Shown here: piece by piece, positions 1-64,000 of the stretch | Numbering within the stretch: the stretch's first letter is position 1 | Layout: each line of letters begins with the position of its first letter | Assembly: GCA_003599235.1 (NCBI GenBank) | Contig: QZJE01000007.1 | Location: 16,585-80,584 of the forward strand | Direction of reading: 5' to 3' | Origin: Actinomycetota bacterium | Lineage (GTDB): Bacteria > Actinomycetota > Aquicultoria > SURF-47 | Length of the DNA stretch: 64,000 nucleotides | The notes under the pieces: generated by a model | Databases searched by the model: none | What the model saw: only the letters and a program-made list of their open reading frames with translations | What the model was told of the DNA's origin: nothing | Program-made: the position numbers and the translations under genes

Positions 1-638
1 TTGGTGCCGGCCACATGAGTGCTAAGCAGTAAGTTATTTTCCCTAGCATACTCATTAACTGCTTTATATAAAGGTGGTGATACAGTGTATGTTGAGTAAG
101 GAGAGATGCCAATATTTAGCTTTGTTCCGCTAACTTTGCTCTGCCAGTCACCAACTCGCTTTTTGGTCTTAGACATAATTTTACTAACATCAGCAGGATT
201 TAAACCCGTAACCTCGGCAAAAATAAAACCTCGTAAACCATATTTTTTTGCAGAATTAAGACTATACCCCTCGGTGCTGGTATCAGCAATAGTAGTTATC
301 CCAGATTTTACCGCCTCCATAGCTCCGATATCAGCTGAGGCTTGCCAGTCTTCATCACTTAATTTCTTAGCTTTATTAGCTAACTGGATTTTCCAATAGG
401 AAAATGGGAGATCGTCGACAATTCCCCGGAAAACACTGAACTCAAGATGAGTATGGGCATCAATAAAACCCGGCATTATAGCAGCTAGACCGAAGTCTTT
501 TACCTCAGCTTCAGGATACTTATCAGTTAATGCCTCGAGTTTTCCGACATCACATATTTTATTTTCTTTAACTGCTACCGCCCCATCTTCGACAGGAGAG
601 CCGGTTACCGGCAGCACCCATTTAGCAGCATATATCAT
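1..638 (-). CDS. Metal-dependent amidohydrolase family protein (MtaD/SsnA/aminofutalosine-deaminase-like), N-terminal part; C-terminus lies beyond the window start
   Basis: Minus-strand translation from ATG at 638..636 reads MIYAAKWVLPVTGSPVEDGAVAVKENKICDVGK...MPGFIDAHTHLEFSVFRG. The N-terminal beta-sandwich and the metal-binding HxH motif are typical of amidohydrolases. Its start overlaps the stop of the next gene (TAATG). Confidence 0.6.
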   Translation of the reverse strand, partial: MIYAAKWVLPVTGSPVEDGAVAVKENKICDVGKLEALTDKYPEAEVKDFGLAAIMPGFIDAHTHLEFSVFRGIVDDLPFSYWKIQLANKAKKLSDEDWQASADIGAMEAVKSGITTIADTSTEGYSLNSAKKYGLRGFIFAEVTGLNPADVSKIMSKTKKRVGDWQSKVSGTKLNIGISPYSTYTVSPPLYKAVNEYARENNLLLSTHVAGT

Positions 639-1612
639 TACATATTCCTTTCAATTACTAAATTTGCCAATCGCGTTAGCTCATCCTTTATATTACCAGT
701 CTTTAATATATTTAATGAAGCAATAGCTTTGCCGATATAATCCTTAGCCTGGCTTCTACTTTTCTTAATTGCTTTTGTTTGCTTAACCAAGACGACCGCT
801 TCTAATATTTCTTCATCAGAATTATCACGATTTTGTACTGCATTGACTAGGACACTTTTTTCGCTCAGCTCATCAAGAGCTAAAAATATTGGCAGCGTCA
901 TCATACCATCTCTTATATCTGAAGCCACCGCTTTACCCATTGTTCTTTCGTCTCCAATAAAATCCAGTATGTCATCGAAAACCTGAAAAGCCAGGCCAAG
1001 ATTATGTCCATAATCGCCTAAAGCTTCGACTTCTGCTTCACCTAAATCTGCACAGTAGGCCCCGATAAGGCAAGCCGCCCGGAATAAACTAGCTGTTTTA
1101 AAAGCAATTTTTTTATAATACAAATCGATATTTTGCCTTGCATTATAAGCAGTGTTTCTTTGCAGTATCTCGCCTAAGCTTAATTTGAAAGCAGAAGCAG
1201 CTAAAATGCGGTTTAATTTAGGATTATTGCAGCGGCTTAATGTCAAAAAAGCAGAAGAAAAAATAAAATCGCCTGTTTTAAGAGCATAATCATACCCATA
1301 CTTGGCATAAACGGTAGGTTTTCCCCGTCTTGTTTTTGAATAGTCTAGAACATCATCGTGGATTAATGAAGCACTATGCAACAGCTCTAAGGAAGCAGCT
1401 GCCGGTATAAGCTGCTGCTCGTTTTGGTGATGGCCGCAAATAATAGTTAATGCCGGTCTTACTTTTTTGCCACCAGATGAAAGAGTATCCAGGCAACCTT
1501 GCTTAACCGTTTTGGAGTTAGACAGTATATTTTTTAGCTCATCATCTACTTTTACCATGAGCTTTTTAGTGTTTTTAGAAAGGGTTGATTTTGCAGAAGT
1601 ATTTAATGACAT
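638..1612 (-). CDS. Polyprenyl diphosphate synthase (trans-isoprenyl diphosphate synthase, IspB/HepT-like)
   Basis: 324 aa with both aspartate-rich motifs (LIHDDVLD first DDxxD, FQVFDDILD second DDxxD) and overall polyprenyl-synthetase architecture. Confidence 0.85.
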   Translation of the reverse strand: MSLNTSAKSTLSKNTKKLMVKVDDELKNILSNSKTVKQGCLDTLSSGGKKVRPALTIICGHHQNEQQLIPAAASLELLHSASLIHDDVLDYSKTRRGKPTVYAKYGYDYALKTGDFIFSSAFLTLSRCNNPKLNRILAASAFKLSLGEILQRNTAYNARQNIDLYYKKIAFKTASLFRAACLIGAYCADLGEAEVEALGDYGHNLGLAFQVFDDILDFIGDERTMGKAVASDIRDGMMTLPIFLALDELSEKSVLVNAVQNRDNSDEEILEAVVLVKQTKAIKKSRSQAKDYIGKAIASLNILKTGNIKDELTRLANLVIERNM

Positions 1613-2133
1613 AGCTTTCCTAACGCAACTGCGCTGTCGAGTAAATACTGATAACGCTTATGGCCGTCTTGACCATTTGCAATGCCTTCTTTAATAGCAT
1701 TTGCCAATATCCGCGTTGCTTCCACATCGTCTTGCTCACTTGATAAGCTAATTCCTTTGGCATAAGAATAATCCCCTAGTATAATAGCTAACCCGGGATC
1801 TTCTATGCTCGAAGTATGATACCTAAGAGCTAAGTTAAAAAACTCTAAGGCTAAACATAAGCTTTTTAGTTTAGAAAAATCATATTCTCTGTCAATAGCA
1901 GTACTGAGCAGTAGGCGTGAAAGAGCAAAATCCGGTTCAAGAAGCTCTTCATGGTAATTTTGTTTCAGCTCATCGCTTAACTTGTCGAACTCAGCCTTAA
2001 TAATTAGTAAATCAGACTCTGTATCTCTTGGATAATTCTGCGCAAACATGTGGACAATAATAGCACGTTCTTGCCTTTTTAGCTCAAGGAAGCTAAAATA
2101 TACTCTGGTCTGGGGACTAACATTTCTATGCAT
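1603..2133 (-). CDS. Degenerate polyprenyl-synthase-like protein lacking the DDxxD motifs (possible non-catalytic partner subunit)
   Basis: 176 aa. LAIILGDYSYAKG resembles the chain-length region of prenyl synthases (LAGDFLYSRA), but the position of the first DDxxD motif reads SSIEDPG. It overlaps the downstream synthase by 10 nt. The real start may be the internal Met (MFAQNY), which would leave room for the divergent leuA promoter. Confidence 0.4.
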   Translation of the reverse strand: MHRNVSPQTRVYFSFLELKRQERAIIVHMFAQNYPRDTESDLLIIKAEFDKLSDELKQNYHEELLEPDFALSRLLLSTAIDREYDFSKLKSLCLALEFFNLALRYHTSSIEDPGLAIILGDYSYAKGISLSSEQDDVEATRILANAIKEGIANGQDGHKRYQYLLDSAVALGKLCH

Positions 2134-2158
2134 TCCAAAAGCTAGGAGAAATTAATAA

Positions 2159-3328
2159 ATGACTTTGCAGAATTTTGATTTAAAAGCAAAAGGTAAACAA
2201 ATAAGTATTGACGATACGACTCTTAGAGACGGCGAACAGACTGCCGGTGTAGTTTTCGCTAACCGCGAAAAGATTAGAATAGCCAAACTGCTAGACGAAG
2301 TTGGCGTCGACCAAATCGAAGTCGGAATCCCTGCCATGCGCGGGGACGAAAAAGAAACTATCAAAAAGATAGCCAAGCTGGATTTAAATGCCAGCATACT
2401 CGCTTGGAATAGAACAGTGTTATCTGACATCCGCCATTCGCTTGACTGCGGAGTTAATGCCGTTGCCCTGTCAATTTCAGCGTCAGATATTCATATCGAC
2501 CATAAACTAAAAAAAAGCCGGTCATGGGTATTAGAGAGCATCAAGGAAAGCGTTAGTTTTGCAAAAAGTAAGAACCTTTATGTCTCTGTTAATGCAGAAG
2601 ACGCCTCCAGAGCCGACCTGGAGTTTTTGGTAAGATTTGCCAAAACTGCTAAAAAAGCCGGTGCCGACCGCTTACGCTTTTGCGATACCTTGGGAATATT
2701 AGACCCCTTTGAGACATTTAAAGTAATTAAAGCCTTGATTGAGGCTACCGGTATCGAAGTTGAAATGCATACTCATAACGATTTCGGGATGGCAACTGCA
2801 AACGCGCTAGCCGGAGCAAAAGCTGGTGCTACCTGGATAAATACTACGGTTAACGGACTTGGTGAGCGTGCCGGTAACGCTGCTTTAGAAGAAGTTGTTA
2901 TGGCTCTTAAGTTGCTAAGCAAAATTGATTTAGGTTTTAAAACCAAGATGTTTAGAGACTTATCCGAATACGTTGCTAACGCAAGCGCTAGAACAATTCC
3001 CGTTTGGAAAGCTATCGTCGGAACAAACGTCTTTGCTCACGAATCTGGTATTCATGCTGATGGGGTACTGAAAAATCCTTTAACCTATGAGTCTTTTTCC
3101 CCTGATGAAGTGGGACTGGAGAGACAATTGGTAATCGGAAAACACTCAGGCACTGCTTCCATCGTCTCAAAATTTAAGGAATTCGGCATAGAATTAGAAC
3201 AAGAAGATGCTCAAGCAGTTCTGGAAGAGGTCCGCTCACACGCCGTAGGTATGAAAAGAGCCTTATTTGATAAAGAGCTGATGTATATTTTTAAAGACTA
3301 TAATAAGTCAAAGAAGAAAAAGAAATAA
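2159..3328 (+). CDS. 2-isopropylmalate synthase / citramalate synthase / homocitrate synthase family protein (short form without the LeuA regulatory dimerisation domain)
   Basis: TTLRDGEQ motif, HTHNDFGMATANALAGAKAGA, and a TIM-barrel HMGL-like domain. At 389 aa it lacks the C-terminal regulatory domain. AGGAG RBS 8 nt upstream. It heads the leuC-leuD-leuB cluster. Confidence 0.8.
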   Translation: MTLQNFDLKAKGKQISIDDTTLRDGEQTAGVVFANREKIRIAKLLDEVGVDQIEVGIPAMRGDEKETIKKIAKLDLNASILAWNRTVLSDIRHSLDCGVNAVALSISASDIHIDHKLKKSRSWVLESIKESVSFAKSKNLYVSVNAEDASRADLEFLVRFAKTAKKAGADRLRFCDTLGILDPFETFKVIKALIEATGIEVEMHTHNDFGMATANALAGAKAGATWINTTVNGLGERAGNAALEEVVMALKLLSKIDLGFKTKMFRDLSEYVANASARTIPVWKAIVGTNVFAHESGIHADGVLKNPLTYESFSPDEVGLERQLVIGKHSGTASIVSKFKEFGIELEQEDAQAVLEEVRSHAVGMKRALFDKELMYIFKDYNKSKKKKK

Positions 3329-4581
3329 TGGGCAAAACGATAGCGGAAAAAATATTAAGCAAACATTCTAACAATGATGCTCATGCCGGCGATTTAGTAG
3401 TAGCAGACCTAGATTTCGTAATGGGCCAAGACGGCACATCCCCTTTGGCTATCAGGGCATTTGAAGAGATGGGTGCTACTGAGGTATTTAATAAAGAAAA
3501 GGTGGTCATGGTAATAGACCATAGCGCCCCTTCCCCGTTAGAGGGTGTTAGTGCCTTACACCATTTAATGCGCGAGTTCGCTAAAGATAAAGGCATTAAG
3601 CTATATGATATTGGCTGTGGAGTGTGCCACCAATTGGTTCCTGAGCAAGGACACGTAGCTCCCGGTAATTTAGTTGTAGGAGCCGATTCACATACATGCA
3701 GCTACGGCGCCATTAATGTTTTCTCTACCGGGGCCGGCTCAACTGATATAGCTGCCGCTATGGCTTCTGGCAAACTATGGTTTAAAGTCCCCGAGACTAT
3801 TAAGTATATTCTTAACAACAAACTAGCAAAAGGAGTTTACTCAAAAGACCTCATTTTATACCTAATCGGCAAAATAACCGCAGATGGCGCTACCTATAAA
3901 GCAGTTGAGTTTACCGGAGAGACTATCGGGAACTTAAGTATCGACGCCCGTTTTACTATTTCGAATATGGCAATTGAGATGGGAGCTAAAGCTGGGTTAA
4001 TGGAAGCTGACGACAAGACAATTGAGTGGGTAAAGAAAAGAAATAAAACAGCTTTTGAGCCGGTAAGTCCTGACAGTGATGCTAATTACTTAGAAGTAAT
4101 AGAGTGCGACTGCTCCAAAATAGAGCCTCAAATAGCCAAACCGCATACCGTTGATAACGTAAGTCCTATTAGTGAACTAGAAGGAACGCCTATTCACCAG
4201 GCTTTCATTGGAACATGCACCAATGGACGCCTAGAAGATTTTAAGATTGCCTCACAGATATTAGCAGGCAAGAAAATTAATTCGGACGTAAGATTTATTA
4301 TTGCTCCCGCTTCCAAAGATATTTTATTGGAAGCCACTAATATGGGATACATGCAGAAATTAATTGAGGCCGGAGCTGCTTTAGTTACCGCTGGTTGTGG
4401 CCCCTGTGTAGGAACTCATAACGGTGTTCCCTCAGATGGGGAGAATGTAATATCTACTGCTAACCGTAATTTTAAAGGAAGGATGGGGAACTCTAACGCC
4501 TCGATTTACTTAGGCTCTCCGGCTACGGTAGCAGCCTCTGCCCTGACTGGCAAAATCACTGATCCCCGTAATTATCTATAA
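3328..4581 (+). CDS. leuC: 3-isopropylmalate/(homo)aconitate dehydratase large subunit (aconitase family)
   Basis: 417 aa, aconitase-family large subunit of the archaeal/short type (Fe-S cysteine ligands in GTCTNGR and GCGPCVG). Its start overlaps the stop of the upstream synthase (TAATG). Confidence 0.85.
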   Translation: MGKTIAEKILSKHSNNDAHAGDLVVADLDFVMGQDGTSPLAIRAFEEMGATEVFNKEKVVMVIDHSAPSPLEGVSALHHLMREFAKDKGIKLYDIGCGVCHQLVPEQGHVAPGNLVVGADSHTCSYGAINVFSTGAGSTDIAAAMASGKLWFKVPETIKYILNNKLAKGVYSKDLILYLIGKITADGATYKAVEFTGETIGNLSIDARFTISNMAIEMGAKAGLMEADDKTIEWVKKRNKTAFEPVSPDSDANYLEVIECDCSKIEPQIAKPHTVDNVSPISELEGTPIHQAFIGTCTNGRLEDFKIASQILAGKKINSDVRFIIAPASKDILLEATNMGYMQKLIEAGAALVTAGCGPCVGTHNGVPSDGENVISTANRNFKGRMGNSNASIYLGSPATVAASALTGKITDPRNYL

Positions 4582-4728
4582 GTTGCCTCTGGGTCAAAAA
4601 TTCAACAAGTTGCCGTATATCTTTTCCAAGCCGCGGATTTTTCCCAGCGTGAAAAATACCGCTTAACTATTGTTTAATGCCTTCTACCCCCTACCACCTA
4701 CTCCCTACTCCCTGCTATACTATTCCAA

Positions 4729-5247
4729 ATGACAATTTCAAAAGAAGTTAGCAATTTAACAGGTTTTCCGAAACTTCCAAAACCACTAATAAAGCTATTT
4801 TTAAAAGCCCCTTGGCTGGTACCGGTAAGAATCCGCTGGAAAGTGGCCTCTAAGGGAATAGGTCTTTTGATGACAGCCGTAACCGGTAAAGATGATTCAT
4901 TATCTATGTCGTGTAAAGAACTTGGCCTCAGACAAGCTAAGGCACTTAAAGATAGCTTACAAGTTGGCAGTAGCCTTAAAGAAGTAATGCAAGTTATACG
5001 TTTAGCTAACCGCCTCTTTGGAACAAAACATACTTTTAAGATGATTAACCCTACTACTTCTAGAACCTTAGTAAAAAAATGCGCTTGGGCTGGTAGCGAT
5101 ACTTGGGGACAAAAAGCGTGCGCAACCCTGTCTGCTTATGAAATCGGCTTGGCTGAAGGATTAAATGACAAAGTTAAAATCAGATTTATCACTAAAATGG
5201 CTAAAGGGGACTCGGTTTGTCAAGCAGAGTACACCCTAAATCAATAG
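4729..5247 (+). CDS. Hypothetical protein inserted between leuC and leuD
   Basis: 172-aa ORF with coding-like composition and no recognisable motifs. It fills a 750-nt gap in an otherwise compact operon. Real status uncertain. Confidence 0.35.
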   Translation: MTISKEVSNLTGFPKLPKPLIKLFLKAPWLVPVRIRWKVASKGIGLLMTAVTGKDDSLSMSCKELGLRQAKALKDSLQVGSSLKEVMQVIRLANRLFGTKHTFKMINPTTSRTLVKKCAWAGSDTWGQKACATLSAYEIGLAEGLNDKVKIRFITKMAKGDSVCQAEYTLNQ

Positions 5248-5337
5248 ATTTATGCTACAATCGCTTTTGTTCTATAACCACAAAGTGCGGACAGACATCC
5301 AGCCAGATAAGGATGCCCTGTCCCTGATGGAGACCAT

Positions 5338-5838
5338 ATGAAATTAAAAGGTAGTGCTCATAAGTTCGCAGATAACGTAAACACCGACTACATTATTAGC
5401 GGCAAATATAAGTTTAAAACACTAGACATGAAAGAACTGGCTAAACATGTCATGGAAGATTTAGATCCGGACTTCTATAGCAAAATTAGCCCCGGTGATT
5501 TTATTGTCGCCGGTTCCAATTTCGGCTGTGGCTCATCACGTGAGCAAGCCCCATTGGCTATTAAGAATGCTAATATCAGCGCCGTATTAGCTAAATCTTT
5601 TGCTAGAATATTTTTTAGAAATGCTATTAATACTGGATTGGCGGTTGTTGAATGTGACACCGACAAGATAAACCCTAACGATAAACTAGAGGTTGACCTT
5701 TCTAAAGGCCTAATTAATAACCTCACACAAGGAATAACCATTGAAGCAAAACCCCTGCCTGGTGTAATGCTTAAAATATTAGGTGACGGAGGATTGGCTC
5801 CGCACTTTAAAAGATATGGAAGTTTTGGAGGAAAATGA
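5338..5838 (+). CDS. leuD: 3-isopropylmalate dehydratase small subunit (archaeal-type short LeuD)
   Basis: 166-aa aconitase swivel domain, matching the length of archaeal-type LeuD. Its stop overlaps the leuB start (ATGA). Confidence 0.8.
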
Positions 5839-6833
5839 AGCATAGAGTTACTCTAATCCCTGGAGACGGTATCGGACCAGAGCTATCAGCAGCTACCAAA
5901 TTAGTTGTAGAAGCTACGGGTGTGGATATAGTCTGGGATGAAGTAGCAGCCGGAGAGACAGTTATGGCTAAATATAACACTTCCCTTCCTGACTATGTGC
6001 TCGATTCGATAAAAGAAAATAAAGTAGCCATTAAAGGCCCAATCACCACCCCAATAGGCTCCGGATTTAGAAGTGTTAATGTTGCTTTGCGCAAAGAGCT
6101 TGGCTTGTATGCTTGTTTGCGACCCTCGGTTAGCATGGAGGGAGTTAAAAGCCGCTATCAAAATATAGACCTAGTAATAGTTAGAGAAAATACCGAAGAT
6201 CTTTATGCCGGTAATGAACGGATGATAGATGAAGATACCGCTGAAAGCATCAAGGTCATAACAAGAGGTGCTTCCAAAAAAATCGCCAAGTTCGCATTTG
6301 ACTATGCTAAAACAGAAGGGCGTAGAAAGGTAACCTCTGTCACAAAGGCAAATATTATGAAGTATACCGACGGACTGTTTTATGAGGCTTGCCGCGAAGT
6401 AGCTAAGGGTTATCCTACCATTGAATACGATGAGCACTTAATTGATGCCATGTGTATGCAGCTGGTTTTAAAGCCCGGAGACTACGACGTTATGGTTATG
6501 CCTAATTTATACGGCGATATTTTGTCAGATTTATGTGCCGGCTTAATTGGCGGACTTGGAGTTGCTCCAGGAGCCAATATTGGTGATGAATACGCAGTTT
6601 TTGAACCAGTGCATGGAAGTGCTCCTAAATATGCCGGTCTTAACAAAGCTAACCCCACCGCTATGATTTTATCAGCAGTGCTGATGCTAAAACACTTAGG
6701 CGAGAAAGAAGCCGCAGATAAGTTGCATAAAGCAACGGCTGATGTCATTGCTAAAGGCTCTACCGTTACCTACGACTTAGGCGGATCTTCCGGTACTAGT
6801 GAATTTGCAAAAGCAATTGCCGCTAAGATGTAG
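5835..6833 (+). CDS. leuB: 3-isopropylmalate dehydrogenase / isocitrate-homoisocitrate dehydrogenase family
   Basis: 332 aa with the [10 protein letters not shown] signature of beta-decarboxylating dehydrogenases. The short form is typical of archaeal-type LeuB. Confidence 0.8.
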
Positions 6834-7302
6834 GAAATCCTTTCTTTTCCCAATAGCCTTTTTTGTAATCTGCCACCAACTCAATGACGATTACCCACTT
6901 AACGCTTTTATAAGCATATTTCTCGCTAGCAACTAAACGCAAAGGGCCGCCATGCTCTTTTGCAACCGGCTCACTACCAAACTTATAAGCTAACATAACT
7001 CCATCTGATAAAGTTTCTTGGAGATTGAGGGGCTCCGCATAGCCACTAGGGGCTTGTATGATAATATAGCTGGGATTTTCTTTGATTTTTACCTTGGATA
7101 ATAACTCTTTTAGGGGTATTCCTGTCCAAGTTCCGGAAATCGTTTTTCCTTGCAGACAAACCACTTCGGTTTTTAGATTAGTACTTGGCATTTTTTCTAT
7201 ATCATTTATGGATAACTCAAGAGGTTTTTCTACACATCCAACTATCTTTAGCCGCCAATCTTTAGTATCAATATCCGGTATTTCTTCTACTTGATAAGAC
7301 AT
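6823..7302 (-). CDS. Small molybdopterin-binding oxidoreductase domain protein (sulfite-oxidase/YedY-like Oxidored_molyb domain)
   Basis: 159 aa. [24 protein letters not shown]...HGGPLRLV matches the Mo-cofactor-binding domain of sulfite oxidase/MsrP. It sits downstream of argH and its 3' end overlaps the leuB 3' end by 11 nt (convergent). Confidence 0.6.
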
Positions 7303-7345
7303 ACTAATCAGGTATCCTTAATCTTTGATTATGAAACCCTTGTAC

Positions 7346-8746
7346 TTATCCCTTATCCCTTAAAAGCAATGATGTTGCGAGGCTTATTTGCTTCTTAACC
7401 TGCTTAGGCGAGGTTCCTCCTAGACTGTTGCGGGCAGCAATGACATTTTTAATGGCAATGGCATCGAATAGTTTTTCATCAAAAACAGAGTTTATCTTTT
7501 TGAACTCACTTAATGGCAATTCATGCAAATAAAGACCCTTCTTAACGCATATTTTGACTGCTTGGCCAACAATGCCGTGAGCTTTGCGGAAAGGTATTTT
7601 CTTTCCCACCAGGTAATCAGCTAGATCAGTTGCGTTAGCAAAACTTTTTTGCACTGCTTCCAGCATAGAGGTCGTGTTAAGTTTGATTCCGGATAACATC
7701 TTTGTCATCACTTCCAAGCTAGCCGATATCGTATCTAAACTATCGAAAACGATTTTTTTATCTTCCTGAAGATCGCGATTATATGTAAGTGGTAACCCTT
7801 TTATTATGCCTGATAAAGCTTGATAATTAGCGGCTACTTTAGCACTTTTGCCCCGGATTAGCTCAGCTACATCCGGATTTTGTTTCTGCGGCATAATGCT
7901 GCTGCCGGTGGTAAATGCCTCATCTATTTTAATAAATCCAAACCCGGCAGAAGAAAAAATTACCATCTCTTCGCATAAGCGGCTTAGGTGCAGCATTATT
8001 AAATTAGCCGCATTTAGAAACACAACTAGGTAGTCCCTGTCAGCTACTGCGTCCATGCTGTTTTCTGATATATTTTTAAACCCAAGCTCTTTGGCTAAAA
8101 AATTACGGTCTATATCATATGTGGTTCCAGCCAAGGCTGCTGAGCCCAATATTAATATATCTGCGTGATTATATGCACAATTAAGCCTTTTTTTGTCGCG
8201 CTCTAGCATCCAGAAATAAGCCATTATGTAGTGCGAAAAAAGCACCGGCTGGGCAACTTGTAAGTGAGTATAACCAGGCATTACCACATCAATATTTTTT
8301 TCTGCCAAATTAACTATTGCTTGCTGCATACCTTTAATCAATTTTTTAAGACCGGTAATTTCTTCTTTTATATAGAGACGCATATCGGTTGCTACTTGGT
8401 CATTGCGGCTTCGTCCGGTATGCAGTTTTCCTGCCATAGAACCAATATGGCTTGTTAGGCCCCGCTCGATTGCGCTATGAATATCCTCATCGCTACCAAG
8501 AAACTTAAACGTACCGGCTTTAATTTTTTTGCCAATTTCTTTTAAGCCTTTGATTATTTCATTAGCCTCGGCTCTCTTAATTATTTTTTGGCCGGCTAGC
8601 ATTTTTCCGTAGGCGATTGAGCCGGCAATATCTTGCTTATAAAGCCTAATATCATCAGCTAACGACGAGCTGAATTGCTCAACTAATTTATCTGTTTTTT
8701 TATCAAACCGTCCCTGCCATAATTTCATTTGTTTTTCCTCGCCCAA
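7346..8746 (-). CDS. argH: Argininosuccinate lyase
   Basis: 466 aa with the fumarate-lyase signature GSSIMPQKQNPD. N-terminus is ArgH-like (WQGRFDKKTDKLVEQF). Confidence 0.9.
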   Translation of the reverse strand: MGEEKQMKLWQGRFDKKTDKLVEQFSSSLADDIRLYKQDIAGSIAYGKMLAGQKIIKRAEANEIIKGLKEIGKKIKAGTFKFLGSDEDIHSAIERGLTSHIGSMAGKLHTGRSRNDQVATDMRLYIKEEITGLKKLIKGMQQAIVNLAEKNIDVVMPGYTHLQVAQPVLFSHYIMAYFWMLERDKKRLNCAYNHADILILGSAALAGTTYDIDRNFLAKELGFKNISENSMDAVADRDYLVVFLNAANLIMLHLSRLCEEMVIFSSAGFGFIKIDEAFTTGSSIMPQKQNPDVAELIRGKSAKVAANYQALSGIIKGLPLTYNRDLQEDKKIVFDSLDTISASLEVMTKMLSGIKLNTTSMLEAVQKSFANATDLADYLVGKKIPFRKAHGIVGQAVKICVKKGLYLHELPLSEFKKINSVFDEKLFDAIAIKNVIAARNSLGGTSPKQVKKQISLATSLLLRDKG

Positions 8747-9915
8747 GTTTTAAACGACATCCCAAAAAGCTCAATGAACCCTTCGGCCTTTGCCTGGTCA
8801 AAGGTATCGCCTTCTTCATAAGTAGCCAGCCCTAAATCATATAACGAGTATTTAGAGCTCCGTCCTACCACAGTGGCATTTCCTTTGTACAGTTTTAGCC
8901 GAACTTCGCCTTCAACATTACATTGCGACTGAACAAAAAAAGCATCCATGGCCTCTTTTAGAGGCGAAAACCATTGACCATTATAGATAAGCTGGGCGTA
9001 TTTATGCTCTAAGCTTTGTTTAAAATGAAGCATTTCACGCTCTAATACTAGTGCTTCAAGCTCGCGGTGAGCAGCAATTAAAATAGTGGCTGCCGGAGCT
9101 TCATATATTTCCCTGGATTTAATTCCTACCAAGCGGTTTTCTACCTGGTCAATACGGCCAATTCCAAAACGGCCGCCGATTTCATTTAGGTTAGCTATAA
9201 GTTTATCAAAACTTAATTTATGCTCATCGATACTTATCGGAACCCCGCTCTTAAAACCAATATTTATATATAGATGCTTATCTGGTGCATCTTGCGGATC
9301 AACTGTCCAAGCATAAGCCGCTTTGGGAGGCTCAACCCAAGGGTCTTCTAAGATTCCGCACTCAGCACTGCGTCCCCATAAATTCTCATCAATGCTATAC
9401 GGACTTTTCTTTTTAGCCTCTACTTCAATACCTTTTTCTTTGGCATAATCTATGGCCTGGCTGCGGGTCATTTTGTGTTTACGAACTGGAGCTATAATTT
9501 TTATATCCGGAGCAATAGCAGCGGCAGCAAGCTCTATTCTTACTTGGTCGTTGCCTTTTCCGGTGCAGCCATGAGCAATATATTTTGCTTTGCTTTGTTT
9601 GGCTTTTTCCGCTAATGCCTTGCCAATTAAAGGCCTGGATAACGCCGTTGCCAGAGGATATTTCCCCTCATAAACAGCATTGGCAATCAACGAAGAAGCT
9701 ACATAGTTTTCAGCAAAATCTTTTTTAGCCTCTACTATTAGGCTTTCGACTGCCCCTGCTTTTAAAGCTTTCTCTGCTGCTTTTTTTAAGTTACCGGGTT
9801 GGCCGACATCGACTAAGAGAGCAATAACATCTACATTGTAATTCTCTTGCAGCCAATTGATGGCAATAGATGTATCCAGACCTCCAGAGTATGCTAAAAC
9901 CGCTTTATCCTTCAT
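8725..9915 (-). CDS. argG: Argininosuccinate synthase
   Basis: 396 aa with the N-terminal AYSGGLDTS PP-loop and ArgG C-terminal domain. Confidence 0.9.
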   Translation of the reverse strand: MKDKAVLAYSGGLDTSIAINWLQENYNVDVIALLVDVGQPGNLKKAAEKALKAGAVESLIVEAKKDFAENYVASSLIANAVYEGKYPLATALSRPLIGKALAEKAKQSKAKYIAHGCTGKGNDQVRIELAAAAIAPDIKIIAPVRKHKMTRSQAIDYAKEKGIEVEAKKKSPYSIDENLWGRSAECGILEDPWVEPPKAAYAWTVDPQDAPDKHLYINIGFKSGVPISIDEHKLSFDKLIANLNEIGGRFGIGRIDQVENRLVGIKSREIYEAPAATILIAAHRELEALVLEREMLHFKQSLEHKYAQLIYNGQWFSPLKEAMDAFFVQSQCNVEGEVRLKLYKGNATVVGRSSKYSLYDLGLATYEEGDTFDQAKAEGFIELFGMSFKTWARKNK

Positions 9916-10364
9916 TGTCTCTCCTTTAAGTTATCCAGCCTACCAGCTATTTCTTTAGGGTTAAGGCCTTCTTTTACTACCGCCAGTATTGTATCGTCTC
10001 CGGCTACCGTTCCAATGATCTGTGGCCATTTAACATTGTCTAAAGATAATCCAATTGCTTGAGCCGCTCCAGCTTGAGTCTTTATTACCACAATATTACC
10101 ACTGACTAAAATATCTCCAGCCATTGCCTTAAGCTGGTCTTTTAGCACCTTTTCCTTAGGCAATATATAACTTTGGTCGCTATCTTTTCCAAGCCCAAGC
10201 TCAGATACATCCCTGGAAACAGTTGCTTGAGTGACATCAAACCCTTCTTCTTTTAAAGAAATCACTAATTCTTCTTGAGTTTTTATTTTTTTCGATGATA
10301 TGAGCTCTGCTAAGAACTTAAGCCTTTTCTGTTTATTCATTGCCTTTCTCCAAGCAAGGTCCAA
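9912..10364 (-). CDS. argR: Arginine repressor ArgR/AhrC
   Basis: 150 aa with an N-terminal winged-helix (QEELVISLKEEGFDVTQATVSRDVSEL) and a C-terminal oligomerisation/arginine-binding domain. It is embedded in the arg operon. Confidence 0.8.
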   Translation of the reverse strand: MDLAWRKAMNKQKRLKFLAELISSKKIKTQEELVISLKEEGFDVTQATVSRDVSELGLGKDSDQSYILPKEKVLKDQLKAMAGDILVSGNIVVIKTQAGAAQAIGLSLDNVKWPQIIGTVAGDDTILAVVKEGLNPKEIAGRLDNLKERQ

Positions 10365-11254
10365 AGTAAGGCTTTTTGAGTATGAAGCCGGTTTTCAGCC
10401 TGATCCCAGACTACGCTTTGGGTGCTATCGATTATCTCAGAGGTGATTTCTTCTCCCCTGTGTGCAGGCAAGCAATGCATTATTAATGCATCATCTTTTG
10501 CCTTAGATATTAGTTCCTTATTAACCTGATATGGCTTAAATATTTTGATTCGTTTTTGGTGTTCTTCTTCTTGGCCCATTGATGCCCAAACATCAGTATA
10601 AATAACATCGGCATCGCTAACTGCCTTTAGGGGATCATCGGTGATAAAAGTTTTTGAATCATCACTTTTTAGTTTCATAGCTGTTTTAACAATTTCCTTG
10701 TTAGGCTCATATCCTATAGGGGTAGCAATGCTAATATCGGCCCCAGCTAAAGCAGATGCAATAATCAAAGAATGGCAAACATTGTTGCCATCACCAACAT
10801 AAGCTATTTTAATTCCCTGCAAGCGGTCTTTTTTCTCTAAGATTGTCATCATGTCAGCTAATGCCTGACATGGGTGATGATCATCTGTTAAAGCATTAAT
10901 AACCGGCACCTCTGCTACAGAGGCCATCTCTTCTAAATCAGAGTGAGCATAAGTACGAACCACGATAGCGCTAACATAGCGGGACAGAACATGGGCAGTA
11001 TCTTTAGTAGTTTCTCCCCTACCCAGCTGTAAATCAGTAGCATGTAAATATATGGGATTACCCCCCAGTTCATAGACACCTGCCTCAAAAGAAACCCTGG
11101 TGCGGGTAGATGATTTTTTAAAAATCAAAGCCACGCTTTTGCCGTATAAGCTGCCTTCTTCGGAATGCGGCTCTTTTTTTAAGCTAATAGCCTTAGCTAA
11201 GAGTTCAAAAAGTTCGTCTTTATTTAATTCTTCTAAAGTTAAAATATTTTTCAT
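10337..11254 (-). CDS. argF: Ornithine carbamoyltransferase
   Basis: 305 aa with the carbamoyl-phosphate-binding STRTR motif and HCLPA motif. Confidence 0.85.
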   Translation of the reverse strand: MKNILTLEELNKDELFELLAKAISLKKEPHSEEGSLYGKSVALIFKKSSTRTRVSFEAGVYELGGNPIYLHATDLQLGRGETTKDTAHVLSRYVSAIVVRTYAHSDLEEMASVAEVPVINALTDDHHPCQALADMMTILEKKDRLQGIKIAYVGDGNNVCHSLIIASALAGADISIATPIGYEPNKEIVKTAMKLKSDDSKTFITDDPLKAVSDADVIYTDVWASMGQEEEHQKRIKIFKPYQVNKELISKAKDDALIMHCLPAHRGEEITSEIIDSTQSVVWDQAENRLHTQKALLWTLLGERQ

Positions 11255-12426
11255 TTGAGTATCTCCAGTAAAGCATCGACAACCTTATCAATATCAGCTT
11301 GCTCGATTATTAGCGGTGGAAGCATTCGGATGATATTATCCCCAATATTATTAACTAGGATGCCTTCATCCATCATCTTCTTAACAATCTCTTTAGCTAT
11401 AGGTTTTTTAAGTTCTATTCCAACCATTAGTCCTTTGCCTCTGATGCTAACAGCATAACCCTCAAGCTCTACTAGACGTTTAAATAAATAGTCTCCGCTA
11501 ACAGCTGCCTTTTCGACAAGTTCTTTCTCTTGCATTACTTCAAGCGTAGCTAAGGCTGACATACAAACTACCGGCCCTCCCCCATAAGTCGTGCCATGAT
11601 CTCCATAACCAAGGTAAGCTGATATTTCTTCTTTAGCAATAAAAGCCCCAATGGGAAGGCCGTTTCCTAAGGCCTTGGCGACCGTTAAAATATCCGGTTC
11701 AATCAGTAAATGCTGGTAAGCAAACATTTTACCGGTGCGGCCAAAACCGGTTTGTATTTCATCTAATATCAAAAGTAAACCCTTGTCTTGGCATAACTCA
11801 TATACTGCAATTAAGTAATCATTATCACAAGGAATAACGCCGCCTTCTCCCTGGATAGGCTCAAGCATAATAGCACAAGTATTTTCATTAATAGCCTGCT
11901 TTAGGGCCTTAATGTCATTTAAGGGGACATGAACAAAACCTGGTGGTAAAGGCTCAAATGCTTTTTGTTTTTCTGGTTGGCCAGTTGCAGCCAGCATTTT
12001 AAGGGTACGGCCATGAAAAGAATTAAAAGCGGTAATAATCTCTGGTTTAGTTATCCCTAGTTTCTGCTTAGCATATTTGCGGGCTAGTTTAACCGCCCCT
12101 TCATTTGCCTCAGCTCCGCTATTGGCAAAAAAGCATTTGCCTTGCCCAAAGGAGATTTCTACCAGTTTTTTGGCTAAATCTACCTGGGGCTTTGTATAAT
12201 AGAGATTGCTTGTATGTATTAACTCACCTAATTGTTCGCAGGCTGCCTTAACTACCTTGGGATGACAATGCCCGATACTTGTAACCCCTAGCCCACAGAC
12301 AAAATCCAGGTACTTTTTGTCTTCTTTATCCCAAAGATATTTGCCCCGACCTCGTACAAACTCTACTGGCCACCGGCCATAAGTCTGGATATGAAATTGC
12401 TTCTCTTGCTCAATTATATTTGGCAT
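11251..12426 (-). CDS. argD: Acetylornithine aminotransferase (class III PLP aminotransferase)
   Basis: 391 aa, class III aminotransferase fold (DEIQTGFGRTG), in arg operon context. Confidence 0.85.
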   Translation of the reverse strand: MPNIIEQEKQFHIQTYGRWPVEFVRGRGKYLWDKEDKKYLDFVCGLGVTSIGHCHPKVVKAACEQLGELIHTSNLYYTKPQVDLAKKLVEISFGQGKCFFANSGAEANEGAVKLARKYAKQKLGITKPEIITAFNSFHGRTLKMLAATGQPEKQKAFEPLPPGFVHVPLNDIKALKQAINENTCAIMLEPIQGEGGVIPCDNDYLIAVYELCQDKGLLLILDEIQTGFGRTGKMFAYQHLLIEPDILTVAKALGNGLPIGAFIAKEEISAYLGYGDHGTTYGGGPVVCMSALATLEVMQEKELVEKAAVSGDYLFKRLVELEGYAVSIRGKGLMVGIELKKPIAKEIVKKMMDEGILVNNIGDNIIRMLPPLIIEQADIDKVVDALLEILK

Positions 12427-12439
12427 AAAACCCTAACCA

Positions 12440-13288
12440 CTAACCCCTAACCACCATGGTGCCAACTCCTTCATCAGTAAAAATCTCCAATAATAGTGCA
12501 TGTTGAATGGTTCCGTTTAATATGTGGCAACGATGAACGCCTGAATCTATGGCTTCTATGCAGCTAAGAAGCTTTGGCAGCATACCACCTTTGAGACGAC
12601 CGTCATCAATTAATTTCTGGCTTTGTTCTATGTTTAGAACAGATAACAAGCTATCTTTTTCGCCTATTTTGCCGTAGATCCCATCTACATCTGTTAGATA
12701 AATCAATTTTTCTGCCTTTATAGCTTCTGCAACCGAAGCTGCTACAGTATCAGCGTTAATGTTGTAAGAATTTCCATCTTGGCCTTGCCCCACCGAGGAG
12801 ATTACCGGTATTTTTCCTTCCTTAATAGTCTTATTAAGCTTTTCTACATCTACACTTTGAACATCGCCTACAAATCCCAAATCCTTGTCATATTGTTTTT
12901 TGTAAGCAACAATAACTTCTCCTGAATAAGCTTGGGCAACATCGCCATGTTTATTAATATTATCTGCTATTCTCTGGCATGCCTGGCCTAAAACTTTGGC
13001 TACTATATCCATTGTGGGCTTATCTGTTAGCCGCAAGCCGTCAACAAACTTAGGCTCAATACCTGCGTTTCGCATTGCCAAACTAATCTCAGGCCCGCCA
13101 CCGTGAACTACTACCGGGTTTAGCCCCACATAGTGCATCAAGGCCAGGTCGTTAACTATCGATTGTTTTAGTTTTTCTAAAACCATCGCTTTACCGCCAT
13201 ATTTGATAACAACCGTCTTGCCTTTATATTCCTTAATATAAGGCAAGGCTTGCATCAATATTTTGGCTTTAGCTATTGCGTTCTCCAT
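12440..13288 (-). CDS. argB: Acetylglutamate kinase
   Basis: 282 aa, amino-acid-kinase family (VIKYGGKAM, HGGGP). Confidence 0.9.
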   Translation of the reverse strand: MENAIAKAKILMQALPYIKEYKGKTVVIKYGGKAMVLEKLKQSIVNDLALMHYVGLNPVVVHGGGPEISLAMRNAGIEPKFVDGLRLTDKPTMDIVAKVLGQACQRIADNINKHGDVAQAYSGEVIVAYKKQYDKDLGFVGDVQSVDVEKLNKTIKEGKIPVISSVGQGQDGNSYNINADTVAASVAEAIKAEKLIYLTDVDGIYGKIGEKDSLLSVLNIEQSQKLIDDGRLKGGMLPKLLSCIEAIDSGVHRCHILNGTIQHALLLEIFTDEGVGTMVVRG

Positions 13289-13335
13289 ACTTTATGACTC
13301 CCTACTCACCACTCACTACTTACGACTTACGGTTT
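13289..13335 (-). repeat. Purine-rich tandem-heptamer leader element (minus-strand CCGTAAGTCGTAAGTAGTGAGTGGTGAGTAGGGAGTC) between argJ and argB; copy 1 of a near-identical pair
   Basis: A 32-nt core differs at only two C/T positions from the element at 48855..48893. It is built of GTRAGTNG repeats and ends in the argB RBS GGGAG. Confidence 0.55.
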
Positions 13336-14577
13336 TTATGTATGATACTCCGCATTTATTTTTACATAGTCATAGCTTAAATCGGCTGTCCAAACAGTTG
13401 TTTCGGCTTTTTTAAGCTTCAGGTCAATAGTCATTTTAAGCTCATCTCTTTTCATATACTCTTTCAGTTCTTTGCTTGCGAACTTAACCGGCAGCCCGTT
13501 TTTTACCAGCTCAATTTCGCCTAGGCTAAGACCTAATTTAAGAGGATCGATATCTACTCCACTGTAGCCAATTGCAGCTACAATGCGTCCCCAGTTAGCA
13601 TCCTGACCAAAGAACGCCGTTTTTATTAAAAGTGAATTAGCGATAGATTTAGCAATAGCCTTTGCATCTTCTTCGGTTTGAGCCCCTTTAACCTTGACGG
13701 TAATAAACTTAGTAGCTCCTTCGGCATCCTTTACAATTTTTTTAGCTAAGGCTGAACATACTTTTAAAACCGCCTTGTATACCAGCTCTTCATTCTTATC
13801 ATCAATACTGACTTTATGATTTCCGGCGGTACCGTTAGCTAATAAAACACACATGTCGTTGGTAGAGGTATCGCCGTCGACGGTAATCGAATTAAAAGTA
13901 AGATTGGCTGCCCTCTCTATCACCTTGCGCAGCAGCTTCCGATTAGCCCGCAGGTCGGTAACAATAAAAGCCAGCATAGTCGCCTGCCTGCCGGCAGGCA
14001 CGGCGGTAGGCATCTCTTGGGGAACATGCATATCGGGGGCAATCATGCCGCTGCCTTTAGCAATGCCGGATACCGTAATCAATTGGTTATCAATCTCAAA
14101 CTGAACCGAGGCTTCTTTTGGAACCGTGTCTGTAGTCATGATAGCCTCAGCCACTTCGTATCCCTTATTAACCCCTAAACTATGAACAGCTTCATTTATG
14201 GCTGGTTCAATTTTGGCAATCGGCAGTTTTTCCCCAATTATGCCGGTTGAAGCTACCATAACACTTTTTTCTTCGATTCCTAATTTTTTAGCAGTAACTG
14301 AGGCCATTTTATAGGCATCAGCCAGACCTTTTTTACCGGTAGCCGAGTTGGCGTTTCCGCTGTTAACGATAATAGCTTGAGGCATCGAAGCCATTTGATG
14401 CTCTATCGAAACCTTAATTGGGGCTGCTGCCATTTTGTTTGTTGTATAAACTGCAGCCGACTTGGCAGGCATCTCTGAGTAAATAAGGCCTAAGTCTTTG
14501 CCTTTACTCTTAATGCCGGACTCAACTCCGGCAAACTTAAATCCTTTTGGCGGTATAAAACGATCAAAGTACTCCAA
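13336..14577 (-). CDS. argJ: Bifunctional glutamate N-acetyltransferase / ornithine acetyltransferase
   Basis: 413 aa, ArgJ family with the autoproteolytic ATML site (ATMLAFIVTD). Apparent TTG start preceded by an AGGGAGG RBS. Confidence 0.85.
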   Translation of the reverse strand: MEYFDRFIPPKGFKFAGVESGIKSKGKDLGLIYSEMPAKSAAVYTTNKMAAAPIKVSIEHQMASMPQAIIVNSGNANSATGKKGLADAYKMASVTAKKLGIEEKSVMVASTGIIGEKLPIAKIEPAINEAVHSLGVNKGYEVAEAIMTTDTVPKEASVQFEIDNQLITVSGIAKGSGMIAPDMHVPQEMPTAVPAGRQATMLAFIVTDLRANRKLLRKVIERAANLTFNSITVDGDTSTNDMCVLLANGTAGNHKVSIDDKNEELVYKAVLKVCSALAKKIVKDAEGATKFITVKVKGAQTEEDAKAIAKSIANSLLIKTAFFGQDANWGRIVAAIGYSGVDIDPLKLGLSLGEIELVKNGLPVKFASKELKEYMKRDELKMTIDLKLKKAETTVWTADLSYDYVKINAEYHT

Positions 14578-14624
14578 TTTTTTCCTCCCTTATCCCTTAA
14601 CACTTATCCCTCATCCCTGAAGCA

Positions 14625-15593
14625 CTAAGGGTACACCCCTAGTGCTTCTAGTCCTTCCCATTCATTTAAACCAAACATAATGTTCATGTTCTGTATTGCC
14701 TGGCCGGCAGCCCCTTTAACCAGGTTATCTATAACACTCATAATAAAAACCTTGCCGCCTTTCTCATCTACCTCTAGACCAATATGGCAATAGTTAGAAC
14801 CTAAAACCGCTTTTAATTCAGGATATTGCTCATCCAAGATATTTACAAAATAGGCGTCCTGATAAAAACTTTTATAATGGTCAACTAATTCCTCTTTTGA
14901 ATAATCCTTGGCTAAGTCTGCCACAACAGTACTGTATATTCCCCGGCTTACTGGTATTAGGTGAGGAGTAAAAGTTAATTTGGTATCATCTTCTGAAAGC
15001 TTGCTTAATTCTTGCTCCATCTCTGCAATATGTTGATGAACGTTGCCAACTTTGTAAGCACTGACATTAGCTTGATACTTGGCAAAAGAATACTCAGCTG
15101 ATGCTCCGGCACCACTTAATCCGCTCAAAGAATTGACTACAATGTTGCCGGCCATCTGATATTTTAGAGCCGGCGCCAATGCCAATATTATACTAGTAGG
15201 GTAACACCCGGGGTTAGCAATTAAGCTAGCCTGCTCTATCTTGTCCTTATTTAACTCGCATAAACCATAAACCGCCTCATTATTATCTATTCGGTAATCT
15301 TGCGACAAATCGATTACTTTGAGGCCGCCCTCTAAAAGTTCAGGCACAAACTTCTTAGAAACTCCGTGAGGCAATGCCGTAAATACTACATCGCACTTAG
15401 CTTTGATTTTGGTTGCGTCATAGCCCTCAAAAATAATATCAGCAGCAATATTGGGATATAACTCCTGAATATGCTTATTTGCATAGCATTTTGAGGTAGC
15501 ACTAAGAACTTCTACTTGTTTATGGTGCTTAAGTAAGCGCACAATTTCCGCTCCGGAATATCCTGATGCACCCACCACTGCCGCTCTTATCAT
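14625..15593 (-). CDS. argC: N-acetyl-gamma-glutamyl-phosphate reductase
   Basis: ArgC family (GASGYSG NAD-binding motif, catalytic Cys region). The longest ORF starts at 15626. The start at 15593 (MIRAAVVGASGYSG) has a GGGAG RBS 5 nt upstream and places the ARG-box-like palindrome in the promoter rather than in coding sequence. Confidence 0.85.
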   Translation of the reverse strand: MIRAAVVGASGYSGAEIVRLLKHHKQVEVLSATSKCYANKHIQELYPNIAADIIFEGYDATKIKAKCDVVFTALPHGVSKKFVPELLEGGLKVIDLSQDYRIDNNEAVYGLCELNKDKIEQASLIANPGCYPTSIILALAPALKYQMAGNIVVNSLSGLSGAGASAEYSFAKYQANVSAYKVGNVHQHIAEMEQELSKLSEDDTKLTFTPHLIPVSRGIYSTVVADLAKDYSKEELVDHYKSFYQDAYFVNILDEQYPELKAVLGSNYCHIGLEVDEKGGKVFIMSVIDNLVKGAAGQAIQNMNIMFGLNEWEGLEALGVYP

Positions 15594-15609
15594 ATTAACT
15601 CCCGTTTTA

Positions 15610-15633
15610 TGTATAATTTTAAACAATTATACA
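15610..15633 (-). promoter_or_regulatory. ARG-box-like operator (9-bp inverted repeat TGTATAATT-N6-AATTATACA) overlapping a TATAAT -10-like hexamer upstream of argC
   Basis: Perfect 9/9 inverted repeat about 10 nt upstream of the argC RBS, in the AT-rich intergenic region after pheT. It resembles the AT-rich palindromic ArgR/AhrC boxes (TGAAT-N-ATTCA type). Confidence 0.45.
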
Positions 15634-15676
15634 CTATTATCAGATAAAGTAAAGAAAATATTAAATATTTTAAGAA

Positions 15677-18058
15677 TTAACGGATTTCAGCGCTTACTTC
15701 TTTTTCTAAAGCCTTTTTAACTTTCTTGTGCTGAAGCAGAGCTTCTTCCATTTTGAGAGTGCGCTCATAGTTTTGATAATATAGGCTAAAGGCTAAGCTT
15801 TTTTTATTATCAGGGATGCCTTTGCCTGTATATAGATCAAATAAGCGTACAGTTTTTAAAAGTTCTTGGCCGGCTTCTTTTATCGCCCGCATAATATCTT
15901 TGTTAGCGACTTCTTTATTTACTAAAATAGCAACATCTAAATCAATTCCCGGATACTTAGGCACTCCCACAAAGGCTACTTCTTGGCTGGAGCTTTTCAT
16001 TAAAGAAGCCATATCTACCTCAGCATAATAAACAGCTTTGCTCAGCTCGAAAACATCAAGCACTTTTTGGGTTAATTCTCCGATATGCCCTGCCTTATCA
16101 GAACCAACCACAATTGAGGCAGAGCGCCCCTGTTTATATATCTGGTAATCCTTCGGCGAAAAATCGTAACCCGATACCTTTAAATCGTCAAATATCAACT
16201 CTAAAATTCCTTTTAAATCATAGAAATCAAAAGATAGTTTGTCTTGATGCCATTCTTTGTCTTGCCAACTGCCGCCGATAATTATGCCTAGTTTACCTGG
16301 CTCTTTAGGAAGTTTGGAGTTAGGCAAAAAGACTTTTCCGAGCTCAAATAACTTAACGTTATCTTGGCCTCTGTTAACATTGAACATAAAAGTGCTAAGT
16401 AAACCCGGAAGAAGAGTTGTTCTTAGAACTCCGTGATCTTCGGATAAAGGATTAGCAATAGCCACTACGTCTTGGTCTACGGGCAGTTTGGCTATCAAAT
16501 CCTTGGACTGAAAACTATAGGTTATGGCTTCCATCAAACCAGTTGATACCAGCAATTGCTTTACTCTTGATTCAATCTTCTGCTCTCTTGTCAATTCGCC
16601 GTGCTTGCCGCTGGATTCTGGTAAAGTAGATTCAATATTGTTTAATCCGTATAGGCGGGCCACTTCTTCTATTAAATCTATTTCCCGCTCCAAGTCCGGC
16701 CGAAACGTTGGCACCTTAACATTAAGACTGCTTTTGTCTTTTGATATATTAAGGTCTAAGCTTTCTAGTATTTTTTCTATTTTGCTATTTTTTATATCAG
16801 TTCCCAGCACTTGATTAGTTTTATCAACGCTTAAATTAATAGTTACCGGATTTATTTTTTTAGGATAGATATCAACTGTTCCTTTAAGAACTTTTCCTCC
16901 AGCAATATCGGCCATTAATTGAGCTGCCCTGTCAGCAGCAATTGCGCACCCGTTAGGATCTATGCCGCGCTCAAAACGCATTGAAGACTCTGAAATAAGT
17001 CCTAAGTTTCTGGAAGTACGGCTGATATTTTTAGGATCAAAATAAGCTGATTCCAAAAGCACTATTTTTGTTTCAGTGCTTACCTCAGTTGTAGCCCCAC
17101 CCATTACCCCGGCTAAAGCAATTGGGCCAGAAGAATCGGTTATCAATAGATTGTTTTCATTTAAAGAACGCTCTATGTCGTCTAGGGTAGTAATTTTTTC
17201 ACCCTTATTAGCCCTGCGTACAACTATCTTGCCATCTTTAACCAGCTCATAATCAAAGGCATGCAGGGGCTGGCAGTACTCAAAGAGCACGTAGTTGGTA
17301 ATGTCAACAATGTTATTTATTGGCCTCACCCCAGCTGCAATTAAACGCCTTTTCATCCAATCAGGAGATTGACCTATTTTTACATCAGTAATCACTTTTG
17401 CAGCATACCTGGGACACAACTCTGGATTTTCTATCTTCACCGAAACAAGCTCACTAACCTCTTTACTCTCAACTCTATAGTCTATTTCCGGTATCTTATA
17501 AGGCCTTCCCAGAATGGCTCCAATTTCTCTAGCCATGCCTATCATCCCTAAACAATCCGGCCGGTTTGGGGTAATCTCTAACTCAATTACAACATCATCT
17601 AGCTGCATGGCTTTCGCTAAAGGCTGTCCTACTTTTAAATCCGCAGGCAGTATCATTAATCCGGATGCATCTTCGCCAATTTGCAATTCGGTTTTTGAAC
17701 AAAGCATACCGTTGGATTCTACTCCTCTCAAAGAAGCCTTCTTTATCTTAAAACCGCCAGGAAGAACAGCCCCTACTAAAGCTAAAGGAACTTTGTCACC
17801 TTCAGCCATATTTCTAGCTCCACAAACGATATCCAGTGTTTGTTTGCCTGTTGTTACCTCGCAAATAGTTAGCTTGTCAGCATTGGGATGGGGTTTAATT
17901 TTTAGTATCTGGCTGACGATTACTCTATCTAAACCCTTGGCTGGTTCATCGATACCTTCGACTGCTGTGCCTGTCAAATCAAGCTTATCAGCTAACTCTT
18001 CGGGAGATAAATCGTCTATCTTTACATATTCATTTAACCAATTTAGTGAAACTCTCAT
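15677..18058 (-). CDS. pheT: Phenylalanine--tRNA ligase beta subunit
   Basis: 793 aa with N-terminal tRNA-binding, B3/B4, B5 and C-terminal anticodon-binding domain order typical of PheT. Confidence 0.9.
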   Translation of the reverse strand: MRVSLNWLNEYVKIDDLSPEELADKLDLTGTAVEGIDEPAKGLDRVIVSQILKIKPHPNADKLTICEVTTGKQTLDIVCGARNMAEGDKVPLALVGAVLPGGFKIKKASLRGVESNGMLCSKTELQIGEDASGLMILPADLKVGQPLAKAMQLDDVVIELEITPNRPDCLGMIGMAREIGAILGRPYKIPEIDYRVESKEVSELVSVKIENPELCPRYAAKVITDVKIGQSPDWMKRRLIAAGVRPINNIVDITNYVLFEYCQPLHAFDYELVKDGKIVVRRANKGEKITTLDDIERSLNENNLLITDSSGPIALAGVMGGATTEVSTETKIVLLESAYFDPKNISRTSRNLGLISESSMRFERGIDPNGCAIAADRAAQLMADIAGGKVLKGTVDIYPKKINPVTINLSVDKTNQVLGTDIKNSKIEKILESLDLNISKDKSSLNVKVPTFRPDLEREIDLIEEVARLYGLNNIESTLPESSGKHGELTREQKIESRVKQLLVSTGLMEAITYSFQSKDLIAKLPVDQDVVAIANPLSEDHGVLRTTLLPGLLSTFMFNVNRGQDNVKLFELGKVFLPNSKLPKEPGKLGIIIGGSWQDKEWHQDKLSFDFYDLKGILELIFDDLKVSGYDFSPKDYQIYKQGRSASIVVGSDKAGHIGELTQKVLDVFELSKAVYYAEVDMASLMKSSSQEVAFVGVPKYPGIDLDVAILVNKEVANKDIMRAIKEAGQELLKTVRLFDLYTGKGIPDNKKSLAFSLYYQNYERTLKMEEALLQHKKVKKALEKEVSAEIR

Positions 18059-18118
18059 AGTAAAAATCCAATCAACGCCAAGTACCAGGGACTAAGGACT
18101 AAGTACCAAGTACCGTTT

Positions 18119-19159
18119 TTAGAATTGCTCCAAAAATCTCTGGTCGTTATCATAAAGCATCCTTATATCATCTAAGCCATATTTAAGCACTGCAACGCGT
18201 TCTACCCCCATACCAAAAGCAAAGCCGGTATACATATCAGAGTCTATCCCTCCATATTTTAAAACATTAGGGTCAACCATGCCGCAACCAAGTATTTCCA
18301 GCCAGCCGGTACCGCTACAGAGACGACAACCGCTGCCTTTGCATAGGCCGCAAGATACGTCTACCTCGGCACTAGGCTCAGTAAAAGGAAAATAATGCGG
18401 ACGCATTCTAATAGCCCTGTCTTCTCCAAATAGCTCTTTTACAAAAATTTCTAAGGTGCCCCGCAGGTCGCCAAAAGTTATTTTTTTATCAATAGCCAGT
18501 CCTTCTATCTGGTGAAACATGGGTACATGCGATGGATCAGCAACATCACGCCTGTAAGCTTTACCGGGAGCCAGTATATAAATAGGCGGTTTTTGTTTTT
18601 CCATTACCCGTATCTGTACAGGAGAGGTATGTGTTCTAAGAAGCACAGGCTCACCTTCCCTGTCAGGGTCGGTTAAACCTCTAATGTAGAAAGTGTCTTG
18701 TAAAGAACGAGCCGGATGGTCTTCAGGCGTGTTTAAGGCAGTGAAGTTGTAGAAATCAGTTTCTACCTCCGGACCTTCGGCTACCCTATATCCTAGCCCA
18801 AGAAATATCTGAATAGCTTCATCAATTATCTGGGTTACCAGGTGCTTTTTGCCATAATTTGGCTTTTTGCCTGGTAAACTCACATCTAATGCTTCTATTG
18901 CAGGCGGTTTAGCTTTAAGGCTTTTGAGCTTATCGTTGATAGCTGCTTCCAGCTTATTCTTTAACTCATTAGCCAGCTTACCCACAGCCGGACGCTCTTT
19001 AGGGTCTAGGTCACTTAAACCCCTTAATATCGAGGTAATCTCACCCTTACGGCCAAGATATTTTACCCTTATCTGCTCTATTTGTTCTTTATCAACTGCC
19101 TTATCCACAGCTTTTTCTGCTTGCCTATAGAGATTGTTTAATTTATCAACAGCCGGCAT
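18119..19159 (-). CDS. pheS: Phenylalanine--tRNA ligase alpha subunit
   Basis: 346 aa, class II aaRS core with PheS motifs (FPFTEPSAEVDV, GWLEILGCGMV). Confidence 0.9.
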   Translation of the reverse strand: MPAVDKLNNLYRQAEKAVDKAVDKEQIEQIRVKYLGRKGEITSILRGLSDLDPKERPAVGKLANELKNKLEAAINDKLKSLKAKPPAIEALDVSLPGKKPNYGKKHLVTQIIDEAIQIFLGLGYRVAEGPEVETDFYNFTALNTPEDHPARSLQDTFYIRGLTDPDREGEPVLLRTHTSPVQIRVMEKQKPPIYILAPGKAYRRDVADPSHVPMFHQIEGLAIDKKITFGDLRGTLEIFVKELFGEDRAIRMRPHYFPFTEPSAEVDVSCGLCKGSGCRLCSGTGWLEILGCGMVDPNVLKYGGIDSDMYTGFAFGMGVERVAVLKYGLDDIRMLYDNDQRFLEQF

Positions 19160-19242
19160 ATAACCTCGTTGTTCTAACTACTAGTTTTCTAAAAGAATAG
19201 CCGAACAAGCAGGTATTGTCTATTATTAAAGCGTTAGATAAT

Positions 19243-22200
19243 TTACAGAATAACTAATCTTGCTTTTGCAACTCTTAACTGCTTATTTCCAGCTCTGTCC
19301 GTAGCATACATAAAATATTCATAACTTCCTTTTCTTAATTTAGCTTTAGTCTTGATAATCCTTCTAACACCAATTTTTTGGCATCCAGTTTTTAACGTCT
19401 TGATTTGCTTTTTACCTTTCTTGATAATTATTTTCGTATAAAGTAATCCTCCGGTGAAAGCATCTCTTATCGTAGCCTTAAACTTAACAACCTTGCCTCT
19501 TCTTGCTCTTACATTGTATGCCTTAACCCTGGGCTTACTATTATCAACTACTACAAATAACTTTGTCACTTCTTCATCACCCATTGCATCCATGGCTTTA
19601 GCTGTAATAATATGCGGACCATTTCTTACTTTCCTTGTGTTCCAAATTATAGGATTTCTAAATCCAAAAGCCTTTTCATGGTTATCAAGAAATAACAAAA
19701 TGGTTTTGGGGACAAAGCCATCTAAACTTTCAATATTTATTTTAAAGCGGCCCCCAATATAGGAATTTGAAAGCCCTTTGAACTTTATTCTTGGTAATTT
19801 TTTAACATCCGTTTGCACCTCATTGCTATATGTACTTGCGTTACCAGCATTATCAACTGCCTTTACCCTAAAACTATAACTTTTCTTTTCCATCAGATCA
19901 GCAAATGTATAATTGTTCATATATATGGGCGTATTTACCTGCTGCCAATTGGTGTCGCCAATATTATATTCAAGTAAGTAATAGCTCATCCCAGATAAAC
20001 CTATCTGATCTTGTGATAATAACCAATTTAGATTAATAAAATAATCCCTAGTATGTTTAGGTATTTCTTGCAATAAAGGTGCACTTGGAGATGTCTTATC
20101 AATCTTTAATTCAATTTGTTTGTCTTGCTCTAGATTTCCAGCTTTATCTTGCGAACGATAAGCTAGGTTAGCAATTCCCTCTCGGTTGATACTAAATGCC
20201 GTATCGTAGACCTGCCAAGTAGCCCCGTTATCAAGGCTATACTCTGTCTTTTGTATTCCTAACCCATCAGCATTATCTTGAGCGCTTAAAGATACATTAA
20301 CATCTGAGGTATACCATCCATTATCTCCTTTGGCGCCTGAAATAATTATAGAAGTAACAGGAGAAGTTGTATCGGTAATCATAATCTTTGCCTCTAAGCT
20401 GCTCTCTAAATTACCTGTTTTGGCAACAACTTTAATGTTATGTAACCCCAATTTTTGTGACCCTAAATCATAACTAAATGATTGATATCCATTTACCGAA
20501 ACACCATTTGATATCACTTGGTTATTATCAATAATAACTTGAATATTTGCGCTAGATTGCTGGCTGGAAAAAACATCGTAGCTAAGCTTTACAGCATCGG
20601 CTGGGCAATATAACGGCTTGTCTGTTTTAATCGACGTTAGTGAAATACCTGTAATATCAAAATACTGGGTTCCACTATCCAAAACTACTCCGTTTTTGAC
20701 TATCCAATAACATAGTTTATGAATACCTAGTGTATTTGTATCCAGCTCTAAATCATAACTAAAGTCATTTTTGCCAGCGTTTAATTGCCTATTGGTATCC
20801 ATAACTTTTGTTTCTTTGCCGGTAGGATCATATATTGAAGCAATAAACTTGCCATCGAAAGCTGATTCACAATCAGCTTTGAAGTTTAGCTTTAACGTAT
20901 CTTGCGGATTATAAACACTCTTATCCAACGAAGAATCATTTATTGTTAAGTCGAGACTGTCGACATCAATGAAGATTTGCCCACTTTCACCATCTAAACT
21001 GTAATCGACGGGATAGGTTCCGCCCTTAAGTTCCTGCGGCAATTGGAAGTTAAAGGAAGTATCGCCAGAAATCGTCAGGTCTTTAATATAATTAGGTGCA
21101 TTAACTTTTAAAGTGCCTGGTTTGCTTGATTTTACTTCTATATTTACAGTGTCTCCAGGATTATAAACGCTTTTATCAGCAATCAAGCTTAAAGTATTGT
21201 TCTCTTGCCTTGCGTAAAGACTGTTTAGATATAATGCCCTGCCGGTACTTGCATATACTCCATAGGAGATTTTCTCCTCACCCTTATTAAGTGGAATATC
21301 TAAAGTAACTTGCTTGCTTCCATTAAGAATAAAGTTATCTGTTTTAGCTTCATTGTCACCGGATGATGCTTTCGCATAAACTTCAATTTCAGGCAACGTG
21401 CTTTCGTTAATAATGTCTAGCGTAATAAATGCATGGTCGCCTACCATATATACATCTTTATTAAGAGTAGCTTCTGTATTTATTTTGATACCCTTGATTT
21501 GGTAATCAATAGTTCTTTGCTCTTGACCTGCTAAATTATAAATTGCAGGATAACTTTTTTCCTCTAGATCGATAGGTGTGTTAAAAATAACCTGAATTTC
21601 TTTTTCTTCTCCAGGTTGAATATATTCGTACTTTTTATCGGTAAAAATACCGGTTGAATCGAAATCTAATTCTGCTTGAGCTTCGATGTTGCCAGTATTT
21701 TTAACCTTAAAATTAAAGGTAGCTTGTTCGCCAGTAGTAAAGCTAAGGTTTTGAGGCTCCTGGGTTATAGTAAAATGTGCAGGCTTAATTTCGACTGGGA
21801 TACTAGTGTTAGCTAAAACCGTACCATCAACTCCAATGGCTTCAACTAAAATATCATGCCTGCCCGGTGTTGCCGCCGCTGTTCGTAAGGCTGAATCGGT
21901 ATTTTTGCTTTCGCCGGCAGCAACTTCTACCTCGATTTCTGTAGAATCGAAAGTAGCGCCAGTCTTTAACTTCCCACAAAATGAACCAAATCCGCCATTT
22001 GTTAGCTTAGTAGTGAATGTGATTTTGCCATCTGGTGTTGGAGTTAGATTAAAACTCGTATTTAAACTAATATCGTTTTCTTTAAGCACCTTTACTGAGC
22101 TACTACCGGAAAATAGCGATGATTGATAGGCTAAATAATAAGTACCTGCATTTTGGGGACTAAACGTAACTGTACTATCATATACATTTCCTTTCGGAAC

Positions 22201-25200
22201 ATAAACGCTTTTGATTACAGATTCATTATTGAGACTAAAAGCAACGTCAAAAGAGCTGTCTATTAAGCCTGAGTTGGTAATACTAAAAGGTATCTCAATA
22301 ATTTTTCCTTGGCCATAGTACTCTTTTTGATTAAGTGCAATGTCGTCTTTTTCTCCAAAAGACACAGTTTTTGTTTGAGTTAAAGTAACATCTCCTGTTA
22401 GTTCTGCTTTAAACTCCGTATTCTTATTAATAGCAACCGAATAATCGACAATTTTTTGCTCGCCTGGCTGCAGAGTAATATTTTCTTGCTTTAGAATTCC
22501 ATTGTTATCTGAAAAAGCGAGGTCGCCACTAAACTCAATATCAGCAGCATTTTTAATAGTAGCGGTTAAGACAAAGGGGCTTATCCCGACCATCGAAGGA
22601 GCTTCAAAAGTTAACTCTGCTTTAGGCTGGATTATTTTTACCGACTCGTCGACAGTAGCATCAACAAACGTAGCTTTAAGATTAAAACTATCAGCTGCAG
22701 TAGTTGTGCAAGAAAAAGGCTTACTTTCGCCAGATGATAGATAAGAAATATTTTCTGTATAAATTACTTCCTGATTTTTATATATATTTAGCACTTTGTT
22801 TTCCAGTGGCAACTCTGCACTATTCTTTAATTGACCAGTAATAGTTATTGTTTCATTTGGCTTAAAGGCTTTTTTGTCAGCATTTAGAGATAACTCTGTT
22901 TTGCCTGGAAAGATATAGAAAGGATAGATACTCTTGGCAATTGTTTGACCGTTGCTGGATTTCAAAGTCTCTTGTAGATACAACTTACCTGTTGCGTCTA
23001 TTGAGCCTATTGCTTCACTGATATTTGATGTTTCATTAGGCGCTAGACTGATAGGCATTTGTTTTTGCCAGAATGTTTCTTTTGGTGATCCAGGATTAAA
23101 CAAATATACGCTAGAAGTCCCATTTTCATCTTCTTGCCAGACAACATTATTGCCCGAAACACTAGGAGAATATTGGTCTGAAGAGTCAGAAGTAACTCTG
23201 AACTCCGTTCTTGTTTCTAGATCATAACCGTAAACATCTTTATTTCCGTTTCGATTATCAGTCCAAGCAATCATATTCCCGTCTATAGTTGGTTCGGTTT
23301 GGTCGGAAGCATTACTGGTAATTCGCTGTTCTTTTTGAGTTGTAATACCGTATACATAAATATCCCAATTGCCATTTCTATTATCTTGATAAACGATTGT
23401 ATCCCCTGATATTGAAGGTAAAAGCTGCTCAAAGCTATCACTAGTTAAATTGCGCCTTGTGTTGGTAATAGTATTGAGTAAATAAATATCATCATTAAAA
23501 CTCCAAACAATATTGTTATTATCTATAGATGGAGAAAGGCCTAATCCAATCCCCCTCAACTCTCCTGTTAACATGTTGAATGTAGTAATTTCACCAAAAA
23601 AATCTGCCCAAACAACCGTATCTTCATAAATATCTGGATCTATACAAGGAGATTGGTAGGAATTACTTAGTTCCCTCATTTTATTGGTTATTAGGTCATA
23701 TGATATAATTTCAAGCCCGCCACCATTAGTTCCCCCTGACCAGACCATCATATCGCCCGATATTGCCAGTTTATTGTCACCTAAGAGTGGTTCCATACAG
23801 ATACCGGTATCTATTCTTCGTTTCTCTTTCATTTGCAAATCATAAACACACAAGCTATTAGATAAATCTGAAGACTCAGCCCAAATTGCCCTATTGTTGT
23901 CTACGACAGGCATTACTTGCTCTGAAACACTGGTTCCCATAGATGCATTGCTATTAACTTGGCTTGCTGTATTATCGTCAATGTCATACATGAAAATATC
24001 AGCATTGCCGTTTCTGTAGTCTTCCCATACTAGTATTTCGCCTTGTACATCTGGTGATATCTGCATCGCCCCTGAGGAATCTATTCTTTGGGTTGTTTTA
24101 GTCTCAATATCATAAACACATACTTTCCATCCATATGGCATATCCTCAGTTGAACAATCTGTCCAAACAACCTTATCATCCGACAAACAAGGAGTTGAGG
24201 GTTCATAAAATGATAAATGCTGTACTTCTGCAATCCTTTCTTCCGTTCCTGAAAGAAAGTCATACAAATACAAATAGTGCTTGTTATCTTCCGTTCTAAA
24301 CCACATAGCTTTATTATTTGTAATCGCTAATTTCTCATAGTTAGCATAACCACATGAGTAATCACTGCTTATTTGTGATGCAGATTTTGACTCTAAATCG
24401 TACATAACTACGCTGGGTTTTGAGGTTCGATTATCGACAAAAAGTAATCTATTTCCAGAGATAGCTGGTTTATTTTGGTTATTATAATAATCAGGCCATA
24501 ACACTTCCTCTGTTTTAGTAACTAAATCAAAAATGCATACTTTGTTTACAAAGCCCATGGATCTGATACCTACTACTCGATTACCTGAAATTACCGCATC
24601 GTTATAGCTGTAAGGCAGCTTGTATTGACCTTTATTAGCCAAATCATAGACATATATAGAATTGTTTTCATTCCACAAAATGTTATTTTCAAAGATCTGG
24701 ATATCTGAAATAAAATCACTGGTAGATGCAGCTACTTTACTTTCCTCTCTACTTCCAAAATCATACAAATAAATCTCATCCCTGCTACTGCGATTATCTA
24801 CCCAAACCACTTTGTTCTGCCATACTGCAGGGTCTCTTTGTTTTGCTAGTTGTGGGCCACAATCCAGTTTTGTTTTTGGGCCTGCCATTATTCCTAATCC
24901 GTCTTTGAATACTTGTAAGCTTAAAGATCCATTGTCAACTTGGTTGGAACCATTAATTATGTTGGTTAGACTGTTAGCTATTTGGCCATGTAAATAGGCA
25001 GTTTTATCTGTCCTAACAATCATCTCAGCATTTGCACCATCTATAAATATCTTTTCGTAAATCTTAGCTTTCTCGCCAGTAGAAAGATTAGTAAAATTTG
25101 CCTTTAAATAATAATCCCCTCTAACAACCTCTTGTGGAATACTAAAATTGATACTTTGCTCTTCTCCAGCTTTGACACTACTAGCTCCTGACTGGATGTT

Positions 25201-28200
25201 TAGGATATCTTGCCCAAAAGAACCATGTAAGTTTATTTCATATATATAGTCCGTATCAACACCGCCAGTATTTTCTAAATTCACCGTAACATCATCACCA
25301 GGATGGTAATTGCCATCCGATAAATCGGTTTGCAATAATGCGGCTGGGGTATATATTTTGCAATCAGTGCTCGTAAAACTAGTTCCTATCTGTAAAGAAA
25401 CACGAACATTGTGTTGTCCGGGTAGCAAATCCTCGCTTAGTTCCACAGGGATACTTAATGGAGTAACCGAATTTGATTTTGAGAACAACTGATATTGTTG
25501 TAAATAATTGTCATCGATTGCAAAAGATACTACGACATTCTCATAATCGAAACTACCGTCGTTAACTATATCTATGGGCCAATTAACAAAATCTCTTATC
25601 TTAAAGATATTCTTTTGCTGTTTGGAAAACACTCTTGCAGATGAAGAAATGGTACTCGAATAGAGGGGGCTGTTATCAATTGAGTAATTGAATTTGTAAT
25701 TGCCCAGTTCTACCTCTGGGAAATTAGGATAAAAATCAATAATTTTCGTCTCTCTACCTATAACAATTGGTTTACTCTCACTAAATAACTCAATATTCAA
25801 AGGGTTAATGACTGAGAGGTTTATTTCACCATCATAATAAGCACCCTCATTACCAAAAGTAATCTGTGTTGAATTGCGCCCTACGTGTAAACTTGGAATG
25901 TTTTGATTATTTACTTTTATGTCTGGTTTACAGAATATTTTTATTTTATTAATTGACTTGTTTTTTAAAGATCTATTAATTAGTATTTCAGTGTTAATTT
26001 GGTAATTTCCTGTTTTAGTTGATATATCTTTAAGAATTAATTCGTCCGAAGCAACATACAAATCATTGGCATTTAAAATAATTGGCCGAGTTATTGATTT
26101 AATAACCTTATTATCAGGATCAGTTATTTTCGTTAATAAATTGCATACCAAGCTGTAGCCGTAAGGGTTAGAAATTTGATTTGTCAAAGTCATGTTTTCG
26201 GATATATCGAAAGCATCTTTATTAGTCGTTTGCTTCATTTCTAAATCAGGGAAAAAAGAGAGGATTTCCTTGACACAAGTAGACGAGCAACTATCATCAA
26301 TAGACTTAGCCGAAAGACAAAACAACTCGTTACTAGCTATGTTAGTTGCTATGAAACCCACAACTGCACTTTGTTCTGCCTTAATGAGTACAGTATCCTC
26401 TAAATGATCAATCTGGGTGCCTGCATATCTTTTTAGATATTTTACATTTATCCATGTATCATGTTCGCTATTGTTGTAAACCGTTGCAGTAACTGGTACT
26501 GAGCAACCCTGAGGATAGAATTTATTAGGGTCGTTGATGCTAATACTTATTTTAGATGGGATATTGACTCCCTCTTGTGGTTCAATAGAGGAAAATCTTT
26601 TCCCTTCAGATTGGGGCTGTATTATCTCATCATTAACCCCATGTAATTCATAATCGATATAGTTAATTCCTAAATTATTAGATATTGGATTGCTCTCATA
26701 TTCAATACTTGTTGTTTCTCCAGCATCAAGATTTATATCAACAACCCTATTTGCTACTGGCTTTCTATCCCTATTAGTTAATATAAGCTTCACTTTTTTG
26801 GCCGAATACTTTGTTAAGTTTTTTATGTATTGTGAAACAGCTAGCGCTTCATTGGCTTTTACAACTTGAATGTTTTCATTTGGGTTCTTTGCCCAGGATA
26901 TTATGTCTTCAAATAATGTTCTTTCAGAGGATGATATTGAACGCATCCCGTAAGACCAATCTAGCATTGATGAAGTAACAATAATCATTCCCTTATTGTA
27001 TGGATAAGCGACAATATCAGGCATATTATTTGCAACTCTCATCGACAGTATTTCAGAGTTGCTGGGGCAGTTATATAAATAACCGTCAACCGGTAAATTT
27101 AAGACCGTGCTAGTTTGCCCCGAAAAAATTGGATGAATTTTTGATATTCTTGTTGAATCACCGTAACAGCTAATGTCTTCACGCCAGCCTGCTCCGCTAA
27201 TATTGCCAGGTAAAGCATTAAAATAGCGGCCGTATTGTTGGTCGAAGCAAATAATTGTCCCGCCTTCTTCTGCACATTTTTTGAGCTTTTCTTTAAATAC
27301 TTCGGAGGTATCTAGGCCTGTTAAACCTCCTGTTGGAATTATTAGGATTTGATTGCTCTTTGAGGAAGTAGGATCAAACTCTTCCGGAGTTACATCTATA
27401 TAGGGCTCGTTTATGTTATCTAAGAACTTTCTATCGGCAAAATAAAACCCCGTTTTCAGTAATTGGATATCGGGTGTTGCCTTCCAGTCGGCACTTATTT
27501 GTAAAGCATTGTTATTGATATCCCTGCTTAAATTACTAATTACCTTTTCTTGATTATCTAATTCTTCTTTACTGGCACCGCTTCCTTGAAGTACTTGATA
27601 TTTTTCTAGTTCATCAAGCATCCGCTTGGATTTAAGAAAGCTGTTAAGTGTACCTTTTTTAACAGCTAACCGTAAAAATTTATTCATCTCTTGTTTTAAT
27701 GATGTGAAGTCCGTGTTTACAATACTGGAACTAGAGTAGTTATCATCAGGATGATCATTTCCCGGATGGTCCAGAAGATGGTTAGAATAAACAAAATCCT
27801 CTATTAAACTCTTTACCGAGCCAATAGCCGCAGGCGCTAACTCATCTAAATACCATTTATTTACAGCTTCACCATCTTCCCCGCTTAAATCGTACGGATA
27901 TAAACCAAGTGGAAAATATTCAACCCAAGTTTGTCGGAAAGGAGATAATGTTAGATTAGTGAAGCTGTTGTGTAATTGAAAATCATAGTCCGCGGTGCGC
28001 CATAAGCTTCTGTCAAAAGTATAGTAAGCCATAGATCTAAGACTTAATGAACCACTTGGACGTGTTGAATTTTCCCAATGTGCTTTGAAGTAATCTTCTG
28101 TACTATCCCCACCGATAATAGAACCATGCGGTTTTGAATGAACATGAGATGGCGAGGCCATGTCTTCAAGTAAATGAGCAGCCCTACCTAATGAATAAAA

Positions 28201-28542
28201 TGCATTACTGACCATACCTTTACTGGCTAAATTATCAGCCTCATCCTTGTTAGTGTTAAACCTGCGGAGTGCCGTTAAATAAGTGTCTCCTAACCACCCT
28301 TGGCCAGTATAAGGATTATATCCATGATACATCCACCAAGCTGCCTGATCTTCATCAGAAGAACCATCAGCTAATTTTTGCTTGTTTGATCTTACAATCT
28401 CCGAGCTTACATAATCAGCAGCAATTGAAGTCATATTCTTGTGAATGCCAGGATCATGAGCTTTGACTTTGTTGGTCAAGATAATAGGCATAATTAAGAT
28501 GATTATTAATATTGCAAAAGCCTTTAAAATTATACTTTTCAT
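19243..28542 (-). CDS. Giant secreted/cell-surface multidomain protein (3099 aa)
   Basis: Single uninterrupted 9.3-kb ORF. Residues 1-25 form a signal peptide/TM. Residues ~28-270 (nt ~27732..28461) resemble Bacillus cereus Zn-dependent PC-PLC (AFYSLGRAAHLLEDMASPSHVHS against AFFYLGLSLHYLGDVNQPMHAAN). Residues ~390-560 are an unknown alpha/beta domain. Residues ~570-1230 and ~1850-2730 carry many CARDB/Ig-like beta-sandwich repeats. Residues ~1235-1815 (nt ~23100..24840) hold about 14 PD40 beta-propeller repeats (xVWxDxRNGNxDIYxYDL). Residues ~2735-2815 are a Big/OmpL47-type Ig-like domain (GWYTSDVNVSL...TEYSLDNGATWQ). Residues ~2818-2912 are an FN3 domain. The C-terminal ~90 residues form a lysine/arginine-rich tail. 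Confidence 0.8.
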   Translation of the reverse strand: MKSIILKAFAILIIILIMPIILTNKVKAHDPGIHKNMTSIAADYVSSEIVRSNKQKLADGSSDEDQAAWWMYHGYNPYTGQGWLGDTYLTALRRFNTNKDEADNLASKGMVSNAFYSLGRAAHLLEDMASPSHVHSKPHGSIIGGDSTEDYFKAHWENSTRPSGSLSLRSMAYYTFDRSLWRTADYDFQLHNSFTNLTLSPFRQTWVEYFPLGLYPYDLSGEDGEAVNKWYLDELAPAAIGSVKSLIEDFVYSNHLLDHPGNDHPDDNYSSSSIVNTDFTSLKQEMNKFLRLAVKKGTLNSFLKSKRMLDELEKYQVLQGSGASKEELDNQEKVISNLSRDINNNALQISADWKATPDIQLLKTGFYFADRKFLDNINEPYIDVTPEEFDPTSSKSNQILIIPTGGLTGLDTSEVFKEKLKKCAEEGGTIICFDQQYGRYFNALPGNISGAGWREDISCYGDSTRISKIHPIFSGQTSTVLNLPVDGYLYNCPSNSEILSMRVANNMPDIVAYPYNKGMIIVTSSMLDWSYGMRSISSSERTLFEDIISWAKNPNENIQVVKANEALAVSQYIKNLTKYSAKKVKLILTNRDRKPVANRVVDINLDAGETTSIEYESNPISNNLGINYIDYELHGVNDEIIQPQSEGKRFSSIEPQEGVNIPSKISISINDPNKFYPQGCSVPVTATVYNNSEHDTWINVKYLKRYAGTQIDHLEDTVLIKAEQSAVVGFIATNIASNELFCLSAKSIDDSCSSTCVKEILSFFPDLEMKQTTNKDAFDISENMTLTNQISNPYGYSLVCNLLTKITDPDNKVIKSITRPIILNANDLYVASDELILKDISTKTGNYQINTEILINRSLKNKSINKIKIFCKPDIKVNNQNIPSLHVGRNSTQITFGNEGAYYDGEINLSVINPLNIELFSESKPIVIGRETKIIDFYPNFPEVELGNYKFNYSIDNSPLYSSTISSSARVFSKQQKNIFKIRDFVNWPIDIVNDGSFDYENVVVSFAIDDNYLQQYQLFSKSNSVTPLSIPVELSEDLLPGQHNVRVSLQIGTSFTSTDCKIYTPAALLQTDLSDGNYHPGDDVTVNLENTGGVDTDYIYEINLHGSFGQDILNIQSGASSVKAGEEQSINFSIPQEVVRGDYYLKANFTNLSTGEKAKIYEKIFIDGANAEMIVRTDKTAYLHGQIANSLTNIINGSNQVDNGSLSLQVFKDGLGIMAGPKTKLDCGPQLAKQRDPAVWQNKVVWVDNRSSRDEIYLYDFGSREESKVAASTSDFISDIQIFENNILWNENNSIYVYDLANKGQYKLPYSYNDAVISGNRVVGIRSMGFVNKVCIFDLVTKTEEVLWPDYYNNQNKPAISGNRLLFVDNRTSKPSVVMYDLESKSASQISSDYSCGYANYEKLAITNNKAMWFRTEDNKHYLYLYDFLSGTEERIAEVQHLSFYEPSTPCLSDDKVVWTDCSTEDMPYGWKVCVYDIETKTTQRIDSSGAMQISPDVQGEILVWEDYRNGNADIFMYDIDDNTASQVNSNASMGTSVSEQVMPVVDNNRAIWAESSDLSNSLCVYDLQMKEKRRIDTGICMEPLLGDNKLAISGDMMVWSGGTNGGGLEIISYDLITNKMRELSNSYQSPCIDPDIYEDTVVWADFFGEITTFNMLTGELRGIGLGLSPSIDNNNIVWSFNDDIYLLNTITNTRRNLTSDSFEQLLPSISGDTIVYQDNRNGNWDIYVYGITTQKEQRITSNASDQTEPTIDGNMIAWTDNRNGNKDVYGYDLETRTEFRVTSDSSDQYSPSVSGNNVVWQEDENGTSSVYLFNPGSPKETFWQKQMPISLAPNETSNISEAIGSIDATGKLYLQETLKSSNGQTIAKSIYPFYIFPGKTELSLNADKKAFKPNETITITGQLKNSAELPLENKVLNIYKNQEVIYTENISYLSSGESKPFSCTTTAADSFNLKATFVDATVDESVKIIQPKAELTFEAPSMVGISPFVLTATIKNAADIEFSGDLAFSDNNGILKQENITLQPGEQKIVDYSVAINKNTEFKAELTGDVTLTQTKTVSFGEKDDIALNQKEYYGQGKIIEIPFSITNSGLIDSSFDVAFSLNNESVIKSVYVPKGNVYDSTVTFSPQNAGTYYLAYQSSLFSGSSSVKVLKENDISLNTSFNLTPTPDGKITFTTKLTNGGFGSFCGKLKTGATFDSTEIEVEVAAGESKNTDSALRTAAATPGRHDILVEAIGVDGTVLANTSIPVEIKPAHFTITQEPQNLSFTTGEQATFNFKVKNTGNIEAQAELDFDSTGIFTDKKYEYIQPGEEKEIQVIFNTPIDLEEKSYPAIYNLAGQEQRTIDYQIKGIKINTEATLNKDVYMVGDHAFITLDIINESTLPEIEVYAKASSGDNEAKTDNFILNGSKQVTLDIPLNKGEEKISYGVYASTGRALYLNSLYARQENNTLSLIADKSVYNPGDTVNIEVKSSKPGTLKVNAPNYIKDLTISGDTSFNFQLPQELKGGTYPVDYSLDGESGQIFIDVDSLDLTINDSSLDKSVYNPQDTLKLNFKADCESAFDGKFIASIYDPTGKETKVMDTNRQLNAGKNDFSYDLELDTNTLGIHKLCYWIVKNGVVLDSGTQYFDITGISLTSIKTDKPLYCPADAVKLSYDVFSSQQSSANIQVIIDNNQVISNGVSVNGYQSFSYDLGSQKLGLHNIKVVAKTGNLESSLEAKIMITDTTSPVTSIIISGAKGDNGWYTSDVNVSLSAQDNADGLGIQKTEYSLDNGATWQVYDTAFSINREGIANLAYRSQDKAGNLEQDKQIELKIDKTSPSAPLLQEIPKHTRDYFINLNWLLSQDQIGLSGMSYYLLEYNIGDTNWQQVNTPIYMNNYTFADLMEKKSYSFRVKAVDNAGNASTYSNEVQTDVKKLPRIKFKGLSNSYIGGRFKINIESLDGFVPKTILLFLDNHEKAFGFRNPIIWNTRKVRNGPHIITAKAMDAMGDEEVTKLFVVVDNSKPRVKAYNVRARRGKVVKFKATIRDAFTGGLLYTKIIIKKGKKQIKTLKTGCQKIGVRRIIKTKAKLRKGSYEYFMYATDRAGNKQLRVAKARLVIL

Positions 28543-28826
28543 TTATTTTTTCTTTTTTGAATTAGCAGTCCAAATACAGCACCAATTAATAAATAAATCG
28601 TTGTCCCCAATATAGGAATATAGAGTTGATAAAAAATCGGGTTTTCAAAGGCAGATGGGAAAAAAACTAGTCCAATGATAAATAATGGAAGATCGAACAC
28701 TATTGCAAACAATGCTGATAGATTGAACTCACCAGTCGTAAAATTAGTAAATAAAATAAGCGAAACAACAAGATGTGTTAGCCCAAATACAATTGCATAT
28801 TTTTGCCATAGTTTCAAACGTTTCAT
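28539..28826 (-). CDS. Small three-TM membrane protein translationally coupled to the giant protein
   Basis: 95 aa with three hydrophobic helices and a KRKNK tail. Its stop overlaps the ATG of the giant ORF (ATGA). Confidence 0.5.
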   Translation of the reverse strand: MKRLKLWQKYAIVFGLTHLVVSLILFTNFTTGEFNLSALFAIVFDLPLFIIGLVFFPSAFENPIFYQLYIPILGTTIYLLIGAVFGLLIQKRKNK

Positions 28827-28999
28827 GACTCTCCTGTCTCTTACCTAACTACCAACCGCTTGCAGTAATTATACCATCGCCATAGTAGGTTTTGCGATGA
28901 TTAATTTTGGTCAACTACCTATAGATTGATAATACTGCCAAATAGAGTTTGTAGTGAACCCTAAAAATTAGGGTATTTTTTGGTTAATAGTTGGGGTAT

Positions 29000-30460
29000 C
29001 TATGCCAGCTCGATAGCCTTTAGCAAGGCTTTGGCTTTGTTGATGGATTCTTTGTATTCGGCCTTGGGATCCGAATCATAAACTATCCCCGCGCCGGCTT
29101 GGATGTAGGCAGTGGAATCTTTAATCAATATAGTGCGAATAGCAATACAGGTATCTAAATCGCCTGAATAACTAAAATAGCCAATGGCTCCAGCATATGG
29201 TCCTCTTAGTGTTGGTTCCAGCTCATCTATTATTTCCATGGCCCTGATTTTAGGCGCTCCCGATACTGTGCCTGCCGGAAAAACGCTTCTTAGAGCATCA
29301 AAAGCATTCTTGTCCTTTTCAAGCTTGCCGACCACGTTACTAACCATATGCATAACATGGGAATACTTCTCGACAAACATAAAGTCGGTTACTTCAACAG
29401 TGCCTGGCTCTGATACTCTGCCTAAGTCATTTCTTCCTAAATCTACCAGCATCAGGTGCTCGGCTTTCTCTTTTTCATCATTTAGCAGCTCTATTTCAAA
29501 CTTCGCATCTTCTGCTGCGTCAATACCCCGCCTTCTGGTGCCGGCAATCGGACGTGTTACAACATCATAACCCTCAACCTTTACTAGAGGTTCAGGGGAT
29601 GAGCCTACTAATTTAAAACCATCGAACTTTAAGTAGTACATATATGGTGAGGGATTTAGGGTCCTAAGTACTCTGTACACATCAAAGGATGGAACCTCTA
29701 TCTTGGCTTCAAAGCGCTGCGAAAGAACCACTTGGATGATATCACCAGCTACAATATAGTCTTTGGCTTTTTCTACCATATCGATAAATTGCTGTTCAGA
29801 GAGGTTAGAGGAAATATTAACTTCTTTTTTATTGGAAAAATCTTTTATTTGAACAGAAGGGATGCTTCGGCTTAACTCACCGATTATTTTGTCTATTTTC
29901 TTAAGTGTCTGGTTGTATACTTCTTCTACGTCACCCTTAATGTGAGCATTAACCACCACTTTTATTTTGTGCTTTAGGTGATCGAAAACCAGAAGATTAT
30001 CGGTGAATACAAAGATAGTCTCCGGCACATCTAAGTCGGATTTGCCGCTTTTAGGAATATCCTCAAAATAACGGATATTATCATAGCCCAGATAACCAAC
30101 CGCTCCTCCTTGAAATGGCGGCAATCCCTCGATATGAGCCGGTTTGTAGGGAGATAAAAGCTCCTTTATGGTAACCAAAGGGTCAACTACATTATCAATA
30201 ACCTTATTAACCTGGCCTTTTACCTTAGCTTTTCTATTACCAATAGTTACCACCAGATAAGGATTATTGCCTAGAAAAGAATAACGGGCATACCTTTGAG
30301 CCCCCTCTACACTTTCTAATAAAAAGGAGTAATCGGATTCTCCTAATTTTAGAAAAGCAGATACCGGTGTTTCTAAATCTGCCACAATCTCCCGGTAGAC
30401 CGGTATTAGGTTATGTTCTTTGGCTAGCTTCTTAAAGTCCTTTAGTGTAGGTGAGTACAT
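29000..30460 (-). CDS. Chorismate-binding enzyme: anthranilate synthase component I (TrpE) or aminodeoxychorismate synthase (PabB) family
   Basis: 486 aa with PIAGTRRRG...LMLVDLGRNDLGRV...GAPKIRAMEIIDELE...GYFSYSGDLDTCIAIRT motifs typical of TrpE/PabB. No glutamine amidotransferase partner or other trp genes are adjacent. It lies at the 3' end of the his operon. Confidence 0.75.
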   Translation of the reverse strand: MYSPTLKDFKKLAKEHNLIPVYREIVADLETPVSAFLKLGESDYSFLLESVEGAQRYARYSFLGNNPYLVVTIGNRKAKVKGQVNKVIDNVVDPLVTIKELLSPYKPAHIEGLPPFQGGAVGYLGYDNIRYFEDIPKSGKSDLDVPETIFVFTDNLLVFDHLKHKIKVVVNAHIKGDVEEVYNQTLKKIDKIIGELSRSIPSVQIKDFSNKKEVNISSNLSEQQFIDMVEKAKDYIVAGDIIQVVLSQRFEAKIEVPSFDVYRVLRTLNPSPYMYYLKFDGFKLVGSSPEPLVKVEGYDVVTRPIAGTRRRGIDAAEDAKFEIELLNDEKEKAEHLMLVDLGRNDLGRVSEPGTVEVTDFMFVEKYSHVMHMVSNVVGKLEKDKNAFDALRSVFPAGTVSGAPKIRAMEIIDELEPTLRGPYAGAIGYFSYSGDLDTCIAIRTILIKDSTAYIQAGAGIVYDSDPKAEYKESINKAKALLKAIELA

Positions 30461-31104
30461 TATTTCCAGCGCCTTCGCAGTTCGTTTTCTACTTCATCGA
30501 AGCTGATATCTTTCTCTGCTAATAAAACCAGTAAGTGGTATAGCAGGTCAGCTACTTCCCAAATTACCTCTTTGTTTTCCTTAATCATAGCCGCTTCGAT
30601 GACCTCTTCTGATTCCTCATCAACTTTAGCCAATATCTTATCTAGGCCTTCTGCTAAAAGTTTGGCAGTATAAGATCCTTCCGGTTTATCCTTTTTGCGT
30701 TGCAGAATAACAGAATATAGCTGCTCAATTACACTGCCGTCGACAGCTGAAGTAAGCTCTGTAATTTCTTCAGAGCCAAGGACTCCTTTTTTTAGCTCCC
30801 GGTGAAAACAAGTTCTTTCTCCTGTATGGCAAGCTGGTCCTTTGGGCTTAGCCATAATTAACAATGTATCGTTATCGCAATCATACAAAATGTCTTTTAC
30901 CAACTGATAATTGCCAGAGGTCTCCCCTTTTAACCAGAGTTTCCCGCGACTTCTGCTAAAAAACCAAGCTTTGCCGCTCTCTAAGGTTTTTTCCAAGGCT
31001 TCTTTATTCATATAAGCCATCATCAGGACATCTTTAGTTTTATAATCCTGAACTATGGCCGGAATTAACCCATCTTTATCGAATTTTAGATTATTAATGC
31101 TCAT
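30460..31104 (-). CDS. hisI: Bifunctional phosphoribosyl-AMP cyclohydrolase / phosphoribosyl-ATP pyrophosphatase
   Basis: 214 aa. The N-terminal half is HisI (metal-binding CHTGERTCF region) and the C-terminal half is HisE (MazG-like). GGAG RBS upstream. Confidence 0.85.
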
Positions 31105-31114
31105 GTCAACTCCA

Positions 31115-31257
31115 AGTAATTGTTTGTGCTTTCAAAAACGTGTCGCAGGCCTAGCTAGCATGGTTTCCCGACTTGTCGGGAATAGCTGGCCGAGACTCGA
31201 GCAGCATTTTCTCGCCGGGAAAATGACTGCGTATTTTAGAAAGCACAAACAATTACT
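31115..31257 (-). ncRNA. GC-rich ~143-nt structured element between hisF and hisIE, closed by a perfect 19-bp inverted repeat (AGTAATTGTTTGTGCTTTC / GAAAGCACAAACAATTACT)
   Basis: The arms at 31115..31133 and 31239..31257 are exact reverse complements. The ~100-nt interior is ~60% GC (against ~38% around it) and has internal hairpins (TTCCCGAC-TTGT-GTCGGGAA, GCTGGCCGAG/CTCGAGCAGC). The right arm overlaps the hisF stop codon, and the left arm ends about 5 nt before the hisIE RBS. Confidence 0.4.
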
Positions 31258-32086
31258 ATAATCTAACTGCAATTCCCTTATCCCTCATTGCCTCTTTAAC
31301 CTGCCTAATCGATAGCTCTCCATAGTGAAACAAAGACGCTGCCAGTACCGCATCGGCATCTGATTCTTTTACTACTTCGCTAAAATGCTCTAGGGTTCCT
31401 GCTCCGCCGGATGCAATAACCGGCACATTAACCGCTCTAGTTACTTGCTTAGTTAATTCTAGCTCATAACCATCTTTAGTGCCGTCCCTATCCATGCTGG
31501 TTAGCAAAATCTCTCCGGCTCCAAAAGAAACTACCTTCTTTGCCCACTCAATGGCATCAAGACCCGTGGGTGTACGCCCACCGTTGATGTAGACCTGATA
31601 CCAGTCCTCGGGGTCCTGTCGCTGGGGAATCCCGCCGTGCTCAGCAAGCTTGCGACGCGGCGGGAGCCCTTCTTCGCGCCACCCCTCGGCCTTTGCATCT
31701 ATAGCCACCACAATGCACTGGCTACCAAACTTTCTGGCGCATTCTGTAATAATTGACGGGTCTTTAATGGCAGCTGTGTTGATGGCTACCTTATCACAGC
31801 CGGTTGCCAGCATCTTACGGACATCTTCAACTCCTCTTATTCCACCGCCTATTGTATATGGAATAAATACCTGTTCAGCTACCTTGCTAGCAACATCTAA
31901 CATGATATTGCGCTCCTCATGGGAGGCAGTAATGTCTAAAAAAACCAGCTCGTCAGCCCCTTCTTTGTCGTAGACAGAAGCAAGCTCTACCGGATCGCCG
32001 GCATCTCTGATATCAACAAAATTTATCCCTTTAACTACCCTGCCCTTATCAACATCAAGACAAGGAATAATACGCTTAGCTAGCAA
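31256..32086 (-). CDS. hisF: Imidazole glycerol phosphate synthase cyclase subunit
   Basis: 276 aa, (beta/alpha)8 HisF (IIPCLDV, ...SGGAG). It carries a ~20-aa GC-rich in-frame insertion ([30 protein letters not shown]) in the loop after AIDAK. Confidence 0.9.
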
Positions 32087-32801
32087 CTATTAATACATCT
32101 CCTAAATCTAGTTGTCCTTCATATAAAGCAGTCCCTATTATTGCCCCTTCTACTCCCAAGTACTCCAGCTTCCTAAGGTTTTTAATATCCTCAAGAGTAG
32201 TTATTCCTCCTGAAGCAATAATTGCCATATCTGTGACCTCTGTTACTTCTTGTAAAAGCGCAAGATTGGGACCCTTTTGCATGCCATCAGTTAAAATATC
32301 AGTTAGAACCAGCCTTTTTATCCCTTGGCTATTAAGTGACTTTACCAAATCAATTGTCTTTACCTCGGTTACACTTTGCCAGCCATCGACGGCAATTAAG
32401 CCGTTATTGCTATCAATGCTAGCAACAAGCTTTTCAGCACCAAAATACCTACGGACCTCTGATAATAAATCCCTGTTACGCACTATGCTAGTACCAAGAA
32501 TCACTCTTTGAACCCCTATTGAGAGGGCTTGCTCAATATATTTCATATTCCGCATTCCCCCGCCAAGCTGGATGGGAATATCTACAGCTTTAATAATATC
32601 TTCAGCTGAATCCAGATTAGCAGGCTTGCCATCCTTGGCCCCCTCTAAATCCACAACGTGCAGATATTTGGCGCCTTTAGACTGCCATTTAAGAGCCATT
32701 TTAACCGGATCCTCCCCATAGACCTTTTTCCGGTCATACTCCCCTTGTTTTAAGCGCACGCACTTGCCCTCTATTAAATCGATTGCCGGAAAGATAATCA
32801 T
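32076..32801 (-). CDS. hisA: ProFAR isomerase (1-(5-phosphoribosyl)-5-[(5-phosphoribosylamino)methylideneamino]imidazole-4-carboxamide isomerase)
   Basis: 241 aa, HisA TIM barrel (IIFPAIDL, ...ASGGI). Confidence 0.85.
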
Positions 32802-33400
32802 TTAATAATCTCCAAAAAATTACCAAGTATCTTAAGACCAATTTTTCCACTTTTTTCGGGATGGAACTGTACTCCATAAATATTTTCTTTACAAATAAAA
32901 GAGGTAAAATCTGTTCCATAGTCCGTCGTGGCTACAACAACATCTTCCTTTGAGGTTGCATGGTAGGAATGTACAAAGTATACGTTTGGATTACCGGCTA
33001 TGCCTTTAAGTAAAGGATTTTCTTGTTTGACATCAAGCTGGTTCCAGCCGATATGAGGCACCTTAACCTCATCTGGCAAACGGACAATCTCGCCTTTAAT
33101 TAGCCCCAAACCGGCATTTTCCCCACCTTCATAGCTTTTTTCAAACAATACCTGAAGTCCCAGACAAATGCCTAGATAGGGTTTTCCTTGTTCTATTAAA
33201 CCCGCAACTGCTTTATCAAGCCCAGTAGAGATTAACCTGTCCATGCAATCGGCAAAAGCCCCCACGCCAGGCAAAACCACGGCATCGCTATTTAAGATAT
33301 CACCTGGATTAGAGGTAACTTTAACCTGGGCCCCTAAATACTCAAAAGCCTTCTCCACACTTCTTAAGTTTCCCATTCCATAATCAACTATTGCTATCAA
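32798..33400 (-). CDS. hisH: Imidazole glycerol phosphate synthase glutamine amidotransferase subunit
   Basis: 200 aa, class I GATase with the catalytic Cys in GICLGLQ and a His/Glu pair near the C-terminus. Confidence 0.85.
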   Translation of the reverse strand: MIAIVDYGMGNLRSVEKAFEYLGAQVKVTSNPGDILNSDAVVLPGVGAFADCMDRLISTGLDKAVAGLIEQGKPYLGICLGLQVLFEKSYEGGENAGLGLIKGEIVRLPDEVKVPHIGWNQLDVKQENPLLKGIAGNPNVYFVHSYHATSKEDVVVATTDYGTDFTSFICKENIYGVQFHPEKSGKIGLKILGNFLEIIK

Positions 33401-33437
33401 TCAATTCACCCTTAATTGCGATACAGGCCAACCTCTG

Positions 33438-34031
33438 CTATCCATCCATGCTTCCTTTTGTCGAAGGCACTCCTTCTATTCTCTCATCAATTTGAGTAGC
33501 CATATCCATAGCCCGTGCCATTGCTTTAAAAATAGCCTCGATCATGTGATGAGTATCTTTGCCTGATAAGAGCCTGACATGCAAGGTCATGGCAGCATGA
33601 TTAACAAAAGCATGCAAAAACTCCGTAACTAATGAAGTATCAAACCCACCGATATTTTCTTTAGGAAGCGGCGCCTCGAATACAAGATGTGAACGGCCCG
33701 CTAAATCCAAGGCTACCATAGCCAAAGATTCATCCATTGGAAGCAAGCTATAACCATATCTCTTTATCTGCTTTTTTTCTCCTAGCGCCCGCCTGAAAGC
33801 TTGCCCTAAGCTGATGCCGACATCTTCTACCGTGTGGTGGCCTCCGACATCTAAGTCCCCTTTAGCTGAAATAGTTAAGTCGAACAATCCATGTTTAGCA
33901 AATAGCTCCAGCATGTGATTAAGAAATGGAATGCGTGTCTCTATCTTGTATTTAGCACTTCCGTCAATGTTTAATTCAACATTAATTTGCGTCTCCATGG
34001 TTTCTCTCTTAATTGTTGCTTGCCTTGCCAT
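33438..34031 (-). CDS. hisB: Imidazoleglycerol-phosphate dehydratase
   Basis: 197 aa with IGPD signature motifs (GHHTVEDVGISLGQAF, HHMIEAIFKAMARA). Confidence 0.85.
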   Translation of the reverse strand: MARQATIKRETMETQINVELNIDGSAKYKIETRIPFLNHMLELFAKHGLFDLTISAKGDLDVGGHHTVEDVGISLGQAFRRALGEKKQIKRYGYSLLPMDESLAMVALDLAGRSHLVFEAPLPKENIGGFDTSLVTEFLHAFVNHAAMTLHVRLLSGKDTHHMIEAIFKAMARAMDMATQIDERIEGVPSTKGSMDG

Positions 34032-34989
34032 TTTCTCCTCCTAAAAATGAAAGTATTTTATTAATGTCATCACTTACTATATCTGCTAATTGCAAAAAAC
34101 GTTCTGTGTCTTTATTTACCGCTGCCGAGATAAAGCTATTTTTACCTGTTTCTTTGTTGTAATTAGCTACCGTTTTAGCATCATCTACAGTGTCCCCGAT
34201 ATATACTCCTCTTGATAACCCCATTCTAGCACTTAGTTTAATTAGAGAATCAGGATGCGGTTTCACCATACTGTTGCCATCATCATAGACTATAAAGTCG
34301 TCATCTATTTGATTAATAATAGTTATTTTTTCTACAGCTATTTGCACTTCTTCTTTTGTGCGGCCGGTTAAAATGCCTACTTTGGGCCAAAAAGGACTCA
34401 GTAATTCCTTGTCTATCAATATTTCCTCTTTGTTAATCAAGCCTTTTTCTTTAATATATCTAGGGTCAAATCCATATAACCGGCGGCAATAATCAACTCC
34501 TCCAAAAAGCTCTTGGAATATTTGCTTGATTAGAGCTGTATTCCACAAAGATAGAACCTGCTGCTTGTCTTTTTTACTTAAGTTATCTAATAAGCTCTTT
34601 TTAGCTCCTTTAAGACCGCCTCCTGGCGCTAAACTTCTAACCCAGTCTTGCAAAAATGGCGCCTGCCTTCTTAGGATACCAACGTTCTTTTCATCAAACT
34701 TAAGAGTCTTAACCAGGTAAAATAAGCAAACGGCAAAAGTTAAATCCCAATCGTTATTAAAGCCTCCGGCATTTTTAAAAAGAGTAGTCTCTTGTGGCTC
34801 TATTAACTTAGCTTGGCCTTGATATTTTAGTATTTGGTGAAAGTAGTATTGAGTTGTCTGGCTGATGCACTGGCGAAACGATTCAGAGACTTCTAAAACT
34901 ACCCCGTCGATGTCTAAAACAAGACCGTCAACATCTATATTAAGCCCTTTTTTAATCCACACTCCGTTTTGTTGAATAAAATTGTTCAT
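34009..34989 (-). CDS. HAD-superfamily hydrolase with large cap domain (candidate histidinol-phosphate phosphatase)
   Basis: 326 aa with HAD motif I LVLDIDGVVLEV, motif II TGR, motif III K...HPD and motif IV GDTVDD. It is embedded between hisD and hisB with overlapping ends. Confidence 0.6.
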   Translation of the reverse strand: MNNFIQQNGVWIKKGLNIDVDGLVLDIDGVVLEVSESFRQCISQTTQYYFHQILKYQGQAKLIEPQETTLFKNAGGFNNDWDLTFAVCLFYLVKTLKFDEKNVGILRRQAPFLQDWVRSLAPGGGLKGAKKSLLDNLSKKDKQQVLSLWNTALIKQIFQELFGGVDYCRRLYGFDPRYIKEKGLINKEEILIDKELLSPFWPKVGILTGRTKEEVQIAVEKITIINQIDDDFIVYDDGNSMVKPHPDSLIKLSARMGLSRGVYIGDTVDDAKTVANYNKETGKNSFISAAVNKDTERFLQLADIVSDDINKILSFLGGENGKASNN

Positions 34990-34998
34990 GTTGCTCCA

Positions 34999-36303
34999 TC
35001 AAAATCGCCGAGGGGGTACTTCCTCTCTTACTGCAATTGATCTGCTATGAGCATCTAGGCCTTCTGCTTCTGCTATTGTTTTGGCGCTTTTAGCCATATC
35101 CATAAAACCTTCTTTAGATATCCACAAGAAGGAAGGCTTTTTTATAAAACACTCAACTGATAAAGCCGAGTAAAAACGAGCGGTGCCCATCGTCGGCAAC
35201 ACGTGATTAGGGCCGGCAATATAGTCGCCTAAAGCCTCTACGCTAAAGTCGCCAACAAAAATCGCCCCTGCATTTTGCACTTGATTAATATAGTTAGTAG
35301 CCTTCTCTACCATTATCTCTAAGTGCTCTGGGGCAATAATGTTAGCAACTTCCACCGCTTTATCGAGTCCATCAACTAAAAAGATGCGTCCTCGTTGTCT
35401 AATGGAATCGCTAGCGATCTTACTTCGCAATATCTGTTTTAGCTGGTCATCGAGTTCTTTTTTTACTTTTTCGGCAATGTCGTTTGAATCAGTTATTAGT
35501 ATAGCTGTAGCGTCTTGTGCATGTTCTGCTTGGGCCAGCATGTCAGAGGCAACATAGACCGGATTAGCCGATGAATCAGCAATGATTACTATCTCGCTAG
35601 GCCCAGCTATCATATCAATGTCAACTTGGCCTATAACCTCTTTCTTTGCTGCCGTTACATAGATATTCCCGGGGCCTACTATCTTATCTACCTTTTTTAT
35701 ACTCCTTGTGCCATAGGCCATAGCAGCTATGGCAGATGCCCCACCGATCTTGTAGATCTCCTTAATGCCGCAAACATCCGCTGCTACAAGGGTTTTAGGA
35801 TTTATCTGGCCTTCTAAATCCGGCGGTGAACAAAGAGCAATTTCTGCCACTTTTGCAACTATTGCAGGAATTGCCCCCATTAGAACCGATGACGGATAGC
35901 TAGCCTGGCCTCCGGGAGCATAAACCCCAGCTCTCTTAAGGGGGCGGATAAGCTGCCCTAATGTTGATCCCTTGTCCTTGATAAACCATTCTTTGGGTAA
36001 CTGATTTTCATGAAAGGCAAAAATCCGCCCGTAAGCATCTTTAATAGCAGCTATATAATCCAAACTGACTTTCTTTTTTGCATCTTTAATTTCTTCTTGG
36101 CTTACTCTTAGTTCATCTACACTAAACTCGTGCCCCTCTATTTCTTTGATAAGCCTAAGAATGGCCTCGTCACCATCGGCTTTTACTTCCTCAACTATTT
36201 TTTTGGCTACCTCTGTTTCAGAAGCGTCTTCAATGTTTATCCTGGTAAAATTAGCCAACACATCTTTTTCTTTAATTAGCCCCGATAAACGCACGGTTTT
36301 CAT
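34999..36303 (-). CDS. hisD: Histidinol dehydrogenase
   Basis: 434 aa, HisD family (Zn/NAD-binding motifs, AQAEHAQDA region). Confidence 0.9.
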   Translation of the reverse strand: MKTVRLSGLIKEKDVLANFTRINIEDASETEVAKKIVEEVKADGDEAILRLIKEIEGHEFSVDELRVSQEEIKDAKKKVSLDYIAAIKDAYGRIFAFHENQLPKEWFIKDKGSTLGQLIRPLKRAGVYAPGGQASYPSSVLMGAIPAIVAKVAEIALCSPPDLEGQINPKTLVAADVCGIKEIYKIGGASAIAAMAYGTRSIKKVDKIVGPGNIYVTAAKKEVIGQVDIDMIAGPSEIVIIADSSANPVYVASDMLAQAEHAQDATAILITDSNDIAEKVKKELDDQLKQILRSKIASDSIRQRGRIFLVDGLDKAVEVANIIAPEHLEIMVEKATNYINQVQNAGAIFVGDFSVEALGDYIAGPNHVLPTMGTARFYSALSVECFIKKPSFLWISKEGFMDMAKSAKTIAEAEGLDAHSRSIAVREEVPPRRF

Positions 36304-36926
36304 ATTTTTAGCCTTTTAATAAACTTTTCAATTTCTTCTGCTTTTAGCTTGTTGCTGACATAATTAGCAATTAAACGGGCGCTGCATTCATATGACTTGT
36401 CAAGTACAACCAGATTATTCTCCTTTAGGGTTTTACCGGTGCTGCTTAAGTCATATATTTGGTCAGCCAAGCCCACTATGGGAGCAAGCTCTATTGAGCC
36501 TCTTAGCTTGATAATCTCAGCTTGTAATCCTTTTGCAGAAAAATACATAGAAGTAATACTTGGATATTTTGTAGCTACTCGATATTGACCCAATTGGTCG
36601 TAGCTTTTCTTTGTATTCTCAACTGATTTAGACAAGCCAGCTAATATAAATTGACACCAACCAAACCCCAAATCTGCTAATTCAAAAACCTCTCGGCTTT
36701 CTTCCATTAAGGCATCTTTGCCAGCTATCCCTAAGTCTGCTGCTCCGTATTCTACATAAGTGGCAACATCACTCGGGCGTGCTAGAATAAAACTTAATGT
36801 CCCACTCTTCAGGTAAAGACGGCGGCTTTCTTCTTCTAGAGCGCTAACATCAAACTCACTCTTTTTTAAAAGCTCTATGGTTGGTTTTAATAAAACACCT
36901 TTTGAGAGGGCAATTTTTAGGCTCAC
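36300..36926 (-). CDS. hisG: ATP phosphoribosyltransferase, short form
   Basis: 208 aa, HisG short form (needs HisZ). GAADLGIAGKD motif. Confidence 0.85.
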   Translation of the reverse strand: MSLKIALSKGVLLKPTIELLKKSEFDVSALEEESRRLYLKSGTLSFILARPSDVATYVEYGAADLGIAGKDALMEESREVFELADLGFGWCQFILAGLSKSVENTKKSYDQLGQYRVATKYPSITSMYFSAKGLQAEIIKLRGSIELAPIVGLADQIYDLSSTGKTLKENNLVVLDKSYECSARLIANYVSNKLKAEEIEKFIKRLKI

Positions 36927-37993
36927 TTTGCCCTCCTTAGTTTTAAAATGTCCTCGAGAAGCGCTTTGCTGGACATGCCAACCCTGACACTTGATTTGTC
37001 TTTGGTTGATATTTTTACTTTTTGCCCGGCTAGAGCAATATGGAGACGCTCAAGCCCGATAGCAAAACCAGCTGAAGGCATATCTACTCCAAAAGTCTTT
37101 AGTAAGCCATCATAGCGGCCTCCTCCGGCAATAGGCAGCCCCACCTGCGGAGAATATGCCTCAAAAACCACACCCGTGTAGTAATCGAAATCACGCACTA
37201 TTGATAAATCAAAAACCACATTTTCTAAATAACCATAAGATTGTATTAATGATTTTATTTTTATTAAGTTATTTAAAGCAGCCTGACTTTTTATGTTTCC
37301 TGCTAGCTCTTTGGCTTGTGTTAAGACATATTTTCCGTTAAGAGTGATTGCTTTTAACAAAGCATCTTTTGACTTTTTGGAAGCCTTCATTCTTTTAAGA
37401 AAAACCGATAAGCCGACCAAGTTTTTCCTGGCAATCAGTTTTCTTATCTCTTTGGCTACTTCTACATCTTTGGTTAATTGCTCAATTAATCCGTTAACAA
37501 AATCTATTTGACCAATGCCTACCCTAAAATCCCTAAGACCAACTTTTTTTAAAGTTTCGATCAAAATGATAATTGTTTCTGCATCACTAAAACCTGAACT
37601 GCTGCCAATTAATTCTATTCCAGCTTGTAAGAATTGGCGTTGCTGGCCCTGACGAGGCTTTTCTTGCCTAAAAACATCGGCGACATACGATAGGCGAATC
37701 GGTGTGGGCCCTTGAGAATATCTTTGAGCTACCAGGCGAGCAATCGGTGTTGTCATCTCCGGCCTAAGTGCTAACAATGCCCCATCGCTATCAAAAAACT
37801 TGAAAACCTCACCCGTTATAAAATCCCCTGTTTGGGCCGTCAGTAAGTCGTAGTATTCAAAGGCCGGAGTCTTGATACTTAAGTAACCCCATGACTTAAA
37901 AGCCTTTTTGGTTATCTCTTTAATTTTACTTAGCTCGCGTTCCTCCTTGGGCAATATATCTTTTAGCCCCGAGGGAACTGTTGGTTGCTTCAT
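36923..37993 (-). CDS. hisZ: ATP phosphoribosyltransferase regulatory subunit (HisS paralogue)
   Basis: 356-aa class II aaRS-like core without the anticodon-binding domain. It overlaps hisG, consistent with the short-form HisG arrangement. Confidence 0.7.
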   Translation of the reverse strand: MKQPTVPSGLKDILPKEERELSKIKEITKKAFKSWGYLSIKTPAFEYYDLLTAQTGDFITGEVFKFFDSDGALLALRPEMTTPIARLVAQRYSQGPTPIRLSYVADVFRQEKPRQGQQRQFLQAGIELIGSSSGFSDAETIIILIETLKKVGLRDFRVGIGQIDFVNGLIEQLTKDVEVAKEIRKLIARKNLVGLSVFLKRMKASKKSKDALLKAITLNGKYVLTQAKELAGNIKSQAALNNLIKIKSLIQSYGYLENVVFDLSIVRDFDYYTGVVFEAYSPQVGLPIAGGGRYDGLLKTFGVDMPSAGFAIGLERLHIALAGQKVKISTKDKSSVRVGMSSKALLEDILKLRRAK

Positions 37994-38009
37994 TTGGTCT
38001 CCATGTACG

Positions 38010-38027
38010 GGCGTATTGCAATACGCC
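38010..38027 (-). promoter_or_regulatory. Perfect 18-bp palindrome GGCGTATTGCAATACGCC immediately upstream of the hisZ RBS (candidate operator or translational-control hairpin of the his operon)
   Basis: Exact palindrome 16 nt upstream of the hisZ ATG and 7 nt upstream of the GGAGACC RBS. It sits in the only sizeable intergenic region (107 nt) before the his operon. Confidence 0.35.
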
Positions 38028-38100
38028 TCTTCTGTTACTTAACATATCGGCATAATTACTTTAATACTTTAATTCATTAAACTACTAAAGCATACGGATG

Positions 38101-40923
38101 TCAAGATTTTTTTCGCTTAATTACAAATAACACGCTGCTTGCGATTACAAAAAACAAAGTCATTATGCTGATAAAGAACCCTACCCTAAATGATACCGGC
38201 TCGTAGCTAAAGATTACTGTATGTTTCCCTTTGTTTAACGGAACAGCTCTAAAGGCATAATTAGCCCTAAATATTTCTGCTTTTTTGCCGTCAACATAGA
38301 CGTTCCAACCAGGATAGTAGGTATCTGATAACAATAGCAATCCCTTTTTAGGAGTGCTTACTTTTATCTTTATCTCCTGTGGCTTGTATTTCTTAATTTG
38401 GGTGAGAGCTTTACCTTCGTAATTTTTTATTGCCCCGAAGTATTTTGGCTCCTTTTCGATGATGGGAGTTTGATAATCAAAATTGCTCTTTAATTCCTCG
38501 AGTATTTTGCCGCCGATAGATATCACCTTATAATTAAAAGCCATATAAGCACGGGGCATAACTTTTGTGTTCTGATAAACTGACAAATCTTTTTCATAGT
38601 AAACTAACTTATATCGGTCGGTTGGCTTTAAATATCTTGGCATCAATGCATAGCTGCCTTTTTTCTTATATCCGTTTTCATAACGGCTGCCGCCTTCAAT
38701 AAAAGGATCGCTATTGTAATAAGCAGCTACTTTGCGGCTCTTAGTTGCCGTAGGTGTCTCAAAAGTAAACAGATAAGTTTTACCCTTCGAGTTCTTGATG
38801 GGCTCAAAAAGGTATATGGCGTAAGTATTATCTCTGAATCGGTCGGTATCAGCTTTTGCAGACCTTATCTCTACCCATTGCCCCTTCTGCTTTTCATATA
38901 AATGATACTTAATTGGAATATTTACAACATTGCCAAAGGTGCCCACCAGATAATCGATTTCTGCTAAATCATTCTCGGTTGCTACAAAACTCTGCCCGTA
39001 AACATTCCTGCGCTTAATATCCTGAAAGCGGTCGGCTTTAATGATAACCGGCTGAGTAATATTGATATCAGAGGTATTGATAACATACTTTACATTTAAA
39101 AAATCCATTAATTTTGAGTTAATCATATTGGGCATAATAAAATTGGGCAGCTGCGGGGGTACGTTAAAGTCGGTAATTGTGGTTGCAAAATCAGCATAGC
39201 GCTTAATTAGCAAGGCATCCCTGCCCCTAACATCATAAAAACCGTATACCATGGGAATATTTGGAGACATCACATTAGATAGGGGTAGTACTCTAAAAAG
39301 CGACTTGTCCTTCTTAATATAATTGGTAATAGTAGTCGGCGGATAAACATAGTCTTTTTTAATATAGGAATTAAGATTTACTCCAAATAAAAATAAGTCT
39401 GCTACCAAAAAAACTAAAAAAGCGTTTTTAAGCCACTCTTTTGGTATCTTCATAAGATAACGCAATGTAAGCAGTATTGTTGCCAGGATAACTAACATAA
39501 ACTGAAAGCGATAAATTGATAGCACTGCTCTTAGGTTTTGTAAGGTCAAAGCGAACTTTATGAAAAGAGCTATGGCCCCTACATTGATTAAGCCAATTCC
39601 GGCTGCCATTCTAAGATTTGTTTTCTCCTCTAAAAATAACTGGTCGAAACCAACGGCAGCTAAATAAGCAAATGCAAAAGTCAAAGTATAAACAAAGCGC
39701 TGAGGAGGCTGGGTTGCAAAAATCGGTATCTTATATAATATTTTTCCAATCGCTAAGCTAAATATCAACAACAATGAATATAGGGAAACAATTACAAAAG
39801 CTAGGTGCTCTTTAAGTAACTTTCTGGTACTTACTGCTAAAAACACCAGGTAGGGAGTAAGCAACCCCATATAAGTCGACATTTCAATAAAATTATAACG
39901 ATACAGCCCAGTCCAAAAACCATCCTTTAAGTTTCCAAAAAGAAACGGAAATATCATCAAAACAACTGATGTTAGCGGCAATCCGTTGCTAGTGTAGCCA
40001 GAAGCCGTTCTGGCTTCATATTGGTAAGTAAGCTTCATAAACTCTACTCCCGGCACCAAGAAGATAGCAGCTAAAAGCAAACTAACAAACACTGCCAGAA
40101 TAAATAAAAAAAATTTCTTTAGTACTTCCTGCCCTCTAACCTGGTAGAGTCTCGCCAGGCAGTAAATACCTAATAGAAGAAAGCTCTGAACTGTGCTTCC
40201 CGGGTGGCCGGCAAATATTAAAAAAGCAAGAGCTAGACTTAAACCCATACAATCAAGATAATTGCCGTTTCTTATGATGCGCTCGCCAAAAAGTAAAATC
40301 AGCGGAAGCCAAATAGCCACGCTGGTGTGAGGCCAATTCAACCAGTTGATAAAAAAGGCAGAAAAGATGTAGACGCAAGCCCCAAAAACAGAGGCTTTAT
40401 GGCTAAGCCGGTACTGCTTTAAAAACAGATACATAAAAACACCGGCTAAAAACAACTTAAAAAAAGCTACAATATTAAGAGCTAGCGCAGGAGAAGTTAC
40501 ATAGAAAAATATGTTTATCGGATCCAGCACTCCTGATTGCCAGTTAGCAAAAAGCGGTGCTCCGCATAAAATATATGGGTTCCATAAAGGGAAAAAACCG
40601 CCGGAGAATGCCACTTTCATAAAATAATGCCAGGGGAAAAAAGCGGTTACCGGATCTCCTAATAAGCGGTTATGGATGGGCAATATTTTGCTTAAAATTG
40701 CCGGGTTAGTATATGACCATGGAGGCCATTGGTAAATTATGTCGCCCGGGAAAAAGGAATACCCTAAGAAAATACGGTACAAAAACAAGCAGACGACAAC
40801 TAAAATAAAGATAAACCCGAACTTGTTCTTTAATAAGAAATTTTGAAGTTTGCTAGATACGATTTTTAACAAACCTTGCCCCGCGTCTAACTGTTTCTTT
40901 AAAACCGTAACTGCTGTATACAT
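38101..40923 (-). CDS. YfhO-family-like polytopic membrane protein (putative GT-C-type glycosyltransferase for cell-wall glycopolymer modification)
   Basis: 940 aa with an N-terminal ~550 aa of many TM helices and conserved YfhO-like residues (FFPGDIIYQWPPW, PLWNPYILCGAPLFANWQSG), a C-terminal extracytoplasmic domain and a final TM helix. Confidence 0.6.
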   Translation of the reverse strand: MYTAVTVLKKQLDAGQGLLKIVSSKLQNFLLKNKFGFIFILVVVCLFLYRIFLGYSFFPGDIIYQWPPWSYTNPAILSKILPIHNRLLGDPVTAFFPWHYFMKVAFSGGFFPLWNPYILCGAPLFANWQSGVLDPINIFFYVTSPALALNIVAFFKLFLAGVFMYLFLKQYRLSHKASVFGACVYIFSAFFINWLNWPHTSVAIWLPLILLFGERIIRNGNYLDCMGLSLALAFLIFAGHPGSTVQSFLLLGIYCLARLYQVRGQEVLKKFFLFILAVFVSLLLAAIFLVPGVEFMKLTYQYEARTASGYTSNGLPLTSVVLMIFPFLFGNLKDGFWTGLYRYNFIEMSTYMGLLTPYLVFLAVSTRKLLKEHLAFVIVSLYSLLLIFSLAIGKILYKIPIFATQPPQRFVYTLTFAFAYLAAVGFDQLFLEEKTNLRMAAGIGLINVGAIALFIKFALTLQNLRAVLSIYRFQFMLVILATILLTLRYLMKIPKEWLKNAFLVFLVADLFLFGVNLNSYIKKDYVYPPTTITNYIKKDKSLFRVLPLSNVMSPNIPMVYGFYDVRGRDALLIKRYADFATTITDFNVPPQLPNFIMPNMINSKLMDFLNVKYVINTSDINITQPVIIKADRFQDIKRRNVYGQSFVATENDLAEIDYLVGTFGNVVNIPIKYHLYEKQKGQWVEIRSAKADTDRFRDNTYAIYLFEPIKNSKGKTYLFTFETPTATKSRKVAAYYNSDPFIEGGSRYENGYKKKGSYALMPRYLKPTDRYKLVYYEKDLSVYQNTKVMPRAYMAFNYKVISIGGKILEELKSNFDYQTPIIEKEPKYFGAIKNYEGKALTQIKKYKPQEIKIKVSTPKKGLLLLSDTYYPGWNVYVDGKKAEIFRANYAFRAVPLNKGKHTVIFSYEPVSFRVGFFISIMTLFFVIASSVLFVIKRKKS

Positions 40924-43345
40924 CCCTTAATTTTCTGATGTAATGGCGCTTTGATGAATTAGTAACTGCAGCCATAGGAGCCGGATTATATGATGCCAGT
41001 AACTTTGGAGAATACTGGCCGAACTTGTCAGGAGCAATCATAGGATTGGCACAAAACGGAATTAGCGGAGCAACCGCTTTCTCCCAACTATATTCACAAG
41101 CAACTTCTATTAAGTTATCCTTGCACTTCTGATATAACTTCTGATCTTCAAGCAAAGTAATAATAGCTTCAGCAATGGAGCTCGGATCATCTTCTTTAAC
41201 TGTTATGCCAAGAGTTTTTTGCTCGATTAAATCCGATATTGCGTCCCCCTGAGTTGAGATTACCGGCAAGTTAGCCCAGATGTAATCCAGAATGCGGGTT
41301 CTAAAAGAAAACCTGGTTTCTATATGGTTAAAGTGAGTGCTAATACCAATATCGGCATCAAGTAAAAAGTTAGCTCTGTCTGCATATTCTACCCAGCCAA
41401 AGTTAAAAAATACTGTTTGATCGTATAAACCAAGCTCTTTGGCAAGCTCAACAGCCCTTAAACACATCTCCATCTCTGGCACATTGGGATTTGGGTGTTT
41501 TACCCCCATAAAATATAACTTAATATCAGTTCTTTTAGAGCCGATTAACTCCATAGCTTTTATTAAAGACAACGGATCGAACCAGTTATAAACTCCGCCA
41601 CCCCATAAAATAACCTTGTCACTCATACCGATACCCGGAACAGTACCTTTGATAGCTTTTCTGGTCTGGGTGGGCTCAGCTGAGGGAATACCGAATGGAA
41701 CCACATCAATTAATGATTTTAAACTAACATCGCTATCATACGTCTGAGGGTTTATCCGGCCCAGGGCACTTAAGTTTCCAATCCAGAAATCTTTTTGTTT
41801 CTCTGAGGCACAAACAAAGAAATCGCCCCGCTCTAACTGGAAGCGGTGAGCTCTTAGCGCTAAATCACATTCAGTAAAGCGGCGGTCGATATCAAGCTGT
41901 TTATGCTGCTCTAAAAGAGATAAAACAAAAGGGTCATAAATATCGACAACCAGGGGTTTATCTATATCAATAAGATACGGACTAGCTGCTAAAGTCATCC
42001 CCTGGCAGATAATCACGTCGTGTTCTTCAGCCATTTCCTTAACATCTTTAGCCCATTGATATTGCTTTACGGTAAACATCGGATGCTGCATGGGATCCTC
42101 ATTGGGCACGGCCAGTGTTACTTCAAAATCTTTGCTTAGCACGTTAGCAATCTCAAAACACCTGATGCCTGGCCCGGCCATTTTCTCTGCCACTACCTCG
42201 TTTGTAAGTATCATAACCTTGGTAGCCTTTGGCTTTAAAAAGATGTCATATATACCCAGGGCATGCTGGATATCTATCTGGGCGTTTTGATATTCCTCTC
42301 CTTGAAAAATAGAGAAAAATATCTCGCCGAACAATTTAAAAAGTGAAGTATCGGAGCGCTTCCTTAAAGCTTGGACTTTCTTTCTTTTTTCTTTAAGGCC
42401 AGGCAGTTGGCGGATAAAATCCTCCACCGCTAGAATATAGCTTACCCCTAGTTTAGGAACATCGGTTTTCTCCCCTGTGGCTTCAGAGCCTATACGGTAA
42501 TCATCAACTTTTTCTTTTAAGCACAGAGCTGCCCTTTTATTTAATAGCAAAAGAACCGCCGGCAAAACTTTTTCTAGTACTTGGTCGCTATAGTTTTTGT
42601 AGATGGTAGCTAATGCATTGCGCTCATATAATAACTGCAATTTTTCCTGGCCAATTTTGCTTGAGGTTCCATGGTGACGGTGGTAAGCAACTGATGTCGG
42701 CACAAAAAGCACCTTGTACCCGGCCAGCCAAAGACGCCAGCCAAAATCCACATCTTCGTAGAAGGCAAAATAGTCTTCGTCGAAACCGCCAACTTTTAGA
42801 AAAACATCCCTGTTAACCAGCATTGAGCCGCCGTTTACAAAAAGCATGTAACGGGGTTCGTTATACTCGTTTTTTCTAAGCGGTTTTTCGAAATCAATTT
42901 GGAACCCGCGCCCTTCAAAGTTCATCATCCCTAAAACAAAGTCTATCTTCTTGCCCTCCCAATCAAGAACTTTAGAGCCGGTGCACGCTAATTCGCTATC
43001 ACTTATCAAAGGTTTAGCTAGTTCTGTTAGCCAATCTTTTTCTACTTTCATATCGTTATTAAGCAAGGCGATATGGCTACCGGTTGCTACTTTGGCTCCC
43101 TGATTGACAGCCGGGGCAAACCCTTTGTTTTCTTTGTTAGAAACTACCTTTACTTCCGGGAAGTCTTTGGCCAGTAACTCAACTGAGCCGTCTGTGCTGT
43201 CGTTATCGACTACCACAACCTCTACTTTTTCCTTAGGGTAATCGAGCTCCTTTAAAGAATTAAGGCAGGTGGGAAGATGCTTAATGCCGTTATAATTAAC
43301 CAAAATAATGCTAACCTTAGGAAGATTTAACATAAGTTTAGCCAT
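40853..43345 (-). CDS. Bifunctional glycosyltransferase, N-terminal GT2 and C-terminal GT4 (candidate glycan polymerase)
   Basis: 830 aa. GT2 signature VSIILVNYNGIKHL...VVVVDNDSTDGS at the N-terminus and a C-terminal GT-B retaining-type (GT4) domain. Confidence 0.75.
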   Translation of the reverse strand: MAKLMLNLPKVSIILVNYNGIKHLPTCLNSLKELDYPKEKVEVVVVDNDSTDGSVELLAKDFPEVKVVSNKENKGFAPAVNQGAKVATGSHIALLNNDMKVEKDWLTELAKPLISDSELACTGSKVLDWEGKKIDFVLGMMNFEGRGFQIDFEKPLRKNEYNEPRYMLFVNGGSMLVNRDVFLKVGGFDEDYFAFYEDVDFGWRLWLAGYKVLFVPTSVAYHRHHGTSSKIGQEKLQLLYERNALATIYKNYSDQVLEKVLPAVLLLLNKRAALCLKEKVDDYRIGSEATGEKTDVPKLGVSYILAVEDFIRQLPGLKEKRKKVQALRKRSDTSLFKLFGEIFFSIFQGEEYQNAQIDIQHALGIYDIFLKPKATKVMILTNEVVAEKMAGPGIRCFEIANVLSKDFEVTLAVPNEDPMQHPMFTVKQYQWAKDVKEMAEEHDVIICQGMTLAASPYLIDIDKPLVVDIYDPFVLSLLEQHKQLDIDRRFTECDLALRAHRFQLERGDFFVCASEKQKDFWIGNLSALGRINPQTYDSDVSLKSLIDVVPFGIPSAEPTQTRKAIKGTVPGIGMSDKVILWGGGVYNWFDPLSLIKAMELIGSKRTDIKLYFMGVKHPNPNVPEMEMCLRAVELAKELGLYDQTVFFNFGWVEYADRANFLLDADIGISTHFNHIETRFSFRTRILDYIWANLPVISTQGDAISDLIEQKTLGITVKEDDPSSIAEAIITLLEDQKLYQKCKDNLIEVACEYSWEKAVAPLIPFCANPMIAPDKFGQYSPKLLASYNPAPMAAVTNSSKRHYIRKLRDVYSSYGFKETVRRGARFVKNRI

Positions 43346-44387
43346 TGTTTTTCCTCCCCATACCTTTTACTTTTGAATAGACTTTGTAAGGAGTAGCGTT
43401 TTGGATTTTAGCCATCCATTCCTCGAGGTTGCGAATATGCTGCTCTTTGTCACGGATAATAGCCTCTAAGTTGGTTATATGAACATCTTTTTCTTTAAGC
43501 ATTATATGTACTCTTTCTAATTCGCCTACCATGGCTTCCATTTTTTCCTGATGTTTTAGGTTAAGCAAAGACAGCAACATGGAAAAATCGTTAAAAAAGT
43601 TTTTGTTTTCAGCTGAGCTTAAATTATCAAACTTTTTTTGCACAGCATCCAGAGGATCCTTTTTCTTTGAAGCCACAATTACCGTCCGGTAACTGGGATT
43701 TCTATGATCGCTTTCGTAATAATTTTGGTTGTAGAACCTGTCTAATAATTGATGTAATTTTTCCGAATCATTTAAAGACTGTACATACATTTTAGCCACC
43801 TGCATAGGAAGCCAATTATATAAATAGCCGCTGGGAATAGTTATCTTAGAAAAGCCACTGTCAGAAAAATATGAGACAACTTCGTTTAATTGGGGCAAAC
43901 CATTATCTAAGTGTTCTTTAAGAATTTGGAACTCTGATTTAAAAGTGCTTAAGAAGAACTGATATGTGATTTCTTCGGCTAGACGGTTATTTTCACTAAA
44001 GTAAGGAGCGATTAAAATAACGTAATTCTTACTTACTCTTGCCAGCTCAGAAAGAAATGCGTCTCTTTTAGAAGCCTCAACATGCTCTAGGGTGTCTAAG
44101 CTGCATACTAAATCGAAGGAGTTATCATCAAAGCTAAGTTTAGCCCCATCTCCCTTCACATAATTTACACTAGTCCGCTCTTTAGGAAGGTCGCTTTTAT
44201 TGTAAACATCTAAAACAGTAATATTGTTATGACTTAAGAAATCGGTGATTACTCCCGGAAAACCGCCTACATCTAATATCTTTAGTTTTTGGCCGTCTTT
44301 TAAAGCGCTAACAATCTCGGCTACATCACGGTAGCGCTGATACATATCAAACGGTAGATTAAGTAAGTCTGTCATTTTATGCTCCAA
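43338..44387 (-). CDS. Class I SAM-dependent methyltransferase with C-terminal coiled coil (WbdD-like chain-terminating/ruler protein candidate)
   Basis: 349 aa with methyltransferase motif I ILDVGGFPG and post-I acidic residue, then a ~100-aa heptad-rich C-terminus (LEAIIRDKEQHIRNLEEWMAKIQ). Overlaps both neighbours. Confidence 0.7.
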   Translation of the reverse strand: MEHKMTDLLNLPFDMYQRYRDVAEIVSALKDGQKLKILDVGGFPGVITDFLSHNNITVLDVYNKSDLPKERTSVNYVKGDGAKLSFDDNSFDLVCSLDTLEHVEASKRDAFLSELARVSKNYVILIAPYFSENNRLAEEITYQFFLSTFKSEFQILKEHLDNGLPQLNEVVSYFSDSGFSKITIPSGYLYNWLPMQVAKMYVQSLNDSEKLHQLLDRFYNQNYYESDHRNPSYRTVIVASKKKDPLDAVQKKFDNLSSAENKNFFNDFSMLLSLLNLKHQEKMEAMVGELERVHIMLKEKDVHITNLEAIIRDKEQHIRNLEEWMAKIQNATPYKVYSKVKGMGRKNNG

Positions 44388-45616
44388 CTTGCCGGTATAT
44401 GAACTATACCGAACCCTTCCTTAATAACCCCTGATTCTATCTCAAAAAAATACATTTCATCATGATGGTCATAAGGGTGCAAACAGCTATGGTCGTATAT
44501 GGCAGCTGAAAAAAGATAGCCTCCTTTTAATAAAGGCAAGGATTTTACCGTGTAATCAACGTAGCCTTCGCCTTTTATTTTATCTATCTTGATATCAGCT
44601 ACTTTTGTATTAGGCCCGGTTATGTGAGCTCCGTCTTGTCTGTGAATAGCTACCCCAAAAACAGGTTTATCAATTTCCTGGTGACACTTATAATAGATTC
44701 TAGCCCTCAAGCTATCGGTTGTCTTAAACCGGCTTTTTTTCTTGCCATCCTGGTCAAAGAACTCAACCCCGGTGATTTCTGCTTCTTTTGAGCCCCACCT
44801 GCGGCCATATTTGCCGATTTTCTCCGCTTTGTGCTCTGCGCTTTCCTCTTCCTGCTTATTAATACTGTCAAGGTAAGCGTCTACTACCTTAGCAGCTTTA
44901 CCAAGCTCTTGAGGCTTACCATTATCCAACCACAGAATCCTGTCACAAAGGTTTCTCATCTCCTCAAGGGCATGTGAAACAATTATAATGGTTTTGTTAG
45001 ACTTTTTGAACTCGAGTATCTTCTGATTACAGCGATGCTGGAAATGCTCATCGCCAACCGCTAATACTTCGTCAATTACCAGTATGTCTGGGTCCACATT
45101 AATAGCCACCGCAAAACCAAGGCGGATAAACATCCCCGATGAATAATGCTTTACCGGAGTATCGATAAACTTTTCCAGCTCAGCAAACTCTACTATTTCA
45201 TCAAACATCATATCGATTTGCTTTCTTTTCATCCCCAAGATAGATCCGTTAAGATAAACATTTTCCCGGCCGGTAAGCTCTGGGTGAAAACCAGCTCCCA
45301 ACTCCAGCAAACCCGATATTTTTCCCATAGTTTGTATTGAGCCGCTGGTCGGAGTATAGACCTTGGTTAAAATCTTAAGCAAAGTGCTTTTCCCGGAGCC
45401 GTTTTCGCCTATGATGCCGAAAGATTCCCCTTCGTTAACATCAAATGAAACATTTTTTAGGGCCCAAAACTCTTCAAAACTGCGCTTTTTTTGACGGCGC
45501 AAAGCAGCTTCCTTAAAGCTCCTGCTTCTGTCGCGATATAAACGAAAGCTTTTCGATACGTCTTTTACTTGAGCTGCTAACCCCTTTTCGGAGGCAGAAT
45601 TCTTGGTTACAAACAT
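44372..45616 (-). CDS. wzt: Polysaccharide ABC exporter ATP-binding protein with C-terminal carbohydrate-binding domain (Wzt/TagH type)
   Basis: 414 aa with Walker A GENGSGKST, ABC signature and Walker B, plus a ~150-aa C-terminal beta-sandwich extension typical of Wzt. Confidence 0.8.
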   Translation of the reverse strand: MFVTKNSASEKGLAAQVKDVSKSFRLYRDRSRSFKEAALRRQKKRSFEEFWALKNVSFDVNEGESFGIIGENGSGKSTLLKILTKVYTPTSGSIQTMGKISGLLELGAGFHPELTGRENVYLNGSILGMKRKQIDMMFDEIVEFAELEKFIDTPVKHYSSGMFIRLGFAVAINVDPDILVIDEVLAVGDEHFQHRCNQKILEFKKSNKTIIIVSHALEEMRNLCDRILWLDNGKPQELGKAAKVVDAYLDSINKQEEESAEHKAEKIGKYGRRWGSKEAEITGVEFFDQDGKKKSRFKTTDSLRARIYYKCHQEIDKPVFGVAIHRQDGAHITGPNTKVADIKIDKIKGEGYVDYTVKSLPLLKGGYLFSAAIYDHSCLHPYDHHDEMYFFEIESGVIKEGFGIVHIPASWSIK

Positions 45617-46459
45617 CTATATTTCACCTGCAATCTTTTCTTCTTGTTTTTTAAAGAAAGCATAACTGATAAGGAAAAACACTGCAGAGAAAATGCCAGT
45701 ATAGGCTAGTAATTTTAGGCTAGGAATCTCAACAAAATATAGTACTCGTTGATAAATCAAAATAATCGAAGCCATAGGATTAAGCTTATAGACAAAGGGC
45801 ACCCAGCTTAAGTTGTAATGAGTAGCAGCTGTAGATAATTGCTCTACCTTAATAAATGGATAAATAATAGGGCAAGCCCAAAACCAAATCATAAGCATTA
45901 TGTTGAGCAAGTGCTTTGTATCTCTAAAAAAAACATTGGAATAAGAGGCCAGTAAAGACATCCCTAAGATAAAAAAGCTTTCGATAATTATTATTAGAAT
46001 TAAAACCGGTATCATCGGATAAAAATAGAAACCAAATATGGTTAAGAAAACAAAAAGGACGGATAGCTCAATGCCAAAAGTAACCAAATTAGCTAATACT
46101 GAGGCAAAAGGAATAATTTCGCGGGGAAAATATATCTTTTTAACTAATCCCCCGGAGTCTACCAGCGAGCCTACTGACATCACCAGGGAATTAGAAAAAT
46201 AATTCCAGGCCAACAAACCGCTTATTAAAAAAACAGCAAAACTGGTTTTGCCATGATAACCGGGGTATGAAAGCAGCGCATTGTCCATCCCCATCACCTT
46301 TCCGGCGATAATTGAATAAACAGCAACTAAGACCAGGGGGTTAGCAAAAGACCACAGAAAGCCAAAAACACTGCGTTTATACTTAACCTTAAGTTCCCTG
46401 CTTATTAAATTAAATAAAAGCTCTCTATGTTCTATTAATTGTTTGAAATTGCTAATCAA
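45617..46459 (-). CDS. wzm: ABC-2 type polysaccharide exporter permease
   Basis: 280 aa, 6-TM ABC-2 permease, immediately upstream of wzt. Confidence 0.75.
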   Translation of the reverse strand: MISNFKQLIEHRELLFNLISRELKVKYKRSVFGFLWSFANPLVLVAVYSIIAGKVMGMDNALLSYPGYHGKTSFAVFLISGLLAWNYFSNSLVMSVGSLVDSGGLVKKIYFPREIIPFASVLANLVTFGIELSVLFVFLTIFGFYFYPMIPVLILIIIIESFFILGMSLLASYSNVFFRDTKHLLNIMLMIWFWACPIIYPFIKVEQLSTAATHYNLSWVPFVYKLNPMASIILIYQRVLYFVEIPSLKLLAYTGIFSAVFFLISYAFFKKQEEKIAGEI

Positions 46460-46517
46460 TATCCACCATCAAAGTTTTGGATTAAATAAGATACATTACG
46501 GTAGTATTTTACCATAG

Positions 46518-46537
46518 ATAGTTAAAAGGGCAGGCAT
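46518..46537 (-). terminator. Rho-independent terminator hairpin after rfbD (GGGCAGG-loop-CCTGCCC followed by a T-tract on the minus strand), part of a set of mutually exclusive GC hairpins
   Basis: Minus-strand RNA reads GGGCAGGUUGAUGCCUGCCC then UUUUAAC. Upstream are the overlapping alternative hairpins CCCCTACAGTAGGGG (46535..46549) and GGGCGAGA..TCTCGCCC (46547..46566). A -10-like TAAAAT follows before wzm. Confidence 0.5.
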
Positions 46538-46582
46538 CAACCTGCCCCTACAGTAGGGGCGAGATACTTCTCGCCCTAAACT

Positions 46583-47431
46583 TTATTCTCCAGCCAGGTA
46601 TTCAGCCAGTGCTTCCTGCCAAGGCCTTAATAGCTTAAAGCCTCGAAGTTCTAGCGAGTAATTTTTTAGCACCGAATAAGCCGGACGGGGTGCCGGGCGG
46701 GGAAAATCGTCAGTAGTACAAGGCTCAACATGGGTAGTGATGCCTTTTTGCTTAAATATTTCTTTGGTAAAGCTGTACCAGGAACAACTTTCTTGATTAG
46801 TAACATGATACAAACCAAACTGGCCAGATTTAACGATTTCAATACACTTTGAGGCTAAATCCTTAGAGTATGTAGGAGAGCCAATTTGGTCATCAACTAC
46901 CTTTAAACTCGGCTTTTCTTGGCCTAGGGCAATCATAGTTCTTACAAAGTTCTTGCCTTGGCCGTAAACCCAGGCTGTTCTTACAATATAGTAGCGGGTA
47001 AGCAAGCTTTGAATATAGCGCTCTCCTGCCAGCTTCGAACGCCCGTAGATACTTTGGGGGGCCGGATCGTCAAACTCTGAGTAAGGCTCGATGGCTTGCC
47101 CGTCAAAAACATAATCCGTACTTACGTATAAGCAAGGGATGTTTTGTGCTTGGCAAGCCAAAGCGATATTTTGAGTGCCCACTGCATTTACCTTGTAGGC
47201 AAGATCGGGGTTTTGTTGACATCCGTCTACGTCAGTATAAGCTGCCGGATGAAGAACAATATCTGGTTTGGCTTCATCAAAGGCCTGATTAACTGCCCTT
47301 AAGTCTGTGATATCTAAGATATGCGAAGCAGCAGTTCCTTCTAAATCACAAGCATAAACTTCATCTTCTTTAAGAAGTTCTAAAAACTCCAATCCAAGCT
47401 GGCCAGCACTTCCGGTAACTAAGATCCTCAT
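46583..47431 (-). CDS. rfbD: dTDP-4-dehydrorhamnose reductase
   Basis: 282 aa, RmlD family (MRILVTGSAGQLG Rossmann motif; YxxxK). Confidence 0.85.
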   Translation of the reverse strand: MRILVTGSAGQLGLEFLELLKEDEVYACDLEGTAASHILDITDLRAVNQAFDEAKPDIVLHPAAYTDVDGCQQNPDLAYKVNAVGTQNIALACQAQNIPCLYVSTDYVFDGQAIEPYSEFDDPAPQSIYGRSKLAGERYIQSLLTRYYIVRTAWVYGQGKNFVRTMIALGQEKPSLKVVDDQIGSPTYSKDLASKCIEIVKSGQFGLYHVTNQESCSWYSFTKEIFKQKGITTHVEPCTTDDFPRPAPRPAYSVLKNYSLELRGFKLLRPWQEALAEYLAGE

Positions 47432-48387
47432 TTTTTAAGCGGTCTCCACCACCACTCGTTTTCTAAGTACCATTTAACTGTTTCTTCTAAAGCTTGTTTA
47501 AAGTTTCTTTTAGGCTGCCAGCCAAGCTCTTTAATCTTATCCACTGCTATTGAATAACGAAAATCATGGCCCAGCCTGTCATCTACATAAGTTATCAAAC
47601 TTTCCGGCTTACCCATTATCCCTAGAATTTCCTTGGTAATCTCCATGTTGGGAGTTTCGTTCCCCGCACCCAAGTTGTAAATCTCGCCTTCCTTACCTTT
47701 ATGTAATACTACATCTAACCCACGGCAGTTATCCTCGACATAAAGCCAATCGCGCATATTCTCTCCGCTGCCATACACCGGCAAGGGTTTATCCTCCATT
47801 GCATTAGTTACAAAAAGAGGAATTAATTTTTCCGGATACTGATAAGGGCCAAAATTGTTAGAGCTCCTGGTGATTATTACCGGATATTTATAGGTAATAA
47901 AGTAAGACATCGCTAGCAAATCGCCGCCGGCTTTACTTGACGAATAAGGGCTGCTGGGAGTTAAGCAATCAGTTTCCTTAAAAGAGCCTTCTTTTATAGA
48001 GCCATAAACCTCATCAGTTGATATTTGAATAAAACGAGGCACTTTAGCAGCTTTTGCAATATTTAGCAGATTATTTACCCCTAATACATTAGTTCTGACA
48101 AACTCATCAGGATGAGTAATTGAGCGGTCTACGTGGGACTCAGCTGCAAAGCTAACGACGGCATCTATGCTGCCGTCGATTATCTCGGATACTAGCTTAG
48201 CGTCGCAGATATCTCCTTTAATAAAAGAGTAGTTAGAGTTGTCTTCTAAGCCTTTTAGGTTATCTATATTGCCAGCATAAGTCAGCTTATCAAGGTTAAT
48301 AATTTTATAATCAGGGTGCTGTTTTAGCATTAGTCGAACAAAATTACTACCTATAAAACCAGCTCCACCAGTAACTAAGATTTTCAT
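47428..48387 (-). CDS. rfbB: dTDP-glucose 4,6-dehydratase
   Basis: 319 aa, SDR extended family (MKILVTGGAGFIGSNF; YSSSKAGGD catalytic motif). Confidence 0.9.
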   Translation of the reverse strand: MKILVTGGAGFIGSNFVRLMLKQHPDYKIINLDKLTYAGNIDNLKGLEDNSNYSFIKGDICDAKLVSEIIDGSIDAVVSFAAESHVDRSITHPDEFVRTNVLGVNNLLNIAKAAKVPRFIQISTDEVYGSIKEGSFKETDCLTPSSPYSSSKAGGDLLAMSYFITYKYPVIITRSSNNFGPYQYPEKLIPLFVTNAMEDKPLPVYGSGENMRDWLYVEDNCRGLDVVLHKGKEGEIYNLGAGNETPNMEITKEILGIMGKPESLITYVDDRLGHDFRYSIAVDKIKELGWQPKRNFKQALEETVKWYLENEWWWRPLKK

Positions 48388-48854
48388 CTATTTTCTATGC
48401 TCCAATTAAAGCCGATTTCGTCATCATCCCATTCTATACGCTTTTCATCAGGATTTTTGGGATCGTATGATTCGGTGGTAAGGTAGGTAATAACTACCGG
48501 TTGACAGCCAAGTACTTGATAACCGTGGGCTACTCCAGCCGGTATCAGCACAGTCGAGGGATTATCCTCACCCATCAAAAAAGACTCGGTTACCCCTTTG
48601 GTCTTTGAATTAGAGCGGATATCATGTAAAACCACTCTAGCGTTGCCGCTTGGAAAAAACCATATATCATCTTGTTTTTCATGATAATGAAAAGCTTTTA
48701 TTACGCCGGGATTAGTTTTAGATGCCGATAACTGGCCGAATCTTTTAACAATATCTTCATCATCACGAACAATTTCTTCAAAAAACCCCCGCTCATCATG
48801 ATGCCTAGTCAGCTTTTTATATTTGACTCCTCGAATTTTTGTGTCTTTGAACAT
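48384..48854 (-). CDS. rfbC: dTDP-4-dehydrorhamnose 3,5-epimerase (RmlC-like cupin, short form)
   Basis: 156-aa cupin with RmlC-like His/Tyr residues (FHYHEKQDDIWF, AHGYQVL). It is flanked by rfbB and rfbA. Confidence 0.65.
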   Translation of the reverse strand: MFKDTKIRGVKYKKLTRHHDERGFFEEIVRDDEDIVKRFGQLSASKTNPGVIKAFHYHEKQDDIWFFPSGNARVVLHDIRSNSKTKGVTESFLMGEDNPSTVLIPAGVAHGYQVLGCQPVVITYLTTESYDPKNPDEKRIEWDDDEIGFNWSIENR

Positions 48855-48893
48855 TTCTTCTCCTACTTACCACTTACTACTTACGACTTACGC
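48855..48893 (-). repeat. Purine-rich tandem-heptamer leader element (minus-strand GCGTAAGTCGTAAGTAGTAAGTGGTAAGTAGGAGAAG) between rfbA and rfbC; copy 2
   Basis: Shares CGTAAGTCGTAAGTAGTRAGTGGTRAGTAGG with the argJ/argB junction element. It lies directly between the rfbA stop and the rfbC start. Confidence 0.55.
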
Positions 48894-49955
48894 TTAAATT
48901 CCTACCTTACTATTGTCGCCTACCATCAACCGATAGGCTTTAGGTTTTTTGTTGCTTTTTACCACCTCAACGTTCTTGCCTATCAGGCTATCACTTAGTC
49001 GGTTGATAGATTTAACCGCACTGCCCTCAAGAACAATGCTATGCTCAATCTCGCTGTCGATTACCTGGCAATCATAATATATCGAGGTAAAGGGACCTAT
49101 GTATGAATGCTCTATTACCGTGTTTTTGCCGATAACCGCCGGGCCTCTGATAGTGCTATTAATTACCCTTGCTCCTTCATCTATAAAAACCTTGCCTACT
49201 ATCTTTGATTTATTATCCACTTGGCCCAAACAACCTTCTTTAAGGTCTTCTAGAATCATCCTGTTAGCCTCTAGCATATCTTCTAGCTTGCCGGTATCTT
49301 TCCACCATCCTTGGATAATATGAGGCTCAACCGTTAACCCTTTATCAATCATATACTGGATAGCATCAGTTATCTCTAACTCATCGCGCCAGGAAGGCTT
49401 AATAGCATTTACAGCCTCAAAAATATTCTTATCAAACATATAAACACCGACTAAGGCTAGGTTAGAAACAGGGGTTTTGGGCTTTTCGACAAGTTTTTTA
49501 ACAGTATTATCGCCGTTTAGCTCCGCCACGCCGAACCTTTTGGGGTCTTCTACTTCGGCTAATAAAATCTGAGCATTAGGTTTATTGCTTTTAAACTCAT
49601 CTACAAGGGTTTTAATACCATCCTTTATCAAATTATCGCCTAAAAACATAACAAACTCTTCGTTGCCTAACTCTTTTTGGGCAATTTTAACCGCATGAGC
49701 CAGCCCCAAAGGCCTTTCTTGATAAACATAAGAGACACTTACACCAAATTGTTCCCCGTTGCCGATAGCTTCTTTTATTTCATCTTGGGTATCGCCAACT
49801 ATTATGATAACTTCTTTTATTCCAGCCTCAGCGATAGAATGCAGGCAATAGTAAAGCACCGGCTTGTTGGCTACCGGAACTAACTGTTTTGCACTGGTGT
49901 GAGTTATCGGCCGCAAGCGAGTTCCTTCCCCGCCTGCTAAAATAAGGGCTTTCAT
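48894..49955 (-). CDS. rfbA: Glucose-1-phosphate thymidylyltransferase, long form with C-terminal left-handed beta-helix
   Basis: 353 aa. The N-terminal nucleotidyltransferase has GGxGTRL (MKALILAGGEGTRLRP) and the C-terminus has hexapeptide repeats, the archaeal/Gram-positive long RmlA type. Confidence 0.85.
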   Translation of the reverse strand: MKALILAGGEGTRLRPITHTSAKQLVPVANKPVLYYCLHSIAEAGIKEVIIIVGDTQDEIKEAIGNGEQFGVSVSYVYQERPLGLAHAVKIAQKELGNEEFVMFLGDNLIKDGIKTLVDEFKSNKPNAQILLAEVEDPKRFGVAELNGDNTVKKLVEKPKTPVSNLALVGVYMFDKNIFEAVNAIKPSWRDELEITDAIQYMIDKGLTVEPHIIQGWWKDTGKLEDMLEANRMILEDLKEGCLGQVDNKSKIVGKVFIDEGARVINSTIRGPAVIGKNTVIEHSYIGPFTSIYYDCQVIDSEIEHSIVLEGSAVKSINRLSDSLIGKNVEVVKSNKKPKAYRLMVGDNSKVGI

Positions 49956-51151
49956 TTTCCGGTCACTACTATAACATCTGTATATTGGGAAGGAAAGATT
50001 GATTGGCTTTTTTTGATACGCTTTGTCCCTAACATTGCAGCTATTACTTTTGCTTTTTCTAATTTGGCATTAGTTTGATAATAAACAACCGTGCTGCCCT
50101 TATTGAGATTATCAGCATTTTCTACCCTAAGCACTTGAAAACCCATACCGGCTATTTTTGGTTTTAACTTAGTAGCTTGACCTGCAATACCGCTGCCATT
50201 TTGGATAATTACCGTTGTGTCCTCGTTATCAGTGCTAACAGGCAGTCCTTTCTCAATACATTCAAGCATATACTCAATTCTTTCTTCGTCGGGAAGAAGA
50301 TAATATCCCCGCCAAGACCAATCATCAGTTCCGGGCAGCGTAACCATTTGCACCTTGGCTTTATCCACTGCCTGCATCGCTCTGGCCAGCCCTAAGAGTT
50401 GCATTCCGGACAAATCAGTTTCTGAGTTCTCGGCAAAAATACTTACTAGGTAAGGAATCCTGGGGATGGTACTCCAGCTAGTCATTTTAGACATTAACGC
50501 TTTCATAAAATTGTGCTGTCGTTTTATTCTTCCGGGATCCCCGGTTAGTTTTTTATCCATTCTAAACCGAACATAATTTAGGGCAGTTACCCCGTCTAGC
50601 ACATGATAGCCAGCCGGAATATTCATACGATACGTTTTTGTATTGTTAACTAGCGGTTCGCCAATGTTGATAGGCAGCCCACCCATTGCATCAATTACCT
50701 TAATAAACCCCTGGAACCGGATAATAGCATAGTGGTGGATTTTCCAGCCTAGAAAATCGCTTACAGTCTTAATAGTAAGATCCGGGCCGCCATAGACCAT
50801 AGCTGCATTTATTTTGTCATGACCGTGTCCTTCAATCTCCACTTTCATATCCCTGGGGATAGATATCATTACCGCCTGATTTTTCTTAGGATTGAGGTGA
50901 ATTAATATCATGGTGTCGGTGCGAGTGTATTTTGGTTGGTCCTTGGTATCTTGGTTGATATCTTGGCCCATTAGCAGGATGTTTACGGGTTCATCACCAA
51001 TTGCTTCCTCTAATGAAACAATATTTTTCCCCCGTTGAAACTTTGATTCAATAAACTTAAGGTAAACATAGCCGCCAGTGGAAACCAAAATGGTTGCCAT
51101 CAGCATAAAAGAAAGTATTTTTTGTTTTAGAGATACTCTTGAAATATGCAT
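49952..51151 (-). CDS. LytR-CpsA-Psr (LCP) family cell-wall glycopolymer ligase
   Basis: 399 aa with an N-terminal TM anchor and an LCP domain (ILLMGQD...RTDTMILIHLNP...ISIPRD). Confidence 0.8.
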   Translation of the reverse strand: MHISRVSLKQKILSFMLMATILVSTGGYVYLKFIESKFQRGKNIVSLEEAIGDEPVNILLMGQDINQDTKDQPKYTRTDTMILIHLNPKKNQAVMISIPRDMKVEIEGHGHDKINAAMVYGGPDLTIKTVSDFLGWKIHHYAIIRFQGFIKVIDAMGGLPINIGEPLVNNTKTYRMNIPAGYHVLDGVTALNYVRFRMDKKLTGDPGRIKRQHNFMKALMSKMTSWSTIPRIPYLVSIFAENSETDLSGMQLLGLARAMQAVDKAKVQMVTLPGTDDWSWRGYYLLPDEERIEYMLECIEKGLPVSTDNEDTTVIIQNGSGIAGQATKLKPKIAGMGFQVLRVENADNLNKGSTVVYYQTNAKLEKAKVIAAMLGTKRIKKSQSIFPSQYTDVIVVTGK

Positions 51152-51245
51152 AGCTACAACTTTACTATTAAACGGTTTTTAACCCAAAAAATCAATTATA
51201 CTCCTATAAAACAAGACAATTAATTTAATTTTTGGTAAAGTTTTT

Positions 51246-51815
51246 ATGGTTATGCAAAAAGCAATCATTAAAAGTCTAGAAGAAAGCGCTAACACAAAAA
51301 ACGCTTTAACAGAGTTTAGCGATGTAATTGAGTTAGCCGCTAAACTTGTTATCAAAACTTATCATAACAAAGGCAAGGTGCTGCTTCTGGGAAACGGTGG
51401 AAGTGCTGCCGATGCCCAGCATATTGCAGCAGAGTTCGTGGTCCGTTTTGCTAAAAGCCGTTTATCTTTACCGGCCATCGCTCTGTCATGTAACTCTTCA
51501 ATAATCACCGCCTGCAGCAATGATACTGAATTTAACGAAGTTTTCAGAAAACAGATAGAATCATTAGCCCAACACGGAGATTGCATAATCGCTATTACAA
51601 CTAGCGGGACTTCTCTAAACATAATAAACGCTGTTAAGGAAGCCAAGAAGAAGAGATGTTCGGTTATTAGCTTAATTGGTAAAAAACACTCACCTCTTTG
51701 CAGCCTTTCGGATGTTTGTATTGCTGTCCCATCTAGCAGTACGCCCCGCATCCAAGAAGCCCACATCACCATCGGCCACATCATTTGTCAACTGGTCGAA
51801 GAAACCTTGTTTTAG
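51246..51815 (+). CDS. gmhA: Phosphoheptose isomerase (sedoheptulose-7-phosphate isomerase, SIS domain)
   Basis: 189 aa with the SIS-domain motif LLLGNGGSAADAQHIAAEF. Confidence 0.8.
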   Translation: MVMQKAIIKSLEESANTKNALTEFSDVIELAAKLVIKTYHNKGKVLLLGNGGSAADAQHIAAEFVVRFAKSRLSLPAIALSCNSSIITACSNDTEFNEVFRKQIESLAQHGDCIIAITTSGTSLNIINAVKEAKKKRCSVISLIGKKHSPLCSLSDVCIAVPSSSTPRIQEAHITIGHIICQLVEETLF

Positions 51816-51822
51816 ACATCAG

Positions 51823-52422
51823 ATGTCAGACTTCAGTCGTCAGGAAACATCAAACAAACGTCATTGCGAGGAGGCCAATAGCCGACGTGGCAATCTCAGA
51901 CATAAGGCAGTCTTCCTAGACCGCGATAATACCATTATCGAAGACGAAGAAGGATATCTCTCTAATCCTAACAAAGTAAAACTGCTTCCAGGAGCAGCAG
52001 GCGCCATTAAGAAACTAAATGGAGCTGGGTTTAAGGTGATAATCGTAAGCAATCAGTCTGGTATTGGACGCGGATTAATTACAGAGGAACAACTTGGTCA
52101 AGTTAATCAAAAGATGCTCGAACTTTTAGCTGAAGAAGGTGCTAAGATAGATGCTATATACTATTGCCCTCACCATCCCGAAGCCGATATAGAGAAATAC
52201 CGAATGATATGTCCAGACAGAAAGCCAGCTCCCGGAATGCTCATTAAAGCCGCCGTAGAACATAATATCGACCTCAGTAAGAGCTATTGTGTTGGTGATA
52301 GTGAACGAGACATCCAAGCAGGCAAAAACGCCGGTTGCTCTACCTTAATGATTAGCGAGGAATTAGATCTAAAAAAAGCAGTAGAAATTATTTTGAATAA
52401 CTCTTTAGAATCTTATCGATAA
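51823..52422 (+). CDS. gmhB: D-glycero-D-manno-heptose 1,7-bisphosphate phosphatase (HAD, GmhB type)
   Basis: HAD motif I AVFLDRDNTII, then VSNQSGIGRG and CPHHPE (Zn-binding GmhB signature). The longest ORF starts at 51676 and overlaps gmhA in another frame. The ATG at 51823, just after the gmhA stop, is the likely start. Confidence 0.75.
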   Translation: MSDFSRQETSNKRHCEEANSRRGNLRHKAVFLDRDNTIIEDEEGYLSNPNKVKLLPGAAGAIKKLNGAGFKVIIVSNQSGIGRGLITEEQLGQVNQKMLELLAEEGAKIDAIYYCPHHPEADIEKYRMICPDRKPAPGMLIKAAVEHNIDLSKSYCVGDSERDIQAGKNAGCSTLMISEELDLKKAVEIILNNSLESYR

Positions 52423-53845
52423 TCTTCGAGCTTGAGTAGCCTTCGATAAAGGGCACTAAAGAGATCTCTCCGCCATAGGACTTAACTACTGAGGCTTCCG
52501 GTAAATCTTCCTCGTTATAATCGCCGCCTTTAACAAAGACATCGGGCTTAAGCAACTCAAGGATTGCTTCAGGCGTATCTTCGTCGAAGAAGGTAACGTA
52601 ATCTACAAAGTCCAATAAGGAAATTATCTCTGCTCTTTGCTCTTCGCTTATTATCGGCCGGCTATCCCCTTTTATTCTCTTGATAGAATCATCGGTATTT
52701 AGCCCCACTACAAAAACATTGCCTAGTTTAGCGGCGCTTTTTAGATAGGAGATGTGGCCTAAGTGAAGTATATCAAAGCAACCGCTGGTAAAAACAACTT
52801 TTTCGCCTTGAGCTTTTTGAGATTCCAGGATACTTATTAAATCATTAGCATCTTTTATCTTAGCATGTTCATGCTCGAACCTTCTTACGAGCTCTTTCTG
52901 GCTTACCGTAGCCGTGCCTAGCTTAGATACCTCAATAGCAGCCGCTTGGTTAGCAATAATGGAGGCCTCTTCATAACTTGCACCGGAGGCAACCGATAAG
53001 GCAATGGCCGCTACTACCGTGTCTCCGGCCCCGCTTACATCAAAAACTTCCTTAGCTTCCGTGGGATAATGCATCACTTTGCCAGTAGTATCAAACAAGG
53101 ACATTCCTTCATTTGCCCTGGTAATCAAAACACTGCACTGCATTTCTGAACACAGTTTCTGGCCCATGCCGATAATATCCTGGTCGGTGCTGCCGGCAAT
53201 ATTGGTCATTTTAGAAGCTTCCCTGTGATTGGGAGTAATCAAATCAATTCCCTTATAAAGTTCATGGTGCCTGCATTTGGTATCAGCAATTATTGTTTTA
53301 TTGATATCCTTAGCTATACTAATTAAGTTCTTTATTAGGCTAGAGGTAAGAGTGCCCTTATCATAATCAGAGAAAACCACTATATCTACATCAGTTGCCA
53401 GCATCTCAAAGCTTTTAACGATGGCTTTTTCCCGTTCTTCTTCTAATTCTTGGGTATTTTCGTAGTCAAGCCTGATAAGCTGCTGGTTATGGCTTAAAAC
53501 CCTGGTTTTGGTGATAGTAGGTTTGTGATGGTCAAAAACAATGCCAGAAAAACCGATTTTATTTTTCTCTAGAATAGATATCAGCTGCTTACCTGGCTCA
53601 TCCTGGCCTAGAGTGCCTACTAGCTCTGCTTGGCCTCCCATAGCTACTACATTGTTAGCCAGATTGGCTGCTCCGCCCGGTAGCATAGTTTCCTTATTTA
53701 CCTTAACTACCTGCACCGGAGCCTCAGGTGATATACGATCAACTTCTCCAAAGAGATACTTGTCGACCATTACATCGCCGACTATTAGTATCTTTTTCTT
53801 ATTGAAGTTCTTAATAATCCTTGTTAAAGCTTCCATTAGTAGCAT
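52388..53845 (-). CDS. hldE: Bifunctional D-beta-D-heptose 7-phosphate kinase / D-beta-D-heptose 1-phosphate adenylyltransferase
   Basis: 485 aa. The N-terminal half is ribokinase-like (PfkB) and the C-terminal ~150 aa is a cytidylyltransferase-like domain (FTSGCFDILHLGHISYLK). Its 3' end overlaps the gmhB 3' end by 35 nt. Confidence 0.85.
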   Translation of the reverse strand: MLLMEALTRIIKNFNKKKILIVGDVMVDKYLFGEVDRISPEAPVQVVKVNKETMLPGGAANLANNVVAMGGQAELVGTLGQDEPGKQLISILEKNKIGFSGIVFDHHKPTITKTRVLSHNQQLIRLDYENTQELEEEREKAIVKSFEMLATDVDIVVFSDYDKGTLTSSLIKNLISIAKDINKTIIADTKCRHHELYKGIDLITPNHREASKMTNIAGSTDQDIIGMGQKLCSEMQCSVLITRANEGMSLFDTTGKVMHYPTEAKEVFDVSGAGDTVVAAIALSVASGASYEEASIIANQAAAIEVSKLGTATVSQKELVRRFEHEHAKIKDANDLISILESQKAQGEKVVFTSGCFDILHLGHISYLKSAAKLGNVFVVGLNTDDSIKRIKGDSRPIISEEQRAEIISLLDFVDYVTFFDEDTPEAILELLKPDVFVKGGDYNEEDLPEASVVKSYGGEISLVPFIEGYSSSKIIDKILKSYSK

Positions 53846-53887
53846 TTTAACTTATTTTACTATTACCAGCTAGTCAGCTATAATCTA

Positions 53888-54697
53888 TTGCTTGGAGAAG
53901 TTATGATTGCAAAATTAATTGAAATATATAAACACCGGGAATTACTCGTAGTTTTTACAAAAAAAGAGCTAAAAGTTAAGTACAAAAACTCCGCTATGGG
54001 CGTGCTATGGTCTTTTATTAATCCCTTGATTATGGCAGTTGTCTATACACTGGTCTTTAGTAAGCTGTTTGGAGCAAGTAAAGAAATAAAAGACTACCCC
54101 ATATTTCTTTTATCGGCCTTATTGGCATGGAATTTCTTTACTGTATGTATAGCAACCTCCTCTAGCGCCATCATCGCAAACGCCAATCTTATCAAAAAAG
54201 TTCGATTCCCTAGAGAAATTATCCCTTTGTCAATTATACTAGCAGCTCTGGCAAACTATTTAATGGAAGTTGCTGTACTAATGGTTATCTTGTTAATAAT
54301 GGGTTACAATTTTATTCCATATCTTCCAATTTTTTTGTTAGTGCTCATACTGCAACTGATTGCCACTGCGGGTTTTGGTTTTATATTTTCAGCTTTAACT
54401 GTTTACTTTCGTGATATTGAGCAGTTAATTAATATTATTCTGCTCATCTGGTTTTTTGCTACTCCTATCGTATATGATATTAGCAAGGTAAATAAATTAT
54501 CGCCGATTTTTGCAACTGCTCTTAAAATTCTTAATCCTCTAGTATCTATAATGTTACTTTACAGGAGTTCGCTATATTACCTTTCATGGCCCTCATTGCA
54601 GCTAATCATTTATGGCCTTCTCGGATCTACTAGCATTTTTATTGCTGGCTATATTCTGTTTCAAAAACTTTCACCAAATTTTGCTAAAGAGGTTTAA
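53888..54697 (+). CDS. wzm: ABC-2 type polysaccharide exporter permease (second copy)
   Basis: 269 aa, 6-TM ABC-2 permease, paralogous to the gene at 45617..46459. GGAG RBS upstream. Confidence 0.75.
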   Translation: MLGEVMIAKLIEIYKHRELLVVFTKKELKVKYKNSAMGVLWSFINPLIMAVVYTLVFSKLFGASKEIKDYPIFLLSALLAWNFFTVCIATSSSAIIANANLIKKVRFPREIIPLSIILAALANYLMEVAVLMVILLIMGYNFIPYLPIFLLVLILQLIATAGFGFIFSALTVYFRDIEQLINIILLIWFFATPIVYDISKVNKLSPIFATALKILNPLVSIMLLYRSSLYYLSWPSLQLIIYGLLGSTSIFIAGYILFQKLSPNFAKEV

Positions 54698-55923
54698 TGA
54701 AAAAAAACCAATCATCAAAAATCGTCATTGAAATAAAAGACTTATGGGAAAGTTTCCGCATTTATCATCACAAAAGCATGACCTTAAAAGATACCTTCGT
54801 GCGCTTAAAAAAATCTGCATATGAGGAGTTTTGGGCCTTAAAGGGAGTGTCTTTCAAAGTATTTAAGGGTGAGACATTGGGCATCATCGGTGAGAATGGC
54901 TCTGGAAAAAGTACCCTTTTAAAGTGCATCTCAGGAATACTAGAGCCAAGCAAAGGCTGTATTAAGGTCAAGGGAAAGATTTCACCATTACTTGAACTAG
55001 GGGCCGGTTTTCATCCTGAACTTAGCGGGCGGGAAAATATCTTTATTAACGGGGCAATCCTGGGATTAACAAAAAAACAAATCCAAGAACGATATGACAA
55101 AATAGTTGCTTTTGCTGAGCTAGAAGACTTTATAGATACCCAAGTTAAGTTCTATTCATCCGGTATGTATATTAGGCTTGGTTTTGCAGTAGCAATTTTT
55201 GCTGACCCTGATATTTTAATGGTAGATGAAGTATTAGCTGTAGGTGATGAGAGTTTCAGAAAAAAATGTTTTGATAAGATTAAAGAGTTTCAAAAAATGA
55301 ATAAAACAATAATTATAGTGACTCATGATATGGGATCCGCTTATAGATTTTGTGACAGATTGGTGCTTCTTAGCAAAGGAAAGATAAATAAAGAAGGCAA
55401 ACCAAAAGAAATTGTAAGGAATTATGTAAATAGCGTTATTGAAGACGAAAAATTTAGCGAAAAGGGCTCCAAAGATATAGTGCTTACAAAGGTAGAATTA
55501 TTTGATGAAAATGAGACAAAACAAACCAACTTTTCTCCGGGTGACAACCTAGTTATTTCGATTACTTATAATGCAAAAACTGCAATCAAAAACCCAATTT
55601 TTGGTTTCGCTATATTCGACCAGCAAGGAAACCATTGTTTTGGAACCCACACTAAGTACAAGGGCCTTAATATCCCAGAAGTTAACGGTGTGGGCCTCAT
55701 ACGCTTTAAACTCGATTCATTGCCAATGTTAAACGGTAAATTTTACTTAACTGTAGCAGCTATCAACGAATCAAATGATATATATCATGAGTTAAAAAAT
55801 TGCCTATCTTTTGAAGTAACAAGCTCCAATGATGATGAGGGAACCTTATATATTCCTGTGGAGTGTGAAATTCAGTCACTTTCGAATAAATCGAATACCA
55901 AACAAGAAGTTGGAAAAAACTAA
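54697..55923 (+). CDS. wzt: Polysaccharide ABC exporter ATP-binding protein with C-terminal carbohydrate-binding domain (second copy)
   Basis: 408 aa with Walker A GENGSGKST and a ~150-aa C-terminal extension. Paralogous to the gene at 44372..45616. Confidence 0.8.
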   Translation: MKKNQSSKIVIEIKDLWESFRIYHHKSMTLKDTFVRLKKSAYEEFWALKGVSFKVFKGETLGIIGENGSGKSTLLKCISGILEPSKGCIKVKGKISPLLELGAGFHPELSGRENIFINGAILGLTKKQIQERYDKIVAFAELEDFIDTQVKFYSSGMYIRLGFAVAIFADPDILMVDEVLAVGDESFRKKCFDKIKEFQKMNKTIIIVTHDMGSAYRFCDRLVLLSKGKINKEGKPKEIVRNYVNSVIEDEKFSEKGSKDIVLTKVELFDENETKQTNFSPGDNLVISITYNAKTAIKNPIFGFAIFDQQGNHCFGTHTKYKGLNIPEVNGVGLIRFKLDSLPMLNGKFYLTVAAINESNDIYHELKNCLSFEVTSSNDDEGTLYIPVECEIQSLSNKSNTKQEVGKN

Positions 55924-57230
55924 TGAAAATTGTCTTTATTAATCCTTATATTTCAAACGATAAATCCTATCCTGATTATCCCCCTATAGGGATTCTATCA
56001 ATGTCTAGCTTGTTAAAAGAAGCTGGCTATAGCGTTTTCTTTTTAGATGCCCAATTCGAACAACTTAGTGTTGATCAGATTAGCGCTAAGATCAAAAAAA
56101 TAGTACCAGACCTAATCGGAATAACTATAAATGTTGTTCAAGCAAAATCAGCTCTAGTCTATATAAACGAATTAAAAAAAATCTTTCCCAGTATCCCGCT
56201 AGTTATAGGTGGTCCTTTTGTAACAGGTTTCGGTAAAGAAACATTTGATCATATAAAAGAAGCCGATTTTGCAGTTCAAGGCGAAGGTGAAGAAGCTATC
56301 GTTAACCTAGTAAACCATCTCGATGGAAGGTTCGCGTTGGAAGATATTGATAATCTGATATACAAAAATAATGGCCAAATAATTACTAATCCCTTAAAGC
56401 GAATCTTTGATATTAATGCCCTGCCTTTGCCTGATTATGATTTGATCAAAGACCATATAAATCTATATACCCCTCCTCATCCTTCAATTGCCCAACCATC
56501 TATGCATATAATGTGCTCAAGAGGTTGCCCGTTTAAATGCCAATTCTGCTCCTCTCCTACCATATGGGGCAGAAAAGTAATATATAGAAACGTAGAATCA
56601 GTAATAGAAGAAGTTGATTTATTAATTAGCAAATTCGGCGTCAAAGAGATATTTTTTCAAGACGACACCCTAAATGCCCGTAAAAAGTGGTTTTTTGAGC
56701 TTTGCCATCAGCTTATTGAAACCAAGCTAAATGAGAAAGCTTATTTTAAATGTCCTTTTAGAGTTAATAAAAAAATCTTAAGCAGAGAACTTTTACAAAT
56801 AGCAAAAAAAGCGAACTTTTGGATGATTTTTTATGGAGTCGAGAATGGCAACCAGGCAATGCTTCAAAGTATGAACAAAGGAATAAAGATCAGAGATATT
56901 AAACGTGCTTTTGATTTAAGTAAGCAAGTCGGCATTAAAACTTTCGCTTCTTTTATGGTGGGCAACATAGGAGAAACAGAAGAAACATATAGAGATTCTA
57001 TCAATTTAATGAAAGAAATTAAATCTGATTATGGAGGTTTCGCTTTCGCAATTCCTTTTCCGGGTAGCGAATTATATAATGTTGCATTATCAAAGCGTCA
57101 TATAGAGATCAATGATTTTGTCTCTGAATTTACAACTGATAGATGCATAGTTCGAACTGATAAGCTAGATAGTAAAAGAATCCAAGAGTTAACAATGCAA
57201 GCAAACCAGTTAATGGTAGATAAAAATTAA
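55923..57230 (+). CDS. Cobalamin(B12)-binding radical SAM protein (class B radical SAM; probable C-methyltransferase or related sugar-modifying enzyme)
   Basis: 435 aa with an N-terminal B12-binding Rossmann-like domain, then the radical SAM CxxxCxxC motif (CSRGCPFKCQFC). Confidence 0.8.
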   Translation: MKIVFINPYISNDKSYPDYPPIGILSMSSLLKEAGYSVFFLDAQFEQLSVDQISAKIKKIVPDLIGITINVVQAKSALVYINELKKIFPSIPLVIGGPFVTGFGKETFDHIKEADFAVQGEGEEAIVNLVNHLDGRFALEDIDNLIYKNNGQIITNPLKRIFDINALPLPDYDLIKDHINLYTPPHPSIAQPSMHIMCSRGCPFKCQFCSSPTIWGRKVIYRNVESVIEEVDLLISKFGVKEIFFQDDTLNARKKWFFELCHQLIETKLNEKAYFKCPFRVNKKILSRELLQIAKKANFWMIFYGVENGNQAMLQSMNKGIKIRDIKRAFDLSKQVGIKTFASFMVGNIGETEETYRDSINLMKEIKSDYGGFAFAIPFPGSELYNVALSKRHIEINDFVSEFTTDRCIVRTDKLDSKRIQELTMQANQLMVDKN

Positions 57231-57241
57231 ATCACTTAAAA

Positions 57242-58411
57242 ATGATAGTTTATTATGAGGATAAACAAAATGATATAGAGCAAATCGCCGATGATCTTTT
57301 TTTAGTCTCTGATAAATCCTTCGAGAGATTACAAAACATTTACTCCACTTTTATGCGATTAGACTACCCATCAGCTTACATTTTGGATGGTAGTAAACAT
57401 CCAAAAAATATTCTAAAAAGATTACTGAGAAAACTTTCACATTGGTACATAAAGAGATTGGAAGATTTTGGAAGACAACATTTATCTATTGAAAAAAAAT
57501 TATTCACTAATTTGTTTGATGAAATTAATCAAATCAGGCAGCAAAGCCAAAGGAGTGAACAATTAGCAAATGCTAATGGAGAATTTTTAAAGCAATTTAA
57601 TAAAGGAATGTACATCGAAAGAATAAACAGAATTGAGAGATCCTTAAAAGATAAACACAGCAATAACTTCCCAACAAAACAACAGAGAAAAAACAAAGAA
57701 TTACCAGAAGAATTAAAAGTAGCTAATAGTATGGATTATTATATGTTTGAGAATAATTTCAGAGGATCCGAAGAAGTTATTAAAAATCGTCAGAATCAAT
57801 ATCTTAAATATTTTGTTAATAAAAGTAACGTTTTAGATATCGGTTGCGGACGAGGCGAATTTTTAGAACTCCTAACTAATCATAACGTTGAATGCTATGG
57901 AATAGATATTAATCCTGACATGGTATTAAAAGGCAGAGAAAAAGATCTAAAAATTATTCAAGAAGAAGCCCTAAGTCATTTACTTTCAGTAGAAGATGAA
58001 TCCCTGGGTGGCATTTTTTGCTCACAACTTATTGAACATCTAAGCCCCTCAGCGATTTCTAATCTTATCGAACTCAGTTGGAATAAACTAAAAAAGGATT
58101 CCTATTTTATCTGCGAGACAATAAATCCTTGTTGTGTAAGCGCTTTCATTAATTCCTTTATTATGGATCTCTCCCACGTAAAACCACTTCATCCAGCAAC
58201 CCTGAATTTCTTATTTGAGAGCAATCACTTCGAAGAAGTAAAAGTTACTTTTCTAACACCGCATGAGGAATCAGCAAAACTAAGCAAAATAAGCGTTCAA
58301 GGCCTCGACGAACAACATCTAAGAATTTCTGAATTACTAAACAGCAACACGGAAAAACTTAATCAATTGTTATTTGGCTATCAAGAGTATGCAGTAATCG
58401 CAAAAAAGTAG
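57242..58411 (+). CDS. Class I SAM-dependent methyltransferase with ~170-aa N-terminal extension
   Basis: 389 aa with methyltransferase motif I VLDIGCGRGEF in the C-terminal half. The N-terminal region is helical and charged. Confidence 0.7.
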   Translation: MIVYYEDKQNDIEQIADDLFLVSDKSFERLQNIYSTFMRLDYPSAYILDGSKHPKNILKRLLRKLSHWYIKRLEDFGRQHLSIEKKLFTNLFDEINQIRQQSQRSEQLANANGEFLKQFNKGMYIERINRIERSLKDKHSNNFPTKQQRKNKELPEELKVANSMDYYMFENNFRGSEEVIKNRQNQYLKYFVNKSNVLDIGCGRGEFLELLTNHNVECYGIDINPDMVLKGREKDLKIIQEEALSHLLSVEDESLGGIFCSQLIEHLSPSAISNLIELSWNKLKKDSYFICETINPCCVSAFINSFIMDLSHVKPLHPATLNFLFESNHFEEVKVTFLTPHEESAKLSKISVQGLDEQHLRISELLNSNTEKLNQLLFGYQEYAVIAKK

Positions 58412-58423
58412 TAAGGAAGTTAT

Positions 58424-60274
58424 GTGAAGGTACCTAAAAGTATAACTATAATAATGTTAACCTGGAATGGGCTTAAAAAAACTTACGAATGCTTAGAAAG
58501 CCTGGAGCCATCTATTATTATGGCAAAAAATTGCAAACTAATCGTTGTAGATAATGGCAGCACAGATGGAACTGTAGAGTTTTTAGAAAGTAAGCCCTAT
58601 GTAGAATTAATTAAAAATTCTTCTAATGTTGGATTTACAAAAGCAAACAATCAAGGAATTAAAAGAAGCGAGCCTGATTCCGATATCATTTTAATAAACA
58701 ATGATTTAATTTTCTTGGATAAGGATTGGATTAATAAACTTCAAGACCTAGCATATAAGGATAATAAAAATGGGATAGTCGGTTGCCGGCTAATAAGTTC
58801 TAATAATAAATTAATTCATTCAGGAACTTACATGCCCATAGAAACCCTGTGGGGACACCAAATTGGAAGCGGAGAAAAGAATATAAATCAGTATAACCAG
58901 TCCAAACCAGTACAAGGAGTCGTTTTTGCAGTAAGTTATATTAAACGAGCAGTTATTAACCAAGTTGGCCTTTTAGATGAAGATTATTTTGCTTACTTCG
59001 AGGATACCGATTATTGTTTTAAAGCAAAAAAGGCTGGTTTTAATACTTTAGTTCACGGAGACGTAACTGTCATTCACAATGAGAACTCATCAATAAAAGT
59101 TAACAACGTAAATTTCAGAAAGCTTTTCTTTCGCTCTAGAAAAACTTTCAAAAAGAAATGGGGTAGACATTTATATCAAGACCACAAAAACCCAATCACT
59201 TGGCGTTCTATATTAGGTTTTTCAACTGGTTACGCTGCATCTTCTGGAGAAATACTAAAAAATCTCTATCAGCGTAATACAGATGTCTCTTACAAATACG
59301 CTTACGGAAGAGGCACTCCTTTCCCATATAGGGAGCCTAGACATCTGGATGATCACATGTTAAACCTTATAGCAAAACGAAAATCGAACAGAAATGCACC
59401 ACAAGTAGTTTATGCTCAAGGCGATGTTTTTAATAAAAATAATGGCCCTTATAAAATTGGCTACTCGATGCTAGAAGTTAACGGGATACCAAGAACTTGG
59501 GTTAATCAAGCTAACAACATGGATGAAGTATGGGTCCCTTCAAATTTCAACAAACAAACATTTAGAAAAAGTGGGGTTGAAAAAGATATTCACATAATCC
59601 CCTTGGGAGTGAACCCTAACTACTTCAATCCATATATAACTACCTTTAATCGCTCCAATAAGTACACGTTCCTTTCAGTTTTCGAATGGGGAGAGAGAAA
59701 GGCCCCAGAAATATTATTAAAAGCCTTTACCGAAGAATTCAGCAAAAAAGAAAACGTTTTACTTCTATTAAAGGTAATTAATAATGATGGGTCTGTTAAT
59801 GTAAAAAAGCAAATTAGAGACATGAAACTAAACGAGAATAGCGCTCAGATAATACTTATGCTGAACCAAAAGATTCCTTATTACCAGCTGGGCTGCCTCT
59901 ACAGGATGGCTGATAGCTTTGTTCTACCAACTAGGGGTGAGGGCTGGGGAATGCCTATACTAGAAGCCATGGCTTGCGGATTGCCCACTATGGCAACCAA
60001 TTGGAGTGCTCATCTTGACTTTTTTAATAACAAAGTAGGTTATCCAATTAAGGTTAGTGAATTAATATCAGCAAAAGCGAAATGCCCTTATTATGATGGA
60101 TTTAAATGGGCAGAACCAGATATTAATGATCTAAAAGCTAAAATGCGTTACGTCTTTGAAAACAAAGAAGAGGCTAAAAAAATTGGTTTGAAAGCTTCTA
60201 GTGAAGCACTTAATAACTGGACCTGGGATAATACCGGTAGCAGAATTATTGAAAGATTAAAGGCTATTTCTTAA
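58424..60274 (+). CDS. Bifunctional glycosyltransferase, N-terminal GT2 and C-terminal GT4 (second copy of this architecture)
   Basis: 616 aa. GT2 region ITIIMLTWNG...VVDNGSTDGT, and a GT4 EX7E-type region PTRGEGWGMPILEAMACGLPTMA near the C-terminus. Confidence 0.75.
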   Translation: MKVPKSITIIMLTWNGLKKTYECLESLEPSIIMAKNCKLIVVDNGSTDGTVEFLESKPYVELIKNSSNVGFTKANNQGIKRSEPDSDIILINNDLIFLDKDWINKLQDLAYKDNKNGIVGCRLISSNNKLIHSGTYMPIETLWGHQIGSGEKNINQYNQSKPVQGVVFAVSYIKRAVINQVGLLDEDYFAYFEDTDYCFKAKKAGFNTLVHGDVTVIHNENSSIKVNNVNFRKLFFRSRKTFKKKWGRHLYQDHKNPITWRSILGFSTGYAASSGEILKNLYQRNTDVSYKYAYGRGTPFPYREPRHLDDHMLNLIAKRKSNRNAPQVVYAQGDVFNKNNGPYKIGYSMLEVNGIPRTWVNQANNMDEVWVPSNFNKQTFRKSGVEKDIHIIPLGVNPNYFNPYITTFNRSNKYTFLSVFEWGERKAPEILLKAFTEEFSKKENVLLLLKVINNDGSVNVKKQIRDMKLNENSAQIILMLNQKIPYYQLGCLYRMADSFVLPTRGEGWGMPILEAMACGLPTMATNWSAHLDFFNNKVGYPIKVSELISAKAKCPYYDGFKWAEPDINDLKAKMRYVFENKEEAKKIGLKASSEALNNWTWDNTGSRIIERLKAIS

Positions 60275-61232
60275 AGAAACCGGCTAATTTTTTTTGCTTG
60301 GGTTTTACAGCTGCTAGATATATATTATCCCCCCTGTTCTCTACTGTTTGGTCTAGACTAGTAAGTAATTCAAGTAGATATTTTTTTGTGTAAGGTAATT
60401 TATTTATACCGTTGTAGGCAACAGAATGCATATCTACTAAGTCATAATCAAAGCGATCGCGAGTTTCTAGCTTTTCTATTTCATAACCATACTTTGTTGC
60501 GAGTGTTCTTATTTCTTCCAATGTATACTCTCGGTTATGCCTCCCATGAACAACCTTATGAAACTTATCGAATATATTTTGGCCGATGAGCATTGAGCCA
60601 AGATTCGATAATCTAACAGCATTCGGTAACGTCAATATCAATCGCCCTCCCGGTTTTAATATTTTATAAACCTGATTAAAAACTTCAAAGGGGCTTAAAA
60701 CTAAATGTTCTAATACCTCACAACACAAGACCATGTCGAAACTATTTTGCTTGTATGGATAAGGGTTAGTTCTTTCTAAATTAAAAATATTAGAATTAAA
60801 TTTAATTGTTTCATCAAAATAATCATTTGTCATTTCCTGAGTAAGGCTACTAATTTTGGTTTCATAAATATTCTCATCAAAAAAATTAGCAAATTCTAGT
60901 TTGTGATCAAATAATTTCATCAATAAAATGGAGAAGAGATACGGGTTTGCCCCTAATTCCAAAATTCTATTTCTGCCGTTTAATGGTATGAAATCCATTG
61001 TGTGAAAAAATCTCGGCAGAGCATCATTGACATATTCTTCAGTATACGAAATATCCATCCCTGTTAACCTATAACCTTTTAAATAACGAGATACCTCAGG
61101 AGCACTTTTCCATAACATGCTTGTAAAATTCGTTCTATCAGCGTTTTGAGCAGCTCTCTTTAAAACTTTGATCTTTGCGTCAATCTCTTCTTGTTCTCTT
61201 TGCTTTTTTTTAAGCATTATCATTCCTATCAA
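60264..61232 (-). CDS. Class I SAM-dependent methyltransferase
   Basis: 322 aa (ILELGANPY motif I-like; VLCCEVLEHL; KILKPGGRLILTLPN). Its 3' end overlaps the GT2-GT4 gene 3' end by 11 nt. Confidence 0.65.
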   Translation of the reverse strand: MIGMIMLKKKQREQEEIDAKIKVLKRAAQNADRTNFTSMLWKSAPEVSRYLKGYRLTGMDISYTEEYVNDALPRFFHTMDFIPLNGRNRILELGANPYLFSILLMKLFDHKLEFANFFDENIYETKISSLTQEMTNDYFDETIKFNSNIFNLERTNPYPYKQNSFDMVLCCEVLEHLVLSPFEVFNQVYKILKPGGRLILTLPNAVRLSNLGSMLIGQNIFDKFHKVVHGRHNREYTLEEIRTLATKYGYEIEKLETRDRFDYDLVDMHSVAYNGINKLPYTKKYLLELLTSLDQTVENRGDNIYLAAVKPKQKKLAGFFKK

Positions 61233-61247
61233 GTATTTAAAGATTGT

Positions 61248-63050
61248 TTAGTTTTTTAATTTGCTTACCAATAGATAACCCTTGTTTTGCCAGAGAACCT
61301 TACCAGTTCTCCTGAAATATTGTAGATATTTCTTTGCTACCATATCTTTTCTTATTAAAAAAATAAATGATTTTTTTTCAAGTCTTAACTGTCTAGTTGA
61401 ATCAGCTACCGTTACTTTTCTAAAATCAGTTAGCATATAAAAAACCCAGCTCAACTTGGGTTCATCTTCTTGTAAAACAAATAAGCTGCTATTTGTTGGG
61501 ATAACCTTTGCAATATGTGATAACTCAATAATATTTTTATCCGGAGTAAATAGTTTGTCCTCTTCTAGAAGATATTTATTGGATAAAAACAGAGAGTATG
61601 AAGCTGCTATACTTAAGAAAATCAATATTCCAGCTGCAAGCGTAATTATCCTGGTGTTCTTTTTGTAGTAGAAATAGTGTAGGGCTCCAGCTAATCCAGC
61701 ACTAAATAAATATACGCTCAGAGCAATATGCTTATAGTAGCCATATGGAAAAGTAAGGCTAAAAATATAATAAGCCAAACCGATATAAAGTATGAATCCT
61801 GTTAATAAGATATAGCCTTTCGAGTAAATTAAAAAACCTACGATAAATAATATTGCTATCGAAAAAGATAGCCAAATTATTGCATTTTGAACTGGACTAT
61901 AGTTAGACGCTGTCATTCCGTGAGTATGAACACCAATACCTAAAGCCTCTGTTTGCGGTGTAAAATACCTGATATCACCAGCAATGGCTCTTGCTTGTGG
62001 CGTGTTAAACTCACCAATAGATTTTTTATACTTCACAAATTCGGCTACTCTTATTATTGAAGGAAAAGATGTTACGCCAATAACCAGAAAAACAATAAAC
62101 AATGTCATCAAAATTTCCCTGTAAGCACTCTTTCTTTCTCTAATAAGTTTAATGGCAATCCAAATCAGAGGAATACTAACAGCATAAAGGATCGATTCCG
62201 GATATATTGTTAATAAAGAAGCTACTATAATTGCAAAGCAGATGGCTGCTTTTATTGAGTAATCTTTAAGTAGAAATAGTCCAAAAATAATACCTAAAGA
62301 AACAAAAGGTAAAGCCATCAAATGAGAAATAAAGCCATTATAATTCCCATGAACTATTAAAACGTTGAGGCCAAAAAATAAGGCTGCCAGTGTAGATACG
62401 CGCGAACTAAAATTAAGTGCTATCGAGCTAAAAGCATATACTCCTGCAATAGCAAGCATATAAAAGAAAAGAGAGGTTGCCTGAAATGTCTTAAGAGAGT
62501 TCGAATTAAGAATACCGTTTAGCCCTGCCAAAAAAAACATTGGCCCTAGTCTTACTTTGCCAACTAATGCATTATTTAACAAAAAATAATTTGGTCTAGT
62601 GTTGACAAAGGGTACCTTGCTAGCTGAGTTATGATATGTCAAGTAGTCGCCTAAAGTAGAGGCAGTATGGGCATCAATACAATTTCCATATACACTTACA
62701 TACCCAGCCTTAATCATGGGAAGCAAAGCGATTAATAAAAGAACTATTGCAAGTAAATAAACACAACAATGTTTAACGCGAGGAAAATCATCCTCTTTTA
62801 TAATTAATAATATAAATGAAATAAAAGCAAAAATTGAATAAGGTATGATTAATCTTCCAGGAGTTATCCCAAAAAAATCAGCAAATTGAAAGACTATCGA
62901 TATCGTGGCTAATCCAAATATCGGAGAAAGTAGATAGAAATATTTCCTCAGTCTCTCAGGCAAAAAGAAATAGCTTATTAGAAAACCTGTAGGCAAAACA
63001 ATAAAAAAAGCACTTGCTATAACTTTTAATTCAAAAAATAGTACCTGCAT
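61248..63050 (-). CDS. Polytopic membrane protein, putative GT-C-fold glycosyltransferase partner of the GtrA/GtrB pair
   Basis: 600 aa with about 14 predicted TM helices and no soluble catalytic domain. It sits immediately downstream of the GtrA-like and GtrB-like genes. Confidence 0.5.
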   Translation of the reverse strand: MQVLFFELKVIASAFFIVLPTGFLISYFFLPERLRKYFYLLSPIFGLATISIVFQFADFFGITPGRLIIPYSIFAFISFILLIIKEDDFPRVKHCCVYLLAIVLLLIALLPMIKAGYVSVYGNCIDAHTASTLGDYLTYHNSASKVPFVNTRPNYFLLNNALVGKVRLGPMFFLAGLNGILNSNSLKTFQATSLFFYMLAIAGVYAFSSIALNFSSRVSTLAALFFGLNVLIVHGNYNGFISHLMALPFVSLGIIFGLFLLKDYSIKAAICFAIIVASLLTIYPESILYAVSIPLIWIAIKLIRERKSAYREILMTLFIVFLVIGVTSFPSIIRVAEFVKYKKSIGEFNTPQARAIAGDIRYFTPQTEALGIGVHTHGMTASNYSPVQNAIIWLSFSIAILFIVGFLIYSKGYILLTGFILYIGLAYYIFSLTFPYGYYKHIALSVYLFSAGLAGALHYFYYKKNTRIITLAAGILIFLSIAASYSLFLSNKYLLEEDKLFTPDKNIIELSHIAKVIPTNSSLFVLQEDEPKLSWVFYMLTDFRKVTVADSTRQLRLEKKSFIFLIRKDMVAKKYLQYFRRTGKVLWQNKGYLLVSKLKN

Positions 63051-63052
63051 AA

Positions 63053-63466
63053 TTATATATTAAGATTTTCTGGAGCGCTAAAGCTAAAATGCTTATGACC
63101 CGTGTAGCTAATGCAAACAGTAATAAGCACTATACCAGCTTGAGCAATAATGGGACTTAGTTTTAAAATTTCAACTGCAAACGGCAAAGTAACTGCATTA
63201 ATTGCGAAGGCCATTCCGTATACAACATAGAATTTAAGATATTCTTTTAGATAGTTTCCCTTAGTTTTGAACACAAAAATCTTGTAGCAAATATAGGCGT
63301 TTGTGATACCAATAATATAATTTACGACTAGGATTACTATATAATGAACAACCTTATGAAATGCAAAGTAAAAAAAACTGAAAACAGCAAAGCTGAAAAT
63401 AGTATTCCAGCCCCCAACAAAAAGATATTTGATTTTCTGCTCGTGATTTTTTATTAATTTCTTCAT
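63053..63466 (-). CDS. GtrA-family small membrane protein (polyprenol-phosphate-sugar flippase-like)
   Basis: 137 aa, four TM helices, GtrA-like N-terminal motif (YLFVGGWNTIFSFAVF). Overlaps the upstream GT2 gene. Confidence 0.6.
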   Translation of the reverse strand: MKKLIKNHEQKIKYLFVGGWNTIFSFAVFSFFYFAFHKVVHYIVILVVNYIIGITNAYICYKIFVFKTKGNYLKEYLKFYVVYGMAFAINAVTLPFAVEILKLSPIIAQAGIVLITVCISYTGHKHFSFSAPENLNI

Positions 63467-64000
63467 AAACCAACTGTTTTTTTGACAATGTAATTGGGAC
63501 GCTGTTTTACTTCTTCATATATGAGTCCAATATATTCGCTAACGATACCAAGCATTACAAAAAGGAAACCAAATAAGAGAAGAACAATCGTCATCAGGGT
63601 TCCATATCCAGGGAAAGGTACCCCGTAAAGTATGAATTGGATAACAATGAATATCAGGACTATAAAAGCCAAAATGGACAGGCTAATTCCAAAAAAGGTA
63701 ATCAATCTAAGAGGCAAAAGCGAATAAGCCAGCATTCCTTTGATTGCCAATTCCAACACCTTTAAAGTATGAGCCTTGGATTCACCGGCAAATCTAGGCG
63801 TACGCTCGAACTCAACTCCCGCTGATTTAAACCCCACCCAGTAAAACATCCCTCTTAGGAAACGATTACGTTCCTTCATTGCGTTAATAGTTTGATACAC
63901 TTTCTTATCTACCAGTCGGAAATCGCTTACATTTTTGGGAAAGGAGCCAGCTGTCATTTTATTTATCAGCCAGTAGAATATTTGGGAGTTCATCTTTCTT
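63463..64000 (-). CDS. Polyprenol-phosphate glycosyltransferase (GT2, GtrB/DPM-synthase-like), C-terminal part; N-terminus beyond the window end
   Basis: The C-terminal portion has the typical GtrB ending (conserved region FRLVDKKV, RFLRGM, then two C-terminal TM helices). The ORF is still open at position 64000. Confidence 0.6.
   Translation of the reverse strand, partial: RKMNSQIFYWLINKMTAGSFPKNVSDFRLVDKKVYQTINAMKERNRFLRGMFYWVGFKSAGVEFERTPRFAGESKAHTLKVLELAIKGMLAYSLLPLRLITFFGISLSILAFIVLIFIVIQFILYGVPFPGYGTLMTIVLLLFGFLFVMLGIVSEYIGLIYEEVKQRPNYIVKKTVGL

What the first reader, a model, noticed from the sequence alone, without database searches (positions are those of the whole stretch)
31115..31257. 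GC-rich 143-nt element closed by a perfect 19-bp inverted repeat between hisF and hisIE
AGTAATTGTTTGTGCTTTC (31115..31133) and its exact reverse complement (31239..31257) bracket ~100 nt of ~60% GC sequence with internal hairpins, in a ~38% GC genome. The right arm overlaps the hisF stop codon and the left arm ends just before the hisIE RBS. It could be a structured RNA (processing or attenuation element within the his mRNA, possibly metabolite-sensing) or a miniature inverted-repeat insertion. HisF/HisH produce AICAR (ZMP) and HisG uses PRPP, so a ligand-sensing role is conceivable but unproven.
Basis: seen in the sequence. Interest (0 to 1): 0.65.

Follow-up and report, generated by a model that had tools for sequence, protein, structure and literature searches.

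The report
Orphan palindromic insertion inside his operon
A 143-base DNA palindrome is inserted between two histidine-biosynthesis genes of an uncultured actinobacterium; it is real and lineage-specific, looks like a small inserted (MITE-like) element rather than a metabolite sensor, and is of modest interest.

Summary
A perfect 19-bp inverted repeat (24 bp with one mismatch) at 31115-31133 / 31239-31257 closes two internal hairpins. It lies between hisF and hisIE on the minus strand, overlaps the hisF stop codon and ends one base before the hisIE Shine-Dalgarno. It is the longest local inverted repeat in the window and exceeds chance.

The ligand-sensing reading is not supported. No Rfam family matches on either strand, there is no terminator, and the element does not sequester the ribosome-binding site. 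Pairing is almost purely Watson-Crick on both strands, which is a DNA-level palindrome with no RNA strand signature.

No relative examined carries the element. The hisF-hisI(E) junction in relatives is a 4-nt overlap, or holds unrelated hairpin spacers, a mini-ORF or a toxin-antitoxin cassette. So this is a lineage-specific insertion at a permissive junction.

No second copy was found in the window, in fetched loci, in three public DNA collections (arm 19-mer) or by protein-level searches. The MAG itself is not in the searchable DNA collections, so the multicopy (MITE) test stays open.

Best reading: an orphan MITE-like palindromic insertion, co-transcribed, giving a long double-stranded stem that is a plausible RNase III or mRNA-stability site.

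The parts
31239..31257 (-). 5' arm in mRNA sense (right arm on the + strand). It is a perfect 19-nt inverted repeat, and its first two bases (AG) complete the hisF stop codon TAG.
31115..31133 (-). 3' arm in mRNA sense (left arm on the + strand). It is the perfect 19-nt partner and ends 1 nt before the hisIE Shine-Dalgarno.
31115..31257 (-). Whole 143-nt compound palindrome. A 24-bp closing stem (19 bp, one U-U mismatch, then 4-5 bp) encloses a three-way junction. MFE is -64.2 kcal/mol in mRNA sense and -68.9 on the + strand.
31201..31230 (-). Internal hairpin A: GCAG-U-CAUUUUC / loop CCGGCGA / GAAAAUG-CUGC.
31142..31196 (-). Internal hairpin B. It is a GC-rich extended stem with an apical UUCCCGA-CAAG-UCGGGAA hairpin and a 7-nt asymmetric internal loop.
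31105..31114 (-). 10-nt tail UGGAGUUGAC between the palindrome and the hisIE start codon. It carries the SD GGAG (31113-31110). It is either part of the inserted DNA or an older short spacer.
31253..31258 (-). Tandem in-frame stops TAG TAA ending hisF at the same residue (…VRL) as in relatives.
31256..32086 (-). hisF (imidazole glycerol phosphate synthase cyclase subunit), the upstream gene.
30460..31104 (-). hisIE (bifunctional PR-AMP cyclohydrolase / PR-ATP diphosphatase), the downstream gene.

Best explanation
The element is a lineage-specific insertion of about 143-153 bp of non-coding, compound-palindromic DNA into the hisF/hisIE junction of a tightly packed hisZ-G-D-(HAD)-B-H-A-F-IE-trpE operon. 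The host is an uncultured, low-GC, deep-branching actinobacterium.

In form it is MITE-like: small, closed by terminal inverted repeats, without coding capacity, and with an empty site in relatives. At present it is an orphan.

Shown:
- The element is present here and absent from all relatives examined.
- HisF ends and HisIE starts at the same residues as in relatives. The inserted DNA therefore provides, or preserves, a stop (T + AG of the arm, then TAA) and an SD (GGAG) for independent initiation of hisIE.

Inferred:
- The element has no promoter or terminator on the coding strand, so it is co-transcribed with the operon.
- In the mRNA it folds into a very stable three-way junction closed by about 24 bp of nearly perfect double-stranded RNA.
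- That replaces translational coupling through an ATGA overlap with SD-dependent initiation.
- It also creates a stem long enough to be an RNase III substrate and/or a barrier to 3' exonucleases, as described for Correia/NEMIS and ERIC elements. This could set the relative stability of the hisZ…F and hisIE-trpE mRNA segments.
- It does not sense a ligand.
For: Reality and non-randomness of the inverted repeat.

Insertion status. Relatives L001/L002 and L003 (HisF 70-71% identical) have hisF/hisIE overlapping as ATGA, and L022 has the two genes abutting. Other relatives carry different, non-homologous junction contents:
- a 64-nt hairpin spacer in L021;
- a spacer of at least 101 nt with two GC hairpins in L025;
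- a 143-nt AT-rich palindrome in L028/29;
- a 46-aa mini-ORF in L023/24 and L026/27;
- a 1.8-kb insert with a toxin-antitoxin module in L020.

The covariance model of the element finds no copy in any of these loci.

The HisF C-terminus and HisIE N-terminus are in register with relatives.

This is the only long spacer in an operon whose other junctions are overlaps or spacers of 37 nt or less.

Pairing is 54-56 Watson-Crick pairs and one G-U on each strand, so the palindrome is strand-symmetric. The core hairpins are significant on both strands, and the element also folds as ssDNA with z = -9.5.

No Rfam family matches, there is no tRNA or tmRNA, no terminator is predicted, and no promoter is predicted on the coding strand within the spacer.

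MITE properties and RNase III cleavage of Correia TIR stems in co-transcribed mRNAs are described in PMC2229807 and PMC10969869.
Against: No second copy was found anywhere:
- not in the 64-kb window by blastn-short or by the covariance model with filters off;
- not in 29 fetched loci;
- the arm 19-mer gives only single-arm chance hits in GTDB representative genomes, JGI metagenomes and IMG/VR;
- three core 17-21-mers are absent from IMG/VR;
- there is no blastn hit in plasmids or phages;
- six-frame peptides have no homologue among 5.8 G proteins, and the + frame ORF has none among 1.84 G representatives apart from two repeat-protein artefacts.

No target-site duplication abuts the inverted repeats. 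Only an 'AT' flanks the 153-nt insert if the 10-nt SD tail is counted, and that could equally reflect the need to rebuild the stop and start codons.

No parent IS with matching ends was seen.

The core is GC-rich (51-60%), whereas bacterial MITEs are typically AT-rich.

RNase III cleavage, co-transcription and any effect on expression are untested.
Confidence: 0.55

Rival explanations
1. This is a selected intercistronic RNA device that is not mobile. A structured spacer was retained after hisF because it tunes the operon. It could act as an RNase III or other processing site, as a 3'-end stabiliser of the hisZ…F segment, or as a partial U-tract-less terminator. It would uncouple hisIE-trpE expression from the upstream his genes.
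For: Four separate lineages carry non-homologous but significantly or visibly structured spacers at the same junction:
- the window element (z = -7.3);
- L025 (z = -5.0);
- L021 (z = -2.5);
- L028/29, with 54-nt arms.

The 24-bp stem meets the length expected for RNase III substrates (own knowledge). The stop codon and SD are neatly placed at the two feet of the stem.
Against: Three lineages do without any spacer. Others hold a mini-ORF or a toxin-antitoxin cassette at the junction, which fits a permissive insertion site better than a conserved need.

The structure shows no strand asymmetry or G-U enrichment that would indicate RNA-level selection. No terminator signature was found. There are no expression data.
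Confidence: 0.2
2. This is a metabolite-sensing riboswitch or attenuator (ZMP/AICAR, PRPP, histidine or another ligand) controlling hisIE and trpE.
For: It is GC-enriched, strongly structured non-coding RNA inside a biosynthetic operon of an AT-rich genome. It has three-way-junction architecture.
Against: No match to ZTP, ykkC/PRPP or any other Rfam family at E<=10 on either strand.

There is no expression platform. No terminator is present. The SD lies outside the element, and its only predicted pairing is a weak, non-significant local hairpin with hisIE codons (z = -0.46).

The element is absent from all relatives, so there is no conservation or covariation. A perfect 19-bp closing helix and strand-symmetric pairing are atypical of aptamers.
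Confidence: 0.03
3. The palindrome arose locally rather than by import. Candidates are template-switch or inverted-duplication events, or an internal-deletion footprint of a larger insert such as the cassette seen in L020. In either case it is not a transposable unit.
For: No target-site duplication, no other copy and no parent IS were found. The junction demonstrably accepts large inserts in a relative. The arms are AT-rich like the host (32% GC) while the core is not.
Against: No donor sequence for the arms or the core exists within the 64-kb window; the longest other match is 12 nt. There is no similarity to the L020 insert. A GC-rich core with two further perfect hairpins is hard to generate by a single template switch.
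Confidence: 0.12
4. This is an assembly artefact or chimeric junction in the metagenome-assembled contig.
For: The source is a MAG, only one assembly of this population exists in the databases, and no reads could be examined.
Against: The element sits in the interior of an 81-kb contig. It is flanked by intact, syntenic, in-register genes, with a functional-looking stop and SD. Assembler hairpin artefacts normally occur at contig ends (own knowledge).
Confidence: 0.05
5. This is an independent feature on the + strand or at the DNA level. It could be an antisense or small RNA, or a protein-binding or recombination site such as an integron attC or a retron msr/msd.
For: The + strand fold is slightly more stable (-68.9 vs -64.2 kcal/mol). 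A promoter-like TTTAGA-16-TATAAT (31235-31262, +) is formed at the right arm and hisF end.
Against: That promoter points outward into hisF, and the number of such sites is at chance level (3 found, 2.6 expected).

The arms lack the attC R''/R' cores RYYYAAC / GTTRRRY (read from the sequence). No integrase or reverse transcriptase gene is adjacent. No Rfam sRNA matches.
Confidence: 0.05

Closest known systems
Correia / NEMIS elements of Neisseria (bacterial MITEs)
   Same: Size is about 100-155 bp, with roughly 24-26-bp terminal inverted repeats and no coding capacity. They sit between genes and are co-transcribed, and the TIR stem in the transcript is cleaved by RNase III (PMC2229807, PMC10969869). 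The window element is 143 bp with 19/24-bp arms and lies inside an operon.
   Different: Correia elements occur in hundreds of copies, have TA target-site duplications and TA termini, are related to each other in sequence, and some carry IHF sites or promoters. Here only one copy is known and no TSD abuts the repeats. The core is GC-rich and forms two extra hairpins, and there is no sequence similarity to any known element.
ERIC/IRU and YPAL elements of enterobacteria
   Same: They are imperfect palindromes of about 127-168 bp inserted in transcribed intergenic regions, often right after stop codons. They change the stability of upstream versus downstream mRNA segments.
   Different: They are multicopy families with short TIRs (about 7 bp), and the reported mechanism is RNase E exposure. 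This element is a singleton with a long perfect stem.
REP / BIME extragenic palindromes
   Same: They are GC-rich hairpins in operon spacers that stabilise upstream mRNA against 3' exonucleases (own knowledge; mentioned in PMC3184786, abstract).
   Different: REPs are 20-40 nt single hairpins with a conserved GTAG head, occur in hundreds of copies, and are mobilised by RAYT transposases. None of these features is seen here.
RNase III-excised intervening sequences (IVS) of 23S rRNA
   Same: An insert of about 100-150 nt whose ends pair into a long stem, which RNase III cuts without re-ligation. The distribution is sporadic and lineage-specific (own knowledge).
   Different: They are located in rRNA helices, not in an mRNA spacer. 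No cleavage data exist here.
ZTP (pfl) and PRPP/ykkC-type riboswitches
   Same: They are structured RNA in a pathway that makes ZMP and consumes PRPP.
   Different: There is no covariance-model match, no conserved core, no expression platform and no phylogenetic conservation.

Membership tests
Bacterial MITE | Small (<500 bp, typically 100-200 bp) and non-coding | tested here: met
   The element is 143 bp. The only ORFs across it are 46 and 68 aa, overlap real genes, and have no homologues.
Bacterial MITE | Terminal inverted repeats (about 4-30 bp) | tested here: met
   19 bp perfect, or 24 bp with one mismatch.
Bacterial MITE | Flanking direct repeats (target-site duplication) | tested here: not met
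   The bases outside the arms are …GATTAT| and |TGGAGT…, with no duplication. An 'AT' repeat appears only if the 10-nt SD tail is counted as insert. The 2024 review notes that direct repeats decay in older copies.
Bacterial MITE | Multiple dispersed copies in the host genome | tested here: inconclusive
   There is no second copy in the 64-kb window or in any collection searched. The rest of the MAG is not in the searchable DNA collections: no locus showed both arms. Some MITEs have 1-22 copies per genome.
Bacterial MITE | Autonomous IS with matching terminal repeats | tested here: inconclusive
   No further arm match in the window. All 16 public arm matches are single arms in unrelated taxa. 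The only one inspected (L017) lies inside an ORF, and its second, weaker match is a direct rather than an inverted repeat.
Bacterial MITE | Empty site in related genomes | tested here: met
   L001/L002 and L003 have the ATGA overlap and L022 has abutting genes. These relatives are distant, however (HisF about 70% identical).
Bacterial MITE | AT-rich composition | tested here: not met
   The element is 46% GC and its core 51-60%, against 38.9% for the window.
Riboswitch (ZTP, PRPP/ykkC or other Rfam class) | Match to the family covariance model | tested here: not met
   No hits at gathering thresholds in the window. Only two chance-level hits (snoRNA, Caulobacter sRNA; E 2.8-3.7) at E<=10 in 31050-31320.
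Riboswitch (any class) | Conservation with covariation across genomes upstream of the regulated gene | tested here: not met
   Absent from all 10 distinct related loci examined. No homologue exists with which to build an alignment.
Riboswitch / attenuator | Expression platform (terminator/antiterminator or SD sequestration by the aptamer) | tested here: not met
   No terminator-like site. The SD is outside the element, and its local pairing is not significant.
RNase III-processed intercistronic stem | At least about 20 bp of near-perfect double-stranded RNA in a transcribed region | tested here: met
   19 bp, a U-U mismatch, then 4-5 bp, with pairing probability about 1.0. Transcription is inferred from the operon context.
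RNase III-processed intercistronic stem | Demonstrated cleavage, and presence of rnc in the host | not testable with these tools
REP/BIME | 20-40-nt GC-rich hairpin with a GTAG head, many copies, associated RAYT | tested here: not met
   The architecture and size differ, there is no GTAG head and only a single copy.
Integron attC site | R'' RYYYAAC and R' GTTRRRY core sites in an imperfect palindrome after a cassette ORF | tested here: not met
   The arms (AGTAATTGTTTGTGCTTTC and its complement) contain neither core in the required order (read). The context is a conserved his operon.
Intrinsic terminator | GC-rich hairpin followed by a U-tract | tested here: not met
   0 terminator-like sites in 30400-32200 on either strand.

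The most novel reading that the evidence does not exclude
The element is not junk but an orphan cis-acting RNA device, one of several non-homologous structured spacers that this clade has repeatedly recruited at the hisF-hisI(E) junction. Through RNase III or another processing step, or through an as yet unseen ligand or protein interaction at its GC-rich three-way junction, it would set the ratio of hisZ…F to hisIE-trpE expression. That would make this junction an example of convergent evolution of intra-operon RNA insulators.
Probability: 0.08. Interest if true: 0.5.

Novelty: new member of a known kind. Interest (0 to 1): 0.22.

Why it matters
If this is only an orphan palindromic insertion, its value is mainly as an annotation note. 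It shows how an operon with overlapping genes can absorb about 150 bp of foreign DNA when the insert leaves a stop codon on one side and a Shine-Dalgarno on the other.

The wider pattern could be more useful. The same junction carries unrelated hairpin spacers, a mini-ORF or a toxin-antitoxin cassette in different relatives. This marks it as a permissive or recurrently remodelled site in a poorly studied, deep-branching actinobacterial clade. That makes it a convenient natural experiment on translational coupling versus independent initiation and on intra-operon mRNA processing. It does not open a new riboswitch class.

Tried and rejected
- **Rfam.** The whole window at gathering thresholds and the locus at E<=10 gave nothing credible. 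ARAGORN found no tRNA or tmRNA.
- **Hammerhead, twister and other ribozyme cores.** I considered these by eye on the three-way junction and saw no CUGAUGA/GAAA-type core. Rfam agrees.
- **Terminator or attenuator.** None predicted.
- **SD sequestration.** A 10-bp pairing of UGGAGUUGAC with hisIE codons 12-15 appears in the ensemble. The hairpin is no better than shuffles (z = -0.46), so I rejected it as evidence.
- **Search for further copies.**
  - Window blastn-short and covariance model R1 with filters off found only the element itself. A hairpin-A-like hit at 4633-4662 has E = 0.095 and is chance-level.
  - The arm 19-mer in genome contigs gave 9 single-arm hits, in metagenome contigs 6 and in viral contigs 1. 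All are in unrelated taxa with no core similarity. The 24-nt match in L017 lies inside an ORF.
  - This spent the single genome and metagenome scans. A core-based pattern could not then be tried in those collections.
  - Core patterns in IMG/VR gave 0 hits.
  - Plasmid and phage blastn gave none.
  - A concatenated six-frame peptide query gave none.
  - phmmer of the + frame ORF gave two repeat-protein artefacts.
- **Recovering the host genome.** The exact HisF and HisIE proteins are not in the contig index, so other contigs of the MAG could not be read.
- **GC-rich in-frame insert in hisF.** I tested whether it is a related palindromic element. Its fold is not significant (z = -1.45) and there is no similarity, so I rejected it.
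- **Homology of relatives' spacers to the element.** Alignment and the covariance model both show none.

Full report
**1. What is in the sequence**

The stretch 31115-31257 is exactly as described. AGTAATTGTTTGTGCTTTC occurs at 31115-31133 and its perfect reverse complement at 31239-31257. These are the only two matches in the window, even allowing three mismatches. The arms extend inward to 24 nt with one mismatch.

This is the longest perfect inverted repeat with arms no more than 400 nt apart in the window. In 100 first-order Markov simulations of the window the longest such repeat averaged 12.7 nt and never exceeded 16 nt. The repeat is therefore not a chance feature.

The genes are on the minus strand. 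The operon reads hisZ-hisG-hisD-(HAD hydrolase)-hisB-hisH-hisA-hisF-[element]-hisIE-trpE, and each assignment except the HAD hydrolase is above its NCBIfam cut-off. All other junctions in this operon are overlaps or spacers of 37 nt or less. The 151-nt hisF-hisIE spacer is the exception.

In mRNA sense the sequence reads …GUU AGA UUA UAG UAA UUG…, so the AG of the hisF stop codon is the first two bases of the arm and a second in-frame stop follows. The other arm ends …CAAUUACU, followed by U-GGAG-UUGAC-AUG, which is the hisIE SD and start.

The 105 nt between the arms are 51% GC and the whole element is 46%; only the central ~84 nt reach 60%. The window is 38.9% GC. The spacer ties for the most GC-rich intergenic region but is not a dramatic outlier.

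**2. Structure**

As RNA in mRNA sense the 161-nt region folds at -64.8 kcal/mol (z = -7.3). As + strand RNA it folds at -69.9 kcal/mol (z = -9.65), and as ssDNA at -45.2 kcal/mol (z = -9.5).

The fold is a three-way junction. A roughly 24-bp closing helix encloses hairpin A (31201-31230) and a longer GC-rich hairpin B (31142-31196). The 95-nt core alone is significantly structured on both strands (z = -3.8 each).

Of the 55-57 predicted pairs, all but one on each strand are Watson-Crick. The same structure therefore forms on either strand. This is the signature of a DNA-level palindrome or a young insert, not of an RNA shaped by strand-specific selection.

**3. What it is not**

- Rfam 15 has no match at gathering thresholds anywhere in the window. 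At E<=10 in 31050-31320 there are only two chance-level hits, a snoRNA and a Caulobacter sRNA. ZTP, ykkC/PRPP and the ribozyme families are therefore not matched.
- There is no tRNA or tmRNA.
- No terminator-like site exists on either strand in 30400-32200, and no promoter-like site lies on the coding strand within the spacer.
- The element does not sequester the SD. In a 296-nt context the SD tends to pair with hisIE codons 12-15, but that hairpin is no better than shuffled sequence (z = -0.46).
- The arms lack integron attC core sites, and no integrase or reverse transcriptase gene is nearby.

**4. Where it comes from: comparison with relatives**

HisF is 100% identical to RJQ33008.1, annotated 'MAG: Actinobacteria/Actinomycetota bacterium', on an 81,295-bp contig. 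The next best HisF is only 73% identical, and named relatives include Candidatus Aquicultor and Candidatus Oleimmundimicrobium. No close relative exists in the databases.

I read the hisF-hisI(E) junction in ten distinct related loci:

| Loci | Junction state |
|---|---|
| L001/L002, L003 | 4-nt ATGA overlap |
| L022 | genes abut |
| L021 | 64-nt spacer with a small hairpin (z = -2.5) |
| L025 (closest HisF) | at least 101 nt with two perfect GC-rich hairpins (z = -5.0), then the contig ends |
| L028/L029 | 262-nt spacer containing a 143-nt AT-rich palindrome with 54-nt arms |
| L023/24, L026/27 | 46-aa mini-ORF; read in L023 it encodes a hydrophobic, membrane-like peptide |
| L020 | 1.8-kb insert with four genes, including a HigB-like toxin and an HTH protein |

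None of these is homologous to the window element, by blastn-short, alignment or the covariance model built from it.

HisF ends (…VRL) and HisIE begins at the same alignment positions as in the overlap-type relatives. The 151-154 nt are therefore extra DNA that leaves both reading frames intact.

If the ancestor had the ATGA overlap, the insert is 153 nt: the 143-nt palindrome plus the 10-nt SD-bearing tail, flanked by AT on both sides. If the ancestor already had a short SD-bearing spacer, the insert is the 143-nt palindrome alone, with no target-site duplication. The data do not decide between these.

**5. Search for other copies**

- The window has no second copy by blastn-short or by the covariance model with filters off. 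The next best hit, at 4633-4662, has E = 0.095.
- The exact arm 19-mer gave 9 loci in GTDB representative genomes, 6 in JGI metagenomes and 1 in IMG/VR. All are single arms in unrelated taxa with no core similarity, which is about the number expected by chance.
- Because no locus showed both arms, the host MAG itself is not in those collections. The genome-wide copy number could not be measured.
- Core 17-21-mers are absent from IMG/VR.
- Plasmid and phage blastn gave nothing.
- MITE copies are often mis-called as small ORFs. I therefore searched all six reading frames against 5.8 billion proteins, which include this MAG's own NCBI proteome, and found no hit at E<=10.
- I also searched the fully open + frame against 1.84 billion representatives. 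The two hits are both artefacts of internally repetitive proteins.

**6. Most likely explanation**

The best-supported reading is a lineage-specific insertion of a small, non-coding, compound-palindromic DNA element at a junction that this clade has remodelled repeatedly.

In form it resembles bacterial MITEs such as Correia/NEMIS (24-26-bp TIRs, 100-155 bp). Those elements are co-transcribed and their TIR stems are cleaved by RNase III (PMC2229807, PMC10969869).

What is shown:
- presence here and absence in the relatives examined;
- preserved reading frames;
- the stop codon and SD at the two feet of the stem;
- a strand-symmetric palindrome;
- no known RNA family.

What is inferred:
- co-transcription, because no promoter or terminator is present on the coding strand;
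- folding into a junction closed by about 24 bp in the mRNA;
- replacement of overlap-based translational coupling by SD-dependent initiation;
- a likely role as an RNase III target and/or a 3'-exonuclease barrier that would differentiate the stability of the upstream and downstream segments.

I put this at about 0.55.

The main rival (about 0.2) is that a structured spacer at this junction is itself selected. Four lineages have unrelated structured spacers there, which fits. Against it, three lineages have no spacer and others have ORFs at the junction, which fits a permissive site better.

The remaining rivals are local origin without mobility (about 0.12), an assembly artefact (about 0.05), a + strand or DNA-level function (about 0.05) and a riboswitch (about 0.03).

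**7. Membership and novelty**

MITE criteria met: size, terminal inverted repeats, no coding capacity, and an empty site in relatives.

MITE criteria not met: a target-site duplication abutting the repeats, and AT-richness.

MITE criteria inconclusive: multiple copies and a parent IS, because only 64 kb of the host genome could be searched.

I therefore describe it as MITE-like and do not file it as a member of any named family. No riboswitch criterion is met.

It is a new, orphan example of a known kind of thing: a palindromic intercistronic insertion. Interest is modest at 0.22. The wider pattern at this junction and the heptamer repeats noted below are arguably more curious than the element itself.

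Noticed in passing
window 4684-4713, 7345-7362, 12429-12454, 13302-13329, 14586-14618, 18078-18114, 48863-48896, 51814-51843: Many short intergenic spacers are filled by 3-5 tandem copies of heptanucleotides with different units (CTACCCC, CTTATCC, AACCACT, TCCCTTA, CCAAGTA, ACTTACG, AGACGTC). Most lie just upstream of start codons. They are reminiscent of cyanobacterial STRR heptamer repeats (own knowledge). Their function is unknown.
   Followed up: partly
window 13301-13331 and 48862-48892 (minus strand): A 31-nt purine-rich motif, CGTAAGTCGTAAGTAGTGAGTGGTGAGTAGG, occurs twice with 2 mismatches. Each copy lies directly before the SD and start codon of an unrelated gene, and none is expected by chance. 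It is a dispersed intergenic repeat made of the heptamers noted above.
   Followed up: partly
window 31590-31690 (inside hisF): hisF carries an in-frame insertion of about 25 aa ([28 protein letters not shown]) whose DNA is the most GC-rich stretch of the window (72% peak). The loop is hypervariable among relatives, with 0-46 extra residues and unrelated sequences. Its RNA fold is not significant (z = -1.45).
   Followed up: partly
L028 2377-2519 (also L029): A relative carries, at the same hisF-hisI junction, an unrelated 143-nt AT-rich palindrome with 54-nt arms (74% complementary) in a 262-nt spacer. This is a more typical MITE-like object.
   Followed up: partly
L025 821-921: In the closest HisF relative (73%), hisF is followed by at least 101 nt of non-coding sequence with two perfect GC-rich hairpins (GGCAAGC…GCTTGCC and GCCCCGCA…TGCGGGGC; z = -5.0). 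The sequence is unrelated to the window element, and the contig ends before the next gene.
   Followed up: partly
L020 3296-5139; L023 3352-3498, L024 3358-3498, L026/L027 2352-2492: Other relatives hold different content between hisF and hisIE. L020 has a 1.8-kb four-gene insert with a HigB-like toxin and an HTH protein. L023/24 and L026/27 have a 46-48-aa mini-ORF; read in L023 it encodes a hydrophobic, membrane-like peptide (MDFLITIVVFFVIGFAIMFG…).
   Followed up: no
window 19243-28542 (minus strand): A 3099-aa ORF with internal repeats of about 252-270 nt lies between trpE and the next downstream gene (18119..19159, 346 aa). In relatives L001 and L003 trpE is followed directly by pheS. It is probably a giant repeat-containing surface protein inserted in this lineage, but I did not analyse it.
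   Followed up: no
window 31235-31262 (+ strand): A promoter-like site, TTTAGA-16 nt-TATAAT (10/12 matches), is formed by the right arm plus the end of hisF. It points antisense into hisF. The number of such sites in the region is at chance level.
   Followed up: no
window 4633-4662: An intergenic hairpin (GCGGATTTTTC-CCAGCGT-GAAAAATACCGC) resembles hairpin A of the element in stem and loop (covariance model E = 0.095; sequence). It is probably a coincidence of A/T-run hairpins.
   Followed up: partly

What the first reader, a model, noticed from the sequence alone, without database searches (positions are those of the whole stretch)
34009..34989. Large-capped HAD hydrolase embedded in the his operon: candidate non-canonical histidinol-phosphate phosphatase; hisC absent from the operon
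The operon hisZ-G-D-X-B-H-A-F-IE lacks recognisable HisC and HisN/HisJ. Gene X is a 326-aa HAD protein (DIDGVV, GDTVDD) with overlapping ends to hisD and hisB, implying co-translation with the pathway. Known histidinol-phosphatases are HAD fusions to HisB, PHP-type HisJ or IMPase-like HisN. This one would be a distinct standalone C1/C2-cap HAD type.
Basis: inference. Interest (0 to 1): 0.6.

Follow-up and report, generated by a model that had tools for sequence, protein, structure and literature searches.

The report
Archaeal-type histidinol-phosphate phosphatase in bacterial his operon
The gene is a real phosphatase sitting inside the histidine-biosynthesis operon and most likely performs the "missing" histidinol-phosphate phosphatase step, but it belongs to an enzyme family already shown to do this in archaea, so it is a useful annotation rather than a new kind of enzyme.

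Summary
A 326-aa HAD hydrolase (34009-34989, minus strand) lies between hisD and a monofunctional hisB, in the operon hisZ-G-D-X-B-H-A-F-IE. No hisC, PHP or IMPase gene occurs in the 64-kb window.

The histidinol-phosphate phosphatase (HolPase) reading is well supported, but the claim of a distinct new type is not. X is a full-length homologue, cap included, of the thaumarchaeal proteins represented by nmHisN (Nmar_1556). That enzyme was shown in vitro to be a specific HolPase (Kinateder 2024). The profile comparison gives hhalign probability 99.9%, E 2e-31. The closest solved structure is Thermococcus Tt82 (6iah), which carries the fingerprint reported for the T. onnurineus HolPase toHisN.

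In 42 of 43 bacterial loci, X homologues sit directly beside hisD or hisC and/or hisB. These loci come from Actinomycetota, Atribacterota, Armatimonadota and others.

All HAD catalytic motifs are intact. Two of the four nmHisN specificity residues are kept (K72, D80). The other two differ (Y to F38, D to R39), as in haloarchaeal TIGR01548 proteins. This Arg-type clade has never been assayed.

Two details were wrong. hisD and X do not overlap (9-nt gap), and the cap is a single C1 helical insertion.

Verdict: new member of a known kind, of moderate-low interest.

The parts
34009..34989 (-). Gene X: 326-aa HAD-IA phosphatase with a large helical C1 cap; candidate histidinol-phosphate phosphatase of the nmHisN/toHisN (TIGR01548-like) family
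   Evidence: ORF. Pfam HAD_2/Hydrolase. TIGR01548 at 104.9 bits. hhalign against the Nitrosopumilales family: probability 99.9%, E 2.3e-31, 300 columns. AF2 pLDDT 92. Foldseek top hit 6iah.
34897..34914 (-). HAD motif I, DIDGVV (D26 nucleophile, D28 general acid/base)
   Evidence: Read directly from the sequence. D26, D28 and G29 are invariant in 19 homologues and in all 82 loci.
34390..34896 (-). C1 cap: a single all-helical insertion (about residues 32-200, some 9-10 helices) between motif I and motif II
   Evidence: DSSP on the AF2 model: H35-53, 65-74, 80-98, 103-108, 113-119, 125-134, 139-148, 151-172, 184-187, 194-200. About residues 93-153 have no counterpart in the 240-aa 6iah.
34873..34878 (-). 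F38-R39, the positions equivalent to nmHisN specificity residues Y24-D25
   Evidence: Alignments to 6iah (ESYDEA versus ESFRQC) and to Nitrosopumilales (SYD). F38 is invariant and R39 is at least 90% conserved in close homologues.
34747..34776 (-). K72 and the GGFNNDW loop with D80, equivalent to nmHisN K56 and E64 (same 8-residue spacing)
   Evidence: Invariant K72, G76, F77, N78, N79, D80, W81. K and D/E are present in nearly all of 263 family members and in all 82 loci.
34360..34368 (-). HAD motif II (T208-G209-R210)
   Evidence: Invariant in the alignment.
34261..34263 (-). HAD motif III lysine (K243)
   Evidence: Invariant K243-P244.
34180..34197 (-). HAD motif IV, GDTVDD (D266, D270 bind Mg2+)
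   Evidence: Read from the sequence. G265, D266, D269 and D270 are invariant.
34009..34031 (-). 23-nt overlap of the X 3' end with the hisB start; AGGAGG lies inside X upstream of the hisB ATG (translational coupling is plausible)
   Evidence: Sequence. The hisB start is confirmed by a full-length match 1-194 to NF002115.
34990..34998 (-). 9-nt hisD-X spacer containing GGAG (no overlap)
   Evidence: Sequence.
34999..36303 (-). hisD, histidinol dehydrogenase (consumes the product of X)
   Evidence: PF00815 E 7e-163; TIGR00069.
33438..34031 (-). hisB, monofunctional imidazoleglycerol-phosphate dehydratase (no fused HAD phosphatase domain)
   Evidence: PF00475 covers residues 32-175 of 197 aa. 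NF002115 scores 293 bits, above its cut-off. The bifunctional model NF003937 matches only its C-terminal half.
36923..37993 (-). hisZ
   Evidence: PF13393 E 1e-75.
36300..36926 (-). hisG (short form)
   Evidence: PF01634 E 8e-52.
32798..33400 (-). hisH
   Evidence: PF00117.
32076..32801 (-). hisA
   Evidence: ORF. It occupies the position of the PF00977 (His_biosynth) hisA genes in the related operons L001 and L002. It is a 26%-identical paralogue of the window's hisF. It was not itself scanned against Pfam.
31256..32086 (-). hisF
   Evidence: ORF. It occupies the position of the PF00977 hisF genes in L001 and L002. Not itself scanned against Pfam.
30460..31104 (-). hisIE
   Evidence: PF01502 plus PF01503.
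51823..52422 (+). The only other HAD phosphatase in the window: a GmhB-like HAD-IIIA protein in a gmhA-gmhB/hldE heptose cluster (a rival HolPase source, judged unlikely)
   Evidence: NF006506 166.5 bits, TIGR01656 140 bits, hisB_Nterm TIGR01261 only 81 against a cut-off of 140. Neighbours are gmhA and hldE. The start codon was read from the translation.

Best explanation
[quoted passage not shown] It is a standalone Mg2+-dependent HAD phosphatase.

Inferred mechanism:
- D26 attacks the phosphate of L-histidinol phosphate to form an aspartyl-phosphate intermediate.
- D28 acts as the general acid/base.
- T208 and K243 hold the phosphate.
- D266 and D270 bind Mg2+.
- The large all-helical C1 cap closes over the active site and selects the substrate through residues on its first helices and the GGFNNDW loop (F38, R39, K72, D80).

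The gene is transcribed with hisD (upstream, 9-nt spacer) and is probably translationally coupled to hisB (23-nt overlap).

By descent it belongs to the family that includes the experimentally verified archaeal HolPases nmHisN and toHisN. Within that family it falls in the untested 'Arg-type' branch (F/Y-R-K-D), together with the haloarchaeal TIGR01548 proteins.

Shown here: gene, motifs, fold, homology and neighbourhood conservation. Inferred: substrate and in vivo role.
For: 1. Homology to a proven HolPase family.
- Kinateder et al. 2024 (PMC10804674) showed that Nmar_1556 (nmHisN) is specific for histidinol phosphate in vitro. It is a HAD protein with one large helical cap, encoded between hisC and hisB.
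- The thaumarchaeal protein P0258 (Ca. Nitrosoabyssus) carries the nmHisN fingerprint Y-D-K-E with the same spacing. It is encoded in hisG-D-C-[P0258]-B-H-A-F. Its relatives are named Nitrosopumilales and Nitrosopumilus proteins.
- X against Nitrosopumilus sp. P0354: BLASTP 25% identity, E 2e-25.
- X-family profile against the Nitrosopumilales profile: hhalign probability 99.9%, E 2.3e-31, 300 columns end to end, for proteins of about the same length.

2. Structure.
- The AF2 model has pLDDT 92 and pTM 0.85.
- The best PDB match is 6iah (Tt82, Thermococcus thioreducens): E 6.9e-11, TM 0.83 normalised to the target. The profile gives E 1.2e-23.
- 6iah carries Y18-D19-R48-D56, the Y-D-R-D fingerprint reported for toHisN.

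3. Neighbourhood.
- In 43 bacterial loci the upstream neighbour is hisD in 24 and hisC in 14. The downstream neighbour is hisB in 30. In all, 42 of 43 have a his gene directly adjacent on the same strand.
- The loci come from Actinomycetota, Atribacterota, Armatimonadota/Abditibacteria, a Gemmatimonadales MAG and unclassified bacteria.
- Where the operon is fragmented, X stays paired with hisD alone (Fervidibacter) or with hisC alone (L036, L039, L046). These are the enzymes that consume its product and make its substrate.

4. All HAD catalytic residues are invariant, as are K72 and D80.

5. Need for the activity.
- hisB is monofunctional.
- No PHP or IMPase protein is present in the window.

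6. In the NJ tree the bacterial sequences group by phylum, and X groups with the Actinomycetota MAGs.
Against: - Two of the four nmHisN specificity residues are replaced. Y24 becomes F38. D25 becomes R39, a charge reversal.
- Y24A and D25A each cut kcat/KM about 200-300-fold in nmHisN.
- Kinateder et al. wrote that the conserved Arg puts the HolPase function of such sequences in question, although they still judged them likely HolPases.
- No Arg-type member has been assayed.
- X scores below the TIGR01548 cut-off.
- Only 64 kb of the genome could be examined, so another HolPase (PHP, IMPase) elsewhere cannot be excluded.
- From my memory of the 2019 structure paper, which is not in the library searched, Tt82 (the nearest solved structure) was described as having broad substrate specificity.
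- Operon membership is correlative evidence.
Confidence: 0.85

Rival explanations
1. X is a HAD phosphatase with a different or broad substrate range, for example a housekeeping sugar-phosphate or nucleotide phosphatase. It merely travels with the his operon, and histidinol phosphate is dephosphorylated by another enzyme encoded outside the window.
For: - The specificity fingerprint is only half conserved: F38 and R39 replace Y and D.
- The Arg-type clade is untested.
- Haloarchaeal members of the same clade are not near his genes.
- Only 64 kb of the genome was seen.
Against: - Adjacency to hisD or hisC and to hisB is kept in 42 of 43 bacterial loci from several phyla. It persists as two-gene hisD-X or hisC-X units when the operon is broken up.
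- The characterised homologue nmHisN rejected nine other phosphorylated compounds.
- K72 is invariant. It is equivalent to K56, the residue with the strongest effect in nmHisN.
- Scattered his genes in haloarchaea explain the lack of linkage there. This rests on general knowledge plus the absence of his clusters in those loci.
Confidence: 0.1
2. The GmhB-like HAD-IIIA protein at 51823-52422 is the real HolPase, being related to the HisB N-terminal domain. On this reading X has some other accessory role in the operon.
For: - It passes the TIGR01656 'histidinol-phosphate phosphatase domain' subfamily model, scoring 140 bits against a cut-off of 84.
- From established knowledge, HisB-N and GmhB are sister groups.
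Against: - Its best hit is GmhB (NF006506, 166.5 bits).
- The specific hisB_Nterm model TIGR01261 scores 81 against a cut-off of 140.
- It sits between gmhA and hldE in a heptose and glycan cluster 17 kb from the his operon.
- This reading leaves the conserved position of X in his operons unexplained.
Confidence: 0.03
3. X is a non-catalytic or regulatory HAD-fold protein, or a decaying gene retained by operon inertia.
For: None specific. The idea arises only because the Pfam core match is weak (32 bits).
Against: - All four HAD motifs and the cap loop are invariant across phyla.
- The ORF is intact and the structure model is confident.
- The ORF is full length relative to its homologues.
Confidence: 0.02

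Closest known systems
nmHisN (Nmar_1556, Nitrosopumilus maritimus) and its Thaumarchaeota/Bathyarchaeota orthologues: HAD HolPase with one large helical cap (Kinateder et al. 2024, PMC10804674)
   Same: - Full-length homology including the cap (hhalign probability 99.9%, E 2e-31).
- Similar length: 322-325 aa for the Nitrosopumilales orthologues found here, against 326 aa for X.
- Single all-helical C1 cap.
- K and D/E specificity residues with the same 8-residue spacing.
- Same operon slot, upstream of hisB and downstream of hisC or hisD.
   Different: - Only about 23-25% identity.
- Y24 becomes F38 and D25 becomes R39.
- Bacterial host.
- hisC is missing from this particular operon.
- X scores higher on TIGR01548 (105 bits) than the thaumarchaeal proteins do (75-83 bits).
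- The sequence of Nmar_1556 itself was not available. Named Nitrosopumilales orthologues were used as a proxy.
toHisN (TON_0887, Thermococcus onnurineus; Lee et al. 2008, as cited in PMC10804674) and the solved Thermococcus thioreducens phosphatase Tt82 (PDB 6iah)
   Same: - Best sequence and structure match in the PDB.
- Same HAD core and the same first cap helices.
- R/K and D specificity positions are conserved.
   Different: - Tt82 is 240 aa. It lacks the roughly 60-residue middle part of X's cap (X residues about 93-153) and the N-terminal beta-hairpin.
- Its fingerprint is Y-D-R-D, against F-R-K-D in X.
- Whether Tt82 is the orthologue of toHisN was not tested here.
NCBIfam TIGR01548 (HAD-SF-IA-hyp1), typified here by haloarchaeal proteins; this matches 'cluster II' of Kinateder et al.
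   Same: - Same clade-level fingerprint, with Arg at the D25 position (Y-R-K-D against F-R-K-D).
- 29-34% identity.
- Sister position to the bacterial clade in the NJ tree.
   Different: - X scores 104.9 bits, below the 140.2 cut-off. A haloarchaeal member scores 223.
- Haloarchaeal genes are not linked to his genes.
- Haloarchaeal proteins are shorter at the N terminus.
HisB-N (HAD-IIIA domain fused to IGPD, E. coli type), paHisN (PSP-like HAD, Pseudomonas), HisJ (PHP) and HisN (IMPase-like, Corynebacterium and most Actinobacteria)
   Same: They catalyse the same reaction. HisB-N and paHisN share the HAD core chemistry.
   Different: - Different cap architectures or entirely different folds.
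- X gives no hit to TIGR01261, TIGR01656 or serB-type models at E<=0.01.
- Cultivated Actinobacteria use the IMPase-type HisN (PMC5516325), whereas this Actinomycetota MAG carries the archaeal-type enzyme in its operon.

Membership tests
HAD superfamily phosphatase (DDDD) | Motif I DxD, motif II S/T, motif III K, motif IV (G)DxxxD on a Rossmann-like core | tested here: met
   D26/D28, T208, K243, D266/D270 are present and invariant in homologues. Pfam HAD_2 and Hydrolase score above their cut-offs. The AF2 core is of beta-alpha-beta type.
HAD subfamily IA (C1-capped) | A single helical cap inserted between motif I and motif II, with no C2 cap between motifs II and III | tested here: met
   Helices 35-200 lie between strand 22-25 and strand 204-207. 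Only a short segment separates T208 from K243. TIGR01549 HAD-IA scores 30.4, above its cut-off of 23.3.
nmHisN/toHisN-type HAD histidinol-phosphate phosphatases | Full-length sequence homology, including the cap, to nmHisN-clade proteins | tested here: met
   hhalign probability 99.9%, E 2.3e-31, 300 columns. BLASTP E 2e-25. phmmer E 1.3e-20 to P0258.
nmHisN/toHisN-type HAD histidinol-phosphate phosphatases | Specificity fingerprint Y24-D25-K/R56-D/E64 (Kinateder 2024) | tested here: not met
   X has F38-R39-K72-D80, so two of the four match (K and D). Y to F is conservative. D to R is the same exchange seen in Kinateder's cluster II and delta-proteobacterial sequences. Accessory hydrophobic positions: I42 is conserved, and V34 stands at the I20 position.
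nmHisN/toHisN-type HAD histidinol-phosphate phosphatases | Gene located in a his cluster next to hisC/hisD and hisB | tested here: met
   The window has hisD-X-hisB. 42 of 43 bacterial loci have an adjacent his gene. The thaumarchaeal reference locus is hisC-[P0258]-hisB.
nmHisN/toHisN-type HAD histidinol-phosphate phosphatases | Mg2+-dependent, specific hydrolysis of L-histidinol phosphate | not testable with these tools
   This needs an enzyme assay or complementation.
NCBIfam TIGR01548 (HAD-SF-IA-hyp1) | Whole-protein score at or above the curated cut-off of 140.2 bits | tested here: not met
   X scores 104.9 bits, E 3.7e-30. A haloarchaeal homologue scores 223, an Atribacterota homologue 127.7 and Nitrosopumilales homologues 75-83.
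HisB-N / GmhB-type HAD-IIIA HolPase | Match to TIGR01261 or TIGR01656; capless or small-loop HAD-IIIA architecture, usually fused to IGPD | tested here: not met
   X gives no such hit at E<=0.01. hisB is IGPD only. X has a roughly 170-residue cap.
PHP-type HisJ and IMPase-type HisN | PHP (PF02811) or inositol monophosphatase fold | tested here: not met
   X hits only HAD families, and its fold matches are all HAD.

The most novel reading that the evidence does not exclude
The Arg-type branch of this family (F/Y-R-K-D) comprises X, the other his-operon-embedded bacterial proteins and the haloarchaeal TIGR01548 proteins. On this reading the whole branch consists of genuine HolPases that recognise histidinol phosphate with a remodelled cap pocket, in which Arg replaces the Asp that is critical in nmHisN. 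If so, one family would supply the 'missing' hisN step in Atribacterota, Armatimonadota, deep-branching Actinomycetota and Halobacteria. The bacterial operon context found here would be the first independent evidence settling the doubt Kinateder et al. raised about the Arg-containing cluster.
Probability: 0.75. Interest if true: 0.4.

Novelty: new member of a known kind. Interest (0 to 1): 0.3.

Why it matters
Histidinol-phosphate phosphatase is the most frequently unassigned step of amino-acid biosynthesis. GapMind 2026 still finds no candidate in 20% of prototrophic genomes (bioRxiv 10.1101/2024.10.14.618325). In the text searches of that paper neither Kinateder nor Nmar appears.

X and its relatives are labelled only 'hypothetical protein' or 'HAD-IA family hydrolase' in public records. 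Assigning them as HolPases would close the histidine pathway in several poorly studied, mostly uncultivated phyla. It would also prevent false auxotrophy calls in MAG-based metabolic models.

The result shows that a member of the Actinomycetota uses an archaeal-type HolPase where cultivated Actinobacteria use the IMPase-type HisN.

It is an annotation gain and a modest extension of a 2024 discovery. It is not a new mechanism.

Tried and rejected
- The sequence of Nmar_1556 itself could not be obtained. Thaumarchaeal orthologues served as a proxy: P0258, named Ca. Nitrosoabyssus, plus Nitrosopumilus and Nitrosopumilales proteins.
- The exact protein P0001 is not on record in the contig index, so the rest of the MAG could not be inspected for hisC or another HolPase.
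- An Rfam scan of the window found no leader, T-box or riboswitch. Promoter and terminator scans were at chance level.
- Literature searches for TIGR01548, 6IAH, Tt82 and Atribacter plus histidinol gave nothing relevant.
- The idea that X replaces HisC functionally was rejected. It has no PLP-enzyme features, and in relatives hisC and X co-occur side by side.
- The idea that the large cap is a unique expansion was rejected. Thaumarchaeal homologues have the same length and align end to end.
Full report
**Observation**

The window carries a compact histidine operon on the minus strand. Its order is hisZ (36923-37993), hisG (36300-36926), hisD (34999-36303), gene X (34009-34989), hisB (33438-34031), hisH, hisA, hisF and hisIE (30460-31104), followed directly by trpE.

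- X encodes 326 aa, with DIDGVV at residues 26-31 and GDTVDD at residues 265-270.
- hisB is a monofunctional IGP dehydratase. Its 197 aa match NF002115 from end to end, and it has no N-terminal HAD domain.
- tblastn with a HisC from a closely related operon finds nothing in the 64 kb.
- No ORF of 150 aa or more has an Aminotran_1_2, PHP or IMPase domain. The only aminotransferase is a class-III ArgD in the arg operon.

Two details in the finding are wrong.

- hisD and X are separated by 9 nt containing GGAG, so they do not overlap. Only X and hisB overlap, by 23 nt with an AGGAGG upstream of the hisB ATG.
- The cap is a single insertion between motifs I and II, which is a C1 cap and not 'C1/C2'.

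**What X is**

Pfam sees only the C-terminal HAD core. NCBIfam gives TIGR01548 (HAD-SF-IA-hyp1) at 104.9 bits, below the 140.2 cut-off.

The protein is identical to a 'hypothetical protein' of an Actinobacteria MAG. Its homologues, at 40-50% identity, come from Actinomycetota MAGs, Ca. Oleimmundimicrobium and Caldatribacteriota. Ca. Oleimmundimicrobium belongs to the class Ca. Aquicultoria. An exhaustive HMMER scan finds 970 clusters (50% identity) at E<=1e-3, and 78 at E<=1e-30.

An alignment of 19 homologues shows these residues to be invariant:

- D26, D28 and G29 (motif I)
- T208, G209 and R210 (motif II)
- K243 and P244 (motif III)
- G265, D266, D269 and D270 (motif IV)
- in the cap, F38, K72 and the loop G76-F-N-N-D80-W81

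AlphaFold2 gives a confident model with pLDDT 92 and pTM 0.85. It has a Rossmann-like core and an all-helical cap spanning about residues 32-200.

**Link to known enzymes**

Kinateder et al. 2024 (PMC10804674) showed that Nmar_1556 (nmHisN) hydrolyses histidinol phosphate with kcat/KM of about 1.1e4 M-1 s-1 and rejects nine other phosphorylated compounds. It is a HAD protein with one large, roughly nine-helix cap, encoded between hisC and hisB in Nitrosopumilus maritimus. They grouped it with toHisN of Thermococcus onnurineus (Lee 2008). They defined a specificity fingerprint Y24-D25-K/R56-D/E64.

- Among the representatives found with X is P0258, a protein of the thaumarchaeon Ca. Nitrosoabyssus. 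It has the Y-D-K-E fingerprint at exactly the nmHisN spacing and is encoded in hisG-D-C-[P0258]-B-H-A-F.
- X aligns to a Nitrosopumilus sp. orthologue (P0354, 324 aa) at 25% identity, E 2e-25.
- The X-family profile aligns to the Nitrosopumilales profile with probability 99.9%, E 2.3e-31, over 300 columns from N-terminal hairpin to C-terminal helix.
- The best PDB match by sequence and by fold is 6iah, phosphatase Tt82 of Thermococcus thioreducens (phmmer E 2.4e-13, profile E 1.2e-23, Foldseek E 6.9e-11, TM 0.83 on the target).
- 6iah carries Y18-D19-R48-D56, the Y-D-R-D fingerprint reported for toHisN. It lacks the middle part of X's cap, about residues 93-153.

X is therefore not a distinct HAD type. 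It is a bacterial member of this family and has the same size and architecture as the thaumarchaeal enzymes.

**Fingerprint**

Mapping through these alignments gives nmHisN Y24/D25/K56/E64 as X F38/R39/K72/D80.

- K and D/E are essentially universal in the 263 family members collected.
- The haloarchaeal proteins have Y-R-K-D. These are genuine TIGR01548 members scoring 223 bits.
- The bacterial proteins are mostly F-R-K-D or Y-R-K-D, with a few H, Y, S, M, P or K variants at the Arg position.

Kinateder et al. saw this Arg in their Euryarchaeota cluster II and in 22 delta-proteobacterial sequences. They wrote that it put HolPase function in question, although they judged those proteins likely HolPases. 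X belongs to this untested Arg-type branch.

**Genomic context**

A scan of GTDB species representatives found at least 458 loci encoding relatives, of which the best 80 were fetched. With two metagenomic loci added, 43 loci are bacterial. They come from Actinomycetota, a Coriobacteriia MAG, Atribacterota, Armatimonadota/Fervidibacter/Abditibacteria, a Gemmatimonadales MAG and unclassified bacteria.

| Position relative to X | Neighbour | Loci (of 43) |
|---|---|---|
| Upstream | hisD | 24 |
| Upstream | hisC | 14 |
| Downstream | hisB | 30 |
| Either side | at least one his gene directly adjacent, same strand | 42 |

The one exception is a 2.3-kb contig with almost no upstream sequence.

Three layouts occur:

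- hisD-hisC-X-hisB, in the closest Actinomycetota relatives; this is the thaumarchaeal order.
- hisD-X-hisB with hisC at the operon end, in several Atribacterota.
- hisD-X-hisB with no hisC nearby, in the window and in L001 and L009-L016.

Where the operon has broken up, X remains paired with hisD alone (Fervidibacter, followed by rapZ) or with hisC alone (L036, L039, L046). These are the enzymes immediately after and before the phosphatase step.

The 39 haloarchaeal loci show no linkage to his genes.

An NJ tree separates a thaumarchaeal clade, a haloarchaeal clade and a bacterial clade that groups largely by phylum. X sits among the Actinomycetota MAGs.

**Rivals**

The only other HAD phosphatase in the window is at 51823-52422 on the plus strand. 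It passes the broad TIGR01656 model. However, its best hit is GmhB, it fails the specific hisB_Nterm model (81 bits against a cut-off of 140), and it lies between gmhA and hldE in a heptose cluster. It is very unlikely to be the pathway enzyme.

A generalist or other-substrate role for X cannot be excluded without an assay. The D-to-R change and the reported breadth of Tt82 (from my memory of the 2019 paper, not verified here) keep that possibility open. It does not explain the tight and repeated pairing with hisC, hisD and hisB.

**Verdict**

The gene and operon are real. The HolPase assignment is well supported by inference (confidence about 0.85).

The absence of hisC from the operon is a lineage variant. 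It has no bearing on the role of X.

The novelty claim does not hold, because this enzyme type was described in 2008 and 2024. What is new here is modest but useful:

- The family is widespread in bacteria, well beyond the 22 delta-proteobacterial sequences noted in the literature.
- Bacterial members are almost always embedded in his operons.
- That context independently supports HolPase function for the Arg-type branch.

GapMind 2026 still reports hisN as missing in 20% of prototrophs, so the annotation has practical value.

I classify the finding as a new member of a known kind, with interest 0.3.

Noticed in passing
window 51246-53845: Heptose-nucleotide biosynthesis cluster: gmhA (51246-51815, +), a GmhB-like HAD-IIIA phosphatase (51823-52422, +; the listed TTG ORF from 51676 overlaps gmhA and is probably too long) and bifunctional hldE (52388-53845, -). 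This is unusual-looking for an Actinomycetota genome. It lies within a large glycan, rhamnose and ABC-2/Wzt exporter region (about 38-61 kb).
   Followed up: partly
window 29000-30460 (-); also L007 12760-14217: trpE (anthranilate synthase component I) follows hisIE with a 1-nt overlap and no trpG or other trp gene next to it. The same hisIE-trpE junction occurs in another Actinomycetota MAG (L007).
   Followed up: no
window 19243-28542 (-) and 28539-28826 (-): A 3099-aa ORF with an N-terminal hydrophobic segment and only weak Pfam hits in its C-terminal third (PD40, MG2/A2M, Big_13, fn3). It is preceded by an overlapping 95-aa membrane-protein ORF. GC is lower (0.35-0.37) than in the flanking biosynthetic operons.
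   Followed up: no
L017, L018, L020, L021, L023, L026, L029 (about 6500-8950 in L021); L036, L039, L046 (about 6900-8900): In Fervidibacter and other Armatimonadota the X homologue forms a two-gene hisD-X unit (rapZ downstream). In three unclassified bacteria it forms a two-gene hisC-X unit (ATP-dependent DNA ligase upstream; MerR, HSP20 and ClpB downstream). In these loci the rest of the his genes lie elsewhere.
   Followed up: partly
L041-L082 (haloarchaeal loci): Haloarchaeal TIGR01548 proteins (Y-R-K-D fingerprint) show no linkage to his genes within +/-8 kb. Their neighbours were not examined.
   Followed up: no
window 7346-15626 (-): Complete arginine operon argC-argJ-argB-argD-argF-argR-argG-argH, with the repressor gene embedded between argF and argG.
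   Followed up: no
window 2159-6833 (+): A cluster of a homocitrate/isopropylmalate synthase-like gene (HMGL plus HCS_D2), aconitase-family large and small subunits, and an isocitrate/isopropylmalate dehydrogenase. It could serve leucine biosynthesis or the alpha-aminoadipate lysine pathway. This was not resolved.
   Followed up: no
window 61248-63050 (-), 1603-2133 (-), 4729-5247 (+), 63463-63993 (-): ORFs of 600, 176, 172 and 176 aa with no Pfam match at E<=1e-3 or 1e-4.
   Followed up: no
window 55923-57230 (+): A B12-binding radical SAM protein sits inside the glycosyltransferase/methyltransferase cluster, between a Wzt-type ABC ATPase and methyltransferases.
   Followed up: no

Follow-up and report, generated by a model that had tools for sequence, protein, structure and literature searches.

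In Escherichia coli O8/O9a and Klebsiella pneumoniae O3/O5/O7, assembly is ABC-transporter dependent: multi-domain glycosyltransferases act as polymerases, Wzt carries a C-terminal carbohydrate-binding domain, the terminators (WbdD, ORF6-O7) join a methyltransferase to a long coiled coil, and a second enzyme, a kinase, is paired with or fused to the methyltransferase (PMC11231755, PMC3482155). Wherever a system with a Wzt binding domain has been characterised, export is restricted to terminated chains, and a coiled-coil 'ruler' protein contains the terminator (PMC11231755); recognition of the cap by the binding domain has been demonstrated (PMC9445017). In the methyl-capped rhamnan/mannan systems, represented by Aquifex aeolicus WzmWzt and the common polysaccharide antigen locus of Pseudomonas syringae/aeruginosa, wzm, wzt, a bifunctional glycosyltransferase and an O-methyltransferase lie in one operon beside rhamnose genes (PMC7820976), and the Wzt binding domain reads the methylated terminal sugar (PMC9445017).

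The stretch of DNA analysed here (the window, 64,000 nt) comes from a metagenome-assembled genome of a probably anaerobic member of the Actinomycetota and carries two glycan export modules. The first wzm/wzt module (38-51 kb, minus strand), already recognised in an earlier note on this DNA, was confirmed and has exactly the layout of the methyl-capped rhamnan/mannan systems. The second, the subject of this study, shares the architecture of the O8/O9a-type systems but contains no kinase, a cobalamin-type (class B) radical SAM enzyme (rSAM) occupying its place; compared with the methyl-capped systems it adds the rSAM, a diverged Wzt binding domain and a lower GC content. All six genes that the earlier note had named in this segment were recovered with identical boundaries (Table 1). 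Five of them (wzm, wzt, rSAM, methyltransferase and GT2-GT4 fusion) form a single tightly packed plus-strand operon (53888-60274), with TAATG start/stop overlaps at the wzm/wzt and wzt/rSAM junctions (cTAATGaaa at the latter) and gaps of 11-12 nt after the rSAM gene. This segment is a genuine cell-surface sugar-polymer assembly and export operon. Taken as a whole, it was read with moderate confidence as encoding a methyl-capped, ABC-transporter-dependent wall glycan to whose cap a radical step, probably C-methylation, contributes.

Table 1. Features of the glycan segment and its neighbours (nucleotide positions in the window)
Feature	Position	Strand	Evidence or remark
LCP glycopolymer-to-peptidoglycan ligase	49952-51151		
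gmhA-like isomerase	51246-51815	+	Best match GmhA, just under equivalog cut-off
gmhB-like phosphatase	domain ~51901-52422	+	Best match GmhB, just under equivalog cut-off
hldE	52388-53845	-	HldE domain models 374.6 (>345) and 195.8 (>181.5)
Promoter-like site TTTACT-17-TATAAT	53856-53884	+	In 42-nt divergent gap between hldE and wzm
wzm, ABC-2 type permease of glycan exporter	53888-54697	+	ABC2_membrane 75 bits (cut-off 26.9)
wzt, exporter ATPase subunit	54697-55923	+	ABC_tran 78 bits; Wzt_C 101 bits (cut-off 30.4)
Wzt C-terminal carbohydrate-binding domain	~55459-55845	+	Residues ~255-383
Class B radical SAM enzyme (rSAM), 435 aa	55923-57230	+	B12-binding and Radical_SAM domains
rSAM B12-binding Rossmann domain	55962-56309	+	Residues 14-129
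rSAM cluster CxxxCxxC	56526-56549	+	C202-x3-C206-x2-C209
Class I SAM methyltransferase, candidate chain terminator	57242-58411	+	Catalytic domain residues ~163-389 (57728-58408)
Predicted helix of the methyltransferase	57410-57661	+	Residues 57-140
Bifunctional glycosyltransferase, candidate polymerase	58424-60274	+	GT2 residues ~1-240; GT4 ~310-610
Second class I methyltransferase, last gene of minus-strand operon	60264-61232	-	Methyltransf_23/11
600-aa polytopic membrane protein	61248-63050	-	~12 TM segments (TM scan)
GtrA-family small membrane protein, lipid-linked sugar translocation	63053-63466	-	PF04138, 61 bits
GtrB/ArnC/PgfS-like polyprenyl-phosphate GT2, C-terminal part	63463-63993	-	Gene cut by window end

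The exporter was confirmed by domain matches well above the Pfam cut-offs, and six TM segments were predicted in Wzm, which is 38% identical to its counterpart in the first module. A GGAG sequence at 53894-53897 makes the ATG at 53903 the more likely start of wzm. The promoter-like site upstream scored highest in the region (10 of 12); as such sites were no more numerous in total than expected by chance (43 against 42.3), it was taken as a hint only. The earlier note had found Wzt but overlooked its carbohydrate-binding domain. Between the two modules the ATPase domains are 56.8% identical and the binding domains 32.9%, a divergence that fits two different caps in the window.

The methyltransferase that follows the rSAM does possess the long N-terminal extension previously described for it (~160 residues), although its coiled-coil-like character had been missed: a single helix of 84 residues was predicted (modelled pLDDT 50-74). 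Members of its family share a conserved N-terminal motif, a variable coil and the methyltransferase domain, with spacers of 52-285 aa in homologues; many are named 'O-antigen chain-terminating methyltransferase' by JGI. Members are also encoded beside Wzt genes with a binding domain where no rSAM is present, a neighbourhood typical of chain terminators. The closest structure was 3DLI. No relationship to WbdD was detectable by sequence or structure comparison, and the coil lies N-terminal to the catalytic domain rather than C-terminal as in WbdD-type terminators. The protein is a candidate chain-terminating methyltransferase, and the combination of a Wzt binding domain with a coiled-coil-like helix speaks more for a cap that terminates the chain than for simple methylation along the whole polymer. 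Both halves of the glycosyltransferase were recognised (Glycos_transf_2 65 bits, Glycos_transf_1 58 bits); no initiating phosphoglycosyltransferase was found in the window.

The convergent methyltransferase had previously been assigned to the same module. The gene is present, and its end overlaps that of the plus-strand operon by 11 nt, but it belongs to a separate minus-strand operon, which is a GtrA/GtrB-like/12-TM extracytoplasmic decoration system. This operon matches the general three-component scheme of GtrA/GtrB/GtrC, CsbB/GtcA/YfhO and Pgf (PMC11127046) in having a GtrB/PgfS-like GT2, a GtrA protein and a large polytopic membrane protein. Over their C-terminal halves, the NCBIfam profiles PgfS and ArnC-like matched the GT2 at 123 and 62 bits, respectively, and relatives at 57-70% identity (64-70% for the best of those listed) are common in metagenomes. 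It differs from the known systems in also containing a soluble methyltransferase and in its membrane protein, which matched nothing in Pfam or NCBIfam, falls outside the described families and is very rare, with only 86 relatives at E<=1e-3 among 1.84 billion representatives and just three at E<=1e-30. A sub-threshold PMT_2 match was seen in one relative and DUF6541 in another; the protein is presumed to be a GT-C-like extracytoplasmic glycosyltransferase. The soluble methyltransferase is weakly similar (31% over 88 aa) to the methyltransferase domain of an rSAM fusion protein, P0073. Between the two modules, the gmhA-like, gmhB-like and hldE genes (51246-53845), of host-like GC, probably provide an ADP-heptose pathway, judging by their profile matches. 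Where the O8/O9a-type hosts have an LPS pathway, this host has an LCP ligase, and since that ligase is encoded nearby the host is probably single-membraned.

Genomic context ties the rSAM family to glycans. Relatives of 40-53% identity occurred almost exclusively in glycan loci. Among the 21 loci of relatives scoring at least 330 bits (six from Peptococcaceae and five from methanogens, hence not independent phylogenetically), wzm and wzt lay within 5 kb of the rSAM gene in 10, as against none of 63 distant class B rSAMs (Fisher p=1.3e-7), and ABC and/or related glycosyltransferase genes were present in 19; the family is therefore considered glycan-dedicated. The 20th (L009/L170) is a Wzx-type polysaccharide locus and the 21st a 3.5-kb contig carrying a wzt fragment. 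In ABC-type loci the usual position of the rSAM gene is immediately 3' of wzt, as seen in seven loci from Geobacterales, a Deltaproteobacteria MAG, Phycisphaerales, an unassigned ENA metagenome contig, Methanoregula and Methanoperedens.

It was also possible that the rSAM tailors internal sugars of the polymer, for example each residue added by the GT4, and that the methyltransferase alone forms the cap. In six Peptococcaceae/Thermacetogeniaceae loci the rSAM gene is flanked by GT4 genes, and neither an ABC transporter nor a methyltransferase is encoded nearby (within 10 kb in Peptococcaceae). Two relatives, one of them at the P0073 locus, are paired with a short Wzt that has no binding domain, and chain-end capping is not expected in the Wzx-flippase locus; these contexts weaken a role confined to the cap. 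Furthermore, homologues of the GT4 half of the window's glycosyltransferase (173-376 bits) adjoin rSAM genes in Peptococcaceae/Thermacetogeniaceae, Gemmatimonadota and Brocadiia loci, and the coiled-coil methyltransferase family also operates in wzm-wzt(Wzt_C)-methyltransferase-GT4 cassettes devoid of any rSAM. Within ABC-type loci, however, the rSAM is fixed between wzt and the terminator methyltransferase and not beside glycosyltransferases, and it has repeatedly been fused to a methyltransferase (P0073 and L027, both at least 298 bits; more remotely L035/L038, 215-218 bits, and L041, 184 bits), like the fused cap enzymes of WbdD (PMC11231755). A 2660-aa Geobacter protein is a GT2-GT4-GT4-rSAM-rSAM fusion. 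Tailoring of internal residues was accordingly kept as a tentative alternative, the strongest of those considered, to an rSAM contribution to the cap.

The earlier note's assignment of the rSAM to class B was borne out by the B12-binding (70.7 bits, cut-off 32.1) and Radical_SAM (73.6 bits, cut-off 29.5) domains. The radical SAM core spans residues 198-362 and opens with the motif CSRGCPFKCQFC (residues 198-209), whose three cysteines (C202, C206 and C209) did not vary across 29 homologues; a ~140-aa C-terminal domain present in about half of its relatives is missing. No curated NCBIfam cut-off was reached. BchE was the best named profile, yet at 184 bits (cut-off 481) it was rejected, as were HpnR (87, cut-off 650), QCMT (TIGR04014; 140, cut-off 360) and AprD4 (NF033070; 77, cut-off 500). 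A placement in BchE or HpnR, which the earlier note had set against its sugar-related reading, was thus not found, and the nearest relatives lie in glycan loci. GenK, GenD1, Fms7 and MoeK5, the last from moenomycin biosynthesis, share the N-terminal cobalamin domain and radical SAM core and methylate unactivated sugar carbons in assembled glycosides, GenK, GenD1 and MoeK5 being class B enzymes for C-methylation of sugars (PMC9204698); the likeness was established at superfamily level only, and these are natural-product enzymes, unlike the rSAM, which presumably acts on a wall glycan polymer.

That the rSAM is no methyltransferase at all, but performs diol dehydration/deoxygenation, epimerisation, oxidation or ring contraction while class I methyltransferases supply the methyls, was judged rather unlikely. 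The best-scoring profiles were mixed, comprising the non-methylases BchE, HpnJ, the ladderane enzyme and BzaD as well as the methylases PhpK and QCMT, and sugar-acting class B enzymes include non-methylases such as HpnJ, which carries out a glucosamine ring contraction (PMC9204698). The AlphaFold2 model (pLDDT 93.3) had MgmA/QCMT, AprD4, TsrM, OxsB, CysS and TokK as its top Foldseek matches. AprD4 (PDB 6FD2), the radical SAM 1,2-diol dehydratase for paromamine, an enzyme whose target is a sugar within an assembled glycoside, was second best and had the highest TM-score (0.79-0.80), so that the modelled fold is equally near this enzyme and the C-methylase MgmA/QCMT. However, the closest solved structure by both sequence (95 bits) and Foldseek E-value (1.8e-27, 24% identity) was MgmA/QCMT (PDB 9CCB), and in sequence comparisons the N-terminal domain matched the cobalamin domains of QCMT, CysS, OxsB and TokK. 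With AprD4 the N-terminal domains did not align, only the radical SAM half doing so (residues 162-420); AprD4 is not known to use cobalamin. MgmA/QCMT is, like the rSAM, a compact class B enzyme (~420-450 aa) without large extra domains (PMC12931638), although its substrate is a protein, it being the glutamine C-methyltransferase of methyl-coenzyme M reductase, unlike the glycan presumed here. Methylation is moreover the commonest reaction of the class (PMC11659888), and several single-methylation members target sugar carbons (PMC9204698). C-methylation therefore remained the preferred activity, and the C- and O-methylated polymer put forward in the earlier note is plausible.

The AT-richness which that note had judged by eye was confirmed by calculation, the GC profile across the window not being uniform. 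A GC step from 0.41 to 0.34 is located exactly at 53.9 kb; positions 53888-64000 have a GC of 0.338, compared with 0.409-0.410 in the housekeeping parts. In 1-kb windows the core averaged 0.407 (sd 0.022, n=43) and the island 0.339 (n=10; Mann-Whitney p=1.6e-6), GC3 fell from ~0.33-0.42 to 0.26-0.32, and tetranucleotide L1 distances to the core were 0.28-0.31 in the segment and 0.13-0.19 elsewhere. The right-hand boundary lies beyond the window end. A doubtful explanation is that these surface-glycan genes are native to the lineage and owe their composition to a local mutational bias or to selection that is relaxed or diversifying. In its favour, the left boundary showed no transposase, integrase, tRNA or flanking repeats, and a 3099-aa surface-protein ORF (19243-28542) is likewise AT-richer (0.359). 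Yet the step is abrupt, from 0.418 in hldE to 0.340 in wzm across the 42-nt gap, and all three codon positions share it. The first glycan module retains a host-like GC of 0.399, so AT-richness is not a general trait of glycan genes here. The nearest rSAM and methyltransferase relatives belong to other phyla and Archaea (42-55% identity), with no actinobacterial ones among the named matches listed. Horizontal acquisition would fit both the sharpness of the step and the lack of close relatives in actinobacteria.

A glycosylated secondary metabolite or lipid as the product, modified by the rSAM outside its sugar part, is very improbable: most characterised class B rSAMs do belong to natural-product, cofactor or lipid pathways (PMC9204698), but this one is surrounded by Wzm/Wzt with Wzt_C, polymerase-type GT2-GT4 fusions, a Gtr-like operon, an LCP ligase and nucleotide-sugar genes, and the window contains no PKS, NRPS, RiPP or terpene genes.

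In the preferred scheme, a methyl-capped wall glycan, the GT2-GT4 enzyme would extend a lipid-linked chain on the cytoplasmic face, probably from rhamnose and/or heptose supplied by the neighbouring rml and gmhA/gmhB/hldE genes. The coiled-coil methyltransferase would terminate the chain by methylating its non-reducing end. Before export, the rSAM, presumably using cobalamin, would modify the lipid-linked glycan a second time by radical chemistry, with methylation of an unactivated sugar carbon as the likeliest reaction. This modification would form part of the terminal cap, the rSAM/methyltransferase pair paralleling the kinase and methyltransferase of WbdD. The finished cap would then be read by the Wzt binding domain, licensing export through Wzm/Wzt, after which the convergent operon (GtrB-like GT2, GtrA, 12-TM protein and second methyltransferase) may decorate the polymer outside the membrane and the LCP ligase could link it to peptidoglycan. 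The recurrence of this uncharacterised rSAM in similar operons of distant anaerobic bacteria and methane-cycling archaea points to a sugar modification that has not been described before.

The second wzm/wzt glycan module that the earlier note had read from the sequence proved to be real, the ABC2_membrane, ABC_tran and Wzt_C profiles all scoring over their cut-offs and the domain assignments of all five genes resting on Pfam scores far over the cut-offs. The open reading frame boundaries reproduced its interval, 53888-61232, exactly. The gene set stood in part, since the five plus-strand genes were found as claimed and the convergent methyltransferase was assigned to a separate minus-strand operon. 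As the wzm/wzt and wzt/radical SAM junctions are TAATG overlaps (1 base shared by wzm and wzt), and the gaps on either side of the class I methyltransferase gene measure 11 and 12 nt, the stretch 53888-60274 was taken to be a single operon. An ABC-2 permease and a Wzt_C-bearing ATPase are encoded together, giving a Wzm/Wzt exporter with a carbohydrate-binding domain. Profile searches did not reveal which sugars the GT2-GT4 enzyme uses, the rhamnosyltransferase profile reaching 67 bits against a cut-off of 200. A GGAG lies six bases ahead of the ATG at 53903, which hints that wzm may really start at this codon. Of the promoter-like sites in the region, the best (53856-53884) falls inside the 42-nt gap ahead of wzm, in scans for promoters and terminators that performed overall no better than chance, promoter-like sites being no commoner than in shuffled sequence.

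Coordinates of the second glycan module, its surroundings in the window and selected related loci
Feature	Coordinates	Strand	Content or supporting match
3099-aa ORF	19243-28542	-	between pheS and trpE
Module 1 (first wzm/wzt glycan module)	38101-51151	-	LCP ligase, rmlA/C/B/D, wzm, wzt, methyltransferase, 830-aa GT2-GT4 fusion, 940-aa YfhO-family protein
gmhA-like, gmhB-like, bifunctional hldE	51246-53845		between modules 1 and 2
wzm	53888-54697	+	ABC2_membrane 75 bits (Pfam)
wzt	54697-55923	+	ABC_tran 78 bits; Wzt_C 101 bits, cut-off 30.4 (Pfam)
Radical SAM gene	55923-57230	+	B12-binding and Radical_SAM (Pfam)
Class I methyltransferase	57242-58411	+	catalytic domain confined to residues ~163-389 (Pfam)
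GT2-GT4 glycosyltransferase	58424-60274	+	Glycos_transf_2 and Glycos_transf_1 (Pfam)
Convergent methyltransferase	60264-61232	-	last gene of minus-strand operon running past window end
600-aa membrane protein	61248-63050	-	~12 predicted TM segments; no family assignment
GtrA	63053-63466	-	GtrA family, 61 bits
GtrB/PgfS/ArnC-like GT2 fragment, 176 aa	63463-63993	-	sub-threshold PgfS/ArnC matches
Related locus L001	10001-11722		example of ~140-aa C-terminal domain
Related locus L020	3472-11451		example of ~140-aa C-terminal domain
Related locus L013	8535-9968		example of ~140-aa C-terminal domain
Related locus L016	11847-13655		example of ~140-aa C-terminal domain
Related locus L170 (= L009), Pseudomonadota MAG	1-21551		radical SAM relative in Wzx-flippase polysaccharide locus

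The third gene encodes a class B radical SAM enzyme, in agreement with the earlier note. An N-terminal B12-binding domain (residues 14-129; PF02310, 70.7 bits against a cut-off of 32.1) accompanies a radical SAM core (PF04055, 73.6 bits against 29.5), and the cluster motif C202-x3-C206-x2-C209 (CxxxCxxC) was invariant in 29 homologues. The structural model (pLDDT 93.3) matched the solved class B enzymes MgmA/QCMT, AprD4, TsrM, OxsB, CysS and TokK. By sequence, the closest solved protein was the C-methylase QCMT (95 bits); CysS and TokK, which are methylases of another class B branch, matched weakly (35 and 24 bits). Known enzymes were matched at superfamily level only, as no curated family cut-off was reached. 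The profiles for the P-methylase PhpK (165 bits against 600), QCMT (140 against 360), AprD4 (77 against 500), TsrM (51 against 500) and KedN5 (66 against 700) all remained below their thresholds, and no NCBIfam model for GenK, Fom3 or MoeK5 was present among the profile matches. HpnJ (TIGR03471, 150 against 578 bits) also stayed below its threshold, and the grouping with BchE or HpnR that the note had named as evidence against its own reading was rejected on scores: BchE (TIGR02026) scored 184 against 481 bits, with no chlorophyll genes in the genomic context, and HpnR (TIGR04367) 87 against 650.

True use of cobalamin by the radical SAM protein is favoured rather than proven by these alignments, since those to QCMT, CysS, OxsB and TokK extend into the cobalamin domain, whereas that to the dehydratase AprD4 covers the radical SAM half only. 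AprD4, a structural neighbour whose N-domain folds similarly, is not known to use cobalamin. C-methylation is marginally favoured as the reaction because the N-domain is of the cobalamin type, the closest solved protein is itself a C-methylase, methyltransferases keep the enzyme company, and class B offers precedents for sugar C-methylation in GenK, GenD1 and MoeK5 (PMC9204698). Alternatively, the protein may carry out other radical chemistry, as AprD4 or HpnJ do.

The assembly of ABC-transporter-dependent glycans with terminal caps is a well-worked model, with methyl, methyl-phosphate and Kdo as the caps known so far, and the pathway type of a capped, ABC-exported glycan is itself well known. 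According to the rule derived from Klebsiella and E. coli, terminators reside in coiled-coil ruler proteins, and transporters with a binding module export terminated chains only (PMC11231755); structural work on Aquifex has shown the binding domain to recognise a methylated cap (PMC9445017). The terminator rule is matched by the base cassette described below, with its putative coiled-coil methyltransferase. The long N-terminal extension that the earlier note had ascribed to the methyltransferase of module 2 is real, the catalytic domain (which shares 43% identity with 3DLI, an uncharacterised protein from Archaeoglobus) starting at about residue 163, and it was modelled with moderate to low confidence as one 84-residue helix (residues 57-140, pLDDT 50-74). 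Homologues share an architecture in which a conserved N-terminal motif is followed by a coiled-coil-like, often repetitive, heptad-like spacer and then by the catalytic domain; the spacer measured 52-285 aa in the 34 of 120 homologues with both flanking motifs locatable. Many homologues are named 'O-antigen chain-terminating methyltransferase' by JGI automatic annotation. No WbdD chain was recovered at E<=0.01 by sequence or in the Foldseek top 50, and the kinase domain found in O9a-type WbdD is absent from the methyltransferase by Pfam, such that the resemblance to WbdD is architectural and contextual: the protein works like WbdD, and is not a member of its family.

The methyltransferase is encoded together with a Wzt with a binding domain in the window and in the homologue loci L167, L169 and L086, and two of the three sampled homologue contexts had the order wzm-wzt(Wzt_C)-...-methyltransferase-GT4 without a radical SAM gene. 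From these latter contexts it was therefore concluded that the base cassette consists of a binding-domain transporter, a coiled-coil methyltransferase and a GT4, with the radical SAM protein an add-on in a subset.

The nearest relatives of the radical SAM protein were 40-53% identical. Aside from the window's own entry, those listed came from metagenomes and MAGs and had either no name or a generic one; the sole cultured-organism entry listed, from Methanosalsum natronophilum, was the weakest match. Genomic context was surveyed at 80 loci from species-representative genomes and at several metagenome contigs, probed with the window's proteins. From these, a counted set of 21 non-redundant loci with a radical SAM protein of at least 330 bits was compared with 63 loci carrying more distant class B radical SAM proteins. 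Both wzm and wzt lay within 5 kb of the radical SAM gene at 10 of the 21 loci and at none of the 63 (Fisher p=1.3e-7, where p-values overstate the evidence because the loci are not phylogenetically independent). The radical SAM gene directly followed wzt at seven of these ten loci, Wzt measured 400-435 aa at eight, with Wzt_C confirmed wherever Pfam data exist, and all nine evaluable ABC-type loci encoded a class I methyltransferase that was homologous to the window's or fused to the radical SAM protein. The hosts of ABC-type loci comprised Geobacterales, a Deltaproteobacteria MAG, Phycisphaerales, Methanothrix, Methanoregula and Methanoperedens. Within the three archaeal genera, loci L013, L016, L017, L030 and L086 carry wzm-wzt followed by the radical SAM and coiled-coil methyltransferase genes, and their Wzt proteins have a long Wzt_C-type C-terminus, which suggests cap-checked ABC glycan export in Archaea.

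Other contexts were also seen. Six Peptococcaceae/Thermacetogeniaceae loci showed the order GT4-rSAM-GT4-GT4-GT2 with no transporter nearby, and the Pseudomonadota locus L170 placed a relative inside a Wzx-flippase polysaccharide locus rich in methyltransferases. Two SPASM-type radical SAM genes are found there together with four class I methyltransferase genes and a fifth of the FkbM type, and the product looks like a very heavily tailored glycan. Fusions of the radical SAM protein to a methyltransferase occurred at 298 bits or above in Phycisphaerales and Planctomycetia, and among more distant proteins in Brocadiia (215-218 bits) and Desulfovibrio (184 bits); a 2660-aa Geobacter protein has the domain order GT2-GT4-GT4-rSAM-rSAM. 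In a neighbour-joining tree, ABC-type contexts were found in two of the main clades, and the window's protein clustered with the bacterial ABC-type and Peptococcaceae groups. The association did not extend below about 300 bits, where clusters with multiple radical SAM genes predominated. Across phyla and domains the pattern clearly marks the family as one of glycan tailoring.

About half of the relatives carry a C-terminal domain of ~140 aa with a DxRxLG-like motif (...W.P....D.R.LG...) that belongs to no Pfam family. It is present in three copies in the 2660-aa Geobacter protein, is joined to additional separate methyltransferases in two methanogen loci, and is missing from the window's radical SAM protein and every other ORF of the window. 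As it also occurs on the methanogen methyltransferases, the domain may be a shared targeting/recruitment or glycan-binding module. The idea that it had moved to the N-terminus of the neighbouring methyltransferase was rejected, the extension being conserved in the methyltransferase family itself.

The AT-richer composition from 53.9 kb onwards, which the earlier note had judged by eye, was borne out by calculation, and the GC profile was not uniform: the housekeeping genes (leu-type genes, arg, pheST, his and trpE), which make up the remainder of the window, had a GC content of 0.409-0.410 and module 1 of 0.399, against 0.338 for the stretch that begins at 53888 and fills the rest of the window. 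The drop, from 0.418 in hldE to 0.340 in wzm, sits in the 42-nt gap that separates these genes. It was seen at all three codon positions, with a roughly twofold tetranucleotide distance to the core and a difference in 1-kb GC windows (p=1.6e-6), and low GC persists to the window end, placing the right-hand boundary beyond it. No tRNA or transposase was found at the left-hand boundary, a repeat search of the window gave no flanking direct or inverted repeats or insertion scars, and an Rfam scan of the whole window was empty, with no cobalamin riboswitch. A foreign or fast-evolving origin is likely but unproven. The sole other compositionally deviant stretch is the 3099-aa ORF (GC 0.359, AT-richer than its housekeeping neighbours), probably a giant surface protein, which has weak Ig-like, fn3, MG2/A2M and PD40 matches.

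The layout of module 1, whose Wzt likewise carries Wzt_C, is essentially that of Pseudomonas CPA/Aquifex and matches methyl-capped rhamnan systems; its glycosyltransferase and YfhO ORFs as called overlap by 71 nt. Its LCP ligase suggests a wall-linked glycopolymer in a monoderm host. The gmhA-like, gmhB-like and hldE genes represent a probable ADP-heptose pathway; the listed start of gmhB lies about 75 codons too far upstream, and the ORF overlaps gmhA. Such a route is typical of Gram-negative LPS, and here it shares a genome with an LCP wall ligase. The radical SAM and methyltransferase proteins are identical to Actinobacteria/Actinomycetota bacterium MAG entries (RJQ33031.1, on a contig of 81,295 nt).

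In the convergent operon, the layout of GtrA, a GT2 and a polytopic protein resembles that of three-component systems adding sugars to glycans outside the membrane (PMC11127046). Relatives of the GtrB-like fragment in a metagenome scan were 57-70% identical. The 600-aa protein is presumed from its size, topology and operon position to be a GT-C fold transferase. The protein, whose gene has the locus tag C4562_01955, matched neither Pfam nor NCBIfam families. It is also very rare: a search of 1.84 billion representative proteins gave 86 relatives at E<=1e-3 and, apart from the protein itself, only two at E<=1e-30. A sub-threshold PMT_2 match was seen in one relative and DUF6541 in another.

Under the proposed mechanism, the GT2-GT4 enzyme would polymerise a lipid-linked glycan, the coiled-coil methyltransferase would cap the chain, and the radical SAM protein would make a radical-dependent modification ahead of export. 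The Wzt binding domain would then inspect the chain end before export by Wzm/Wzt, the Gtr-like operon would decorate the chain outside, and an LCP enzyme would join it to the wall. The radical product could be part of the terminal cap, as argued by the fixed position of the gene between wzt and the terminator, by the fusions to methyltransferases, and by the divergence of the binding domains of the window's two Wzt paralogues (33% identical, against 57% for the ATPase domains). However, it could also be a residue-specific internal decoration, given that some relatives occur in loci that lack a binding domain or a transporter or that use a Wzx flippase, and that the protein is recurrently paired with one GT4 subfamily. 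It is conceivable, if improbable, that the cross-domain family is a dedicated Wzm/Wzt component which, with a class I methyltransferase, makes a new Wzt-read cap, a radical-derived and probably C-methylated terminal sugar, as the counterpart, in radical chemistry, of kinase-methyltransferase terminators, at work among anaerobic bacteria as well as methanogenic and methanotrophic archaea.

Sugar clusters contain many orphan class B enzymes. No cobalamin radical SAM enzyme that recurs in Wzm/Wzt cassettes, including those of Archaea, was found in the full-text literature searched. Searches for radical SAM proteins in O-antigen/Wzt systems returned unrelated genome papers only, the Xanthomonas matches concerning other loci, and two class B reviews (PMC9204698, PMC12931638) hold no description of the enzyme in such cassettes. 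The conserved synteny and the fusions of the radical SAM protein are solid; the chemistry of its step we infer. The glycans concerned have never been analysed because all close relatives come from uncultured anaerobes, and module 2, as a compact five-gene operon, is suited to a clear experiment on the radical SAM product. If true, the presence of this enzyme in cap cassettes would mean new chemistry for cell-surface polysaccharides and would assign a function to one orphan radical SAM family among the many of class B. The occurrence of the cassette in Methanoregula, Methanothrix and Methanoperedens implies that Archaea, too, use checkpointed Wzm/Wzt export with a carbohydrate-binding domain.
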